Source of the DNA: Nemertoderma westbladi
Taxonomy: Eukaryota > Animalia > Xenacoelomorpha
Reading direction: 5' to 3'
Length of the DNA stretch: 64,000 nt
NCBI GenBank assembly: GCA_032718475.1
Contig: JAUCBJ010006988.1
Coordinates: forward strand, 146,075-210,074
This document shows, one piece after another, positions 1-64,000 of the stretch. The notes under the pieces are model-generated. The model was not told where the DNA came from and did no database searches. It saw nothing but the letters and a program-made list of their open reading frames with translations. How positions within the stretch are numbered: position 1 is the stretch's first letter; each line of letters starts with the position of its first letter. The translations under genes and the position numbers were made by a program.

Positions 1-1140
1 TCGACTTAACCGCACCCACCCACCTAAGCACGTCTACTTACCCGCACCCACCCACACACCTAAGCAAACCGACTTAACCGCACCCACCCACCCACCTAAG
101 CACGTATTCTTACCCGCACCCACTCACCTACCTAAGCACACCTAGTTAACCGCAACCACCTAAGCACATCGACCTAACCGCACCCACCCACCCACCTAAG
201 CACGTATACTTAACCACACCCATCCACCCACCTATGCACGTATACTTACCCACACCCACTCACCTACCTAAGCACACATAGTTAACCGCACCCACCTAAG
301 CACATCGACTTAACCGCACCCACCCACCCACCTAAGCACGTCTACTTACCCGCACCCACCCATACACCTAAGCACATCGACTTAACCACACCCACCCACC
401 CACCTAAGCACGTATACTTACCCGCACCCACTCACCTACCTAAGCACACCTAGTTAACCGCACCCACCTAAGCACATCGACTTAACCGCACCCACCCACC
501 CACCCACCCACCTAAGCACGTATACTTAACCACACCCACCCACCCACCTATGCACGTATACTTACCCACACCCACCCACCTACCTAAGCACACCTAGTTA
601 ACAACACCCACCCACACACCTAAGCACGTCTACTTACCCGCACCCACCCACCCACCTAAACACGTCTACTTAACCGCACCCACCCAGCCACCTAAGCACG
701 TCTACTTACCCGCACCCACCCACCCACCTAAACACATCTACTTACCCGCAACCACCCACCCACCTAAACACATCTACTCAACCGCACCCACCCACCCACC
801 TAAGCACGTGTACTTAACCACACCCACCCACCCACCTAAGCACGTATACATACCCACACCCACCCACCTACCTAAGCACACCTAGTTAACCGCACCCACC
901 TAAGCACATCGACTTAACTGCATCCACCCACCCACCTTAGCACGTCTACTTACCCGCACCCACCCACCCACCTAAGCACGTCTACTTAACCGCACCCACA
1001 CACCAAACTAAGCAAGCACGTCTACTTAACCGCACCCAACCTCCCCTACCCCTACACACCTAACTACCCGCACTCACCTACCCCTACCCACCCTCCCTCC
1101 CTCCCACACCCTATTTACCCGCACCGACCGCCCGAACCTA
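1..1140. repeat. C/A-rich minisatellite, degenerate ~33-41 bp units (cacccacccacctaagcacgtctacttaaccg-like)
   Basis: Continuous imperfect tandem copies of cacccacc-taagcac-(g/a)t(c/a)tactta from the window start, decaying near 1050-1140. Confidence 0.9.
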
Positions 1141-1694
1141 ACAAACACACCCACCCCTACTTTTTCTACCTTATTCAGACTCCACGGCAAACATTCTCGG
1201 AGCAATCATGCCGTACCAGAAATTTACAAAAACGGAAAGCAGGGACAGTTTTCGCAAAACGTTTTTTACAAGAACCGTTTTTTTGATAATCGTTTCCTAT
1301 CAAATAAATATAATTTACATCCTAGAACATTCGATAACTATTGTAAATTATTGTAATTAATAGGTAGGTTGCTTTTTTTTACCATATATTATTAAATAAA
1401 TGTGAGATATTTAGTGCAGTTACTTTAATTATAATATCGTAATAAACATCACTGCACAAAAACGCGTTTTACACACCAGATCTTTAAAACATTACCTTTA
1501 TTCGCATGCGAAAATAAGGGTTATGCCAGAGCCAGCCTAGAGGCCAAGCAAGGTACCGGTAGCCGTAGCAATGCAAGAAGAAGGATGGATCAAATAGGAT
1601 GCTAGAAGCTTCCTATTGGGTGCTATTTTTAGATCCTTCCCCTTTTCTTACCCCCTCATCCGTGCCACCACTGGTTCAGCCAAACAACCCAGGC

Positions 1695-1900
1695 AGCTCC
1701 GTAGCCCATCATTGTTCCAATTCTTCCGGTAGGCTATAATTACGGCTCTCCTAATTTGTTTCAAATTTGTTTCACTGGCATACTTAACATTGTTCCAATT
1801 TTTTGAGCTCCGTAGCCCATCATTGTTCCAATTTTCCGGTAGACTATCATTACGGCCCTCCTAATTTGTTTCAAATTTGTTTCACTGGCATACATAGCAT
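1695..1900. repeat. Local ~111-bp tandem duplication
   Basis: agctccgtagcccatcattgttccaatt...ctaatttgtttcaaatttgtttcactggcatac starts at both 1695 and 1806. Confidence 0.75.
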
Positions 1901-2044
1901 TGCAGGTAGGACACCATTACGTGGCTCCAGGCTCCTAATATGTTTCAATTATGTTCCAATTTTGTTTCAACTAACAGAGACATACTAGTGGCAGTACGTG
2001 GGCGAGCTGGGGAAAGATCTTCTCTGTGCTGGGGGTAAGAGCGC

Positions 2045-3238
2045 TGTAAAAGCTTTTGCGGAATTAGCTGGTTATTTTCCCCGCAAAGTACTCTGTAGTT
2101 GGTTTAATGGACATAAAAAGCCGTTTCCTTACTGTACCGGTGTTTTAGTGAACATAAAAAGCCATTTCTTCTGTATGTGTACTTTAGCGGACATAACTAG
2201 CAATTTTATGTCGCAATACGCTAAAATCCCCTTGACACAGTGTAGTTACTATGACGACGGCTAACAGCTGATATGTACACGTGTAGCTTTTTCTTTGTTT
2301 CTTTGTTCGGACAACCAATCAGAGCGATTTTCCTGTTATTTGTACAGAAACCTCCGGGAAATCGCGCAATGCATTACAGTTTATGTTTACCTTTTTTCCT
2401 GATGCCAGAAGACCGGCTTTGGAATCTCTGTGTTTTCAGGCTTTAGCAAAACATTAGTAGGCTTGATCATAGGAACGTATAACTGTTATCTAACTAACCA
2501 ATCGCCACACAAACTAATCACAAGTCAGTGTGTCAAATCATATTGTCAACTACAAACACCACATTTTTACTGCTATTTACTGTCGGTTATTAATTATATC
2601 AGTTGATGGAATATTATTATATTTGGATAATATCGGTGAATAATCATAAAACCCCCAATCTTCTTGATATACTGAAGGTGAGAGACTGGTTACATATAAC
2701 AATTGCGACTTACATGATATTGGTTTTGGAGTGAATCTAATGCTATTTCATAGGCACTACATGAGTCGGTTGCTGTTCTCTTTTTATGTGACTAAAATTA
2801 GTGAAGGTTGGCAGATCAGTGTGCAGTATTGTGCGGTAGTGTGCATGATTGTGACTGATAACAAAGCATCTCCTAAAGAATGCGCTTTATACGTGAATCC
2901 ATAGCCATCCCGTTGTGTCTAGTGTAAGTCATAACTCTGTTTACATATTTAGAGCGCCACGTCCTAAAGGAACTGTTAATATTTCCCGAAAGTGAATAAT
3001 ATTTGTCAGAAATTATATATTAACGATCAGTCGAATAATACAGTAGGCCTACACCGCAATAAGGTCAAAGCTTCCGAATCCAGACTCCCGGGTATATCCA
3101 GCGGGTGAATGGTCGCGCATAGACTGGCTTCGGCTAATGTAGTGTATCAAATACTCGTCATAGGCTAAAGTCGATTTATAATCTAGAAGACATCTAAATT
3201 TGGCAGGTTAAACTGCTAAAGGTCTGAAAGCGCGAACA
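2045..3238 (+). repeat. 5' LTR of copy 1 (~1.19 kb, TG...CA)
   Basis: Starts TGTAAAAGC and ends ggtctgaaagcgcgaaCA, the same termini as the TSD-delimited LTRs of copy 2. Confidence 0.88.
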
Positions 3239-3249
3239 ATAACAGTTAT
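3239..3249 (+). promoter_or_regulatory. Non-tRNA primer-binding site candidate ATAACAGTTAT (complementary to LTR 2479-2489)
   Basis: Immediately follows the LTR CA and does not start with TGG. It is the exact reverse complement of ATAACTGTTAT at 2479-2489. Confidence 0.7.
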
Positions 3250-3585
3250 GATCGTCTGATTGCAGTGTAGGCAATAAATACAGTTTAATATTGTTCTGGT
3301 AAAAACAATAACAGTTATTGCTTCTGTATTGCAGTAGGCAATAAAGCTGAAGTACCGGTCGACTGGTACCTGGTAGGCCTGACTTCCTAACCACCCGGAC
3401 CGGTACTTATAGCAGTACAGGTACAGCAGTATTATTCGATTTTGATAATTATATACCGGTAGGCCTTAATATTTAATCAGGGACTGCAGCCCTGGTTTTT
3501 TATTGAGATTTTACTTATTTCTGTCAGTTTTATTTATTTGTAGGCCAATATTGAGCAGAAGACGTGTAAGCCTGCTCAGATTGTA

Positions 3586-4459
3586 CAGATAATTTGTAGG
3601 CTGGATTGTTGTCTGGCTGTTGTTAGGTCTGAAGAGATTGCGGTGTGTGTAGAGTGTATGTCCGATAAAGTACTAGTTAGGAACGTAGGGGCTTCCAGTG
3701 CTGTGAGGTAAATCCCCTCGAAAGAATAAGTCGTACTACTCGGTTAGAACGCATACTAACTAACCATTTCGGAGTCTGCATATACTGTAGTTTGTTTAGG
3801 CTTGATAGTAGTCTGCCAGCGTTTGGTCTGTATTTTGTTTGTGTAGTCTGTACGGGTAGCGTAATATTTCTTATTCAGATAATTTGTAGGCTGGATTGTT
3901 GTCTGGCTATTGTTAGGTCTGAAGAGATTGCGGTGTGTGTAGAGTGTATGTCCGATAAAGTACTAGTTAGGAACGTAGGGGCTTCCAGTGCTGTGAGGTA
4001 AATCCCCTCGAAAGAATAAGTCGTACTACTCGGTTAGAACGCATACTAACTAACCATTTCGGAGTATGCATATACTGTAGTTTGTTTAGGCTTGATAGTA
4101 GTCTGCCAGCGTTTGGTCTGTATTTTGTTTGTGTAGTCTGTACGGGTAGCGTAATATTTCTTATTCAGATAATTTGTAGGCTGGATTGTTGTCTGGCTGT
4201 TGTTAGGTCTGAAGAGATTGCGGTGTGTGAAGAGTGTATGTCCGATAAAGTACTAGTTAGGAACGTAGGGGCTTCCAGTGCTGTGAGGTAAATCCCCTCG
4301 AAAGAATAAGTCGTACTACTCGGTTAGAACGCATACTAACTAACCATTTCGGAGTCTGCATATACTGTAGTTTGTTTAGGCTTGATAGTAGTCTGCCAGC
4401 GTTTGGTCTGTATTTTGTTTGAGTAGTCTGTATGCGTAGCGTAATATTTATTATTCAGA
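3586..4459. repeat. Three near-identical 290-bp tandem copies in the leader of copy 1
   Basis: cagataatttgtaggctggattg starts at 3586, 3876 and 4166. Copy 2 has one copy (~33965-34255). Confidence 0.93.
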
Positions 4460-5917
4460 GTTTATGCGATTATTCGCAACATTCATATCCCCAAGTTTAT
4501 TCCTACAGTAATTGTGCTTGTTGTACATACCGTTATAGTTAAATTAACCCCGGTACTACATCAGGGCTGCTTGGCGTAGGTAAAGACTGGTGATTTTGTG
4601 CCCCGGTCACTCCAGCAGATACCGTGGTTCTTTTAGCTGTACAAGTATTTCTAACTGCTGATTATTTGTTGTATAAGTACTTGTACCTAATTTAGGGTTT
4701 AGTGTACAGTGCTTTCCGAAAGTAATTAGTGTGTAGGCAATATATTTGTGTTGTAAAGTGGTTAATAGGCACGTTGGTTCTGGTAGACCGCGGTAATTAA
4801 CTTCTAGGTAGGAACACTCCGTGATACATAACGTAGTACTTATAGCGATACGGCTATAAGTCGTCAGACGGTAGTATTTTTCCTATCTGGACAATGCAGT
4901 ATATTTACTACTGCTTTGTTATTTTCAAATACCATAGTACCCTGTCCGTTGTAATAACCAGATATTCTAACCCTTTGTTAGGCTGGTTTGTAGACTTCTT
5001 GTAAAATTACCCTAAAAATTCGTACGTGTAATTTTTGTGTTTATTTAGAGATTGTAATCTTACCCCGAATTGTACATAATTTGTAGTATTAAGTAACTTA
5101 GGTAAATTAGAATTATTTGTTTTAGTGTCCAACAAGTAGCACTTCACTGAGAGCGTACAGCTTCTGTGCAGTGACTCCTTCCCAGAAATAATAACATTTA
5201 TTTCAAATATTGACAAAAACCCATTAAACGGGTATATATATATTATAAATCAACTCAAACCGATTTATAAAATAGTAGGCCTGTTATACATCAATTAGGT
5301 CTTAATATCAGTTGGACCACTGCTTAAATAACGGTAATCAAGTAAAGTAAAGTAACAAAGTAACCCCAAATATTCAGAAATTCAATTATTCTAAAATAAT
5401 TGACATACCGGTATTTACAATAAGCTTATTATATTTATTTCTATAAATTTAGGCTGAAATTATACCGGTATTCTGTAATTAATTCTAGTCTGTAATAACA
5501 CTTATATATATACTATAAGTGTAAGCTGTATACCGGTATTCACGATAGGCCTATTATATTTCTATATATATTTGTGCTGAAATTATATACCGGTATTCTG
5601 TGACAAACCTAGTTTGTAATAATACTTATATATATACAATAAGTGTAAGCTGTATACCGGTATTCACGATAGGCCTATTATATATTTATATATATTTGTG
5701 CTGAAATTACATACCGGTATTCTGTGACAAACCTAGTCTGTAATAATACTTATATATACACTATAAGTGTATACCGGTATTCTAATATATTGTATATATA
5801 TCACGTTACATAGAGTAACAGTATCGGTAATTAATTACTAGGCTAACAGTTGATACTGAATTACTAGACTTGCTTTAACTGTAATATAGCAGTAGGCAAG
5901 CAACTGTGCAAACAAAC

Positions 5918-8900
5918 ATGTCTGACACAAAGCAAAACCTGTCAGACAGTCTCCTAGATACAACCATCTGTGACCCAGACAGGAGTGTGGAACGTGTGAG
6001 ACCGAAGTTCAACTCACCTCCTACTGTAAGAAAGATCATCCCTCCAGTAGTAGTCAGACCCTAGGCTAGTCCAACACCGTAGGTCTATCATAGGCACTCG
6101 AGCTCAGGTCAAGCGGGACCAAGAAGCAGCGGAACAGCAGCAACACTCGAGCCGAGAACTTATTTCTCAGCGGCCCGACCGCTCCAGTAGTGCGGATACT
6201 GTAGAGCTGACACCCGAGTGCGGAGCAAAGATGGCAGATGCGGTTTATTCGGATCCCCTTCTCATCCTTCCTGCAGCCGTACTCACTAGGGTATTGATTG
6301 CGGTGGAGGAACACCAGATTGATTGGGCGAGAAGTAAGTGATCGACCAAGGATAGTTATGCGGGATACACAAGGGAAGAACTGAAGTCTATTGTCGAGTC
6401 GCAATGGAACTTCCCCGGACCCGGACTCCCGTTTGACTTATCGGAGGCTGCCTGGGAAGACATACACAGGATGGGAGTGACAAAGGAAACCAGCGATCCA
6501 GCTGTGTGGAAGAGGTCTGCAGCAGGATACGTACAGGGATTCTTCAGCTCTATGGAGCGATTAGAGGAACAACTGTTTAGACAACCCCAAGGACCTCAAG
6601 AGCAGGGAGAGCTGCTTTATCAAGTTAGAGAAAGAATTCTAAGAATCAGACTAATCTTATCGGCCTTTGAGGAAGCTTCAAAAAGAAGACAAGACACGTC
6701 GTTGCAAGTTGCCGTAAAGACTTGGTTTCAACGGGTGAGTCTCCAGGTTCAAGGAACTGCCCAGTGGAAATCTCAGCTGGCTGAGCGCTCAACCCATGGA
6801 GAATCAACAGACGCTACATTTTCCCAAGTGGAAAGTGAAGCGACGGCAGAGAAACCGCATAATAGGGATGCTATTGACATCTATCTGTCAGACTATCAAC
6901 GCTTTGTAGGTGATGAAGAGTTGAGGAGGAGGCTAGATGGACTTAGCCCTAATAGTGAAGGAGCCAAGCTTGTGTTGGACGCAATAGATGCGGATATGAT
7001 AGCTGCGAACCAAGCTAAATTTGATGAACGCCTCCGCATCGCTAGAGTCCAAGAAGAACAAGTAAAGAAAAACGTATAGAAGACAGAAAGACAACAGCAG
7101 CGGCAATGGCAGCGGGAGAAGCGGAAAGAAAGGCGGCAGAGGCAACGGCAGAGGCAAAAGCGGCAGCTGCAGCAATAAAAGCGGCAGCGGCAGAAGCAAA
7201 AGTGGCAGCGGCAGAGGCAAAAGCGGCAGCGGCAGAAGCGGAAAGAAAGCGAGCAGTAGCAGAAGCAGAACGAAGAGCATCTGAAGAGACCACCCAACTC
7301 GAGTTGGAAAATATTCAAGAGAATCAAGACTGCATAAATAAACAGTTAACAGCTAGTCAAATGCAGATGATGAGTCGATCTACTCCTAAAAGACAAGGAT
7401 ATACATCATCTGATGAAGGCGATACTACAGATCTTGAAGGCGGAGGAAATAGATCTCGTCTAAGTAGGCGTAGAAGAATGTCCCACCGTCAGAAATTGCC
7501 TGATTTGCCCCCAGCTGTTAGAAAGCAACTAACTAACCCAGACTTAGGTAGTACAGAACCCACAGACCAAATAATTAAAATAGAAAGACTCCCTACTATA
7601 GTAGATGAGCCTGAAATAATTAGGCCTGTTCTCGACGCCACCCCTTCGGTGATAGAGACACCTGTACTCCCAGAACCTACCTCTAAATTCCCTCTGCACA
7701 GCACTAAGCTACCTGTGCCCCACAGAACCACCCCTGAAAATGTTCATGTCCTGGACTCCGAGCGAAATATTAATGATTTGTCGCCCGTTGTCCCTCGTCC
7801 GCCCGCTACAACGTTGGCGGCTCCCGCTTCGGCGGTCGAGTGGGTGGATGAGAGACGGCGGGGGATGGATCTCCTGCTCGGGCAGATGCAGGAGACTGTT
7901 CAGCAGTTCAAGGGCACAGTAAGGGAAAGTAGGTTAGAGTTGCAAGAAGTGCAGCAAAGTATCGCGTTAGAACGCGATAAATTAGTAAATACCCAAAGAG
8001 GTATACCACCACCCCCGGTAACAATGTGTCAACCTGTTAGGTCTGAAGTATCTCATGCGCAAGGTGTGGAGCCTACACGCATCTATACTGCTAGTGAAGT
8101 GGAAACTCCTATAGTAAACCCTATTAAGGGTAATTATAAACCTGTTGACAATTATATTCCATATAGACCTGATCATAATCCGAGAAATTTATATACAGAT
8201 AACTCAATATTAAATAACACGATGGCCCAAGAAAGTTTTACGCGTCAAATGGCTAGAACCGAAGCCCGTCAAGCGGTAAAGGTGGGAGAGATCGTCAAGT
8301 TCAATGGAGATGAGATGAAATGGTTACCTTTTAATGAATATTACAAAGATAACATACAGAACTCTGTGCTATCTAACGGAGAGAAACTTAGATTCCTCAT
8401 CGAGTGCTTGGAAGGATCTCCCAAGTTAATGGCGTTAAAGTTTATTGGACATCCAGATGGATTAAGACAAGTTTGGGATACACTAAACATCAGGTATGAT
8501 AATAGGAATAACATAGCTAAATATTTGTATGCAAAATTGGTAGCGCCCCGAAAGTTCATTAGCAGCGGGATTATAGAGTTTTCCGATGAGATTCAAGAGA
8601 TCTGTAGACAATTAGATTGGCTAGGTAAGTCTCATGAATATCAGAGTTCTATGGTTATTGGAGCCGTGGCCTCTACTTTACCGAAGGGTGGAGTAGGTAC
8701 ACGCTGGGATAAGAAAGTGTTATATATGATGGAACAACAATGACGAGACCCTACCATGGCTGATCTCATGTCATTCTTAGATGGAGAAGTGAAATTACAG
8801 CTCCTAAAGCAGTCCAGAGAGAAGACACCGGAAAACAAGGTAAGTGAGAAACCCGTTTCTAGGAGAAAGGTAATACCAGTGTGTTATACCGACGACGGCG

Positions 8901-11900
8901 AAAGCCAGGCTTCTCAAGAAGAAGACAGCGGGAAAGACACTGAAAGATCTTATTATGTCAATAAAACTCCTAAAGAGGTAAGTAAATTCAAGTCTCGAAC
9001 CAATGACAGGAGAGAACAGGTAAGAAAAACTCCTCCTACGTCTCCTAAGAGAATTCAGGTAAGAAAGCCCGAAGAAAGAACGAGTGTGCACAACGTTACT
9101 CAAAATAAGGTAAGTAATATCAAACCGAAATGTGCGCTGTATGACGGGACCCACCGTTTGAATATGTGTGATGAATTCCTAAAGAAATCATTAAAGGATA
9201 GATGGGAAGTCATGTGGGATAAGCGGTTGTGTTATAATTGCCTCAGACAAGGACACCAACGGCGAACCTGTTACTCCGACGCAAGGTGTGCGAAGTGCGG
9301 CGCAAAACCATTACAAGTCTATGCGGGAAGAACTAGAGTAGGTTGGTACTTTACTGGCCCTTCACGTAGAACTCTAATGGAAAGATTACCAAAAGAACGG
9401 GTATATCAATTAAGTGAATGGGAAGTGGAGAGCAGTGAAGTTGACGACCCAACTGAGGGAACACCATACTCCTCAGATAATGACGATATCCACCAGCTCT
9501 TCGACGAGGAGAATACCATTGATATCCTTACGGAAAACGAGACTTGGCAAAACCAAGTGAATCTATGTCAAGTCATTAGTCAATCAGGACGAGTCGACTA
9601 TAATGACGAACTGAATGACGTAATCGAGAGATATAACGCGAAAACTCGAGATGAACACGCCGTACGATTCTTTACTCAAGAGGCTGTAGAGCCCAATTCC
9701 TACGATAAGGCCCTATCGGTAGAAGAAGAAAGAGCCAAGCAGATCCAGGAGACAACGACACGTTTTCTTAAAGATCAAGGTAGATATGAAATCGGTCTCC
9801 CATTCCGAAAGCGAGAACCAAAATTCATAAATAACCGACCCTTGGCGGAGAAAAGAATTGCTCAACTACATCGACGCCTTACGGCAAATGCTTCAGCTAA
9901 AGAAATGTATCAGACTCAGTTGAAGAAATTTATTAATAAGGGATATGCGGAGCGAGTACCAGAAGGAACACCCTTAACTGAAAGAACGTACTATTTAACA
10001 CATCATTACATTCCCAAACCCAGTAAACCTCATGAGGTACGAGTAGTATTCGACGGCTCCGCCCTCTACATGGGCCAATCCCTTAATTCCGAGTTGTTAC
10101 CAGGACCCAACTTACTCCAATCCTTGTTGGGAATACTCTTAAGATTACGACAATATTCAATCGCTTTCGCCTCCGATATAGAAGGCATGTTCTTACAAGT
10201 CAAGGCGCTGGACAGGGATCGAGACAGCCTACGATTTCTGTGGTGGCCTGAAGGAGACCTCAGCCAGAAACCGGTGGAGTATTGGATGACCATCCAGGCT
10301 TTTGGGATCATCTCAAGCCCTTCAAACGCCTGCTCAGTGGTGCGCACCACTGCTGATGACAACCGGGACGCCTTCTCAAAAGAGGTGATCGACAACATCA
10401 AACGGGATATATACATGGACGACAATTTAAAGTCCCTTCCATCTGTGGAAGAAGCCATTGATGTCGCCAAAGGAACGGTAGAGTGCTTAAAAAGAGGTGG
10501 ATTTCGATTAACTAAATTCACCAGCAACTCCCGTGAATTTCTGGAATCGATCCCGGTAGAAGATCGAGGAGCGAAAGACCTAGACCTAATCAAAGATGAT
10601 CTTCCAGAAACCAAGACACTTGGTTTGAAATGGGACACTGAGAGAGATATCCTGTTTTTCCAGCTAAAACAGCGAGATAATCCAGTTCGGACTAAACGGA
10701 TTTGTTTAAGTATCCTGAGCACTTATTTCGATCCATTGGGATTTATTAGCCCAGTTATATTGATTGCTCGGAGTTTAGTACAACAAATGTGGCTTGAAAA
10801 CCACTCATGGGACGATCCATTTAAGGGGGAACTATTAAAGAAGTGGATGAAATGGGAAGATTCTCTACCAGCCATTTTGGTCATGTTCTCCCTACGTATT
10901 CCTATCAACTCCATGTGTTTGAAGACGCCAGCGATATGGGAATAGGTATAGTAGCCTACCTAAGAGTGGAAACTCCGGATGGAATCAAAGTCGCCTTGGT
11001 TACCTCTAAGGCATTGATAAACAACAAGTTGAAAGTTCCTCGAGCGGAGTTAAAAGCGGCTCTATACGCTACAGCCATCGGCCGGAATGTAACAGAACAG
11101 ATCGAATATCCACTGGAGAAAACTGTCTATTGGACCAATGCTTTACTCGTGTTGGAGTATATAACCAATGAAGTCTGTCAGTTCAGCGTCTTCGTTACCA
11201 ACAGAGTAGCCATTATACTTAGTCGCACGAAGATGGATCAATGGAGACATTGCCCCGGAATGATTAATCCAGCAGACATCGCCTCCAGGGGAGCAACTCC
11301 ACAAGAACTGATAGATACTCCAGACTGGTTAGGTGGACCCAACTTCCTAAGCAAAGAAGAGGATGAATGGCCTCCTCATCTTACTACGGCAGAGATTAGA
11401 CAGGCCAAGGGAGCGGAGAAAGTCAAACCTAAAACTCAGGCGAGTAAATCGAAGTTATTTAAACCCGTGGTAGATCTGTCTGTACTACACACTTCCGGAG
11501 ACGACGCTTTGGATCTGAAACCCACAGCCACAAATAAGTCTGTTGTGGAAATCAGAGAGAAGGATTGGAAATCTGGAATACCAGACGTCTCGCAAGGACT
11601 CTCACCTCTCCTGCAGAGAGCGATATATCACTACAGTTCCTGGAACCGGCTCTGTAAGGCCGTTACATATTTAAAACGATGTTTTCATCATCATTACTCC
11701 AGGGTGAAGACCAATAGTGATACCGCTCCACTGGCATCTGTGCAGGTCCATGTTGTTAAAGATCTTCCCAAATATAAGATATCCGACAGGTTTCTGAAGG
11801 AGAAGATCAGTTATAAGGAGCATGAAGAAACCAACAAGCAGATGCTGAGACTCCTGCAATGCTATGAGGATTCCGATAAGTATTTCCTGTTGTTGAGAAA

Positions 11901-13269
11901 TCCACAGATGCGCTTAAGGGATCGTTTCTCTAGCACAATGATAGATGGGTTAATACGTGTTGCAGGAAGATTAACTAATGCTCAATTATCCTTTGACACC
12001 AAGTTTCCCATACTCATTAGAAATCTTGAAATACAAATCAAGATGATTGTAGATGTTCACAGCAAACTTTATCATGCTGGTAGAGAACGAGTTCTTAGCG
12101 AAATTCGAACTCGCTATTATTTTTATAAACCCCGTAGAGCTCTGAACCAAGTTCTTAGGAACTGCATACCCTGTAGGAAAGCATTCAGTAGGCCTTTAAC
12201 ACAGCGAGAGGCAGAATTACCTAGGGAACGAGTAAGCTTCTATGAACCACCCTTTACTAATACCGGTGTAGATTTATTTGGCCCTATTGAAGTATATCGT
12301 GCTAGGACTATAGTCAAGAGATGGTGTGTCATCTTTGTTTGTATGACTTGTACAGCTATCCATCTCGATATGGTGAACGATTTATCTACTAACAGCTTCC
12401 TATTGAGCTTACGACGACAGATCGCTCGCTTTGGAACGAGTAACACGATGAGGTCTGATAAGGGAACGAACTTCATTGGTGCCAACAATGAAATCAAGGC
12501 TTACGTCAAAGATTGGAACCAAAGACAGGTGGATGATCAGCTAAGGGTAACAGCGTCTAGCTGGACCTTCAACGCCGCCAACGCCCCTTGGTGGGGAGGA
12601 AGTTGGGAGAGATTAATCAGGAGCGTGAAGACCGCATTTCACTTTATAGTGCCGTGCCGCGCGTATCTCACCGACGAACTTTTGCGGACTTTAATGGAGG
12701 AAATCGCCGCCTATCTCAACGAGAGACCGCTTATGCCAGTCTCGTCGAGTCCCGATTCCCTGGAAGCGCTAACACCCGTGCACTTCCTACTGAAGAAACC
12801 TGTAGCCATGCTCCCACGATCGGAAATCACAGACGGAGACGAATACTGCCGACAAACTTGGCAACTTATGCAGTTGTTATCCCGTCGTTTCGCTGACCAT
12901 TTCGAAAAACATTATCTGCCCACGCTACAACTTCGAACTAAGTGGTTTGCGCAGCAAGAAAACGTCAGCGCTGGAGACATGGTCCTTATTGTGGATTCAG
13001 ATCTTCCACGTAAGCGGTGGCAGACAGGTTGTATCATCGAGACTCACATCTCGGATGATGGTTTGGTGCGATCGGTAGAACTCGTCGTCATGCGACGTAA
13101 CTTCAAGAAACCGGGCATTGTCTTCGAGACACAGCAACTCAATCGCCCAGTTGGTCGTTTATGTTTACTGGAAAGAGACAGAGAACTCTCCGGAAACTAT
13201 GGAAGGCAAGATACTCTTCCCACGACCACCTCCCTAGTCCAACAAACATCTAGGGACTCCCCAACTTAA
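5918..13269 (+). pseudogene. Disrupted BEL/Pao gag-pol polyprotein (copy 1), protease deleted
   Basis: ORF pieces 6471-7079, 7106-8743, 8756-10945 and 10843-13269. Motifs: DUF1759-like FNGDEMKWLPF...EKLRFLIECLEG; CCHC CYNCLRQGHQRRTC; RT YYLTHHY/VRVVFDGS/SDIEGMFLQV/YMDD; Pao-type RNase H LHVFEDAS...VPRAELKAA; integrase HAG..CIPC, DLFGP, SDKGTNF, WERLIRSVK. The probable ATG at 5918 aligns with 35593 of copy 2. Confidence 0.92.
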
Positions 13270-15143
13270 CGACGGCTGGAGTGGGTGTGTGACTATATTA
13301 TTTTATATTTTTATTATTTTATATTTATGCATGTATTATTATGTAATTTTATTATAATCATTTTCTTTAATTTTATTTAGTAGAATGTTATTTTAGCGAT
13401 TATTTAGTAGATTAGTGCAATATATATTCGCGTTTATTACTTAATTACTTATATATTATATATTTAGTGCGACGGCGAGAAATAATTATTTTTCTCTTTC
13501 CTTACTGTCCGTATTACATTACAAATACGTGACTACAGTAAGATGAAATATCCGTACTTATTAAAGTACAATAAAGCTCCTACTATATTCAAGTATTATT
13601 GGTAAAGTAGAGTATTAGGAATGCAAAATTCAGATCCTCGTGTCTCGGCTAAACCAAGCTTTGGGTAGACCTTGGAAACGACTTGCCTCTTCTCACTGAC
13701 ATTGCTTCGTGCGATATTGCTCTCATACCGTATATTAAATAATACATATAGTAGCGTGATGTCCCTTTAACAGTAGCGTACAACGCAAATAAATCTGTTA
13801 AACCCTTTGACCATCTGTAATTCTAGTCGATTAAGATATCGCGGCACCCACCGATATACTTGAAAGACAAATTTCTAGAATCAGTGGTTAATGTCCCCAG
13901 ACAAGTTCTGGAATAAACTGGTGCCCATCTTAAATATTAATTATTAATATTTATAAACTCTGTCAAATTTCAGATCCTTTAAAATTCTAGTCAATTAAGA
14001 TATCGTAGCACTTACCGATACTCTTAAAAGGACAAATTTCCTAGAATCAAGGATCCCAGTCCCCAGACATGCTCTGGAATAAAATTGTGTCTATTTAATA
14101 TTAAATAATAAAATTTACGGGAATAAATTTAAATTCATATCTTTTAATGAATTTGATAAATTGTCATTTTTATGCAATTTAAAACATTCCCAAAATTCCA
14201 TTAATTAATAGATCATGGGAGCGGAGATTCACTCTATTAAGTGTATTAGTGTGCGAGAATCTCCAATATATAGTCAATAGCCGATAAAATTCATAAATCA
14301 TGTATAAAGGGGATATTGACAATTAAAGAATTACTATTAAATAGCATCCCAGATCTGTATGCATGAGAATTACCCTAATTCTACCGCTAGCTTTCCATAA
14401 TGTCACCATAGCAACAACCATGCTAGAATTAGAAGTGAGTTAAAAGAACAATAGAAAGCTTGACCCATTGAATAGCATAGGGAATAAATAGCACACTGCT
14501 AGTATCCAAGGATACATAATAATAACGTGGCATTCTGGAAGGCACTTGACTAACGGACAAATGGCCCGAATGTGTACAATTTGTGACAGTTATGTGGAAT
14601 TTGTGCGTTTATAGATGAATGTTACTACTAAAGTGTGTTTACAGTAGCGAGTCGCAATTGTGAAAGTAACCCTAACTCTGCAGCAAGAACCTGAAGTAAA
14701 TCAAAGCCTTTGGGACGGACAGTGGAGTGACTTGTGCCGGTTATCGTTGTCGTTGTGTAGCTACTACGTTGGCGAAAGCACAGCGACGACGGTACATCGG
14801 CGCTGAGGATCTTGCACTTTCCGGGGGCAGAGAGGGGTAGGCAGCGATTTTTTCTAATTTTTCCCGCCAGAAAACACATTGGCAATTATTTTCGGAAAAT
14901 TGTTATTTTCGTAGGTTTCGAAATATGGGCTACAAGATAGGATATGTTTCAAACCACTAAAACAAACTCAATTTTCTAGTATTGTGGCTACCCCTGATTC
15001 CCGTTTACTGCTTTGGTTATGGCAATGTAACTAGCTCCTTTTCCATAATTGGTTGATTCTAGACAGTTACTTGTGGATGTAATTCCTAACTGCGTAATCC
15101 TTCAAACCGCGTTCGATATGAAATCAGCCAACAATAATACTTA

Positions 15144-15375
15144 GGCGGGGTAGCTCAATTGGTTCTCATTGAGCGCTGGGCCTGCAATCTAATGGTTGTA
15201 GGTTCAGCCCCGCCGGGGTCCACTCAGCCTTTCATCAACTGGGGTCGATAAAATCAGTACCATTTAAATTACTGGGAGCAAATCATGGTCGATAGCAGTA
15301 GCGCCCACCCCTACCCTCGGGTAGCAGCTATCGAAAGAGGAGCCTTAGGGTAGCCTCCGGCCGACTGTTTGCTTT
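15144..15375 (+). mobile_element. tRNA-derived SINE with Deu/Nin-domain-like core
   Basis: A-box TAGCTCAATTGG and B-box-like GGTTCAGCCC, followed by CCACTCAGCCTTTCATC..GGGGTCGATAAAATCAGTACC, which resembles the conserved Deu/Nin SINE core as I recall it. Confidence 0.7.
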
Positions 15376-16570
15376 TAAAGATTTTGGTATCAAAATTAAA
15401 TTTTGTGAAACTTTAATATTGTTATAGTGAGTCAAGAAATAGACGTGCCATTAAAATTTCATATTGTAGTAAAGGAATTTGACAAACATTTAATAAATTT
15501 AATGATTGTAAATAAATCTTAGAACAGAACAGTTAATTAAGCAATAACATAGTAACATCATTATTACTTTCATTGCACATTATCATAAAATAATTATTAC
15601 GTATTGATAGGCCTAATACAGTATACTAATACAATATTAAACTTTCCATGCGCGTCTATAAGAAAAAAATAAAATATATTTAGTTTAAGTACAGTTTCAG
15701 TTCTGTCAGTCAATGTACCACCCCAGTCTGTGTACCACCCCGTCGGTGCACCACCCCAGATGGTCTACCACACAAGTTTTTGTATCACACCGAACACCAG
15801 TGTTTCGGTACACACCGGAATACTAGTACACTAGTAGTTGTACCAACCAGTCACACCATTGGTTGTACAGCATCAAGAAACCGGTAGCTGTGTTCCACAC
15901 CAGTTTCTGTACCAAAGCCGCCATTGTACAACATCAGTAACTGTACGGGAATTGGTACCAGGCGTTGTACCACACCAATAGTTGAACCAAAACCAAACCA
16001 ATATTAGTACCAAATATACCAGTATAAATGTCAAAAGGGCTGCAACTTGTAAATAGTAATTATAGGTGTCGACCTATCCTTATTTCGCCACGGGGTGTGG
16101 GAATTTTCAGGAACATTTTCTCTGACACTTGAACGGAACCGCCTCCGCTTTGCAGAACATTGCTTTTGCCGCGAGGATCAGCTCACGGACCAGACCAGAT
16201 AATCTTGTGTTTTGGCGGCCTCATGGAATGAATAAGCAAAGCGGACGGCTCTCCTGGCCTTGAAGATGCGGATGATCTTGCAAATGTCATAGGAGTTGTG
16301 GCGGCGTAATTTTGTCGACAAGGCGGCATAGCATTCTTAATATATATATAAATATGCAATATATATAATGCAGCTGCAATGCAGCATGCCGATAGCCGTA
16401 CTAGTCTTAGTAGTAGGCACATTTTACAATATCAGATAGTGTCGTAGTTTTTGTTAATTTCAGTGTTTCATGATTTCCTAAAGTAACACTGAAACCTGTT
16501 CTAATTGTCTTTAGATTAGATTTAGATATTAATATTAAGCAGGCGCAAAACTTGGGATATGAGTAGCTTG

Positions 16571-19500
16571 GTCACAGTCTAGTCACCTACGTTCATTCCA
16601 CCTACGTCACAGCACAGTCCACATACGTCACAGCCCAGTCTGCATAAGTCACAGCCCAGTCCACCTAGGTCACAGTCAAGTCTGCCTACGTCACAGCCCA
16701 TTCCACCTACGTCACAGCCCAGTCCATCTACGTCACAGCCTAGTCCACCTAGGTCACAGCCAAGTCTGCCTACGTCACTGCCCATTCCACCTACGTCTCA
16801 GCCCAGTCCACCTAGGTCACAGCCAAGTCTGCCAACGTCACAGCCCATTCCACCTACGTCACAGCCCATTCCACCTACATCACAGCCCAGTCCGCCTACG
16901 TCACAGCCCAGTCCACCTACGTCACAGCCCAGTCTGCATAAGTCACAGCCCAGTCCACCTAGGTCACAGTCAAGTCTGCCTACGTCACAGCCCATTCCAC
17001 CTACGTCACAGCAGCCCAGTCCATCTACGTCACAGCCTAGTCCACCTAGGTCACAGCCAAGTCTGCCTACGTAACAGCCCATTCCACCTACGTCTCGGCC
17101 CAGTCCACCTAGGTCACAGCCAAGTCTGCCAACGTCACAGCCCATTCCACCTACGTCACAGCCCATTCCACCTACATCACAGCCCAGTCTGCCTAAGTCA
17201 CAGCCCAGTCCACCTAGGTCACAGCCAAGTCTGCCTACGTCACAGCCCATTCCACCTACGTCACAGCCCAGTCCACCTTGGTCACATCCAAGTCTGCCAA
17301 CGTCACAGCCCATTCACCCACGTCACAGCCCATTCCACCTACATCACAGCCCAGTCCGCCTACGTCACAGCCCAGTCCACCTACGTCACAGCCCAGTCTG
17401 CATAGTCCACCTAGGTCACAGTCAAGTCTGCCTACGTCACAACCCATTCCACCTACGTCACAGCCCAGTCCATCTACGTCACAGCCTAGTCCACCTAGGT
17501 CACAGCCAAGTCTGCCTACGTCACAGTCCATTCCACCTACGTCACAGCCCAGTCCACCTACGTCACAGCCCAGTCCACCTAGGTCACAGCCCATTCCACC
17601 TACGTCACAGCCCAGTCTACCTACGTCACAGCCCATTCCATCTACGTCACAGCCCAGTCTACCTAGGTCACAGCCAAGTCTGCCTACGTCACAGCCCATT
17701 CCACCTACGTCACAGCCCAGTCGACCTACGTCACAGCCCATTCCACCTACGTCACAGCCCAGTCTACCTAGGTCACAGCCAAGTCTGCCTACGTCACAGC
17801 CCATTCCACCTACGTCACAGCCCAGTCGACCTACGTCACAGCCCAGTCTGCCTAAGTCACAGCCCAGTCCACCTAGGTCACAGCCCATTCCACCTACATC
17901 ACAGCCCAGTCTGCCTAAGTCACAGCCCAGTCCACCTAGGTCACAGCCAAGTCTGCCTACGTCACAGCCCATTCCACCTACATCACAGCCCATTCCACCT
18001 ACGTCACAACCCAGTCCACCTACGTCACAGCCCAGTCCACCTAGGTCACAGCCCATTCCACCTACGTCACAGCCCAGTCTGCCTACGTCACAGCCCAGTC
18101 TGCCTAAGTCACAGCCCAGTCCACCTAGGTCACAGCCAAGTCTGCCTACGTCACAGCCCATTCCACCTACGTCACAGCCCAGTCTACCTAGGTCACAGCC
18201 AAGTCTGCCTACGTCACAGCCCAGTCCACCTACGTCACAGCCCAGTCCACCTAGGTCACATCCAAGTCTGCCAACGCCACAGCCCAGTCCACCTACGTCA
18301 CAGCACATTCCACGTACGTCACAGCCCAGTCCACCTAGGTCACAGCCAAGTCTGCCAACGTCACAGCCAAGTCTGCCAACGTCACAGCCCATTCCACCTA
18401 CGTCACAGCCCAGTCTGCCTACGTCACAGCCCAATCCACCTAGGTCACAGCCAAATCTGCCTATGTCACAGCCCATTCCACCTACGTCACAGCCCATTCC
18501 ACCTACGTCACAGCCCAGTCCACCTACGTCACAGCCCAGTCCACCTAGGTCACAGCCCATTCCACCTACGTCACAGCCCAGTCTGCCTACGTCACAGCCC
18601 AGTCTGCCTAAGTCACAGCCCAGTCCACCTAGGTCACAGCCAAGTCTGCCTACGTCACAGCCCATTCCACCTACGTCACAGCCCAGTCTACCTAGGTCAC
18701 AGCCAAGTCTGCCTACGTCACAGCCCATTCCACCTACGTCACAGCCCAGTCCACCTAGGTCACATCCAAGTCTGCCAACGCCACAGCCCAGTCCACCTAC
18801 GTCACAGCACATTCCACGTACGTCACAGCCCAGTCCACCTAGGTCACAGCCAAGTCTGCCAACGTCACAGCCCATTCCACCTACGTCACAGCCCAGTCTG
18901 CCTACGTCACAGCCCAATCCACCTAGGTCACAGCCAAATCTGCCTATGTCACAGCCCATTCCACCTACGTCACAGCCCATTCCACCTACGTCACAGCCCA
19001 GTCCACCTACGTCACAGCCCAGTCCACCTAGGTCACAGCCCATTCCACCTACGTCACAGCCCGTCTGCGTACGTCACAGCCCAGTCTGCCTAAGTCACAG
19101 CCCTGTCAACCTAGGTCACAGCCAAGTCTGCCTACGTCACAGCCCAATCCACCTACGTCACAGCCCAGTCTACCTAGGTCACAGCCAAGTCTGCCTACGT
19201 CACAGCCCATTCCACCTAGGTCACAGCCCAGTCGACCTACGTCACAGCCCAGTCTGCCTAAGTCACAGCCCAGTCCACCTAGGTCACAGCCAAGTCTGCC
19301 TACGTCACAGCCAATTCCACCTACGTCACAGTCCAGTCCACCTAGGTCACAGCCAAGTCTGCCTATGTCACAGCCCATTCCACCTACGTCACAGCCCAGT
19401 CTACCTACGTCACAGCCCATTCCACCTACGTCACAGCCCAGTCTACCTACGTCACAGCCCATTCCACCTACGTCACAACCCAGTCTGCCTACGTCACAGC

Positions 19501-21682
19501 CCAGTCTACCTACGTCACAGCCCATTCCATCTACGTCACAGCCCAGTCCACCTACATCACAGCCCATTCCATCTACGTCATAGCCCAGTCTACCTACGTC
19601 ACAGCCCAGTCCGCCTACGTCACAGGAGCCCAGGCTTCCTACGTCACAGCCCAGTCTACCTACGTCACAGCCAGTCCGCCAACGCCACAGCCCAGTCCAC
19701 CTACGTCACAGCACATTCCACGTACGTCACAGCCCAGTCCACCTAGGTCACAGCCAAGTCTGCCAACGTCACAGCCCATTCCACCTACGTCACAGCCCAG
19801 TCTGCCTACGTCACAGCCCAGTCCACCTAGGTCACAGCCAAGTCTGCCTATGTCACAGCCCATTCCACCTACGTCACAGCCCATTCCACCTACGTCACAG
19901 CCCAGTCCACCTACGTCACAGCCCAGTCCACCTAGGTCACAGCCCATTCCACCTACGTCACAGCCCAGTCTGCCTACGTCACAGCCCAGTCTGCCTACGT
20001 CACAGCCCAGTCTGCCTAAGTCACAGCCCTGTCCACCTAGGTCACAGCCAAGTCTGCCTACGTCACAGCCCATTCCACCTACGTCACAGCCCTGTCTACC
20101 TAGGTCACAGCCAAGTCTGCCTACGTCACAGCCCATTCCACCTACGTCACAGCCCAGTCGACCTACGTCACAGCCCAGTCTGCCTAAGTCACAGCCCAGT
20201 CCACCTAGGTCACAGCCAATTCTGCCTACGTCAAAGCCCATTCCACCTACGTCACAGTCCAGTCCACCTAGGTCACAGCCAAGTCTGCCTATGTCAGAGC
20301 CCATTCCACCTACGTCACAGCCCAGTCTACCTACGTCACAGCCCATTCAACCTACGTCACAGCCCAGTCTGCTACGTCACATCCCAGCCCAGTCCACCTA
20401 CGTCAAAGCCCATTCCACCTACGGCACAGCCCATTCCACCTACGTCACAGCCCAGTCTACCTACGTCACAGCCCATTCCACCTACGTCACAACCCAGTCT
20501 GCCTACGTCACAGCCCAGTCTACCTACGTCACAGCCCATTCCATCTACGTCATAGCCCAGTCTACCTACGTCACAGCCCAGTCCACCTACGTCACAGCCC
20601 AGTCTACCTACGTCACAGCCCAGTCCGCCAACGTCACAGCACATTCCACGTACGTCACAGCCCAGTCCACCTACGTCACAGCATATTCCACCTACGTCAC
20701 AGCCCAGTCCACCTAGGTCACAGCCCAGTGTACCTACGTCACTGCCCAGGCCGCCTACGTCACAGGAGCCCAGTCTACCTACGTCACAGTCCAGTCCACC
20801 TATGTCACAGCACATTCCACCTACGTCACAACCCAGTCCGTCTACGTCACAGCCCAGTCCACCTACGTCACAGCCCATTCCACCTACCTCACAGCCCAGT
20901 CCGCCTACGTCACAGTCCATTACATCTACGTCACAGCCCAGTCCACCTACGTCACAGCCCATTCCATCTACGTCATAGCCCAGTCCACCTACGTCACAGC
21001 CCATTCCATCTACGTCATAGCCCAGTCTACCTACGTTACAGCCCAGTCCGCCTACGTCACAGGAGCCCAGTCTTCCTACGTCACAGCCCAGTCCACCTAC
21101 GTCACAGCCCAGTCTACCTACGTCACGGCCCAGTCTGCCTACGTCACAGCCCAGTCCGCCTACGTCACAGCCCAGTCCGCCTACGTCACAGCCCAGTCCG
21201 CCTACGTCACAGCCCAGTCCACCTACGTCACAGCACATTCCACCTACGTCACAGCCCAGTCTACCTACGTCACAGCCCATTCCATCTACGTCACAGCTCT
21301 GTCTACCTACGTCACAGCCCAGTCTGTCTACGTCACAGCCCAGTCCGCCTACGTCACAGCCCAGTCCGCCTACGTCACAGCCCAGTCCACCTACATCACA
21401 GCACATTCCACCTACGTCACAGCCCAGATTACCTACGTCACAGCCCAGTCCACCTACGTCACAGCACATTCCACCTACGTCACAGCCCAGTCCACCTAGG
21501 TCATAGCCCAGTCTACCTACGTCACAGCCCAGTCCGCGTACGTCACAGGAGCCCAGTCTACCTACGTCACAGCCCAGTCCGCCTACGTCACAGCCCAGTC
21601 CACCTACGTCACATCACATTCCACCTACGTTACAGCCCAGTCTACCTACGTTACAGACCACTCTACCTACGTTACAGACCTC
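16571..21682. repeat. 21-bp satellite (cacagcccagtccacctacgt), ~240 units, with higher-order blocks
   Basis: Uninterrupted 21-bp periodicity. The diagnostic variant ccaaatctgcctatgtcaca at 18451 and 18934 gives a 483-bp (23-unit) higher-order repeat. Confidence 0.97.
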
Positions 21683-21930
21683 TGTACCATCCCCATAGCA
21701 ACGACCTGCTGCATAGGATTAATGCCCTGGTGAAGATCGGGATGTCCTACACTCCGCACATCCTGGTGTTGGTCCCTAGGGGGCGCCACACAAGGCTTAG
21801 GTATCTTCTGCAGTATGGCAGGAAGCTCTTTGCGCTCGTCCATGGGTTTCCAGATATCGTATAGAGCGAGCAATTGTTTGGTAATTGCAGCTATTTTATC
21901 CATATCGACACTGAGTTCAACGAACCAGGA
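21667..21930 (-). CDS. CCNC: Cyclin C, coding exon 2 (C-terminus and stop)
   Basis: SWFVELSVDMDKIAAITKQLLALYDIWKPMDERKELPAILQKIPKP matches the cyclin C C-terminus (WFAELSVDMEKI...LYEQWK.FDERKE). Preceded by the acceptor ttttattttattttaag at 21931; TAG at 21667-21669. Confidence 0.9.
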   Translation of the reverse strand, partial: SWFVELSVDMDKIAAITKQLLALYDIWKPMDERKELPAILQKIPKPCVAPPRDQHQDVRSVGHPDLHQGINPMQQVVAMGMVQRSVT

Positions 21931-22493
21931 CTTAAAATAAAAATAAAACATTTATAAATTGTACCAAATAAAAAGTGGGTGAGACAAAAATATAATCAGA
22001 AATTCTGATTCAAGTTGAGTGTAATTTTTATATAAATATAAATTATTTGATAAAATCTATGGTGTAATAAATTTTAATAATGTAGTATAAAGTTATGTAC
22101 AGGTATCTCTCTTTTACTTATTGCTTTAATTTTGTATTTCTAATTTAAACACCTGTATTCAGTATATATTATATTATTATTTTTTGGGATAAATATAGAA
22201 ATATTAATCGTATATAAAACAATATTATATAAATTCTTTGTAAATATAAACATCTTCGCCCAGTGGAAACAAAATAAATTTCGAAAACGCAAAGTATATC
22301 CAGGTATTTCTCAACGAAGATAAGAAGTTTTCACAGTTTGGGATCATCAATGATTATTAAGATTGGAAGAAAAATTTCTGGGCGTTTCATTTTTATAAAT
22401 ATAGTACTACATAATATTGGTATATTTATAAATAAATAATTTATCTTCCAAATTACGGTAAGTAAAGTAAGTGTAGGATTTACTGTTATATAC

Positions 22494-23171
22494 CTTTAAA
22501 TCGAACCCGGTGATGGTTGCAGAAAAATTTAGCGCAGCTAAAGCGATAAGAAACGGCGGATAAAGAAGAATGGCATCACACTTTAAGGAGTCGTTCACAA
22601 TCCTCCATGCTATCTGCATCAGTTCCGCCGGCGGTTTCGGTGAATTAGGTTGCAAATCCTGAGAAGTTTGGTTCAAATCCGATATGTAATGAAGAAGCGA
22701 CCGGTACGGCAGGTAGACTATTAAACAGCAGTCCATCACTTCAAGCAAATAGAATTCGCACTCTAGTATATGGTTAATTCGGTAAGGGAATTCGTGACCG
22801 AATATGTGTAGATATTTAGATTTTATTACGGCATTGCACGACCCTATAAGCCGAGTGTTACTAATAACTCCAAATTCTTCGACTTTAGATGCTAAAAATA
22901 AACAAGTTGGGCTGACTAATAAAGGGTCTACGTTCTTAAACAAGTTCCGTGCATAGAAACGTTTGAAGTACACTGTGCTCGTAGCTATAACCTGTTGTCG
23001 CATCTTGGAATGTTCCCCCAAGGCCTGGATAAAGTTCGCGAAGAAAATGTGGAGTTTCTGGTATTCGTCGTCGGTTACGTATTGCAGGTCGGTTTGGCGT
23101 TCTCGTAGTAAATCGTCGGAGTCCAACAGCCATTGTTCGTAATGAGAACTCTTCCAAAAGTTCCCAGCCAT
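22494..23171 (-). CDS. CCNC: Cyclin C, coding exon 1 (spliced product ~313 aa)
   Basis: MAGNFWKSSHYEQWLLD...MRQQVIATSTVYFKRFYAR...LFLASKVEEFG...ILECEFYLLEVMDCCLIVYLPYR are cyclin C hallmarks. Donor AAG|GTATAT at 22494/22493 and a phase-0 563-bp intron join it in frame to exon 2. The ORF-track tail to 22407 is intron read-through. Confidence 0.95.
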
Positions 23172-23725
23172 TACTGCATTAGCCTACAGCATTAGATCCA
23201 CAGCATTAGGCTACATAAGAGATAACCTGATAACACGAACACGAACACCTAACTGCACACGAACACCTAATGTGCAATACTGTAATATCAGAATAACCAC
23301 TGAACCAGATAAACTGACTGAACTGAGATCAGGAGATAACAGTGCAGTCTGACTGACACTGAATGAAGCCTATTGCTGTATGGTCTGATTGTTCAGCAGT
23401 TTGTTGATAGTAATACAGTAATAAATTACTATCTTTGTTATCTACTTCTGTACTTCAGTCGTCAGTACGGTACTTACCGCAGTACCGGCAACCGGTGGTA
23501 GGCATAGGCCTAATACTGTACTATTGTATTAGTACTAGCCAGACGTAGGCAGGCAGTCGGTTGATGAGGTGAGTACTCTATTACAGAAAGCTGGAAAGCG
23601 TTTGTCTTTTAATGCAGTGACCGTCTGACTGTTATTATTTGTCAGCTGTTGAGCTGAAGGCAGTATCCAATGACACAGCAGCAGAAATAATAGTACTGTA
23701 CTGGCTATTTAATCTATCCCTAATG

Positions 23726-24024
23726 GCTGGGCGCAGTGGCGAGCGCCTGTAATCCGAGCGACTTGGAGGCCGGGATTGGAGAACCGCTTGAGTTTGGGGC
23801 CCCTATCGGGTTCTGTGCTATGTCGATCGAGCGTCCGTGCTAAGCTCGGCGTCAATATGGTTGGCCTGCCGGAGGGCGGGCAGACCAGGTTGTCTAAGGA
23901 GGAGTGAACCGGCCCAGGGCGGTGACGCAGCAGGCAAAAGCCCCCACGTTGTGCAGTAGCGGGATAGCGCTTGTGAATAGGCAGGTTCGGTAGCCCAGGT
24001 AATAGAGTGGGACGCAATCCTTTT
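23726..24024 (+). ncRNA. 7SL: Signal recognition particle 7SL RNA
   Basis: 5' Alu domain GCTGGGCGCAGTGGCGAGCGCCTGTAATCC, S-domain GTCGATCGAGCGTCCGTGCTAAGCTCGGCGTCAATATGG, helix 8 GAACCGGCCCAGGGCG-GTGA-CGCAGCAGG. About 300 nt long, ending in an oligo-T run. Confidence 0.93.
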
Positions 24025-24030
24025 TTTTTT
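24021..24030 (+). terminator. RNA polymerase III oligo(T) terminator of 7SL
   Basis: T10 directly after the 7SL 3' end. Confidence 0.85.
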
Positions 24031-24411
24031 ATTTAAATCCTTTGCTTTTTGTTAACAAGCCGAACTTTGTGAATAAATAACTAATTTCTGCTATTTATTT
24101 TCTCGGGCTTTGTGAAAACTCAAACCCTTTAATAGCGATCTGATACTGTATTAGCTACATTATTTATTTTAGTTACTAAGAGATTTATATTTTATAGTAA
24201 CCAATCAACATTTAGTGCTGCACGAGTGACGTCACTCGTGCAGTTTTCTGAAACGGCCTGATTTTTCGATGTTGCTAATTTTGCGTTTTAAAATCGCTAT
24301 AACTCGGCCAATATTATTTTTTTTGAAGTAAAATTGCTCTCTGGGTTTTTTTCACATGCTCTTTCACATGAAACCAAGAAACTCAAAAAAAATTTCCGAG
24401 TCGTCTACCCC

Positions 24412-24875
24412 ATTCCCCCTAGTGGCAGACTGGAACTGTATAAAAGTCTGTCTGTGTGTAGGTTTTCTAATTAAGAAATGCTCGTAGGCTACTACTACAA
24501 ATTTTCAGATTAATCTGATGATTGGTTCTAAAATTACTGCTATTTTTATGTTTCTGTCAATTCGCCCCCCTAGCGGCAGACAGAGGAACTGTAGAAGTCT
24601 GTCTGTGTGTAGAATTTCTAAATTTTTTATAGACTACATGTGTACCAAGTTTGGTTCCATTTCATCCATGATTGACTAACTTATTAGCGTTCAAACATTC
24701 CTGCCACAAACATAGCCAGAGGCAGCCACAAACAAACAAAAGCTGCAGGAACTCAAGCGATAATTAATTAATTAATTATTAAATACTGTTTCAATTAAAT
24801 TATTTACGAAAATCTTCTTATCTCCTTTTAAATATGGACCCTGCATTCGTGGAAAATATAATATTTGATAATTCA
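24412..24875 (+). repeat. Interspersed non-autonomous repeat (inverted copy at ~50772-51228)
   Basis: cccctagcggcagac...gtgtaccaagtttggttccatttcatccatgattg...gctgcaggaactcaagcgataatt...ctgcattcgtggaaaatataatatttgataattca recurs as a reverse complement inside the insertion at 50499-53113. Confidence 0.8.
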
Positions 24876-26292
24876 AAATACATTTGGTTCCTGTATATAT
24901 CGCACGTATAGTAGCGAGCATACATTTCCCACAGCCGAGAGACTTCAGTTCTAGAATTAAGCTTTCTTAAAATCAATAAAAACAACAAATAATTTTAATT
25001 TTTTATTGCACACGTAATCAATTAATAGCCGTTGTTTGATCGACCAGATCTACAAACATATTCCTACTGTTTGTAGATTCCGAAATCACATCTCTACTAT
25101 ATGTGAATCCTGCAATATCCTACTGTAAAGTCTGTGAATCATAAAACATAAGTCCAACCTTCTCACCAAAACAGTAAACTGTAAACTGACTTGCTGACGG
25201 ACTAAACGCGCTCGTATACTTTGCCGCGGTGTGATTTATATGGGGTGGGGGTTGCTAGCTAAATATCTAACTAGCAGACGAACTGCGGCGGCGTGGACAA
25301 ATTATTTTATATATTTCGAGGTGTAAATAATTCCTAAACGCGTGTGTGTTGAACTTTATAATCGAACTTTAGTTTTGTACCCCTTCATATTATATAATTT
25401 ACTGGGTCCAGTGTGCATTTTACAAATATTCTAATTTTTGTGGTCTGTAGGTCTAATACTCACAGATGATAAGGCTCCTTCCCCCTTTGTGTATTTCCAG
25501 GACTCAAATTCAGGCATAGGGTTAGTAACTACGCCCAGAATTCGGCAATTTAAATCTACCAGGTCCCTAATACTAAGAAGAAATGTGTTAGTTTACTACA
25601 GTAGGCGTACAGTTACAATAGCTAGCCTGGTCTCCTATCTATAATTTTGGTTGCCTAGGTGGGCGTGGCAACTTCTTATCAGGATGTCGGCGGGGACACG
25701 GTAGGTGTTAGTATCCCGAATAGCCCTAATTTGTAATGCGCCTAGCACAATAAACTGCCCGACCGTCTGAACGGTACAATCTTGATTCAGGCAAGACACG
25801 GTAACTTTCTCTTGGCCTACAGACTCCAATACAAGCAATGGACACCATTGTACTACAAAATAAGCCACAAGCGCACCTATACACGGCAAATAAGTTAGGC
25901 GTATAGTTGTGATGTACCCTACCAATGTGCATGCCCCGTAATGGTGTGCCTGCATCCTATCTGTGTACCTGTATCTATTCTCTCTCTCTCTCTTTTACCC
26001 CCCGTAGGAATGTGAAGGAATACCGCGGGTTCTGCCAGAATCAAAACAGTACAGTTCCTAAAGTTAAATTTTTGGCGCACAGCGTATCACTATGTCTACC
26101 TTTGATCTTAGGTCTTACACTTAGGTAACAAGGCATCAAACGCTGTCTAACCTTTCAGGCGATGGGCGAAGAACTATGAATCGATATTGTGGGTGGTCTC
26201 CTTTCTACATTCCGCCGATGTTCTCGTTCATTGCCGCGGCCCGCTGCTTAGCCTGCCATCTGTCCCTCAGTTGGGTTCACCGTGGTGAATCA

Positions 26293-26725
26293 TGTTAAAA
26301 CAGATGTAACAATAATTCTAACTTTATTACAAATAGCAAACAAATTACGAAATAAAGCACAAAGATAATCTAGTGATCGATGAAGATGTCTAAGAAGTGA
26401 AATACATAATAACTAATAAGGTAGTAGTGAAGTAAATCGCACAAACGCACCTTTATATAGTGAATTAGTGCTGCCAATAATCTAGACAAATCTAGATAAT
26501 TCTATAGGTTCCATTACGTTTTTAAAGATAACCATTGGTCCAACAAACGCATAACTTGCACGACATTGGTTACTGTCAAATAACTGCAATTACATTGGTT
26601 AATCTACCTTGAGACTATCAAACGATTTTCTAACGCATAACCAACTGAGCTACTGAACCACTTGAGTAATGTTGTACAAATAGCTATACCAAATGCAAAT
26701 GAGAACTTAATGTAATCTTATAACA
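26293..26725 (-). mobile_element. Possible LTR remnant of an unrelated retroelement
   Basis: TG...CA bounded. On the minus strand there is a TATA-like ctatataaagg (~26451-26461) and AATAAA ~30 nt before the end. No partner LTR or TSD was found. Confidence 0.3.
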
Positions 26726-27719
26726 TATGAACCTATCAAATAATGCAAATTAATTCCAACTAAATAAAATTTTGAAATTTCACGGCTTTTGTGGGGATAT
26801 AATTCTATAGCCGTAGACATAAAATATGCTCCAAGCAACCCCTACCTTTAAACGAACCAATCTGACATTTATTTATTTTAACCCATTTATTATTAACAGT
26901 GATGCTGTAATTTTACTCACAGCAGTATCAAATGTAAGCCTCCAGTAAAAAGGCCATAACAAATATCCGATATCGTTTGCACATAATCCAAAATAAATTG
27001 GCGTGCAGGTTGTATTATAGTAACCCACGAGAATTAAAATGCATTCATTCGTTTTGCACTGCAATTGTCAACTCAAACTCTTTCATAATTTAATTTAAAG
27101 ATTAAGTATAATAAGAGCAATAAAATAATTTATGTTCTTGTGAAATATTACTATGTACAGTTTCTATATCCACGGAATCACGTTAGGACTTCTTATTAGA
27201 AGTTTCGTTAATAAAAATAAAAAATTAAATGTGAGTATAATAAAAATATGGAGTCGAATTCTTTGGTAAATTTCTAATATTATTATTGGCAAACCGATGA
27301 TTTGCTTGTTTATTGAGGTAGTAGATTAAGTCATAGCATATTGATTGGTATAGTATACACCTTAACTGTAAAATATCCACCCCCCTCCCAAAAACAACTT
27401 GCCGTGCTCTACAAACTGCTCCTTTACTAACATGCATAATCTTGTACACATTTTTGAACTTTCGTTTATTTTTTTGGTTATATTCACCCGCCAGCAATTC
27501 TCTGTAACTTTTTATATTCCTTTACTTTCCTGTATAATCTTGTATCTATAAAACTAACTTATGCCTACACTCTACAGTATAGGGTATACTTGACTTCCAT
27601 GCACACTGTTGATGAAATTACAATAAGTACAGAACTCGGCCACTAGATTAGTCGCAGGTGTAAAGAAGGGAGTTCGCATACAACCAACTTTATATTCACT
27701 ACATTGGTAACCTGTACAC

Positions 27720-29485
27720 TGCCGAATCAAATATAAAATCGCGGTAATAACATACTGTATAAATGCATATATGGGACTGCACACCGGCATATCTCTCGAA
27801 ACGCCTGAACCCGTACACACCGTCTAGAAATCTACGGTCTAGGGAGTGCAGACTGCTAGCGATCCCCCGATATCGGCTTAATCAGTACGGAAAACGAGCG
27901 TTCTCGGTGTCGGCCTTCACTACGGAAAGCGAGCGTTCTCGGTGTCGGCCGTCACTACGGAAAGCGAGCGTTCTCGGTGTCGGCCGTCACTACGGAAAGT
28001 GAGCGTTCTCGGTGTCGGCCGTCACTACGGAAAGCGAGCGTTCTCGGTGTCGGCCGTCACTACGGAAAGTGAGCGTTCTCGGTGTCGGCCGTCACTATGG
28101 AAAGTGAGCGTTCTCGGTGTCGGCCGTCACTACGGAAAGAGAGCGTTCTCGGTGTTGGCCGTCACTACGGAAAGCGATCGTTCTCAGTGTCGGCCGTCAC
28201 TACGGAAAGCGAGCGTTCTCGGTGTCGGCCTTCACTACGGAAAGTGATTGTTCTCGGTGTCGGCCGTCACTACGGAAAGCGAGCGTTCTCGGTGTCGGCC
28301 GTCACTACGGAAAGTGAGCGTTCTCGGTGTCGGCCGTCACTACGGAAAGCGAGCATTCTTGGTGTCGGCCGTCACTACGGAAAGCGAGCGTTCTCGGTGT
28401 CGGCCGTCACTACGGAAAGCGAGCGTTCTTGGTGTCGGCCGTCACTATGGAAAGCGAGCGTTCTCGGTGTCGGCCGTCACTACGGAAAGCGAGCGTTCTT
28501 GGTGTTGGCCGTCACTACGGAAAGCGAGCATTCTTGGTGTCGGCCGTCACTACGGAAAGCGAGCGTTCTCGGTGTCGGCCGTCACTACGGAAAGCGAGCA
28601 TTCTTGGTGTCGGCCGTCACTACGGAAAGCGAGCGTTCTCGGTGTCGGCCGTCACTACGGAAAGCGAGCGTTCTCGGTGTCGGCCGTCACTACGGAAAGC
28701 GAGCATTCTTGGTGTCGGCCGTCACTACGGAAAGCGAGCGTTCTCGGTGTCGGCCGTCACTACGGAAAGAGAGCGTTCTCGGTGTTGGCCGTCACTACGG
28801 AAAGCGATCGTTCTCAGTGTCGGCCGTCACTACGGAAAGCGAGCGTTCTCGGTGTCGGCCTTCACTACGGAAAGTGATTGTTCTCGGTGTCGGCCGTCAC
28901 TACGGAAAGCGAGCGTTCTCGGTGTCGGCCGTCACTACAGAAAGTGAGCGTTCTCGGTGTCGGCCGTCACTACGGAAAGCGAGCATTCTTGGTGTCGGCC
29001 GTCACTACGGAAAGCGAGCGTTCTCGGTGTCGGCCGTCACTACGGAAAGCGAGCGTTCTTGGTGTCGGCCGTCACTATGGAAAGCGAGCGTTCTCGGTGT
29101 CGGCCGTCACTACGGAAAGCGAGCGTTCTTGGTGTCGGCCGTCACTACGGAAAGCGAGCATTCTTGGTGTCGGCCGTCACTACGGAAAGCGAGCGTTCTC
29201 GGTGTCGGCCGTCACTACGGAAAGCGAGCATTCTTGGTGTCGGCCGTCACTACGGAAAGCGAGCGTTCTCGGTGTCGGCCGTCACTACGGAAAGCGAGCG
29301 TTCTCGGTGTCGGCCGTCACTACGGAAAGCGAGCGTTCTCGGTGTCGGCCGTCACTACGGAACGTAAGCGTTCTCGGTGTCGGCCGCTACTATTTGGAAT
29401 TCACTTCCACGAGAACTGCGCGATGCTCAATTTCTATCAATTTTAAAAAGTAAATTAAAAACACATATTTTTAACCTAAAATATA
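27720..29485 (+). mobile_element. 3' fragment of an L2/CR1-group LINE ORF2, split by a satellite
   Basis: RIKYKIAVITY / PAYLSKRLNPYTPSRNLRS..LLAIPRYRLNQYGKRAFSVSA before the array and ATIWNSLPRELRDAQFLSILKSKLKTHIF after it, the typical L2/CR1 ORF2 C-terminus. Confidence 0.85.
27886..29386. repeat. 35-bp satellite (tacggaaagcgagcgttctcggtgtcggccgtcac), ~43 units
   Basis: Head-to-tail units with no spacers. The variant series recurs at a 630-bp (18-unit) offset, e.g. 28140/28770. Confidence 0.97.
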
Positions 29486-30143
29486 ATAATTTATAATGTT
29501 ATGTAGTGGTAAAGAAAGAATTCTTAATCAATAATAATTCTAAATTTTTAAATTGCATTGAACACAAATAAATTTGGGTCCTCCTGTTTTTTCACTTAAT
29601 TGTGATTTGCACACCGCTCATATATTTTTACTTTTGATTTTACTTTTATATTATTTCCATTATTCTTACACTTGATTTTATTTCATATCTTATTATTACT
29701 CTCTACACTTTCAATATTTCTTCAACCTGTCAAGAATTTATTTATATATTTTTTTATTACACAACGTTTGTGTTTGCATTGTATTATTTTATTTGGAATA
29801 AGTTCTTATAAAAATTAAACAAACGCAATAATGAATTTATAATAATAAAAAAATAAAAAGTAACTTTTATTAAATTTCTTAAATTTAATTTAATTTCTTA
29901 ATTATTTCTTATAAAAATTAACTTTTATTCGTAATTAATAATCCGTTTTAAGTGATGAGCGATTTTAGATTTTATTTATAATTATAATGTATTTTATTTT
30001 ATTACAATGTAGTTATTTTATAACTGTTCAGTTGTCCCTATATGTTAAGTTGTCGTGCTTTATGATGTCATATATTTTCTAAGCGCCTTCATTTTCTGTA
30101 CCTTTGTAAAGGCGCTCTATAAATTATTATTATTAAGGTGTGG

Positions 30144-30240
30144 GTGTGGGGCGAGTAACGAAATAAACGACCCTAGCATACGGATACCCCTGCACCGTTG
30201 TCTGTCAGTCGGCCTGTTGGTCTGTCTGTCAAATGTTTGA
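30144..30240 (-). mobile_element. 3' end of a HINE/DINE-1-like element related to 50499-53113
   Basis: gtggggcgagtaacgaa..gaccctagc plus gtctgtctgtc microsatellite resembles the reverse complement of gacag repeats...gctaaggctc..ttcgtggctcgccccac at 53030-53112. Confidence 0.5.
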
Positions 30241-30710
30241 TGGTTAATAATTCATTCAATCTTTGATGAAATTGAGTCTGTCGAAAGTTAGAAATATAAT
30301 TTGCGCGGGGGGACTCAGCAGTTCTACTGTCTCACGCGTGAGGGCGACTATGTCTAGACGATGTTATATAAGTTTATAACTTACAAAAAATCACTTATTT
30401 AATTTATACCTCATGGGTTAATAATAATAATATGAATAATAATAAGGCTATGGTCTTATTTGGGTAATGAAATATGCCTGTCAAATGTACCGTTTTCTAT
30501 TGTTTATTATCATACCACGATTTAACACAAATTATACACAGCTGTGTATTCACTCCAACGTGGTGAGTCCAGGGGCGGTATTCATAGAGTTAGTATTAGT
30601 TACAGCTACTTAGTGACAGCTTTTAGTAAGAGCTGCAACTATGTTTAGTAAGAGCATTGACGTAACTTTGTTTCAACTAGCTCTTAATAAATATCGGTAT
30701 TCAAAAACTC

Positions 30711-31822
30711 TACTACTACTACTACTACTAGGATCGGCATGCCTCATTTTTAAGAATGCCCTGCCGGCTTGTCGACAAAATTGCGCCGCCACAACTCCCT
30801 ATCACCCATGACATTTGCTAGATCAGCCGCATCTTCAATGCCAGTGTCCTTTAAGATGCGTCTCAAGAAAGTCATGGGCTGTCCACCATGCTTATTCACT
30901 CCATGAGGCTGCTAAAGTACAAGATTAGGCACTGGCTGGTCCTCACGGCGAAACCAAATGTCCTGCAAAGCGGAGGCGATTTTGTTCTAGTGTCAAGCTT
31001 GGGGGAACCAATGAGAAACCTCCAATGTTATATAGTTTCTGGTTGGAGATGTGTGCATTGTACTTGACACAATGAACCCGGTGTAGCATTCTTGTGAATG
31101 TACCATCCAGAGATTTGGTGTCCTCAGCAGTTAGAGCCCAGCATGGACTTCCATAGAGGAGTACATGAACTACTGCTGCTCTAAATAATCGGACCTTAAG
31201 TTTCCGATTAATTATCGGTGACTTCCAAATCCTGGAAATCCTATTCAAGGCTGCCCATGCGTATTCGAAGGTATTCGAAGGTCCTCACCTAACTTCCGGA
31301 TCCATGATCCCAGGTAACAGAAGTCGTCCACATGCTCAAGCATACCATCCTTTGAGCTTATGCTCATCCGATCAGAGACTTGCTGAGGACTTTCAAAGTT
31401 AACTGTCAAAATTTTGGTCCTTCTGGAGTTAATTTAAAGACCAACACCAGAAGCAGCATGTTCTAATGAGCTGAGGAGCCGTTGGGCTCCCTCTAGTGAT
31501 TCTGAGAGTACTCCTAAGTCATCAGCAAAGTCTAGATCAGTTAGGTACTTGGCAGGATTTCCTCGACTTCTGGTGTCAGTAGGTGGAGTTAGTTATCATC
31601 ACCCCATCTTCATTATGATGATCTAAGGACATGCGTAGAACATAGTCAACAACAATTATGAACAAGAATGGTGCAAGTGTGTATCCCTGGAGGACGCTCC
31701 ATAACACTTCAAATGGTTCTGTGTCACCGTCAACAGTAGACACAAATGTTGTGGAACCATCGTATACTGATCTGATTGCTGCAATAATTTCATCAGGAAT
31801 CCCATATAATGAAAGTATGCTC
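30711..31822 (-). mobile_element. 5'-truncated, decayed RTE-like non-LTR retrotransposon
   Basis: The minus strand encodes VLQGYTLAPFLFIIVVDYVL, DLDFADDLGVL and KVRLFRAAVVHVLLYGSPCWALT...RLRFAGH, with a (TAG)n 3' tail at 30711-30730. Confidence 0.85.
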
Positions 31823-32501
31823 TAACCGAAATTTAATATTCTGAATTGTCAAAATCATGCTATCACAGGCCTTGCTCTCCAATTGGACAGTTTAGTTTAT
31901 TAGCAAATATTGACTTTTAGAAATATGATTCACAATTGACGAATTAAAAAATATTGTATTGTTATTATTGGCAATTTTAACTTATTATTAATTAACTTAT
32001 TAATTATTAATAAGAATTTATAATAATAAATTAATATTAATTATTAATAACTTATACTTATTTCCATGGCAACGGGAATGTAAACAAATTCAAATGTAAA
32101 ATATTTGGATAGACTTTTATTTCATTTAATCACCTACCAAATATGAAGGAAAATATCCATTGTCGCCTTGAAATACAGGCGAGCCAAGCATGAAATTTGC
32201 ACATTGAAAGACACTGAAAGACATTTTATTACATTTCTATGAACAACCCTAGTCATCATATCCACCTAACAAAAGTAGCATAAAAGAAGTTTCTAAGGAA
32301 ATATTATGAAAATAGTGCCATAAATATGGAAAACATCGGCCTCCGCTAATTTCATCAATCCGCTCGCTGAATGACCTGTTATTTAGTACACCTTGAGTTC
32401 AATCTAACTGTATTGTGTAACACAATGTCGCTATATCTTTTATTAAATACTGCAATGAGCCACAAAAAAGTACCAATTAAGAATAAATTACATACTAGGC
32501 C

Positions 32502-33618
32502 TGTAAAAGCTTTTGCGGACACAACAAGTCATTTTTCCCCGCAACGTACCGTGTAGGTGCTTTAGCGGACATAACAAGTCATTTTTGCCGCAATGCGCCT
32601 AATACTCTAAAAGACTGGAGCTCAGATGACGAAATCTGTCAGCTGATTTTCTGTAAACGTGGAACCTCTTTGTTCTGCTCAGCCAATCAGAGCGATTTTC
32701 ATTTTATGTTGGACAAGGGCCTACGGAAACCCGCGCAATGCATTACGGTCTTTGTTTACCTTTTCTGAGCCTCAGAACACCGGCTAAGAATTCTTCTGTG
32801 CTTCTGTAGAAGTTAGAGACTTTGGCCAAAACATTAGATGGCTTTGATTACAAGAACGTAAATCTATTATCTGAACAAACTACAATCCAAACTGCTGAAC
32901 TGACTTGCATAAGTAACATATTGATGGTTCACCGCACTATTTTACTTTTGTTTACTGTCTGTTATTAATTGTTGTATATTGATGGATATGTTGTTATATT
33001 TGGAGAATACCGATAAATAATCATAAAACCCCAATCTTCTTGATTACTGAAGGTAAGAGGGACCGGTTACCTGTAGCAATTGCGACTTACATTATAGTTA
33101 TTTTGTGTGAATTAAATGCTATTTCATAATCCCTACATGTGTCAGTCGCTATCCTCCTTATATATGATCAAATTCAGTGACGGTCGGCAGATCAGTGTGA
33201 AGTAGTGTGAAGTCGTGTGAAGTAGTGTGACAGATAATAAAGCATCTCCTAAAGAATGCGCTATTTACGAAACTCAGTGGCCATCTCGTTGTGTTTAGTA
33301 TAAGTCATAACTCTGTTTTATATACTTAAAGAGCCACGTCCTAAAGGAACTGTTAATATTTCCCCGAAAGTGAATAATATTGTCAGAAATTATATAGTAA
33401 CGATCAATCGAATAATACAGTAGGTCTGCACCGCAATAACTTTCAAAGCACCCGAATCCAGTCTCCCTTAACAGTGGGTGAATAATCGCGCATAGACTGG
33501 CTTCGGCTAATGTAACTTCATGTGCACCAAATAATTGTTATAGGCTAAAGTCGATTTATAAACAAGAGGACAACTAAAATTGGCAGGTTAAACTGCTAAA
33601 GGTCTGAAAGCGAGAACA
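32502..33618 (+). repeat. 5' LTR of copy 2 (1117 bp)
   Basis: TGTAAAAGC...gaaagcgagaaCA; matches the 3' LTR with roughly 15 differences by manual count. Confidence 0.95.
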
Positions 33619-33629
33619 ATAATAGATTT
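33619..33629 (+). promoter_or_regulatory. Non-tRNA primer-binding site candidate ATAATAGATTT (complementary to LTR 32860-32870)
   Basis: Exact reverse complement of AAATCTATTAT at 32860-32870. Pairing extends past a small internal loop (gttctt with aagaac). Confidence 0.72.
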
Positions 33630-35592
33630 TGTTCTTTATTGCACAGTAGGCAATAAATATAGTTGTCTATTGTTCTGGTAAGAACAATAATAGATTTTAG
33701 TTTCGTTATTGCACCGTAGGCAATAAAGTCGAAGGTACCGGTCGAACGGTAAGCTGTAGGCCTAACTGCCCAACTACCCGAACTGGTACTTACAGGTACA
33801 ACATTATTATTCGATTTTGATAATTATATACCGGTAGGTCTTAATATTTAATCAGGGATGGCCGCCCTGGTTTTTTATTGGGATTTTACTTATTTCTTTC
33901 AGTTTTGTCTATCTGTAAGTGTAATATTGAGCAGAAGGCGTGTAAGCCTGCTCAAATTGTATAAATAATTTGTAGGCTGGATTGTTGTCTAGCTGTTGTT
34001 AGGTCTGAAGAGATTGCAGTGTGTGTAGAGTGTATGTCCAATAAAGTACTAGTTAGGAAGGTGGGGGCATCCAGTGTTGTAAGGTAAATCCCCCACGAAA
34101 GAATAAGTCGTACTACTCGGTTAGAACGCCTACTAACTACCCATTTTGGAGTCTGCGTATACTTTAGTTTATTTAGGCTTGACAGTAGTCTGCCAGCATT
34201 TGGTCTGTATTTTGTTTATATAGTCTGCACGGGTAGCGTAATATTTATTATTCAGAGTATATTCGAGTATTCGCAACCTACAACCCCCAAGTTTATTCCT
34301 ACAGTAATTGTGCTTGTTATACATACCGTTATAGTTGAATTAACCCCGGTACTACATCAGGGCTGCTTGGCGTAGGTAAAGACTGGTGATTGTGTGCTCC
34401 GGTCACTCCAGCAGATACCTTGGTTCTTTTGGCTGTTCAAGTACATTTAACTGCTGGTTATTTGTTGTATAAGTACTTGTACCTAATTTAGGGTTTAGTG
34501 TACAGTGCTTTCCGAAAGTAATTAGTGTGTAGGCAGTATATTTGTGTTGTAAAGTGGTTAATAGGCACGTTAGCTCTGGTTGGCTGCGGTAATTAACTTC
34601 TAGGTAAGGACACTCCGGGTACATAACGTAGTACTTATAGTTTAAGACTATAAGTCGTCAGACGGTGGTATTTTCTTATCTGGACAACGCAATTTACTTA
34701 CTACTGCTTTATTGTTTTCAAATACCTTAGTTCCTGTCAGTTTGTAATAACCAGAAATTCTAACTCCTTTTTAGACTGGTTTGTAGATTTCTTGTAAAAT
34801 TACCCTAAAATTTGTACGTGTAACTTTTGGTGTTTATTTAGAGATTGTAATCTCACACTGTAATTGTAAGTAATTTGTAGTAATAAGTAACTTAGTAGAG
34901 TGGAGGTGTCTGTATTTGTGTCTCGCATGCTACTTGTTGGACACTAATACAGATAGTTCTGCATTGCTGGGCGTGCAGCTTTGTGGAAGTGATCCCTTAT
35001 CCAGAAATAATAACATTTATTTCAAACATTGTCAAAACCCATTTTACGGGTATATATATATTATAAATCAACTCAAACAGATTTATAAAATAGTAGGCCT
35101 GTTATACATCAATTAGGTCTTAATATCAGTTGAACTACTGCTTAAATAACAGTAATAAAGTAAAAAGGAAGTAACCCTAAAATTCAGAGATTCAGTTATT
35201 ATAAAATAATTGACATTACCGCTATTTAAGGTAGGCTTATTATATTTATTATATAAATTTAGGCTGAAATTATATACCGGTATTCTGTGACTAATCCTAG
35301 TCTATAATAATACTTATACTATAGGTGTATACCGGTATTTACAGCAGGCTTATTATATATATTTATATAAATTTAGGCTGAAATTATATACCGGTATTCT
35401 GTGACTAATCCTAGTCTGTAATAATACTTATATATATACTACAAGTATACCGGTATTTAATATATTAATATATATCGTGTTACACTGAGTAACGGCATCG
35501 GTAATTAATCACTAGGCTTGCAGCTGATACTGAATTACTAGACTTACTTTAACTGTCGTTATAGTAGTAGGCATTCAACTATCAAATAAATC

Positions 35593-38500
35593 ATGGCTGA
35601 CATAAAACAAAACACTGTCAGATAGTCTCCTCGAAAGAACAGTCTGTGACTCAGATAGAAGTATAAAAAATTGGAGACCGAAGTCCAAGTCCCCTCCTAC
35701 TGTAAGAAAGTTCATCCCTACAGTAGTAGTATCAGACCCTAGGCTAGTGAAGCACCATAGGTCTATCATAGGCACTAGGGCTCAAGTCAAGCGGGACCAA
35801 GAGGCCGCTGTTAAACAGCAGCAGCACCCAAACCGGGAACTTATTTCTCAGCGGCCCGATAACTCCAGTAGTTCAGACACTGTAGAGTTGACACCCGAGA
35901 TCGGAGCAAAGATGGCAGAAGAGGTTTATCCGGATCCACTTCTAATTCTTCCTGGAGCCGTACTCACTAGAGTGTTGATAGCTGTGGAAGAACATCAAAT
36001 CGATTGGGCGAGAAGTAAGCGATCGACCAAGGACAGTTATGCGGGATACACAATGGAGGAACTGAAGTCTATTGTCGAGACGCAATGGAACTTCCCCGGA
36101 CCCGGACTCCCGTTTAACTTATCGGAAGCTGCCTTGGAGGACTTATACAGGTTGGGAGTAGTAAGAGACACTCGAGATCCAGCTGTCTGGAAGAGGTCGG
36201 CAGCGGGATATGTCCAGGGATTCTTCAGCTCTTTGGAGCGCTTAGAGGAACACCTGTTTCAACAACGTCAAGGACCTCAAGAGCAGGGAGAGCTGCTTTA
36301 TCAAGTTCAAGAACGAATTTTACGGATCAGACTAATCCTTTCGGCCTTTGAAGAAGCTTCGAAGAGAAGCCAAGACACGTCGTTGCAAGTGGCCATAAAA
36401 ACTTGGTTCCAACGGGTGAGTCTTAAAGTCCAGGGAACGACACAATGGAAAGCTCAGCTAACCGAGCATATGACCCACGGAGAATCAACAGACGCTACCT
36501 TTTCTCAGGTGGAAAGCGAAGCTATATCAGAGAAACCTCAGAAGAAGGACGCTATTGACATCTTATCTGTCGGACTATCAACGATTTATAGGTGACAAAT
36601 AGCTAAGGAGACGGCTAGCTGGACTTCATCCTAATAGTGAGGGAGCCAAATTTGTGTTGGACTCGTTAGATGTGGAAATATTAGCCGCGGAACAGGCTAA
36701 ATTTGATGAAAGCATCCTCATGGTAATGGATCAAGAAGAACAATTAAAGAAACGGCAAATAGAAGACTGAAAGTCTGCAGCAGCGGTGGAATCTGAAAGA
36801 AAAGCAGCAGCAGCAGTGGCAGAGGCAGAGGCTGAAAGGAAAGCAGCAGCAGTAGCGGCAGAGGCAGAGGCTGAGAGAAAAGCGGCAGAGGCAGAGGCTG
36901 AGAGAAAGGCGTCAGCAGCAGCGGCAGCGGCAGAATCTGAAAGGAAAGCGGCAGTGACAGAAGCAGAACTGAAAGCTTCTGAAGTGACTACCCAACTAGA
37001 GCTGGAGAACCTTCAGGCGAAACACTATTACTTGAGGAAACAAAGGACAGCTACTCAGATGCAGTTGCTAAGTAGATCTACTCCCAGGAGACAGGGATTT
37101 ACATCTTCTGATGAAGGCGATACAACCAATCCTGAAGGCGGAGGAAATATATCTCGTTCCAGCGGACGTAGAAGAATGCCACACCGTCAGAAATTGCCTA
37201 ATTTGCCCCCAGCTGTGAGAAGACAACTAGCTAGTGTAGACTTAGGAAATACAGAATCCACAGACCAAATTATTAGAGTAGAAAGACTCCCTACTATAGT
37301 AGATGGCCTGAAATAATTAGGCCTGTTCTCGAAGCTACCCCCTCTGTGATAGAGACCCCTGTACTTCCAGAACCTAATTCTAAATTCCCTTTGCACAGTA
37401 CTAAACTACCTGTGCCCAGTAGAATAGCCCCTGAATCAATCCCAGTCCTGGACGCCGAGCAAGACATCAACGATTTGTCGCCAGTCGTCCCTCGTCTACC
37501 CGCTACTATGTTGGCGGCTCCCACTTCGGCGGTAGAGTGTGTGGATGAGGGACGGCGGGAGATGGGTCTCCTGCTCGGGCAGCTGAAGGAACATCGCATA
37601 TGTTCATCCCAGCAGGTCCAGGAGTTGGAAGGGACTGTTCAGCAGTTAAAGGGAACAGTAAGAGAGGGTAAGTTAGAGTTTCAAGAAGTGCAGCAGAGTA
37701 TCGCGTTAGAACGCGATAAATTAGTAAATATACAATTGGGTATACCACCACCCCCTGTAACAATGTGTCAACCTGTTAGGTCTGAAGTATTTCATGCGCA
37801 AGGTGTGGAGCCTACACGCATCTATACTGCTAGTGAAGTAGAAACTCCTATAGTTAACCCTATTAAGGTTAATTATAAACCCGTTGATAATGATATTCCA
37901 TATAGACCTGATCCTAATATAACTCGATATTAAATAATACGATGGCCCAAGAAAGTTTTACGCGTCAAATGGCTAGAACCGAAGCCCGTCAAGCGGTAAA
38001 GGTGGGAGAGATCGTCAAGTTCAATGGAGATGAGATGAAATGGTTACCTTTTAATGAGTATTATAAAGTTAACATACAGAACTCTGTACTATCTAACGGA
38101 GAGAAACTTAGATTCCTCATCGAGTGCTTGGAAGGACCTCCCAAGTTAATGGCGTTAAAGTTTATTGGACATCCAGATGGATTAAGACAAGTTTGGGATA
38201 CACTCAACATCAGGTATGGTAATAGGACTAATATAGCTATGTATTTGTATGCGAAATTAGTAGCGCCCCGAAAGTTCCTTAGCACCGGGATTATAGAGTT
38301 TTCCGATGAGATTCAGGAGATCTGTAGACAACTAGATTGGTTAGGTAAGTCTCATGAATATCAGAGTTCCATGGTTGTTGGAGCCGTAGCATCTACTTTG
38401 CCAAAGGGTGGAGTAGGTACTCGTTGGGACAAAAGAGTTCTCTATATGATGGACCAGCAACAAAGAGACCCTACCATGGCTGATCTCATGTCATTCTTAA

Positions 38501-41500
38501 ATGGAGAGGTAAGATTGCAGCTCCTAAAGCAGTCCCGAGAGAAGACCCCGGAGAATAAGGTGAGTGAAAAACCCGTTTCTAGGAGAAAGGTAACACCAGT
38601 GTGTTATACAGACGACGGCGAAAGCCAAACCTCCCACGAGGAGAACAGCGGGAAAGACACCGAAAGATTTTACTATGTCAACAAAACACAGAAAGACGTA
38701 AGTAAATCTAAGTCTCGAACCGGTAAGACAGAGAACAGGTAACAACAACTCCTCCTACGTCTCCTAAGAGAATTCATGGAAGAAAGCCCGAGGAAAGAAC
38801 AAGTGTGCACAACACCACACAAGTTAAAGTAAGTAACATCAAACCCAAATGTGCATTGTGCGACGGGCCCCATCGTTTAAGTGGATGTGATGAATTCTTG
38901 AAGAAATCCCTAAAGGATAGACGTGACGTCACGTGGGATAAGCGGTTGTGTTATAATTGTCTCAGACAAGGACACCAATGGCGGACCTGTTACTCAGACA
39001 CGAGATGCGCTAAGTGCGGTGCGAAACATCATATCTTGCTGCACACAGAATTTGAAAGAACCCGCACGAGTCAGGTAAGTGAGCCCGAACTACATGTCCA
39101 ATTCAATGATGTGAACGACACTGACCACAGCTCTGAGATTGAAGGATTTTACACAGATGAATTCTCCGACGAAAACGAATCCTGTTATATGATAAACACC
39201 GCAGTGTATCGAGCGCTTATGTATGAGACTGAAACCAATAACGAAACGCAACTGACTATTCCGGACCGACAACCATCTTGGAAAGCGCCAACTTCCAACA
39301 TCGGAATCCGGGAATTCCCGGTGGATCAGCTGAGAGTCCATGGGCTAGGTAAGAGTTTTATAGTAAACGCCCTCCTTGACTCCGGCAGCACAGGAACATT
39401 CATCGACAAAGAACTAGCCGAAGACATCTTTGCTGGACAACCCAAGTTCCGAACTTAGTTGAACCTTTCAGGAATTATTCAGGTTTGGAAATCCACAGTA
39501 GCTACAGACTACTATGCAGGCGCGTTGTCCACTCCCCAGGATGAACTAGGAGAACATAGCATAAGGTCAGTAAAAATGGTGGCGATAAAGAACTTTGCTA
39601 CCAGCCAAGTAGAACCTTACAACTGGGATGAAGACCATTTTACCCAGCAGCATGATATCCCTAGATTCAACACCGACTACACAGGGGTGCAGATATTGAT
39701 CGGCCAAAATGCGCATGAGGCGCTTGAGAAACAGAAAAACGGCCTGCTCGACCGCAACCATTACAAACATATGCGGGAAGAACGAGAGTAGGTTGGTACT
39801 TCACTGGACCTTCCCATAGAACACTCATGGAAAGACTACCTAACGAAAAGGTACATCAGGTGAGTGAATGGGAAGAAGAAATCAGTGAGGGAGAGACCAC
39901 AACTGTGGGAACACCATACTCCTCAGATAATGACGATATTAACCAATTATTTGACGAGGAAAATACAATCGACCTCCTCACCGAAAATGAAACTTGGCGA
40001 AACCAAGTAAACCTGTGCCATCTCATCAATCATGGCGGACAATTCGACTACAATGACGAATTAAATGAGGTGATAGATCGATACAACAATAAGATTCGCG
40101 ATGAACATACCGTACGATTCTTTACTCAAGAAGCCGTAGAGCCTAATTCCTACGACAAGGCCCTGTCCATCGAGGAGGAGAGAGACAAGCAGATTCTGGA
40201 AACGACTACCCGTTTTCTTAAAGATCAAGGTCGCTATGAGATTGGTCTTCCGTTCCGACGGCGAGAACCCAACTTTTTAAATAACAGACCTTTAGCGGAG
40301 AAGAGAATCGCGCAACTACATCGGCATCTTACGGCAAATGCTTCAGCTAAGGAAATGTATAAGACCCAGCTGAAGAAATTTATCGACAAGGGATACGCGG
40401 AGCGAGTGCCGGAAGAAACACCCATCACAGAGAGAACATATTATCTAACACATCATTACGTTCCCAAACCTGGTAAACACAACGAAGTCCGGGTAGTGTT
40501 CGACGGCTCCGCCCTTTACATGGGACAATCCTTGAATTCCGAATTGTTGCCTGGACCCAACTTACTCCAATCCTTGTTGGGAATACTATTAAGATTACGG
40601 CAATATTCTATCGCCTTCGCCTCGGATATAGAAGGCATGTTCTTACAAGTCAAGGCGCTGGATAGGGATCGAGACAGCCTACGATCTCTGTGGTGGCCTG
40701 AAGGAGACCTCAACCTAAAACCGGTGGAGTACTGGATGACCATCCAGGCATTTGGGATCATCTCGAGTCCCTCGAACACTTGTTCAGTAGTGCGTACCAC
40801 TGCTGATGACAACCAAGACACCTTCTCTAAAGCGGTTATCGACAACATCAAACGGGATATATACATGGACGACAATTTAAAGTCCCTCCCATCGGTGGAA
40901 GAAGCCATTGATGTTGCCAAGGGAATGGTAGAGTGCTTGAAACGCGGTGGAATTCGACTAACCAAATTCACTAGTAACTCCCGTGAGTTTCTGGAATCGA
41001 TCCCGGTAGAAGACCGAGGTGTTAAAGATCTGGACCTCATCAAGGACGATCTTCCGGAAACCAAGACGCTTGGTTTGAAATGGGACACGGATAGAGATAT
41101 CCTGTTTTTACAGCTAAAACAGCGAGATAATCCAGTTCGAACTAAATGGATTTGTCTAAGCATCCTGAGCACTTATTTCGATCCATTGGGATTTATTAGC
41201 CCAGTTTTATTGGTTGCTCTGAGCTTAGTGCAACAAATGTGGCTTGAAAACCACTCGTGGGACGATCCACTTAAGGGAGAACTGCTAAAGAAGTGGATGA
41301 AATGGGAAGATTCTCTACCTTCCATCGAGAACTTTATTATTTCCCGTTCATATTTTGGTCACGTTCTCCCCACGTATTCCTATCAACTCCATGTGTTTGG
41401 AGACGCCAGCGATATGGGAATAGGTTGAAACTCCGGATGGAATTAAAGTTGCCTTGGTTACCTCTAAGGCCTTGATAAAAAACAAGCTACGAGTTCCTCG

Positions 41501-43710
41501 AGCGGAGTTAAAGGCGGCTCTATACGCTACAGCCATCGGCCGGAATGTAACAGAACAGATCAACTATCCACTGGAGAAAACTGTCTATTGGACTGATGCT
41601 TTACTCGTTTTGGAGTATATAACCAATGAAGTCTGTCAGTTCAGCGTCATCGTTACCAACAGAGTAGCCATTATACTTAGTCGCACTAATGTAGATCAAT
41701 GGAGACATTGCCCTGGGACGATTAATCCAGCCGACATCGCCTCCAGAGGAGCAACTCCTCAAGAACTGATAGATACTCCAGACTGGTTAGGTGGACCCGA
41801 CTTCCTAAGTAAAGAAGAGGATGAATGGCCTCCTCATCTCACCACGGCTGAGATTAGACAAGCCAAGGGAGCGGAGAAAGTCAAACCCAAAACCCGGATG
41901 AGTAAATCAAAGTTATTTAAACCCGTGATAGATCTGTCTGTCCTACACATTTCCGGGGACGACGCTGTGGATCTAAACTTCCCCGCCACAAATAAATCTG
42001 TTGTGGAAATTAGAGAAAGAGACTGGAAATCTGGAACACCAGACGTCTCACAGGGACTCTCACCTCTCCTGCAGAGAGCGATAAATCACTATAGCTCCTG
42101 GAATCGGCTTTGTAAGGACGTCGTGTATTTGAAGCGATGCTTCCATCATCACTACTCCAGGACGAAGATCGCTAGTGATACCGCTCCACTGACATCCGTG
42201 CAGGTCCATGCTATTAAAGATCTTCCCAAATATAAAGTATCGGATAGGTTTCTGACGGAAAAGATCAGTTATCAAGAGCATGAAGAAACCAATAAGCAGA
42301 TACTGAGACTCCTGCAATGCTATGAAGATTCCGATAAGTATTTCCTGTTGTTGAAAAATCCACAGACGCCCTTAAGGGATCGTTTCTACGTTAATACGTG
42401 TTGGAGGGAGATTAACTAATGCTCCATTATCCTTTGACACTAAGTTTCCCATACTCATTAGAAATCTTGAAATACAAATCAAGATGATTGTAGATGTTCA
42501 CAGTAGGCTTTACCATGCTGGTAGAGAACGAGTTCTTAGCGAAATTCGAACTCGATATTATTTCCATAAACCCCGTAGAGCTCTGAACCAAGTTCTTAGG
42601 AACTGTATACCCTGTAGGAAAGCATTCAGTAGGCTTTTAACACAGCGAGAGGCAGAATTACCTTGGGAACGAGTAAGCTTCTATGAACCACCCTTTACTA
42701 ATACTGGTGTGGATTTATTTGGCCCTATTGAAGTATATCGTGCTAGGACTATAGTCAAGCGATGGTGTGTCATCTTTGTCTGTATGACTTGTAGAGCGAT
42801 CCATCTAGATATGGCGAACGATCTATCTACCAACAGCTTCATACTGAGTTTACGCCGACAGATCGCTCGCTTTGGAACTAGCAACACGATGAGATCTGAT
42901 AAGGGAACGAACTTCATTGGCGCCAATAATGAGATCAAAGCTTATGTTAAAGATTGGAACCAAAGACAGGTGGACGATCAGCTAAGGGTAACAGCATCTA
43001 GCTGGACCTTCAACGCCGCCGACGCCCCTTGGTGGGGAGGAAGTTGGGAGAGATTAATAAGGAGCGTGAAGACCGCATTTCACTTTATAGTGCCATGCCG
43101 CGCGTATCTCACCGACGAACTTTTGCGGACGTTAATGGAAGAAATCGCTGCCTATCTTAACGAGAGACAGCTTATGCCAGTCTCATCGAGTCCCGACTCC
43201 CTAGAAGCGCTAACACCTGCACATTTCCTACTAAAGAAACCTGTAGCCATTCTCCCACAATCGGAAATCACGGACGGAGACGAATACTGCCGACAAACTT
43301 GGCAACTTATGCAGTTATTATCCCGCCGTTTCGCTGACCATTTCGAAAAACATTATCTGCCTGCGCTACAACTTCGAACCAAGTGGTTTGCGCAGCAAGA
43401 AAACGTCAGCGCTGGAGACATGGTCCTTATTGTGGAAACAGATCTTCCACGTAAGCGGTGGCAGACAGGTCGTATCATCGAGACTCATATATCCGATGAT
43501 GGTTTAGAGCTATCGGTAGAACTCGTCGTCATGCGACGTAACTTTAAGAAACCTGGAATTGTATTCGAAACACAGCAACTCAATTGCCCAGTTGGTCGTT
43601 TATGTTTACTGGAAAGAGACAGAGAACTATCCGGAAACTATGGAAGGCAAGATACTCTTCCCACGACCACCTCCCTAATCCAACAAACATCTAGGGACTC
43701 CCCAACGTAA
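35593..43710 (+). pseudogene. Disrupted BEL/Pao gag-pol polyprotein (copy 2), ~2700 codons
   Basis: Knuckles CALCDGPHRLSGC, CYNCLRQGHQWRTC and CAKCGAKHHILLH; aspartic protease ALLDSGS (~39369-39389); RT YMDD (~40862); RNase H LHVFGDAS; integrase DLFGP/SDKGTNF/WERLIRSVK. Several frameshifts and stops. Confidence 0.94.
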
Positions 43711-45321
43711 CAGCGTCTGGAGTGGGTGTGTGACTATATTATTTTATATGTTTTTATTATTTTATATTTATGTATGTATTATTATGTAATTTTATTATAA
43801 TCGTTTTCTTTAATTTTATTTAGTAGAATGTTATTTTAGCGATTATTTAGTAGTTTAGTGCAATATACATACTCGTGTTTATTACTTAATTACTTAATAT
43901 TATATATTTAGTGCAACGGCGAGAAATAAATTTTTTTTCTTTTTCCTTACTGACCGTATCATATTATAAATGCGTGACTACAGTAAGATGAAATATCCGT
44001 ACTTATTAAAGTACAATAAAGCTCCTACTATACTCAAGTATTATTGGTAAGTAGAGTATTAGGAATGCAACGAATTGCAACAAGGAATGCAATTAGGAAA
44101 CGACTTGCCTCTTCTCACTGACATTGCTCCTTGCAATATTGCTCTCATACCGTATATTAAATAATACATATAGTAGCGTGATGTCCCTTTAACAGTAGCG
44201 TAGAACGCAAAATAAATCTGTTAAACCCTTTGACCATCTGTAATTCTAGTCGATTAAGATATCGCGGCACTCACCGATATACTTGAAAGACAAAATTCTA
44301 GTATCAGTGGTTAAGGTCCCCAGACAAGTTCTGGAATAATTCGGTGCCCATCTTAAATATTAATTATTTAATATTTACAAAAATCTATTAAAACAAATGC
44401 CATAATAGAGTAAATGCAGACAAATAGACTCTAAGGAGTTTGTAAACCAAGAAAATCTAGAAATCCAAAATCTGTTAAAATTCAGATCCTTTAAAATTCT
44501 AGTCGATTAAGATATCGTAGCACTTACCGATACTCTTAAAAGGACAAAAAAAAATTGTGTCTATTTTAATATTAAACAATAAAATTTACGGGAATAAATT
44601 TTAAATTCATATCCTCTCATGAATTTGATAAATTGTCATTTTATACAATTTATAACATTCCCAAAATTCCATTAATTAATAGATCATGGGAGCGGAGATT
44701 CACCCTATTAAGTATATTAGTGTGCGAGAATCTCCAATATCTAGTCAATAGCCGATAAATAGCATCCCAGATCTGTATGCATGAGAATTACCCTAATTCT
44801 ACTGCTAGCTTCCCATAATGTCACCATAGCAACAACCACGCTAGAATTAGAAGCGAGTTAAAAGAACAATAGAACGCTTGCCCCATTGAGTAGCATACGG
44901 AATAAATAGCACACTGCTAGTATCCAGGGATACATAATAATAACATGGCATTCTGGAAGGCACTTGACTAACGGACAAATGGCCCGAATGTGTACAATTT
45001 GTGACAGTTGTGTGGAATTTGTGCGTTTATAGGTGAATGTTACTACTAAAGTGTGTTTACAGTAGCGAGTCGCAGTTGTGAAAGTTGCCCTACCTCTGTA
45101 GCAAGAACCTGAAGTAATTCTGAGCCCTTGGGACGGACAGTGGAGTGATTCGCGCTGGTTATTGTTGTCGTTGTGTAGCTACTACGTTGGTGAGAGGCAC
45201 AGCGACGACAGTACATCAGCGCTGAGGATCTTGCGCTGTCCGGGGGCATTGAGGGGGAGGCAGCGACGACCGCTAGCCTAAATATAATTAATTATAATAT
45301 CAATAAACTCATATAGCAGCT

Positions 45322-48300
45322 ATGACTGCGTTGATAGAAGATGATCTTGGTATCAGGGAGTGATATACCATACCATTGCAAGCGTTTGTTGATAGTTTAA
45401 TACGCGGCGACGCTAGTCAACCCACTACGGAGGACGATGGCCGTTATATCGAACCGCCAATGTCAAAGGAACAGCTCACGTGTGAATTGGACTATAGAAA
45501 ATTCACCGCTCACTATACGCATCGTAATGGTACGTATATGGACTTCTTAACTACTGGTCACCCTATCGATTTACACGATATGGACGATGTAGACACCGAA
45601 AGGGAAATAATCCTATTTAAATATCATACCCAGCGGAGTCGGAACGATAAACTGAGAATCGAACACGAAAATTCTATTCGCAACCAACTCGAAAGAGAAA
45701 ACGTTGAAGAGCCGGATAAACGCAGTGACTTCAACGAATATCTGGAATTCTTGAGAGAAACATATCTCAATATTGCCAGTCAACAAAACCTAGAAACTCG
45801 ATATCCGCAAAGTATACATCATGACCCTATGATAGAACTCAAACGACTCTATTTCACTATGATGTATCTTACCGCCGATCGACCGCTACCTGTTGTACCA
45901 GATAGCTTCAAACAGATGGAGGAGTATTGTAAAACTGGAGAAAGATCACCCGCATTTCCTCTACAAGACGTGCGTCTTTGGTATTATTGCGATGAATGCC
46001 CTAGACCTAACCAACAAACAGAAAGACATAAACATCTGCGGAGACGTTGCGCTAAACACAGTTTTACTCGCTATACTTACGGGAGTTTCGAGCGAAACTT
46101 GTTCGACGTATCACCTACGCTCTCTCGACTCAAACGATCCTTAAATAAACCGATGATCAGAGTTCCGGAATACTCGGTCAGACCTCCTCATTCCCTAGTG
46201 AGACCTCAAACTCTTGATCCTAATAGTATAACGGATCCTGCTGAACTGTACTCACTGTTCAAAGATCTCGTGTTACCCGAACAATGAATCGGTGGCACTC
46301 CGGTAGTGGGCTCTTATGATATTCGCCCATCTTACCTAGCCGGATTGGGACGCGGACATTTAATATCGCCGTTTAACCCGTATAATCGTCCCGGTCTAAC
46401 CCCGATACAACCCGTCACCGAAGTCGAGGAGAGTGTTGTACGAAACGCGTTAGACGCTATTCGGCAAAAGATCGGAAAAGGAACTTACGATTGTTTGGAG
46501 AAACGTAAATTGCAGCAGCAAGTCCAAGCGGTAAAAGAATTAGCTTTACCTCAGTTCGATCGGGAAATCTCGAAGAAGATATCGAACTTGGACGAACCTA
46601 CTCTCTACAAGAGTTTTTGGACGAACGCTTCCAACGACAAGCGGAGGAAAATCAGCTCGAGGTGAAACACATCGAAAGGGATAAGAGAGAAGAAGCAGCT
46701 TTAGCCCAACCAGAAGCTCAAATCCTTATGACTGACCTGTACAACCTCAATCGGTTGATATCAACCTAAGATCTCGAGATCTTATCGCTGACGCTCCTAT
46801 GTTACAACGTCCGCCAATCGAGGCCGCTCGTGTCGACGGTATACTCGTTGAACCACCGGACAATCGAGCGGATCTTATCCGTCGTATGGTACACGAGGTC
46901 AACCTACGCGCTAGACCTTTACCGAACTCGTTTTATGGGATCAAAGACGACCCTTATTATGTCAATCTAACTCAATATTATATGGTAAAACCGGAAGATC
47001 CTACACATAGTCTAAGGTTTTTACCACTAATAAATCCCCTCGATCTTGTCGAACTCGAACAACTGCAGAAACATCTGGATCAGTTAGTGAAAATAAACTC
47101 ATTCAGAAAACCCTACAATGTTTCCAGAATAGAGAAGGATATAATGCCTCCGTATAATCTCGATAGATTTATTAAAACTCGATTAGTCCACTGGAATATC
47201 GACGTATTATTCAGGAAGAGAGAATACAACGATATGGAGATGTAGAGACGTATACTACACAGTATCTGAAGTATAGGGATCTACCTAACGCTAGCGAATG
47301 CGCCACCTTGTGGCATCCGGTGGGGATGACCCTAGAAAACGCCACTAAAGAGTGGAACGAAACTCTTAACGTTATTGAAATGTATGGAGTTGTCACTTAC
47401 GATAACGAAGGTAGCGTTCCGGTTGGAGAACTGGGAACTACGCTCATGATACATATATGAGGACTAGCTGGTTCTACCCACGTGTTTACTCGAGCGTGTT
47501 CTGACGTGATTGATTATTCTTTTGAGACTCTCACCGAGATACAAAAGAAACTCCGACATGGACAATTCGAACTCGCGCAGCGCTACGTCACCGACACCGA
47601 GCGCAAACCGGCCATGGGTATAGATGGATCGATGTTACCCCAGCCAGTGCTCGAGATGTTGTTTAACGAAAGAATCCTTAAAATCGGCTCAGCTGTTTAT
47701 GGAGATCTCCAAAACGACTTCAGGAACATGGAGAATATCCCATATCCTTTCGTAGACACCCAGCTGATTGCTCCCTGGGCAGAAGGCCGAGGTTTCTTCC
47801 GCACTATGTATGCCAATACATCCAGCGGCATCAATAAAATACAACGAACCTCCATCGGACATCTTGCCTTTCAAGAATACGGATGGAATTTCAAAGTCGG
47901 AAACCCTATCAACTATCAAAAAGTATATGGAGATCATTATTCTCGATTATACTTCGACGGAAAATTGACCGCACCTGGCATCGTTTATAGCTTTATGAGT
48001 GTTCCACTTCGTCCCTCATTAGCTATATACACTATCTTCGAGAACGCCGCACTTGCTGGTTGGCTAGCCGATGTGTGCAGTCGTACTATACGCGCCCATC
48101 CTTTGATACTTGGAACCAAACTCGCCAAGCTAGATGAACACAATAAATTCATCCGCTTCGAATGCTTTAGGCGCTTTCTGACTCCGTTCCGTAACGTTGA
48201 TAGTCAGTTCAAGGACCGCGCTCTGACCAAGCTCAGCCTAAGAGACTCAGCTGCTGAGAAGTTAGACAGCGCTGGATTCGCCATTTTCAAGGACGTTTGT

Positions 48301-49500
48301 TTACAGAACTTACATTCCTCTGTTATACAAAGACCCCGAATCCCCACGGGTTATTCTATCGTGGAAGTTCAGACAGTGGGTTCGCTTGAGGAGACAGCTA
48401 TGCCTAACTCAGCTATGCAATTGGAAGACGAACCAATTTGTTTAGAGTCCAAGGAGATTCAACCCACAGCGCCTAGGAGCAGTGACAACGACTACGTCCT
48501 GGAATGGTATAAGGTCCACAATGTCTCACCGCATACGATTATCGGCATGCCAATTATGTTTCTAGGAAACATTGCCGATTATGCGCATCTCGAGACCACT
48601 TCACCCCGGTGGACTCCAACGTACCCTGCTCCTACTTCCATGACCAACCTACGATGGAGATCTATTGTGCATATTGTAGACTCAATAACTTACACATTTT
48701 CGCAGTCTGCCCTCAATTTATGACTCAATGCCATCATTGCCAGTTTAAAGGACACGCAAGTTTTAATTGCCCTTTCAACCGAGATCTGGAAAGCGTAGAT
48801 GAAATGATTACCCTACACTACATTCGAGCCTGGGAAGCGAACGCGGATCGAGTCACGTCATCGATAATACCCTGGACGTGCCTATGAAGGAGTTTATGCA
48901 TTTCACCCGTATCTATTTGCTTCCGTTGAGCAAAAATCTCGCACACCGAGTTATGAACTAATGAAGCGTGTTGGCGAGAATATTTCGACCAAATTTGTTC
49001 GTAAATATCTCAGGAACATTAATCCCAATGATCTTAATTCCTATAACTTGATCAACTTCATCCGTCAAGATCCGGAATATGGTGACTTGTTCATCAACTC
49101 GCATCCAGAACTACAGGAAGTTCATAGACGACCCTATGACTATAGAGCCCGAGAACGCGAGTTAGAAAGAACCATCAAACCGAGGAAATTTCTCGCTTCT
49201 CACGGTCCACCTACCGCTCTCGTGCAGACGACTCGTCAGGGACCAGTAAGAGTAAGAGCTGCTGTCTTGAAACGCGCTCTGAAGGTTGTTCGACCTCGCT
49301 CCACTGAGGTTGATATCGATCAACCGGGTACCTCGACCGGCGGATACACCGACCGTAACCCTAAACCTTCCGATGCAATTGTATTGCACCCTTCACCCAG
49401 GAGTTATAGCCCTCCTAGTAAAATGGCTCGCCCCAAAGAGAAAAGGACTCTTGCTAGCTTCAAAAAACTGCGTAAACGCCGTTCACGTAAGAAGGACTAA
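45322..49500 (+). pseudogene. Extra retrotransposon ORF (~1390 codons): DEDDy 3'-5' exonuclease-like domain, two zinc knuckles and a basic tail
   Basis: The six ORF-track pieces join through three in-frame TGAs (45361, 46285, 47458) and about five frameshifts. Exo I VVTYDNEG (D 47401, E 47407), Exo II LPQPVLEMLFNERILKIGSAVYGD (D 47704), Exo III PLRPSLAIYTIFE (Y 48028, E 48040). Knuckles CAYCRLNNLHIFAVC and CHHCQFKGHASFNC; C-terminus KKLRKRRSRKKD. Confidence 0.75.
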
Positions 49501-49569
49501 CTGTTTAGAGTATTTTTATATTTTAGAAACTGTGCTTTTTATATTTTATAGAATTAAATCCCATTTTCT

Positions 49570-49577
49570 GGGAGCAG
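49570..49577 (+). promoter_or_regulatory. Short polypurine tract candidate (GGGAGCAG)
   Basis: Purine-rich 8-mer abutting the TG of the 3' LTR; short and imperfect. Confidence 0.45.
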
Positions 49578-51347
49578 TGTAAAAGCTTTTGCGGACATAA
49601 CAAGTCATTTTTCCCCGCAATGTACTGTGTAGGTGCTTTAGCGGACATAACAAGTCATTTTTGCCGCAATGCGCCTAATACTCTAAAAGACTGGAGCTCA
49701 GATGACGAAATCTGTCAGCTGATTTTCTGTAAACGTGGAACCTCTTTGTTCTGCTCAGCCAATCAGAGCGATTTTCATTTTATGTTGGACAAGGGGCCTA
49801 CGGAAACCCGCGCAATGCATTACGGTCTTTGTTTACCTTTTCTGAGCCTCAGAACACCGGCTTAGAATTCTTCTGTGCTTCTGTAGAAGTTAGAGACTTT
49901 GGCCAAAACATTAGATGGCTTTGATTACAAGAACGTAAATCTATTATCTGAACAAACTACAACCCAAACTGCTGAACTGACTTGCATAAGTAACATATAT
50001 TGATTGTTCACCGCACTATTTTACTTCTGTTTACTGTCTGTTATTAATTGTTGTATATTGATGGATATGTTGTTATATTTGGAGAATACCGATAAATAAT
50101 CATAAAACCCCAATCTTCTTGATTACTGAAGGTAAGAGGGACCGGTTACCTGTAGCAATTGCGACTTACATTATAGTGATTTTGTGTGAATTAAATGCTA
50201 TTTCATAATCCCTACATGTGTCAGTTGCTATCCTCCTTATATATTATCAAATTCAGTGACGGTCGGCAGATCAGTGTGAAGTAGTGTGAAGTCGTGTGAA
50301 GTAGTGTGACAGATAATAAAGCATCTCCTAAAGAATGCGCTATTTACGAAACTCAGTGGCCATCTCGTTGTGTTTAGTATAAGTCATAACTCTGTTTTAT
50401 ATACTTAAAGCGCCACGTCCTAAAGGAACTGTTAATAATTCCCCGAAAGTGAATAATATTGTCAGAAATTATATAGTAACGATCAATCGAATAATACACG
50501 TTCGTGGGGCCTTCGCGCAGCACGAGGCCCAGTTATGAGATACAAATTAAAATTGTGCGACTGTATCACAAAATCAGGTTATGAGAGATTAACCCACACC
50601 ACCAATTAATCAAAGAAAGGGGGACAGTACGTGTTCACCCCTTTTAATCTGTGGTGTGGCTAGTTGCCACCGGTCACGCGGTCAGCCGGTACCGGTAGTA
50701 GGGTGGTACCATGGCCTACTACACACAGGCCATGACAAGGACTTGCCGTGAAATTAGCGTAGGCTGACTGATGAATTATCAAATATTATATTTTCCACGA
50801 ATGCAGGGTTCATATTTAAAAGAAGATGACTAGATTTTCGTAAAGAATTTAATTGAAACAGTATTTAATAATTAATAAATTAATTATCGCTTGAGTTCCT
50901 GCAGCTTTTATTCGTTTGTGGCTGCCTCTGGCTATGTTTGTGGCAGGAATGTTTGAACGCTAATAAGTCGGTCAATCATGGATGAAATGGAACCAAACTT
51001 GGTACTCATGTAGTCTATAAAAAATTTAGAAATTCTACACACAGACAGACTTCTACAGTTCCCCAGTCTGCCGCTAGGGGGCGAATTAACAGAAACGTAA
51101 AAATAGCTGTAATTATAGAACCAACGATCAGATTCATCTGAAATTTAGTAGTAGTTACCTAAGAGCATTGCTTAATTAGAAATTCTACAGAGACTTTTAC
51201 AGTTCCTGTCTGCCTCTAGTGGGGAATTGTTAGAGCTCCAGTTCAACGTGCTTAGCACGGTTTAATAAACAATCAATTAATTATTTTATTCAATACAGTA
51301 ATTATAACAGTAAAATGCAATGTATTCTATTTTTTAGTGAAATCAAG

Positions 51348-51850
51348 AGATAGGAGGGGGGTGGGACTGGACGCAAATCCCATCTTGGCGAATTAATATC
51401 CCGCCTCAAGGTTATCATTCATATGCGTACCTCTGGCAAAAGAAGCAGGTCACAGTGGTGGTGTTTTCTAACCAAAACAATACACTAATCTCCATTACTT
51501 AATTAACGGAAAGGAGCAGGTTACAGTGGTGGGCTTTTCTAACCAAAACAATAAACAATATCTCAATAACATAGGGTATTTCATACTTATAGTCTTATTT
51601 TTGCAATACGAAAATACCAGAGGTACGCATATGAACTATAAGTCGTCTCAATATTAATTTCTCAATTTTGGGAAAGGAGCAGGTTACAGTGGCACGTTAT
51701 TTTAACCAAAACAATAAAGTAAACACAATAGAACAGGTTAGTTTTATTTTTGAGAGTAATCAGCTGTTGTTATTTGCGTCCAATTTCCCCTGGAGAGGGA
51801 TTAATTTTTATTGCGTCCAGTCCCCCCCCCCCCCCCCCCCCCCCCTATCT
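51348..51850. mobile_element. MITE-like element with agatagg(G)n-actggacgcaa terminal inverted repeats
   Basis: Left end agataggagggggtgggactggacgcaa, right end ttgcgtccagt(c)ntatct; a shorter inverted copy is at 59033-59284. Confidence 0.7.
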
Positions 51851-51972
51851 TGAAATCAAATACCAAAAATATATTTATTATATGAACAATCTATTTGGAA
51901 ATTGTAAGTTCGGCCTATATCTTTACCATAAGCTCAGTATCTTTATCTGGTGTGTTTTTATTATTTTACCAA

Positions 51973-52602
51973 TTATTTAATATGTTTGATAGAATTGAAC
52001 AACACCGCCCAACACAACCAACTCTCTATCCGCCTCGAGCATCGAGAATACGAGAAACTCGATCGAAATACCTGCTTATCCCAGTAGTATCCGTCCGTAG
52101 ACACCGGACCGCTGCGGTTTACTCCCGTAGAACAGTAGAATTCCCGCAGCTTCCGACCCAATTCGACAACGAATTCGCTTCACACTTTCGCGTCACAGAG
52201 AACGTAATCCAGTGCGATAACGTCTGCCCAACGTTCAACCATTTCCCCCAGGCGATCCCAGGATCCGGGCCGCCGCTAAACCCAGATCGCAATCCTCGTC
52301 GATTCGTCCAGTCGTCGACGTATGTCAGTAAGTGGGACTCTTCCCACCGCACTCCAAGGTGGGTGACCGGAGTGAGGCATGAGGAACTTGGCAGTGGCCC
52401 GCATTACGATCTGACTGACCGCCGTATTCCCAGTGTCTGAGTGTAGTAAATACCCAAATAGAATCGTACTGACAAACAAGCAATTCCGTAGTATTCCCCC
52501 GTTAATCACCTCTTGAAGCAACTCGGCTGCTCGGGTCCAGATACATCGGACTGTCGGGAGCGTTTCAGACAGTAATGGAGCGGCATTTGCGAATATTTCC
52601 AA
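51973..52602 (-). pseudogene. Possible decayed gene fragment (~210 codons, two in-frame stops), product unknown
   Basis: ORFs 52276-52602 and 51973-52161 are in the same minus frame, in a GC-rich island with a hydrophobic stretch LRNCLFVSTILFGYLL. Confidence 0.3.
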
Positions 52603-53165
52603 TGGTTTTATAATAAATAAGGGGATTCAACAGTTCAATGCTAAAACAAATGGATTATTCCTAACCCCACCCCAATACAGCAATATACCTAACAGTATAT
52701 AGCTTTGCAGGATTCTCGATTCAGGGATTGAGTACAGCCTGACAGTACCGGTACACATGGTAGGCCTACATGCAGAATTGCAAAATTTGTCAGAAAACCC
52801 AGCTGATTTATCCTACAGTAATAATAATTTAACGCATTTTAAATTTGGATAAACAAATGTATTATAACTGCAATAACAGTTACACTGATGCTGCACGAAG
52901 GCCCCACGCAAATTCTACTTGGAAAATTTTCAAACTTTTGCCAAACAACATGTGTACCAAGTTTGGATAGATTTCATCAAGGATTGGCCGAGTTATTAAC
53001 GTTTAAAATAAAATACTGAAAAAAAACGCGACAGAACGACAGAACGACAGAACGACAGGTTGATTAATGGTACCACTACGCTAAGGCTCACTCACTTCGT
53101 GGCTCGCCCCACAGTAGGTCTGCACCGCAATAACTTTCAAAGCACCCGAATCCAGTCTCCCTTAA

Positions 53166-54686
53166 GGGGGCGGTACACCACCTGGTGTCAAAAAATTGAA
53201 AAAAAATTTTTTTGCCGAATATTGTGTGAAATTTTATGTAGATTCCGAATCTGAAATCGGTTTTGTCATATCTCGATTGGATCTCGAGTTATACGTCTTT
53301 AACTGAGACCATGTTGACGGACAGACTGACAGACAGACCGACAGACCGACAGACAGTCTGGATAGGGTCAAAAGTGAAAACTGACAGCGGAAATGAAATC
53401 CTTGACCAGGAAAACCCCAATAGAGAGAATTTTAATTAGCTAATGTGATTCCTTATACTTTTGACGGACAGACCGACAGACCGACAGCCAGTCTGGATAG
53501 GGTCAAAAGTGAAAACTGACAGCGGAAATGAAATCCTTGACCAGGAAAACCCCCATAGAGAGAATTTTAATTTGCTAATGTGATTCCTTATACTTTTGAC
53601 GGACAGACTGACAGACAGACCGACAGACAGTCTGGATAGGGTCAAAAGTGAAAACTGACAGCGGAAATGAAATCCTTGACCAGGAAAACCCCCATAGAGA
53701 GAATTTTAATTAGCTAATGTGATTCCTTATATTTTCGACGGACAGACTGACAGACAGACAGACCAACAGACCGACAGACAGTCTGCATAGGGTCAAAAGT
53801 GAAAACTGACAGCGGAAATGAAATCCTTGTCCAGGAAAACCCCCATAGCGAGAATTTTAATTAGCTAATGTGATTCCTTATACTTTTGACGGACAGACTG
53901 AAAGACAGACCGACAGACAGACCGACAGACAGTCTGGATAGGGTCAAAGTGAAAACTGACAGCGGAAATGAAATCCTTGACAAGGAAAACCCCCATAGCG
54001 AGAATGTTAGTAGATTTTATTCTTTCTAAAGTCTTGACAGACAAACAGACAGAAATACTGACAGACTTCAGAAATTCATGAATTAGAGTTGGGCACTTGG
54101 GGGTTTGAATAATTTACAGTTAGGTACCGAAAGGGTTAAAACTTTAACCTCATTTTTCTCAGAATGTCATTTTTTGACCTCAAAAATGTATCTAGTCCGC
54201 CAATTTTCAATGAATTGAGCTGAAATTTGGAAAGTATCTCCAGACCGACGCACTCTTTAGAAATTGTGGTCAAATTTTTTTTTTTTAGCTTCGTTCGTTT
54301 TTTATTCAATGTTAAATGTAGAAATTTCGTGATTTTTTCGTTCTAAATGAAAAGTAATTTTTGATTGGCTATAAAAAAAGATCAAAACAAAATTTTAAAA
54401 ATTTGACCACAATTTCTGTTTATCATGACTTGGAGAATATGCACACCAAATTTCGAGCGAAAATAATTATAAATAAATATGTAGATAGGTTTTGTAATAT
54501 AGTCAATATTTATTAATATTAACTATTATTAAATTATTATAAATAGTTAATTCGAAAAAATTTTTTTGCCAAAAGTTGTATCTACAACCCAACTCTAATT
54601 GTGCCAATTTTCGAAAATACTTGACAATTTTGAAGCACACGACAATGATTTTTGTAAAAAATGCGCTTAGGTGGTGTACCGCCCCC
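53166..54686. mobile_element. Non-autonomous Kolobok-type DNA transposon (TTAA TSD) with internal ~150-bp tandem repeats
   Basis: 18-bp TIR GGGGGCGGTACACCACCT/AGGTGGTGTACCGCCCCC. TTAA is duplicated (53162-65, 54687-90) but single in the 5' LTR. RR...YY termini with a TTAA TSD fit Kolobok. Five gacag-rich units at ~53314-54010. Confidence 0.85.
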
Positions 54687-55416
54687 TTAACAGTGGGTGA
54701 ATGATCGCGCATAGACTGGCTTCGGCTAATGTAACTTCATGTGCACCAAATAATTGTTATAGGCTAAAGTCGATTTATAAACAAGAGGACAACTAAAATT
54801 GGCAGGTTAAACTGCTAAAGGTCTGAAAGCGCGAACAAGGCCCTACATGGAAAAAAAATGTTCATCATCTTTTTCCAATATTCTCTCGAACCTTTATAAA
54901 CTCCGCTGGCGCCCGATAAATAAAATGCCTAGAGAATATTGAAAAAAGTTATTCTTTTTTCCCATGTAATAAATAATTATTTATATAACTTTTAGGAATT
55001 TTTAAACAACTTTTGCTAACGAAAATGGTGCTTTAGATAGTAGGGCCTACTTAGTTTGCTTTAATAGCATTTAAAAAAATTAAGTCAAAATATTATAATG
55101 ATAAGTTTGAAGTTATCACAAATTAATAATGTAAAACAAATATACTGAAGTCTAACTAAAATAACTTCACAATGGAAATTAGGCAGTGCAGTAGTGTATT
55201 ACCTACAATTACTTAATATTAATATAAATAATATAAATTGTAATATTAGCATTAATTTGTAAGCAATTAACGGGGGGGGGGGGGGGTATACCCCCCTTTA
55301 ACAAACTAAAAAACTAAATTCAATTTCAGCAAAGATTGGATAAATAACACAAATTTTAAAAGTTTACAAGGACTGAAGCATAAGAAGCTTCTTATAGGAC
55401 ATCAGAATAAATTATG

Positions 55417-56427
55417 TTAATCTTTGAACGCTATTTTCATCTCAACCTGATCAGCTGAATTGTATTGAGTGAGAGTTTCCCAAAATGGACCTGTTTTATC
55501 GTTTTTCCCGTAAACCCCATTAAGATTTGAATCCTGAACCACGGTATCACCACAACTCTGGTACCACCACGCACCTTTATAGACCTTGGCGCAATTGCTT
55601 TCTAAGGAGTGATCGTTGTCCACATCAAACGTCGAGAATGGCATAGCGTTATGGTAACCAAGTGAATCCCCGGCGTTTCCATCCGGAGTACCGAATTCTA
55701 TACGGTATTTACTCAGCTCGTCTGTGATGTAAAAGTTCGGGTATTCCGTGTAGCTCGATACGTTGTTGTATCTGAGATCCACTCGTAGTGTTACAGCCCC
55801 GATCTGCGTCCGGGTCAACCAATGCAGCGACTCGAGACCCAACCAGAAGCTGCTCTCGGAATGGCCGAATCCCGACTTGTAGGCGAGCCAATCGCGGTAG
55901 AAGTCGGCGGATCCATCGACGCGTCTGTGGAACACGATCCAAGGGCCGCCCGCAGTGGATGCTTCGCATCGCAGTAGGTTGGGATCGATACGACGGATCA
56001 ACCAACGGACGGCGTCGTGGAACTGGGCCGGAGCCTTCGCGTTCGAGTCGAGACAGTCGCGAATCGCCGACCTGTGCCCGTATATAAGCCACTCGTACAA
56101 ATGGCTATCCAGCCAATCAGAAATGTTCTGTATCAGCTGTTTCTCCTCTGCCGATGACGCAGCCTGATTCACCCCAATAGCTGTGCCGATAACTATGGAG
56201 ATCACTATGGTTGCTAAGAAACCAATAATCAATATGATATTGGTAACCCTAGCTCGTCGAGCGTTTTCCTTTAGTATTCTATCGTTTTTCTCACTTAACG
56301 TAATAAACATTGCGGCTAAGTGGCCAACGTCATCACCGTCCACTTCAGGTTGACCATAAGGAATACGCATCCCCAAGTGGTTATCTTCTGGTGGTACCAT
56401 CCCTCTTCTATAGCAAATATTCCCCAT
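55417..56427 (-). CDS. Fibrinogen-related domain protein with an N-terminal transmembrane anchor (FIBCD1/ficolin-like FReD), 336 aa, intronless
   Basis: TM IILIIGFLATIVISIVIGTAIGV. FReD motifs RDC, GGPWIVFHRRVDGSADFYRDWLAYKSGFG, FWLGLESLHWLT, GDSLGYHNAMPFSTFDVDND, NCAKVYKGAWWY, SNLNG, VEMKI. Confidence 0.92.
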   Translation of the reverse strand: MGNICYRRGMVPPEDNHLGMRIPYGQPEVDGDDVGHLAAMFITLSEKNDRILKENARRARVTNIILIIGFLATIVISIVIGTAIGVNQAASSAEEKQLIQNISDWLDSHLYEWLIYGHRSAIRDCLDSNAKAPAQFHDAVRWLIRRIDPNLLRCEASTAGGPWIVFHRRVDGSADFYRDWLAYKSGFGHSESSFWLGLESLHWLTRTQIGAVTLRVDLRYNNVSSYTEYPNFYITDELSKYRIEFGTPDGNAGDSLGYHNAMPFSTFDVDNDHSLESNCAKVYKGAWWYQSCGDTVVQDSNLNGVYGKNDKTGPFWETLTQYNSADQVEMKIAFKD

Positions 56428-57363
56428 TATATTTTGTTAAATAATATAATTATTAGACCTAATTAGTCTGATTTAATTGAATAAAAGCCGCCAGTATTAT
56501 TATGCAGCAAACATTGAGTTAATTGGAATGACTACAAACATAAAATATGAATTCAGTGGGTTTAAAAATTAATTTAAATTAATTTAAAATATTAAGGGAA
56601 ATGAGCAGGTTACAATGGTGGTGTTTTCTAACCAAAACAATAAGTGAAACTTCAACATTACAGTTGAAATGTAAATAAATCAGATAATCTATAATCAGAA
56701 AATATATTTCATACACGTCGATGGCCTAAAAACAAAATGGTATATCCGAAAATATTCAAATTTCAGTTTTATCCACCATAGGGTTTTCCAGGGCGCTCTC
56801 CACGCTCCTGTGATTGGCTAAGCGCCAAACCAATAAAATAACAGAGTAATGGGGCTATGAAATAATGGGATATGCGAAGACAATTTAAATTACAGTTGCA
56901 AAACAGGATATCCCGACTTAGAAGATGTTTCTAACTGGGATATCCAATATTTGCATTTAATACTTCCACATATCCCATTTTGCAATTTAGTATTCCTATT
57001 GAATACTATTAAGGAGAAAGACGGGGCAAATTCAAAACAGTCTGTGATTTCCATTATTTGAATACAACATATTTAAACACACTAACTAAATAGTATCAGA
57101 AATATAATATGTGGTATGGTTATTTTGACGTACTACACAGCATGTTGATCGCCTGTCAATGTGGGTACAGAGTAGCGCCTGTCTGACATATGGGAGTGTT
57201 TTAACGTGGTATGTTATGCAAATTAGTTAAAAAAAATTGGAACATAAACCTGATTTTTAATAAGCTTATCAAATATTTACTAGAAACCAAAATATTATTA
57301 TTAATATTGTAGAACTATAAATCAGTCAGTATATTATCATATTATATATTATTTTGTAAAATA

Positions 57364-58157
57364 ATGTTCAGGCAGGGAGATAAAGTGGATGTTTTGTGGA
57401 GGAAGCAATGGTGGACAGGAGGCGAAATACGGGCTGTTCATGAAAAGTCATGCTCAGTGGTGTTTGATAAATCAGTCTATGGAACCCGTTGGAGTCACCC
57501 GCAACGTTACATTCACGAGAAAATTCGTTTAACGGATTTTTCACAAGGTTCTTTTTTCACATGCTTCCACGAGCAATGGAGTCTTACTTCCTCATATTGC
57601 AACTTCTTTAACCTCAGCGACAGTGCCAGACTAAACTATAATTACAGAAGAGAGTCACGTTTCGGATTTGGATATAACAACACTGGAGATTAGGTTAGAT
57701 TGTGACTACGAAAGAAAACCGACCACCTGTTACAGTGGAAACTCCCACTCAACAACAAGACTACCAACTGCCTCAAAATTTCCCATTGTCACCATTTTTC
57801 TTCTCTACTTTAGATACGTGCGATTTAAATGAGCTGGAATTATTAAATGGAGATGTTAGTCTTGGTGATACACAAATATATAATGACATCCCCCAACCCC
57901 AACCTTTTCTTCATTCAGAATCTTTACCAGGTCCAAACGTAGACCAAGCACCTGATGCGAATTCCGGACCTCGGAAACGAAGACGATTTGCCAATCCTGA
58001 GGAGTGGGTCAGACAAAAAAATAAAAAAGCACGGATGCAAGGTTTGGAATATGAAGGGGTTGTAAAGGGGGAAAAGGCCACAAAGGTTTTAAGATCTATG
58101 GGTGCAGGGTGTAACTCACAAGCATGTGAAAAACAATATGGGTATATATATATATAG
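57364..58157 (+). pseudogene. ORF fragments: Tudor/Agenet-like beta-barrel start, then a basic motif typical of transposase-associated ORFs
   Basis: FRQGDKVDVLWRKQWWTGGEIRAVHEKSCSVVFD is Tudor-like. RKRRRFANPEEWVRQKNKKARMQGLEY...C..C resembles N-terminal regions of invertebrate DNA-transposon proteins. No catalytic domain is seen. Confidence 0.35.
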
Positions 58158-59032
58158 ATATAATGTATCAAATACGCCTTTCTTATATATGATATTGGTT
58201 CAGATCGCAGTTAACAATGCGCAATAAATATAAAAAATGACGAATAAACAAATTATGATTAAAAATGAATTTTCTAAAAAGGGATTAGTAGGAAATGCAC
58301 CATAAATGAAAAAATTGTGAAGCTAATAATATAATACTGTAAAACCAATAAATTTTATTTAAAAATAGAACATTATTTTAACTCCTTCCATAGAAATGGC
58401 GTTAAACAATCAACTACATTATTTTCACTCCCTTTGACAATGTTTTCACTGCAAATTTAGCTATTGAATTCATAGAATGTGATTTGTAATTACAATGGAG
58501 TGGAGCCCCAGTGGGGGAAGGAACGGCTGATGAAACGAACATATGTGTGACCAGTAAACATCCACTGGGAAGCAGCACCGAAAACTTGCGCCAATCACGT
58601 TTCTGCATTGAAGTATTGGTATGGCTGTATGTTATGACGGATTGTTGAATGTCTAGGTACGCCCTACAAGTAATAATGACAGGGTTTTAATGTGGTTCAT
58701 GTTAAGGTTAGGATAAAGGTTCGTATTATGCGGTCAGACAATTTTAATGATAGGGGTTTTCTCAACAATTTACATTTATTATATTTGCCGGCTTCTCTGT
58801 TTATTGCATTTCTACTAAGTATATTCTGGCACACGAACAACAAGAAACTTGTCTCAATTTGTAATATTTACGAACATGTATGAAACGCCAATTTTGTTAT
58901 AAAATATTCACATGCGCCAGAAGCTAAATATGTTAACAATTTGCCAATGTGGTTACTACAAGTCGACATATCGTCAGGGTATATGTAAAACGGTCTCAAT
59001 ACGCCCAGAGTAATGTTATGATTCAGTTTTGC

Positions 59033-59284
59033 AGATAGGGGGGGGAACTGGACGCAATAAAATTTCATCCCTCTCCAGGGGAAATTCGACGCAAATAACA
59101 GCTAATTTACTCTCCAAAAGAAAACTGTAAGCTTTTCTATTTTGTTTAGTTTATTGTTTTGGTTAAAATAACGTTTCACTGTAACCTGCTCCTTTCCCTA
59201 AATTGAGAATTTAACATTGAGGCGGGATATTAATTCGCCAAGGCGGGTTTTGCTTCCATTTCCCCCCCCCCCCCCCCCTTTTTC
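59033..59284. mobile_element. Second, internally deleted copy of the MITE at 51348-51850
   Basis: Inserted between cagttttgc and gttatcg. The paralogous units (61323-61338, 62946-62961) show the empty site. Confidence 0.75.
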
Positions 59285-59441
59285 GTTATCGCTGTTATGG
59301 TTTCATGTAAGGGTTCTGTTTCAAGATACAATTATGATTCGGGTAGTGCTTTAGATCTCTCAAGGTCACAGTGAGGTAAAAATGATACCGATATGGTTTT
59401 ATCCATGATTTAGTTATGGTCCATGTTATGGTTCAGATTAA

Positions 59442-59830
59442 CCCTTTGCGTACCAATACTTAAAAAAGGCGGCACACTTCCTCAATTTTCATTCTAAATA
59501 ATTCAGGACCATGCTCCTAAAGGCGGCAGTGTGCGCCTTTATATAATTATAACTTCACCCCCGGGCGGCAGGGTGCCGCCTTTATTTAAATGCTCTTATA
59601 ACTTTCTTATAACTATTGAGGAAGAAAAATGGAGTTCATATTCGTGATGGGCGGCAGGAAAAACTGGTCTAGAAAAGTTAATTTAATTTTGCTTGAAGGG
59701 ATTCCTATTGGTTTGAGGGTAATATATTACATTACATAATTTATGCAATTTAATTTCAATTTAACCCATAATATTCTTACAATTGATTAAGGCGGCATTG
59801 TGCCGCCCATGGGGTTCAAATGAAGGATTT
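59442..59830. mobile_element. piggyBac-like terminal fragment inserted at TTAA
   Basis: ggttcagaTTAA|CCCTTTGCGTACC, whereas the paralogous units read ggttcagaTTAAggtttg. The matching other end was not found. Confidence 0.5.
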
Positions 59831-60467
59831 AAAAATTCAGAAAATGGTTAAAGGCGATAGTTACATATTTTTCGTTGAGTCGGAGAATTGTCTCGCTCTC
59901 GTTAAAGTTGTACGTGAGTTTAATTTCGTTTAATATTAAATTGTAATGTACATAGTTAAATCTTTATCGTTGAGTCGTACTATTCTCACGTTCTCGGTAA
60001 AGTTGTACGTAGTGTAATTACGTTTTATATTGGTTTTAGGTTAGCATAGTGTAATATTGTATTTGTAACCAAGTAACATAAAGGACCCCCTTGGAAATAA
60101 GCAGCAAAGCTTTAGGGGTAAACCTATAGGCTACAGTATGTTGGACAATACCTATATGCATTATTTGGTGCATCTGTTATTGATTTTTACATGTATAAAT
60201 AAATCTATCCATTTGTCTTATTCATTTGTTTTATATGGGACGCCAATTTAGATGTAAAAGGTTTACAATGTGCCAACTATAAATATGTGAACAATTTGCT
60301 AATTTCGTGAATAAAAGACTACATAACGCCAGTATGTATGTAAAATAGTTCTATTTCGCCAAAAGTGACGATAGACAATATGATCTTATTGTGTGGTTCT
60401 GCTTAGGTTCTGGATACGACATGGTTCATTGTGTGTCTTTGAGGGATGATTCTGTTTTGCGTTATAA

Positions 60468-60563
60468 AGTAAAGTAAAGTAACGTAAAAGTAAATTTTCT
60501 ATGTGAGGATCGAACCCACGACCTACGGGAGATGTGAATTCAATGCAACCACTACACCAAGGT
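60468..60563 (-). mobile_element. Short tRNA-derived SINE-like sequence
   Basis: Minus strand has A-box TGGTGTAGTGG, B-box GGTTCGATCC and a (TTTAC)n tail; it lacks an intact anticodon arm. Confidence 0.55.
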
Positions 60564-61603
60564 GGAACCTAATCTGGTTGAGTATTTTAGTCAGCACAGA
60601 CTCGTCTTCATTACAACTATCATTGCACTCGTTCAATAAGCCTGCGTTCACCAAAATAAATGGGCTGGTCCAGACCGACCCCAATAAGCTAAACTTGGTG
60701 AATGCAATCACTGATCAACTGACGGCAGCCATCTGATCGGTAGGTTTCTCCTCACGATTGAAGACATTCTCAAGAGGCAGGCCAAGAGATGACATTAAGA
60801 GTGGAGCCCCAAAAGGGATGGAACGGCTGATGAAACGAACATATGTGTGAACAGTAAACATCCACTGGGAAGCAGCACCGAAAACTTGCGCCAATCACGT
60901 TTCAGCATTCAAGTATTGGTATGGGTGTATGGTATGACGGACTGTTCAATGTCTAGGTACGCCCTACAAGTAATAATGACAAGGTTTTAATGTGGTTCAT
61001 GTTAAGGTTAGGATAAAGGTTCGTATTATGCGGTCAGACAATTTTAATGATAGGGGTTTTTATTATATTTATTATATTTTCCGGCTTCTCTGTTTATTGC
61101 ATTTCTACTAAGTATATTCTGGCACACAAACAACAAAAAACTTGTCTCAATTTGTAATATTTACGAACATGTAATGAAACGCCAATTTTGTTATAAAATG
61201 TTCGGCATGCGCCAGATGCTAAATATGTAAACAATTTGCCCATGAGGTTATTAAAGTCTACATATCGCCAGGTTATACAGTATGTAAAATGGTTTCAATA
61301 CCCCCAGAGTAAGGGTATGGTTCAGTTTTGCGTTATCGTTGTTATGGTTTCATGTAAGGGTTCTTTTTCAAGATATGATTATGATTCGGGTAAGTTTTTA
61401 GATCTCTCAAGATCACAGTGCAGGTAATGATACCGGTATGGTTTTGTTATGGTCCATGTTATGGTTCAGATTAAGGTTTGGGTATTGGTTCAGATTATGT
61501 AAATGATGTGGCGTTCTAAACAAATTACTGTACGCTGGGCATTCCTAAATATTACCCGCAGAATTCTGCTCAGTGAATTTTTTGGTTTCTGACATATAAA
61601 AAA

Positions 61604-62113
61604 TACTACTACTACTACTACAAGGTCGAGCGAACTCGGACAGTGGAAATGAGATCCTTCCAGGCTTCCCGATTCTCCATAGTTGTAGAATTTAGTTTCT
61701 CCCAAGTTTAGAATCCTTTTCAAGTTTATCTATATACAGTATGTTATGGATGGTCGACAACGACTACGCTTTCCATGAGTTGGTTGCCAGAGAAGTAGAT
61801 CTGGTATGACCTCGTCTTTACTTCGCCAGCAGTGCCCACTGAATCTTAATCTGTGTTCACGGAGGGTGGTTGATACAGGTGGTATTGTACCATAAAGCTC
61901 GGCGTTTGTCATGTGTTGTCTCCAGCTGATGTTTAGCGATGTCGTTGGCAGTCTTAAGTCTTGTGTAGCAACCATCAATTCGTTGTTCAAGTGATTTGGG
62001 AGCTACCCAAGCCTTTGCTTTCCTAACTTCTATGTCCTTTTTGCTACTCTCTATCCATGATCCAAGGTACTGGAAGTCGTCGACCTTCCTTAGTTGATTA
62101 TTATCAATGGTTG
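61604..62113 (-). mobile_element. RTE-like LINE 3' fragment
   Basis: VDDFQYLGSWI..KDIEVRKAKAW and LNISWRQHMTNAELYG...RLRFSGHCWR, with a (TAG)n tail. Confidence 0.85.
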
Positions 62114-63226
62114 TCTAGTTTCCATCAACATTAAAGTGTAAAAATATCATTCAAAATATAAAAAATAACATGTCTTATTAATTTGTTTATATGGGAATTT
62201 GAATTGAAACGCCAATTTAGATGTAAAATGTTTACTATGTGCCAACTATAAATATGCCAATGTGAACAATTTGCCAATTTTGTGAATAAAAGACTACATA
62301 ACGCCAGTATCTACGTAAAATGGTTTTAATTCGACAAAAATTGTCGATAGCCAATATGTTCTTATTGTGTGGTTCTGTTTAGGTTCTGGATACGACATGG
62401 TTCATTGCCGTATTTTGTCTTGGGGAAATGGTTCCGCTTTGCATGATACGAAAATATGTGTGACCAGTAAACATCCACTGGGAAGCAGCACCGAAAACTT
62501 GCGCCAATCACGTTTCTGCATTGAAGTATTGGTATGGCTGTATGGTATGACGGGCTGTTGAATGTCTAGGTACGCCCTACAAGTAATAATGACAAGGTTT
62601 TAATGTAGTTCATGTTAAGGTTAGGATAAAGGTTCGGGTTATGTGGTCAGACAATTTTAATGATAGGGGTTTTTATTATATTTATTAGATATATTATATT
62701 TTCCGGCTTCTCTGTTTATTGCATTTCTACTAAGTATATTCTGGCACACAAACAACAAAAAACTTGTCTCAATTTGTAATATTTACGAACATGTAATGAA
62801 ACGCCAATTTTGTTATAAAATGTTCGGCATGCGCCAGATGCTAAATATGTAAACAATTTGCCAATGAGGTTATTAAAAGTCTACATATCGCCAGCTTATA
62901 CAGTATGTAAAATGGTTTCAATACCCCCAGAGTAAGGGTATGGTTCAGTTTTGCGTTATCGTTGTTATGGTTTCATGTAAGGGTTCTTTTTCAAGATATG
63001 ATTATGATTCGGGTAAGTTTTTAGATCTCTCAAGATCACAGTGCAGGTAATGATACCGGTATGGTTTTGTTATGGTCCATGTTATGGTTCAGATTAAGGT
63101 TTGGGTATTGGTTCAGATTATGTAAATGATGTGGCGTTCTAAACAAATTACTGTACGCTGGGCATTCCTAAATATTACCCGCATAATTCTGCTCAGTGAA
63201 TTTTTTGGTTTCTGACATATAAAAAA

Positions 63227-63741
63227 TACTACTACTACTACTACTACAAGGTCGAGCGAACTCGGACAGTGGAAATGAGATCCTTCCAGGCTTCCCGATT
63301 CTCCATAGTTGTAGAATTTAGTTTCTCCCAAGTTTAGAATCCTTTTCAAGTTTATCTATATACAGTATGTTATGGATGGTCGACAACGACTACGCTTTCC
63401 ATGAGTTGGTTGCCAGAGAAGTAGATCTGGTATGACCTCGTCTTTACTTCGCCAGCAGTGCCCACTGAATCTTAATCTGTGTTCACGGAGGGTGGTTGAT
63501 ACAGGTGGTATTGTACCATAAAGCTCGGCGTTTGTCATGTGTTGTCTCCAGCTGATGTTTAGCGATGTCCTTGGTAGTCTTAAGTCTTGTGTAGCAACCA
63601 TCAATTCGTTGTTCAAGTGATTTGGGAGCTACCCAAGCCTTTGCTTTCCTAACTTCTATGTCCTTTTTGCTACTCTCTATCCATGATCCAAGGTACTGGA
63701 AGTCGTCGACCTTCCTTAATTGATTATTATCAATGGTTGTC
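63227..63741 (-). mobile_element. RTE-like LINE 3' fragment (duplicated copy)
   Basis: Near-identical to 61604-62113; part of the tandem unit. Confidence 0.85.
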
Positions 63742-64000
63742 AAGTTTCCATCAACATTAAAGTGTAAAAATATTATTCAAAATATAAAAAATAACATGTC
63801 TTATTAATTTGTTTTATATGGGAATTTGAATTGAAACGCCAATTTAGATGTAAAATGTTTACTATGTGCCAACTATAAATATGCCAATGTGAACAATTTG
63901 CCAATTTTGTGAATAAAAGACTACATAACGCCAGTATCTACGTAAAATGGTTTTAATTCGACAAAAATTGTCGATAGCCAATATGTTCTTATTGTGTGGT

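What the first reader, a model, noticed from the sequence alone, without database searches (positions are those of the whole stretch)
32852..33636. Covarying LTR/PBS complementarity points to tRNA-independent self-priming in a BEL/Pao retrotransposon
Seen: neither copy has a TGG-initiated tRNA PBS after the 5' LTR. In copy 2 the first 11 nt after the terminal CA (ATAATAGATTT, 33619-33629) are the exact reverse complement of AAATCTATTAT inside the LTR (32860-32870), extendable by gttctt/aagaac. In copy 1, ATAACAGTTAT (3239-3249) pairs perfectly with ATAACTGTTAT at the homologous LTR position (2479-2489). The copies differ at three positions in each 11-mer and all three are compensatory (C:G to T:A, T:A to A:T, A:T to T:A). 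The 3' end of the duplex sits exactly at the LTR boundary, where minus-strand synthesis must start. Established: S. pombe Tf1 and related Tf1/sushi gypsy elements self-prime using the first 11 nt of their RNA, whereas BEL/Pao elements are generally described as tRNA-primed. Inference: this lineage self-primes, and I am not aware of a described BEL/Pao case. Caveats: the copy-1 11-mer is quasi-palindromic and n=2.
Basis: partly seen in the sequence, partly recalled or inferred. Interest (0 to 1): 0.9.

Follow-up and report, generated by a model that had tools for sequence, protein, structure and literature searches.

The report
Self-priming switch in BEL/Pao retrotransposon
An animal jumping gene of the BEL/Pao group lacks the usual tRNA landing site; instead an 11-letter stretch of its own terminal repeat is complementary to the spot where DNA copying must start and to two further partner sites, all changed in step between two copies, so it likely starts copying itself with its own RNA.

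Summary
Observation confirmed. Copy 2 is a BEL/Pao-type element with a 5-bp target duplication. Its 5' LTR ends at 33618, and the next 11 nt complement LTR 32860-32870. Copy 1 keeps the pairing with three compensatory changes (0 of 150 shuffles reach three).

New here: the post-LTR 11-mer is doubled, and a split complement inside the LTR (33233-39 and 33263-69 around a hairpin) carries the same three changes. One LTR segment therefore covaries with three partners. Among copy-2-like contigs of three DNA runs, 32840-32872 shows no variant at 3% or more, and conservation collapses 2 nt past the 11-mer.

Best reading (about 0.7): priming by element-derived RNA, Tf1-like but not Tf1-identical, probably under an RNA switch.

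Against or open: no RNA data, so the start site is unmapped. Folding does not favour pairing at the LTR-adjacent site. No shared Tf1 'pretzel' was found. Only two linked copies exist.

Ten literature searches found no self-primed BEL/Pao, and ICTV lists tRNA priming. This scan noted self-priming BEL/Pao in other genomes before (unchecked); their splice-built primer does not apply here.

The parts
32502..33618 (+). 5' LTR of copy 2 (1117 bp, TG..CA)
32497..32501 (+). left target-site duplication AGGCC (right copy 54838-54842)
32860..32870 (+). candidate self-primer 11-mer, copy 2 (also in the 3' LTR at 49937-49947)
32840..32872 (+). block with no substitution at 3% or more in copy-2-like contigs; sequence diverges sharply from 32873
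33053..33058 (+). best-scoring splice-donor-like site in both LTRs (copy 1: 2678); use untested
33233..33269 (+). split complement of the primer region: 33233-33239 pairs with 32865-32871 and 33263-33269 with 32857-32863, around a 23-nt spacer (identical in both copies) with a small hairpin; the first half overlaps the only AATAAA of this LTR (33236)
33619..33629 (+). PBS1: complement of the 11-mer directly after the LTR's CA
33668..33689 (+). hairpin whose 5' arm can pair either locally (hiding the start of PBS2) or with the LTR end and start of PBS1
   Evidence: helices 33614/33675 and 33668/33689
33687..33697 (+). PBS2: second copy of the complement, also preceded by AACA
35606..43710 (+). 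broken gag-pol of copy 2 (DUF1759, zinc knuckles, protease motif, RT motifs, Peptidase_A17/RNase H, integrase, DUF5641)
45364..49500 (+). broken extra 3' coding region; 47320-48300 has DEDDy-exonuclease-like motifs, with a weak zinc knuckle downstream (lead only)
49570..49577 (+). short purine-rich tract before the 3' LTR
49578..54837 (+). 3' LTR of copy 2 with two insertions (about 50499-53113 and 53159-54683)
2045..3238 (+). 5' LTR of copy 1 (1194 bp; 82% identical to copy 2 over aligned columns)
2479..2489 (+). candidate self-primer 11-mer, copy 1
2857..2893 (+). split complement, copy 1, carrying all three compensating changes
3239..3249 (+). PBS1, copy 1
3308..3318 (+). PBS2, copy 1
6342..13269 (+). 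broken gag-pol of copy 1 (lacks the roughly 730-nt protease segment; homology to copy 2 ends at about 14847)

Best explanation
This BEL/Pao-type retrotransposon has no tRNA site after its LTR and carries there the exact complement of an 11-nt segment of its own LTR, which likely serves as the RNA primer for minus-strand DNA. Shown: the boundary, the complementarity, and three compensatory changes at each of three partner sites. Inferred steps: (1) transcription starts at or somewhat upstream of the 11-mer; (2) the segment is first held by the split complement inside the LTR as a three-way junction, an off or storage state; (3) it is handed to PBS1, probably with help from Gag, in cis or from a second LTR transcript; (4) the unpaired RNA 3' of the 11-mer is cut off or trimmed, by RNase H as in Tf1 or possibly by the exonuclease-like 3' product, leaving a 3'-OH whose first template base is the LTR's last A; (5) PBS2 binds a second copy of the segment, for example the one in the 3' LTR, closing the RNA into a ring as Ty1's CYC sequences do. 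Split of the 0.7: 5' fragment longer than 11 nt about 0.35, strict first-11-nt Tf1 type about 0.2, primer from a separate short or spliced LTR transcript about 0.15.
For: LTR end fixed by LTR-LTR identity and target duplication; the duplex ends exactly there in both copies. No TGG before +58; ICTV describes an 18-nt tRNA-Arg/Gly site for the family. Cognate duplexes are -8.0 and -10.1 kcal/mol against +0.4 and -4.3 for cross pairs. Of 153 helices of 7 bp or more possible in both copies, only 4 are fully Watson-Crick with two-sided changes, and all 4 use LTR 32857-32871. 0 of 150 shuffles reach three changes, and 4 of 150 give any LTR-internal helix with two. In contigs of three DNA runs (two samples; 225, 125 and 96 contigs laid) no substitution at 3% or more lies in 32840-32872, while depth falls from 27,000-97,000 to under 1,500 by 32875 with many unrelated loose ends: constraint stops at the predicted primer end. 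Two single contigs carry a non-TGG post-LTR site with only one unit (table 5c). RNase H acidic motifs are present in copy 2. Precedent in other superfamilies: Tf1/sushi, and predicted for TAR copia.
Against: No RNA start site or primer end is mapped. Only two linked copies, one without a 3' LTR. Whole-leader folding gives probability 0.00 for PBS1 in both copies; copy 2 prefers the split complement and copy 1 prefers PBS2; forcing PBS1 costs 7-16.5 kcal/mol. The split junction folds well in copy 2 (3' half 0.8-1.0) but poorly in copy 1 (0.2 or less). No pretzel arms shared by both copies. The 11-mer lies 749 nt before the PBS, so strong-stop DNA would be long. Two of the three partners cannot be priming sites, so covariation alone does not prove priming.
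Confidence: 0.7

Rival explanations
1. The pairings are a structural RNA switch (ring closure, packaging, dimer contact, or masking of the poly(A) signal in the 5' LTR), and minus-strand DNA is primed by something else.
For: Two of the three covarying partners (PBS2 and the split complement) are not at the LTR end. Folding favours these over PBS1. The split complement overlaps the only AATAAA in the copy-2 LTR. Ty1 has non-priming long-range CYC pairing.
Against: Leaves no primer: no tRNA site at the boundary. Does not explain why a perfect complement starts at the first base after CA in both copies, or why constraint ends 2 nt past the 11-mer. AATAAA is AACAAA in copy 1.
Confidence: 0.19
2. 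A host tRNA primes, either a half-tRNA at the LTR end or a whole tRNA at the TGG at +58/+59.
For: The family is described as tRNA-primed, and half-tRNA priming exists in copia elements. By eye, the 12 nt from the +58/+59 TGG are within 2 mismatches of two AT-rich tRNA ends filed as 'others' in a published list.
Against: The two copies match different list entries. The site is 57 nt from an LTR end fixed by the target duplication, and the single-unit contigs skip it. A host primer would not change in step with three element sites. The host's own tRNA set could not be examined.
Confidence: 0.05
3. The matched words are DNA-level binding sites for an element protein, or were homogenised by template switching without function.
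For: The word occurs in both orientations and several times; the copy-1 version is nearly palindromic.
Against: The copy-2 version is not palindromic. The split site replaces one base by a conserved hairpin, which fits RNA pairing and not a DNA word. Neutral copying would not keep 32840-32872 free of variants.
Confidence: 0.05
4. Chance.
For: An AT-rich 11-mer complement occurs in about 0.15% of shuffled LTRs, and other 11-12 nt complements to the LTR exist in the leader.
Against: 0 of 150 shuffles give three compensatory changes; the independent-column estimate is about 7e-8 over the LTR.
Confidence: 0.01

Closest known systems
Tf1/Tf2/Tj1 and the Tf1/sushi group (Ty3/gypsy chromoviruses)
   Same: No tRNA site; an 11-nt PBS right after the LTR's CA, complementary to the element's own LTR.
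   Different: Different superfamily, with no chromodomain hit. Tf1's primer is the first 11 nt of the RNA and needs a three-duplex pretzel; here the start is unmapped, no shared pretzel was found, the PBS is doubled, and a split complement competes for the primer.
TAR lineage of Ty1/copia (Houba, Osr-1) and Tcn1
   Same: Self-priming predicted from LTR/PBS complementarity, for TAR outside the Tf1/sushi group.
   Different: Plant elements of the copia and gypsy superfamilies; no extra partners mentioned in the passages read.
Belpaoviridae / BEL-Pao (ICTV profile, PMC8742986)
   Same: gag-pol with PR-RT-RH-IN order, BEL-typical Pfam families, LTRs of 1.1-1.2 kb.
   Different: The profile gives an 18-nt tRNA-Arg/Gly PBS and 4.2-10 kb; this element has no tRNA site and is about 18 kb without its LTR insertions.
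Ty1 CYC5/CYC3 cyclization
   Same: Long-range pairing next to the PBS; a model for PBS2.
   Different: Ty1 is tRNA-primed, and its ring pairing does not reuse the primer sequence.
DEDDy ORF3 of bdelloid Juno/Vesta LTR elements (PMC5408684)
   Same: Extra ORF after pol with 3'-5' exonuclease motifs.
   Different: Other LTR lineages; homology to those ORFs was not tested, and no link to priming appears in the passages read.

Membership tests
BEL/Pao (Belpaoviridae) | gag-pol with PR-RT-RH-IN order and BEL-typical domains | tested here: met
   DUF1759, Peptidase_A17, Integrase_H2C2, DUF5641; protease motif; RT motifs by alignment (Pfam gave no RVT_1 hit)
BEL/Pao (Belpaoviridae) | LTRs of 0.2-1.2 kb, TG..CA, target duplication | tested here: met
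   1117 and 1194 bp; 5-bp duplication in copy 2
BEL/Pao (Belpaoviridae) | placement in an RT tree with named members | not tested
   no named reference set fetched; nearest hits 25-36% identical, with BEL-type Pfam content
BEL/Pao (Belpaoviridae) | 18-nt tRNA-Arg/Gly PBS (ICTV profile) | tested here: not met
   no TGG before +58; filed therefore as BEL/Pao-type by proteins, departing from the profile
BEL/Pao (Belpaoviridae) | genome of 4.2-10 kb | tested here: not met
   about 18 kb without the two LTR insertions
Tf1/sushi self-priming group | Ty3/gypsy chromovirus proteins with chromodomain | tested here: not met
   not a member
Tf1/sushi self-priming group | PBS directly after CA, complementary to own LTR, no tRNA site | tested here: met
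Tf1/sushi self-priming group | primer is the 5' end of the RNA | not testable with these tools
   no RNA holder listed
Tf1/sushi self-priming group | pretzel: two further duplexes between PBS-adjacent and downstream LTR sequence | tested here: inconclusive
   with PBS1 forced, each copy finds different partners for the LTR end; none is shared; two sequences only
Tf1/sushi self-priming group | RNase H cut at the primer 3' end | not testable with these tools
   RNase H motifs present; activity untested
Splice-built BEL/Pao primer (earlier scan notes, not a published family) | primer formed only at an exon junction inside the LTR | tested here: not met
   the 11-mer is contiguous; no GT..AG junction (72 donor x 64 acceptor and 84 x 65 dinucleotide sites, introns of 50 nt or more) gives a complement of 8 nt or more

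The most novel reading that the evidence does not exclude
An animal BEL/Pao lineage has independently evolved tRNA-free priming run by an RNA switch. One LTR 'key' is parked in a three-way junction at the poly(A) signal, handed to the LTR-adjacent site to prime, and used by a twin site to close the genome into a ring. An element-encoded 3'-5' exonuclease trims the key to its priming end.
Probability: 0.15. Interest if true: 0.88.

Novelty: new variant of a known kind. Interest (0 to 1): 0.68.

Why it matters
Self-priming is proven only for Tf1 and predicted for its relatives and one plant copia lineage, while BEL/Pao is officially tRNA-primed. A BEL/Pao case would be a further independent origin and would explain elements annotated as having no PBS. 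The three-partner covariation goes beyond the Tf1 model. It points to how a self-primer is kept inactive until needed and how an RNA with two copies of its primer avoids priming from the wrong one. The two natural versions give a ready cognate-versus-cross test.

Tried and rejected
No genome is held, so further linked copies and host tRNAs could not be read. No RNA holder listed (no evidence either way).

Searches for relatives:
- Metagenome scan with an LTR-end motif: 1 hit, an unrelated sequence outside the motif.
- Viral contigs: 4 scans, no relative.
- Genome contigs: 6 hits, all cyanobacterial records, taken as chance from their titles and not read.

Structure and RNA-family tests:
- Rfam over 32400-34400: 2 matches far below threshold. 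ARAGORN: no tRNA in the window.
- Hammerhead reading of the three-way junction rejected: core motifs absent (read from the sequence).
- Splice-built primer rejected (donor and acceptor scores used rough weights from my own knowledge).
- A tRNA-like fold upstream of the 11-mer: none shared by the copies.

Extra 3' ORF: no hit, none in Pfam or PDB with the stop read as X, and a single-sequence model at pLDDT 31 that was not used. Its only relative has no further relatives.

Literature: ten searches gave no self-primed BEL/Pao; two BEL/Pao papers hold no PBS terms. Subscription journals, Repbase Reports and bioRxiv supplements were not searchable, so a prior mention cannot be excluded.

Full report
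1. The element. The window holds two related BEL/Pao-type elements. Copy 2 runs 32502-54837 between two AGGCC duplications. Its 5' LTR is 32502-33618. Its 3' LTR starts at 49578 and is split by two insertions, and the LTRs match at 1103 of 1117 aligned bases. Copy 1 has a 5' LTR at 2045-3238 and a broken gag-pol, and loses homology at about 14847 with no 3' LTR. The LTRs of the two copies are 82% identical over aligned columns. Pfam finds DUF1759, Peptidase_A17, Integrase_H2C2 and DUF5641; protease, RT and RNase H motifs are visible in translations and alignments. No RT tree was built.

2. The observation. It is as described. In both copies the longest complement to the LTR starts at the first base after CA and is 11 nt long. 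The complement occurs in 33 of 20000 and 29 of 20000 shuffled LTRs. The three differences are compensatory: cognate duplexes are -8.0 and -10.1 kcal/mol, cross duplexes +0.4 and -4.3. With the two post-LTR 11-mers re-registered without gaps by hand, 0 of 150 block shuffles of the two-copy alignment gave a helix with three two-sided changes. An independent-column estimate is about 7e-8 over the LTR. The first TGG is at +58/+59. By eye it lies within 2 mismatches of two AT-rich tRNA ends in a published list, a different one for each copy. It is 57 nt from an LTR end fixed by the target duplication, and single-unit contigs skip it.

3. First, the post-LTR 11-mer is doubled (33687-33697; 3308-3318), each time after AACA, and both units changed with the LTR site. 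Two single contigs show elements with one unit only (table 5c). Second, an unbiased list of all 153 helices of 7 bp or more that both copies can form gave 141 with no two-sided change, 8 with one, 2 with two and 2 with three. Only four are fully Watson-Crick with such changes, and all four use LTR 32857-32871. Two are the PBSs. The other two are 33233-33239 with 32865-32871 and 33263-33269 with 32857-32863: a collinear split complement around a 23-nt spacer that is identical in both copies and forms a small hairpin. Together they compensate all three changes. In LTR-only shuffles 4 of 150 had any helix with two changes and 3 of 150 had two helices with changes, before asking that they lie on the primer. 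The expected numbers for the two halves are 1.8e-4 and 2.5e-3, and 0.02 for any single changed 7-mer over the site (post hoc). The first half overlaps the only AATAAA of the copy-2 LTR, which reads AACAAA in copy 1.

4. Population view. The family is abundant in DNA contigs of one coded organism (4 of 6 listed runs laid). On 32795-32930, three runs from two samples (225, 125 and 96 contigs laid) show variants at 32829, 32835, 32836 and 32839, none at 3% or more in 32840-32872, then a fall in depth from tens of thousands to under 1,500 by 32875 with many unrelated loose ends. Constraint thus ends 2 nt past the predicted primer 3' end. I expected a variant at 32861, because one contig has the matching PBS change and 33265 T>A reaches 51-73% (that table showed 40 of 253 rows). 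It was not seen. This is unexplained unless those copies have a 5' LTR part too divergent to be laid.

5. Folding. For the unspliced leader, pairing with PBS1 has probability 0.00 in both copies at all four starts tried. Copy 1 pairs with PBS2 (about 0.9 at three of four starts, 0.28 at one), and copy 2 with neither. Copy 2 instead pairs with the split complement (3' half 0.8-1.0; 5' half 0.2-0.8, and only when upstream bases are included), while copy 1 does so at 0.2 or less. Forcing PBS1 costs 7-16.5 kcal/mol. With PBS1 forced, the copies share no flanking pretzel arms. The priming duplex, if real, is therefore not the resting fold and needs a chaperone or a trans primer. Folding of 900-nt RNAs is unreliable, so this weighs only modestly.

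6. Start site and splicing. There is no TATA box 30 nt before the 11-mer (read from the sequence). One covarying helix needs three bases upstream of it, which suggests a start further 5'. The best donor-like site in both LTRs is 33053/2678, which fits transcription across the 11-mer but is untested. Earlier scan notes describe primers built by splicing in other genomes; here the 11-mer is contiguous and no GT..AG junction gives 8 nt or more of complement.

7. Mechanism. Shown: the boundary, the absence of a tRNA site at it, and covariation with three partners. Inferred: storage in the split junction, transfer to PBS1, removal of the 3' flap, extension from the LTR's last base, and use of PBS2 by a second copy of the segment. 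Recalled and not checked here: plus-strand synthesis copies the primer back into the PBS, which would help PBS1 track the LTR but would not explain PBS2 or the split site. The 3' extra region may encode a DEDDy exonuclease (atlas lead 0.76; one relative, E 4e-4 in the library and 1e-13 pairwise, itself only at Pfam E 0.2; no Pfam or PDB hit). A role in trimming is speculation.

8. Comparison and novelty. It works like Tf1 in having an LTR-derived complement directly at the boundary, but it is not a Tf1/sushi member. ICTV gives tRNA priming for Belpaoviridae (PMC8742986, whole text). Self-priming is shown for Tf1 (PMC7175516, PMC4600332 and bioRxiv 2022.12.06.519325, passages) and predicted for Tcn1 and TAR (PMC6317226, passages). 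Also seen: PMC3601003, PMC5408684, PMC6934838 and PMC3592414 (passages); PMC13524379 (passages, search rows and the last part of supplement 1); PMC3118150 and PMC554778 (term searches with no PBS hits). Levin's original papers were not read. Ten searches found no self-primed BEL/Pao in the held library. Six earlier scan notes report the idea in other genomes; they are unchecked and are not counted as support. One look-up for a doubled PBS with a junction found nothing.

9. Verdict. The feature is real. It is a new variant of a known kind, self-priming at about 0.7, interest 0.68.

Noticed in passing
window 45364-49500: Broken extra coding region between pol and the 3' LTR. 47320-48300 shows DxE, KxGxxxxxD, DT and YxxxE motifs like a DEDDy 3'-5' exonuclease (my reading; atlas lead 0.76, one relative at E 4e-4), with a weak zinc knuckle after it.
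   Followed up: partly
window 33053 and 2678; 32775, 32809 and 2408, 2439: A strong donor-like site in both LTRs and acceptor-like pyrimidine tracts 40-85 nt upstream of the 11-mer; together they would frame an exon that holds the primer.
   Followed up: partly
window 32873-32930: Hypervariable, C/A-rich stretch starting 2 nt after the 11-mer; might be an unstructured flap or a strand-transfer mutation hot spot.
   Followed up: partly
runs X2 and X3, loose end behind 32850: One contig in each run shows a third version of the LTR 11-mer (position 4 as in copy 1, position 11 changed); its PBS was not seen.
   Followed up: no
window 53159-54683: Insertion in the 3' LTR with TTAA at both ends and terminal inverted repeats beginning GGGGG; Kolobok-like termini (label recalled).
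   Followed up: no
window 50499-53113: A second insertion in the 3' LTR, itself holding repeats found elsewhere in the window (24412-24875, 59038-59273).
   Followed up: no
window 3586-4459: Three nearly identical 290-nt units in the leader of copy 1; one unit in copy 2.
   Followed up: no
window 15143-15360: Looks like a tRNA-derived SINE (recalled motifs; ARAGORN calls no tRNA).
   Followed up: no
window 16597-21677 and 27882-29386: Tandem arrays of 21 nt x 241 and 35 nt x 43, lying between weak inverted matches at 16123-16340 and 30750-30995.
   Followed up: no
window 22410-23183 (-) and 55420-56436 (-): Uninterrupted ORFs with Cyclin_N plus Cyclin_C_2, and with Fibrinogen_C.
   Followed up: no

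What the first reader, a model, noticed from the sequence alone, without database searches (positions are those of the whole stretch)
45322..49500. Large env-position cargo ORF encoding a DEDDy (RNase D/WRN-like) 3'-5' exonuclease plus tandem zinc knuckles
Seen: 4.2 kb of coding-like sequence lies between integrase and the 3' LTR. The ORF track splits it into six pieces, but it reassembles into one ~1390-codon frame. The Exo I motif (GVVTYDNEG then TTLMIHI*GLAGSTHVF) lies in a segment the track misses, in frame with 47482-48723. It is followed by LPQPVLEMLFNERILKIGSAVYGDL, FVDTQLIA, SIGHLAFQEYGWNFK and PLRPSLAIYTIFE. These track the WRN/EXD2/MUT-7 exonuclease pattern (LP..L..LL....I.KVG....D, VD...LA, SL..L....LG..L.K, PL...Q..YA..D), with the last Asp replaced by Glu. 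Downstream are Cx2Cx5Hx4C and Cx2Cx4Hx4C knuckles and an NLS-like basic tail; upstream is another Cys/His cluster (CDEC..HKH..C..H). There is no signal peptide or TM, so it is not env. Established: captured RNase D-like DEDDy ORFs have been reported in some invertebrate retroelements (bdelloid rotifers, as I recall), so the capture is not unprecedented, but this multi-domain architecture looks unusual. Inference: an RNA-binding nuclease for primer/RNA processing or for countering piRNA/siRNA silencing.
Basis: partly seen in the sequence, partly recalled or inferred. Interest (0 to 1): 0.88.

Follow-up and report, generated by a model that had tools for sequence, protein, structure and literature searches.

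The report
BEL/Pao retrotransposon carrying RNA-trimming nuclease gene
An unusually long jumping gene of the BEL/Pao type carries, where its relatives sometimes keep an envelope gene, a large extra gene that is broken in this copy but appears to be kept by selection in other copies, and that is predicted to encode an RNase D-like enzyme with zinc fingers which likely trims RNA ends for the element; similar cargo was described before in other kinds of jumping genes.

Summary
An 18-kb BEL/Pao LTR retrotransposon (32502-50498, LTRs 98.4% alike) carries a 1393-codon third gene (45322-49500) between integrase and the 3' LTR. This copy is dead: 3 in-frame stops and 5 frame changes. Pfam finds no nuclease, but several weaker tests agree on a DEDDy (RNase D/EXD2-type) 3'-5' exonuclease: NCBIfam rnd (E 0.008), profile-profile against independently chosen RNase D (E 1.7e-6; score 47, best shuffle 23), 18 of the top 20 hits in 301 bacterial genomes, and an unguided, low-confidence model of a relative that matches EXD2 (E 1e-5). 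Other copies exist in 3 studies; they lack the stop inside the nuclease, and 10 of 11 listed segregating changes are synonymous. Nuclease activity, expression and target are untested. DEDDy third genes are known from rotifer LTR elements; I found none reported for BEL/Pao or with knuckles. New variant of a known kind.

The parts
32502..33419 (+). 5' LTR (918 bp, TGTA...TACA)
   Evidence: 12 substitutions and 3 gap columns in 921 against the 3' LTR
33420..35605 (+). long leader; does not begin with a TGG-type primer-binding site (first TGG 56 nt after the LTR)
   Evidence: same start in the sister element and in other copies (table 7)
35606..43710 (+). gag-pol of BEL/Pao type, broken into several stretches: DUF1759, three gag knuckles, protease, RT region, Peptidase_A17, integrase zinc domain, DUF5641
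43711..45321 (+). 1.6-kb spacer between pol and the third gene; shared with the sister element up to 45266
   Evidence: 14338-14847 matches 44756-45266 at 93%
45322..49500 (+). third gene, 1393 codons, broken by 3 stops and 5 frame changes in this copy
45988..46059 (+). Cys/His cluster Cx2C-x9-HxH-x4-Cx2H in the unassigned N-terminal part
   Evidence: sequence; no family match
47386..47412 (+). Exo I motif (Asp 47401, Glu 47407)
   Evidence: lines up with RNase D Exo I in the global alignments
47458..47460 (+). stop codon inside the nuclease domain, private to this copy
   Evidence: read otherwise by 99.5% or more of contig depth in each of 4 runs
47635..47772 (+). Exo II region (Asp 47704) and DTQ motif: the part that scores against RNase D
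48004..48042 (+). Exo III motif, Tyr 48028 and Glu 48040 in place of the usual Asp
   Evidence: same spacing as RNase D PL-x6-Y-x3-D; Glu also in P0003
48573..48770 (+). three zinc-knuckle-like motifs (Cx2Cx4Hx8C, Cx2Cx5Hx4C, Cx2Cx4Hx4C)
   Evidence: (zf-CCHC_3, E 0.003, under cut-off)
49462..49497 (+). basic C-terminal tail, possible nuclear localisation signal (inferred)
49578..50498 (+). 3' LTR (921 bp); short purine run before it (7 of 8 nt)

Best explanation
This is a dead copy of a high-copy BEL/Pao retrotransposon family whose third gene is predicted to encode a large protein with a DEDDy-type 3'-5' exonuclease and three zinc knuckles, which would likely bind single-stranded RNA and trim 3' ends in the element's own RNA-primer complex. 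Shown: position between the LTRs, the motifs, the breaks, presence in many other copies. Well supported but indirect: the nuclease fold (about 0.93) and purifying selection on the gene (about 0.85). Inferred: separate expression from the 1.6-kb spacer or a spliced RNA; two-metal catalysis by D-E-D-E (about 0.6); knuckles holding the RNA for the nuclease as in trypanosome RNase D; and the target. I favour the element's own RNA or primer because the leader lacks the usual TGG start that pairs with a tRNA's CCA end, RNase D-type enzymes act on structured RNA 3' ends, and the knuckles of the relative resemble retroviral nucleocapsid.
For: Element. Fold: NCBIfam rnd E 0.0081 among 18,950 models; a two-sequence profile run over 301 bacterial genomes has RNase D in 18 of its top 20 loci and 23 of 27 matches in the 120 genomes searched with both queries overlap listed PF01612 places; hhalign against 41 RNase D-type sequences, 40 of them picked by Pfam score at places the profile had not hit, gives probability 90%, E 1.7e-6, score 46.7 against at most 22.7 in 100 shuffles; the unguided model of P0003 gives EXD2, RICE1, trypanosome RNase D, Nibbler as best structures (E 1e-5 to 2e-4); ESM features put 24 of 30 hits for P0003 in PF01612 clusters at up to 0.94. 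Catalytic residues line up and are shared with P0003. Selection: 10 of 11 segregating places are synonymous third positions against 4 of 25 third positions among copy-private changes (p about 1e-4). Knuckles; exonuclease plus CCHC knuckles work together in TbRND (PMC7797062, passages). Leader.
Against: No Pfam or PDB sequence match for the window's nuclease stretch nor for the two-sequence profile against PDB; a profile of 37 short stand-alone bacterial exonucleases does not find it. The significant sequence match covers only about 47 columns around Exo II; Exo I and III rest on global alignments, some of which misplace them for the window protein. The single-sequence model failed (pLDDT 33); the useful model is of P0003, mean pLDDT 45, below 50 from residue 120 on, so Exo III is not modelled. 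The variant test uses 36 of the 40 rows shown out of 1075, chosen by the tool, with a 95% cut set after seeing them; only 1 of the 11 lies inside the nuclease core and none in the knuckles. The fourth acidic residue is Glu, with unknown effect. Nothing tests the target; the primer idea rests on one absent motif, and no host tRNA was available to test it.
Confidence: 0.35

Rival explanations
1. Same active nuclease, but aimed at the host: it degrades or over-trims piRNA/siRNA or their precursors and so loosens silencing of the family.
For: Nearest structures include small-RNA enzymes (Nibbler, RICE1, EXD1); basic tail suggests a nuclear, trans-acting protein; the family is abundant; DEDDy domains occur in unrelated mobile elements (PMC5408684, PMC3706591 passages), which suits a general use.
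Against: No small-RNA data; a trans-acting suppressor would help all elements and be weakly selected in its carrier (inference); in rotifers DEDDy ORF3 did not clearly go with higher copy number (PMC5408684).
Confidence: 0.3
2. A weak or dead nuclease fold used, with the knuckles, as an RNA-binding adaptor that localises or protects element RNA, in the manner of EXD1 or Egalitarian.
For: Last Asp is Glu and the next residue differs from the usual pattern; Egalitarian bound to I-factor RNA and EXD1 are among the structure matches; nuclease is under a fifth of the protein.
Against: All four acidic positions and the Tyr are kept in two proteins only 27% alike; pseudo-nucleases usually lose them (own knowledge; PMC5408684 calls EXD1 and Maelstrom inactive derivatives); a Glu in the fourth place is used by RNase HIII and PhoExo I, which are more distant RNase H-fold enzymes (PMC4538837, passages).
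Confidence: 0.2
3. A nuclease for DNA ends: it trims cDNA 3' ends or mismatches during reverse transcription or integration.
For: EXD2 and WRN act on DNA (own knowledge) and EXD2 is the top structure; Dada DNA transposons carry DEDDy domains proposed to process cleaved 3' ends (PMC3706591, passage).
Against: Sequence signal is closest to RNase D among bacterial proteins; knuckles of this kind mostly bind RNA; integrase does its own 3' processing (own knowledge).
Confidence: 0.1
4. A passenger: a host gene or unrelated element captured once and decaying, or a chance likeness to a nuclease.
For: This copy is broken in 8 places; the sister element stops just before the gene; flanks show no target-site duplication; many copies have internal deletions across it (table 5); the context of P0003 is unknown.
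Against: Thousands of contigs in 4 runs cover all 30 bins with at most 9% running on into unlike sequence; the stop in the nuclease is private; segregating changes are mostly synonymous; gag-pol is broken too.
Confidence: 0.05

Closest known systems
DEDDy-type ORF3 of bdelloid rotifer LTR retrotransposons Juno and Vesta, shared with Athena/Terminon elements (PMC5408684; abstract to discussion read, figures not seen)
   Same: RNase D-like DEDDy exonuclease as third gene behind pol in place of env; no membrane segment; altered acidic motif; function untested.
   Different: Host element here is BEL/Pao (Juno and Vesta are not; gypsy-type by my recall); motif is D-E-D-E, there DEED; here embedded in about 1390 residues with three knuckles, a Cys/His cluster and a basic tail. 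No knuckles are mentioned for those ORFs in the text read.
Trypanosoma brucei RNase D, TbRND (PMC7797062, 12 of 17 passages; PDB 7c42 series)
   Same: DEDD exonuclease followed by tandem CCHC knuckles, no HRDC domain; among the best structure matches (E 2e-4). There the knuckles bind RNA and raise cleavage.
   Different: Cellular gene trimming guide-RNA U tails; four knuckles about 30 residues behind the nuclease, here three about 175 residues behind; no sign of direct descent, likely convergent.
EXD2 / WRN-exo / MUT-7-Nibbler / RNase D / RRP6 (DEDDy family, PF01612)
   Same: Fold, order and spacing of Exo I-III.
   Different: Below every curated cut-off; fourth acidic residue Glu; insertions after Exo I and before Exo III.
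Belpaoviridae (BEL/Pao) with env-like third genes (PMC8742986, whole text; PMC3118150, passages)
   Same: LTRs, gag-pol order and family-typical domains, third gene position.
   Different: 18 kb against 4.2-10 kb; third gene is a nuclease, not a fusogen; no TGG-type primer site next to the LTR.
Dada DNA transposons of Laccaria and Ectocarpus (PMC3706591, 2 passages)
   Same: Mobile element with a DEDDy domain.
   Different: Domain is inserted in a DDE transposase and keeps DEDD.

Membership tests
BEL/Pao (Belpaoviridae) | LTRs of 0.2-1.2 kb, TG...CA | tested here: met
   918/921 bp, 98.4% alike
BEL/Pao (Belpaoviridae) | gag-PR-RT-RH-IN order with family-typical domains | tested here: met
   DUF1759, Peptidase_A17, Integrase_H2C2, DUF5641 over cut-off, in order; three gag knuckles. 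RT itself was read by eye, no Pfam row.
BEL/Pao (Belpaoviridae) | RT phylogeny inside the family | not tested
   no reference set of eukaryotic elements at hand
BEL/Pao (Belpaoviridae) | tRNA-complementary primer site behind the 5' LTR | tested here: inconclusive
   no TGG within 55 nt; no host tRNA to compare
BEL/Pao (Belpaoviridae) | genome of 4.2-10 kb (typical range) | tested here: not met
   18.0 kb; a described range, not a bar to membership
BEL/Pao (Belpaoviridae) | target-site duplication | tested here: not met
   flanks differ; copy may be a recombinant
DEDDy exonucleases (DnaQ-like) | RNase H-like fold with three-strand start | tested here: met
   for the relative P0003, N-terminal half only; for the window protein by profile
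DEDDy exonucleases (DnaQ-like) | Exo I DxE and Exo II Asp | tested here: met
DEDDy exonucleases (DnaQ-like) | Exo III YxxxD | tested here: not met
   Tyr and spacing kept, Asp is Glu in both proteins: a DEDE variant, not a strict member
DEDDy exonucleases (DnaQ-like) | Pfam PF01612 or NCBIfam rnd over curated cut-off | tested here: not met
   window none in Pfam, rnd 15.5 bits of 299; P0003 11.9 bits of 23.6
DEDDy exonucleases (DnaQ-like) | metal-dependent 3'-5' exonuclease activity | not testable with these tools
   needs an assay
RNase D / RRP6 proper | HRDC domain behind the nuclease | tested here: not met
   no HRDC row
env-like ORF3 | signal peptide and membrane anchor | tested here: not met
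   highest 19-residue hydropathy 1.19
bdelloid DEDDy ORF3 pool | groups with Juno/Vesta/Athena ORFs in a tree; DEED motif | not testable with these tools
   sequences not available; motif differs (DEDE)

The most novel reading that the evidence does not exclude
A BEL/Pao lineage that has given up the ordinary tRNA-CCA primer site and brings its own primer-making protein: nucleocapsid-like knuckles anneal a host RNA to the leader and a DEDE exonuclease trims its loose 3' end back to the paired part. The nuclease-plus-three-knuckle module (also in P0003) would be an unrecognised family of mobile-element enzymes.
Probability: 0.12. Interest if true: 0.85.

Novelty: new variant of a known kind. 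Interest (0 to 1): 0.55.

Why it matters
What non-envelope third genes do for LTR retrotransposons is open; the rotifer DEDDy genes were low-copy and showed no clear selection. Here the gene sits in an abundant family with a signal of purifying selection, in a different retrotransposon superfamily, and with RNA-binding knuckles that have a worked-out analogue (TbRND). That makes the question testable: one domain, four acidic residues, and a clear choice between own-RNA processing, counter-silencing and plain RNA binding. It also shows cargo that standard Pfam annotation misses altogether.

Tried and rejected
No whole genome is held, so full-length copies could not be compared. Pfam and PDB sequence searches of the nuclease stretch: nothing. 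Word-based protein searches found no relative for the window protein among longer proteins, and only P0003 itself for P0003 (cluster of one). Viral contigs, metagenome contigs and phages: no relative. Single-sequence fold: no verdict; its model was not searched. The RNase D profile (E 3.6e-7) was built from loci that the query itself had picked, so I set it aside for the independent set (E 0.0027 for the window, best of 427 chunks). No RNA holder listed. Rfam: 0 matches in the element. Self-priming from the element's own LTR: complement no longer than in shuffles (344 and 494 of 500 reach it). Cargo knuckles as a duplicate of gag knuckles: no significant match. Literature on an Asp-to-Glu change at Exo III of polymerase I: 0 papers. 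The N-terminal 650 codons stay unassigned; the feature search for them and the VIA structure alignments did not complete because the machines were busy. A finer view of variants inside the nuclease domain was not obtained, so whether the Exo III Glu is fixed among copies is open.
Full report
The element. Self-comparison shows two LTRs at 32502-33419 and 49578-50498, TGTA...TACA, with 12 substitutions and 3 gap columns in 921. Between them lie a 2.2-kb leader, a broken gag-pol with DUF1759, Peptidase_A17, Integrase_H2C2 and DUF5641 over their cut-offs, a 1.6-kb spacer and the region in question. These domains mark BEL/Pao (own knowledge; Peptidase_A17 is named for Pao). At 18 kb it is well over the 4.2-10 kb given for the family (PMC8742986, whole text). 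The flanks show no target-site duplication, so this copy may be a recombinant. A sister element at 2045-14847 shares LTR, gag-pol and spacer but ends at the equivalent of 45266; no trace of the third gene lies elsewhere in the window.

The observation. From ATG 45322 to stop 49500 is 1393 codons. The copy has in-frame stops at 45361, 46285 and 47458 and five frame changes. A codon-usage score trained on three stretches picks the expected frame in the held-out stretches from 46570 to 47460, and weakly in the knuckle stretch; one original frame is therefore likely, not shown. No hydrophobic segment exists (maximum 1.19), so it is not env.

Is it a nuclease? Direct tests were negative: Pfam and PDB sequences gave nothing and a single-sequence model failed. 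A scan of 1.84 billion proteins gave one relative, P0003 (E 4e-4, 29% identity). It has the same layout: D-x-E, the Exo II block, Tyr-x3-Glu and three knuckles that align with those of the window. Five tests then agree, of which several share P0003 and so are not independent. (1) The window stretch alone hits NCBIfam rnd at E 0.0081 and a second RNase D model at 0.047, the only two rows among 18,950 models. (2) The two-sequence profile run over 301 bacterial genomes matched in 66 at E up to 0.1; 18 of the top 20 loci are RNase D, and 23 of 27 matches in genomes also searched with PF01612 overlap a listed place of that family, of which only 150 of 299 were listed. (3) Against 41 RNase D-type sequences (E. 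coli plus 40 picked by Pfam score at places the profile had not hit), hhalign gives 90%, E 1.7e-6, score 46.7; 100 column shuffles reach at most 22.7; their HMM ranks the window's 47641-47775 first among 427 chunks at E 0.0027. A profile of 37 short stand-alone bacterial exonucleases gave no match. (4) AlphaFold on the two sequences, P0003 first, gave mean pLDDT 45 with a better N-terminal half; Foldseek returned 36 chains at E up to 0.001, and all rows listed are DEDD-family domains, led by EXD2 (1e-5), then RICE1, trypanosome RNase D, Nibbler, Egalitarian, E. coli RNase D, RRP6, EXD1; the viral library gave giant-virus DnaQ-like proteins. (5) ESM features of P0003 put 24 of 30 hits in PF01612 clusters (0.94), behind three unnamed clusters. 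The significant sequence match is limited to about 47 columns round Exo II. Exo I and Exo III line up with RNase D in both global alignments led by P0003, but each alignment led by the window protein places only one of the two, and MAFFT misplaces the window's Exo III. The spacing PL-x6-Y-x3-acid is the same as in RNase D. The fourth acid is Glu in both proteins, so it is a family trait and not decay. A Glu there is used by RNase HIII and PhoExo I (PMC4538837, 3 passages), distant RNase H-fold enzymes; this shows it is possible, not that this enzyme is active.

Is it real cargo under selection? Four DNA runs of one organism (3 studies) hold the region. Laid on 44700-50600, 556 to 33,577 contigs per run cover all 30 bins, including both junctions, and 0-9% run on into unlike sequence; no piece spans the whole, so linkage in other copies is inferred. 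The stop at 47458 is read otherwise by 99.5% or more of the depth in each run. The other seven breaks are not among the rows shown, so their status is unknown. The table shows 40 of 1075 variant places; 36 lie in the gene (4 in the spacer or behind the stop were dropped). Eleven have a pooled share under 95% in runs X1-X3 (a cut set after seeing the table): 10 are third positions and synonymous, against 4 of 25 third positions among the copy-private ones (p 1.3e-4 and Fisher 3.7e-5; p 1.5e-4 against a 34% transition expectation). The 11 are spread from 45807 to 49317; one is in the nuclease core, none in the knuckles. Selection on the gene is thus supported, on the active site not yet. Joints show many copies with internal deletions across the nuclease.

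How it likely works. Shown: place, motifs, breaks, copies. Inferred: the gene is expressed apart from gag-pol; the nuclease uses two metals; the knuckles bind single-stranded RNA and feed it to the site, as shown for TbRND, where removing them cuts RNA binding and cleavage (PMC7797062, 12 of 17 passages). The target is open. I rank the element's own RNA or primer first (0.35): the leader has no TGG for 55 nt in this element and 67 nt in the sister, the commonest continuation in other copies is the same, and P0003's knuckles resemble retroviral nucleocapsid (E 1e-4). Self-priming found no support and no host tRNA was at hand. Counter-silencing (0.3), a catalytically weak RNA adaptor (0.2), DNA-end trimming (0.1) and a passenger (0.05) follow.

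What is known. Rodriguez, Kenefick and Arkhipova describe RNase D-like DEDDy third genes in rotifer Juno and Vesta elements, shared with Athena elements, with DEED in place of DEDD and no test of activity (PMC5408684, parts 1-3 of 5 read, figures and supplement not seen). Reviews repeat this (PMC6431247, PMC5718144, PMC6338049, passages), and Dada DNA transposons carry DEDDy domains (PMC3706591, passages). Eight searches turned up no report of a nuclease third gene in BEL/Pao; PMC3118150 and PMC13524379 have no occurrence of 'exonuclease' in the main text. The library is open-access only and Repbase entries cannot be searched, so this is a limited negative. Unchecked notes of this scan describe RRP6-like and TatD third genes in Gypsy elements of other genomes; they are leads only, but suggest nuclease cargo recurs, which lowers surprise. 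Nothing was noted for this genome or sequence.

Verdict. It works like a DEDDy exonuclease but fails the strict YxxxD and cut-off tests, so I file it as a divergent DEDE variant. New variant of a known kind: new host superfamily as far as searched, new architecture, and a selection signal that the rotifer case lacked. Interest 0.55.

Noticed in passing
window 33420-33480 and 3043-3110: Both elements begin their leader with the same non-TGG sequence right after the LTR, as do other copies; the primer is unexplained.
   Followed up: partly
window 2045-14847: Sister BEL/Pao element, 80-88% alike, with substitutions in gag-pol mostly at third positions (338 of 510); it stops 55 nt short of where the third gene would start and has no second LTR in the window.
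   Followed up: partly
window 53111-53165 and 54684-54838: A piece of the element's LTR end and leader recurs downstream, split by about 1.5 kb of repeat-rich sequence.
   Followed up: no
window 46666-49346 and 45684-48423 (table 5): Other copies show recurrent internal deletions of 2.4-2.7 kb that remove the nuclease, several starting near 46675: likely non-autonomous subfamilies.
   Followed up: no
window 22410-23183, minus strand: Unbroken 258-codon stretch with cyclin N- and C-terminal domains, cyclin C-like by my recall.
   Followed up: partly
window 16123-16340 and 30750-30995: Degenerate inverted repeat pair around 14.4 kb that holds a 21-nt array (about 16.5-21.9 kb), the cyclin stretch and a 35-nt array (27882-29393).
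   Followed up: no
window 3586-4459: Tandem repeat of about 290 nt in the sister element's leader.
   Followed up: no
window 36771-37000: Alanine/glutamate-rich repeat in the gag region, likely coiled coil.
   Followed up: no
P0003: Unnamed 648-residue protein on a 9.4-kb contig with the same DEDE nuclease and three knuckles; a cluster of one, context unknown.
   Followed up: partly
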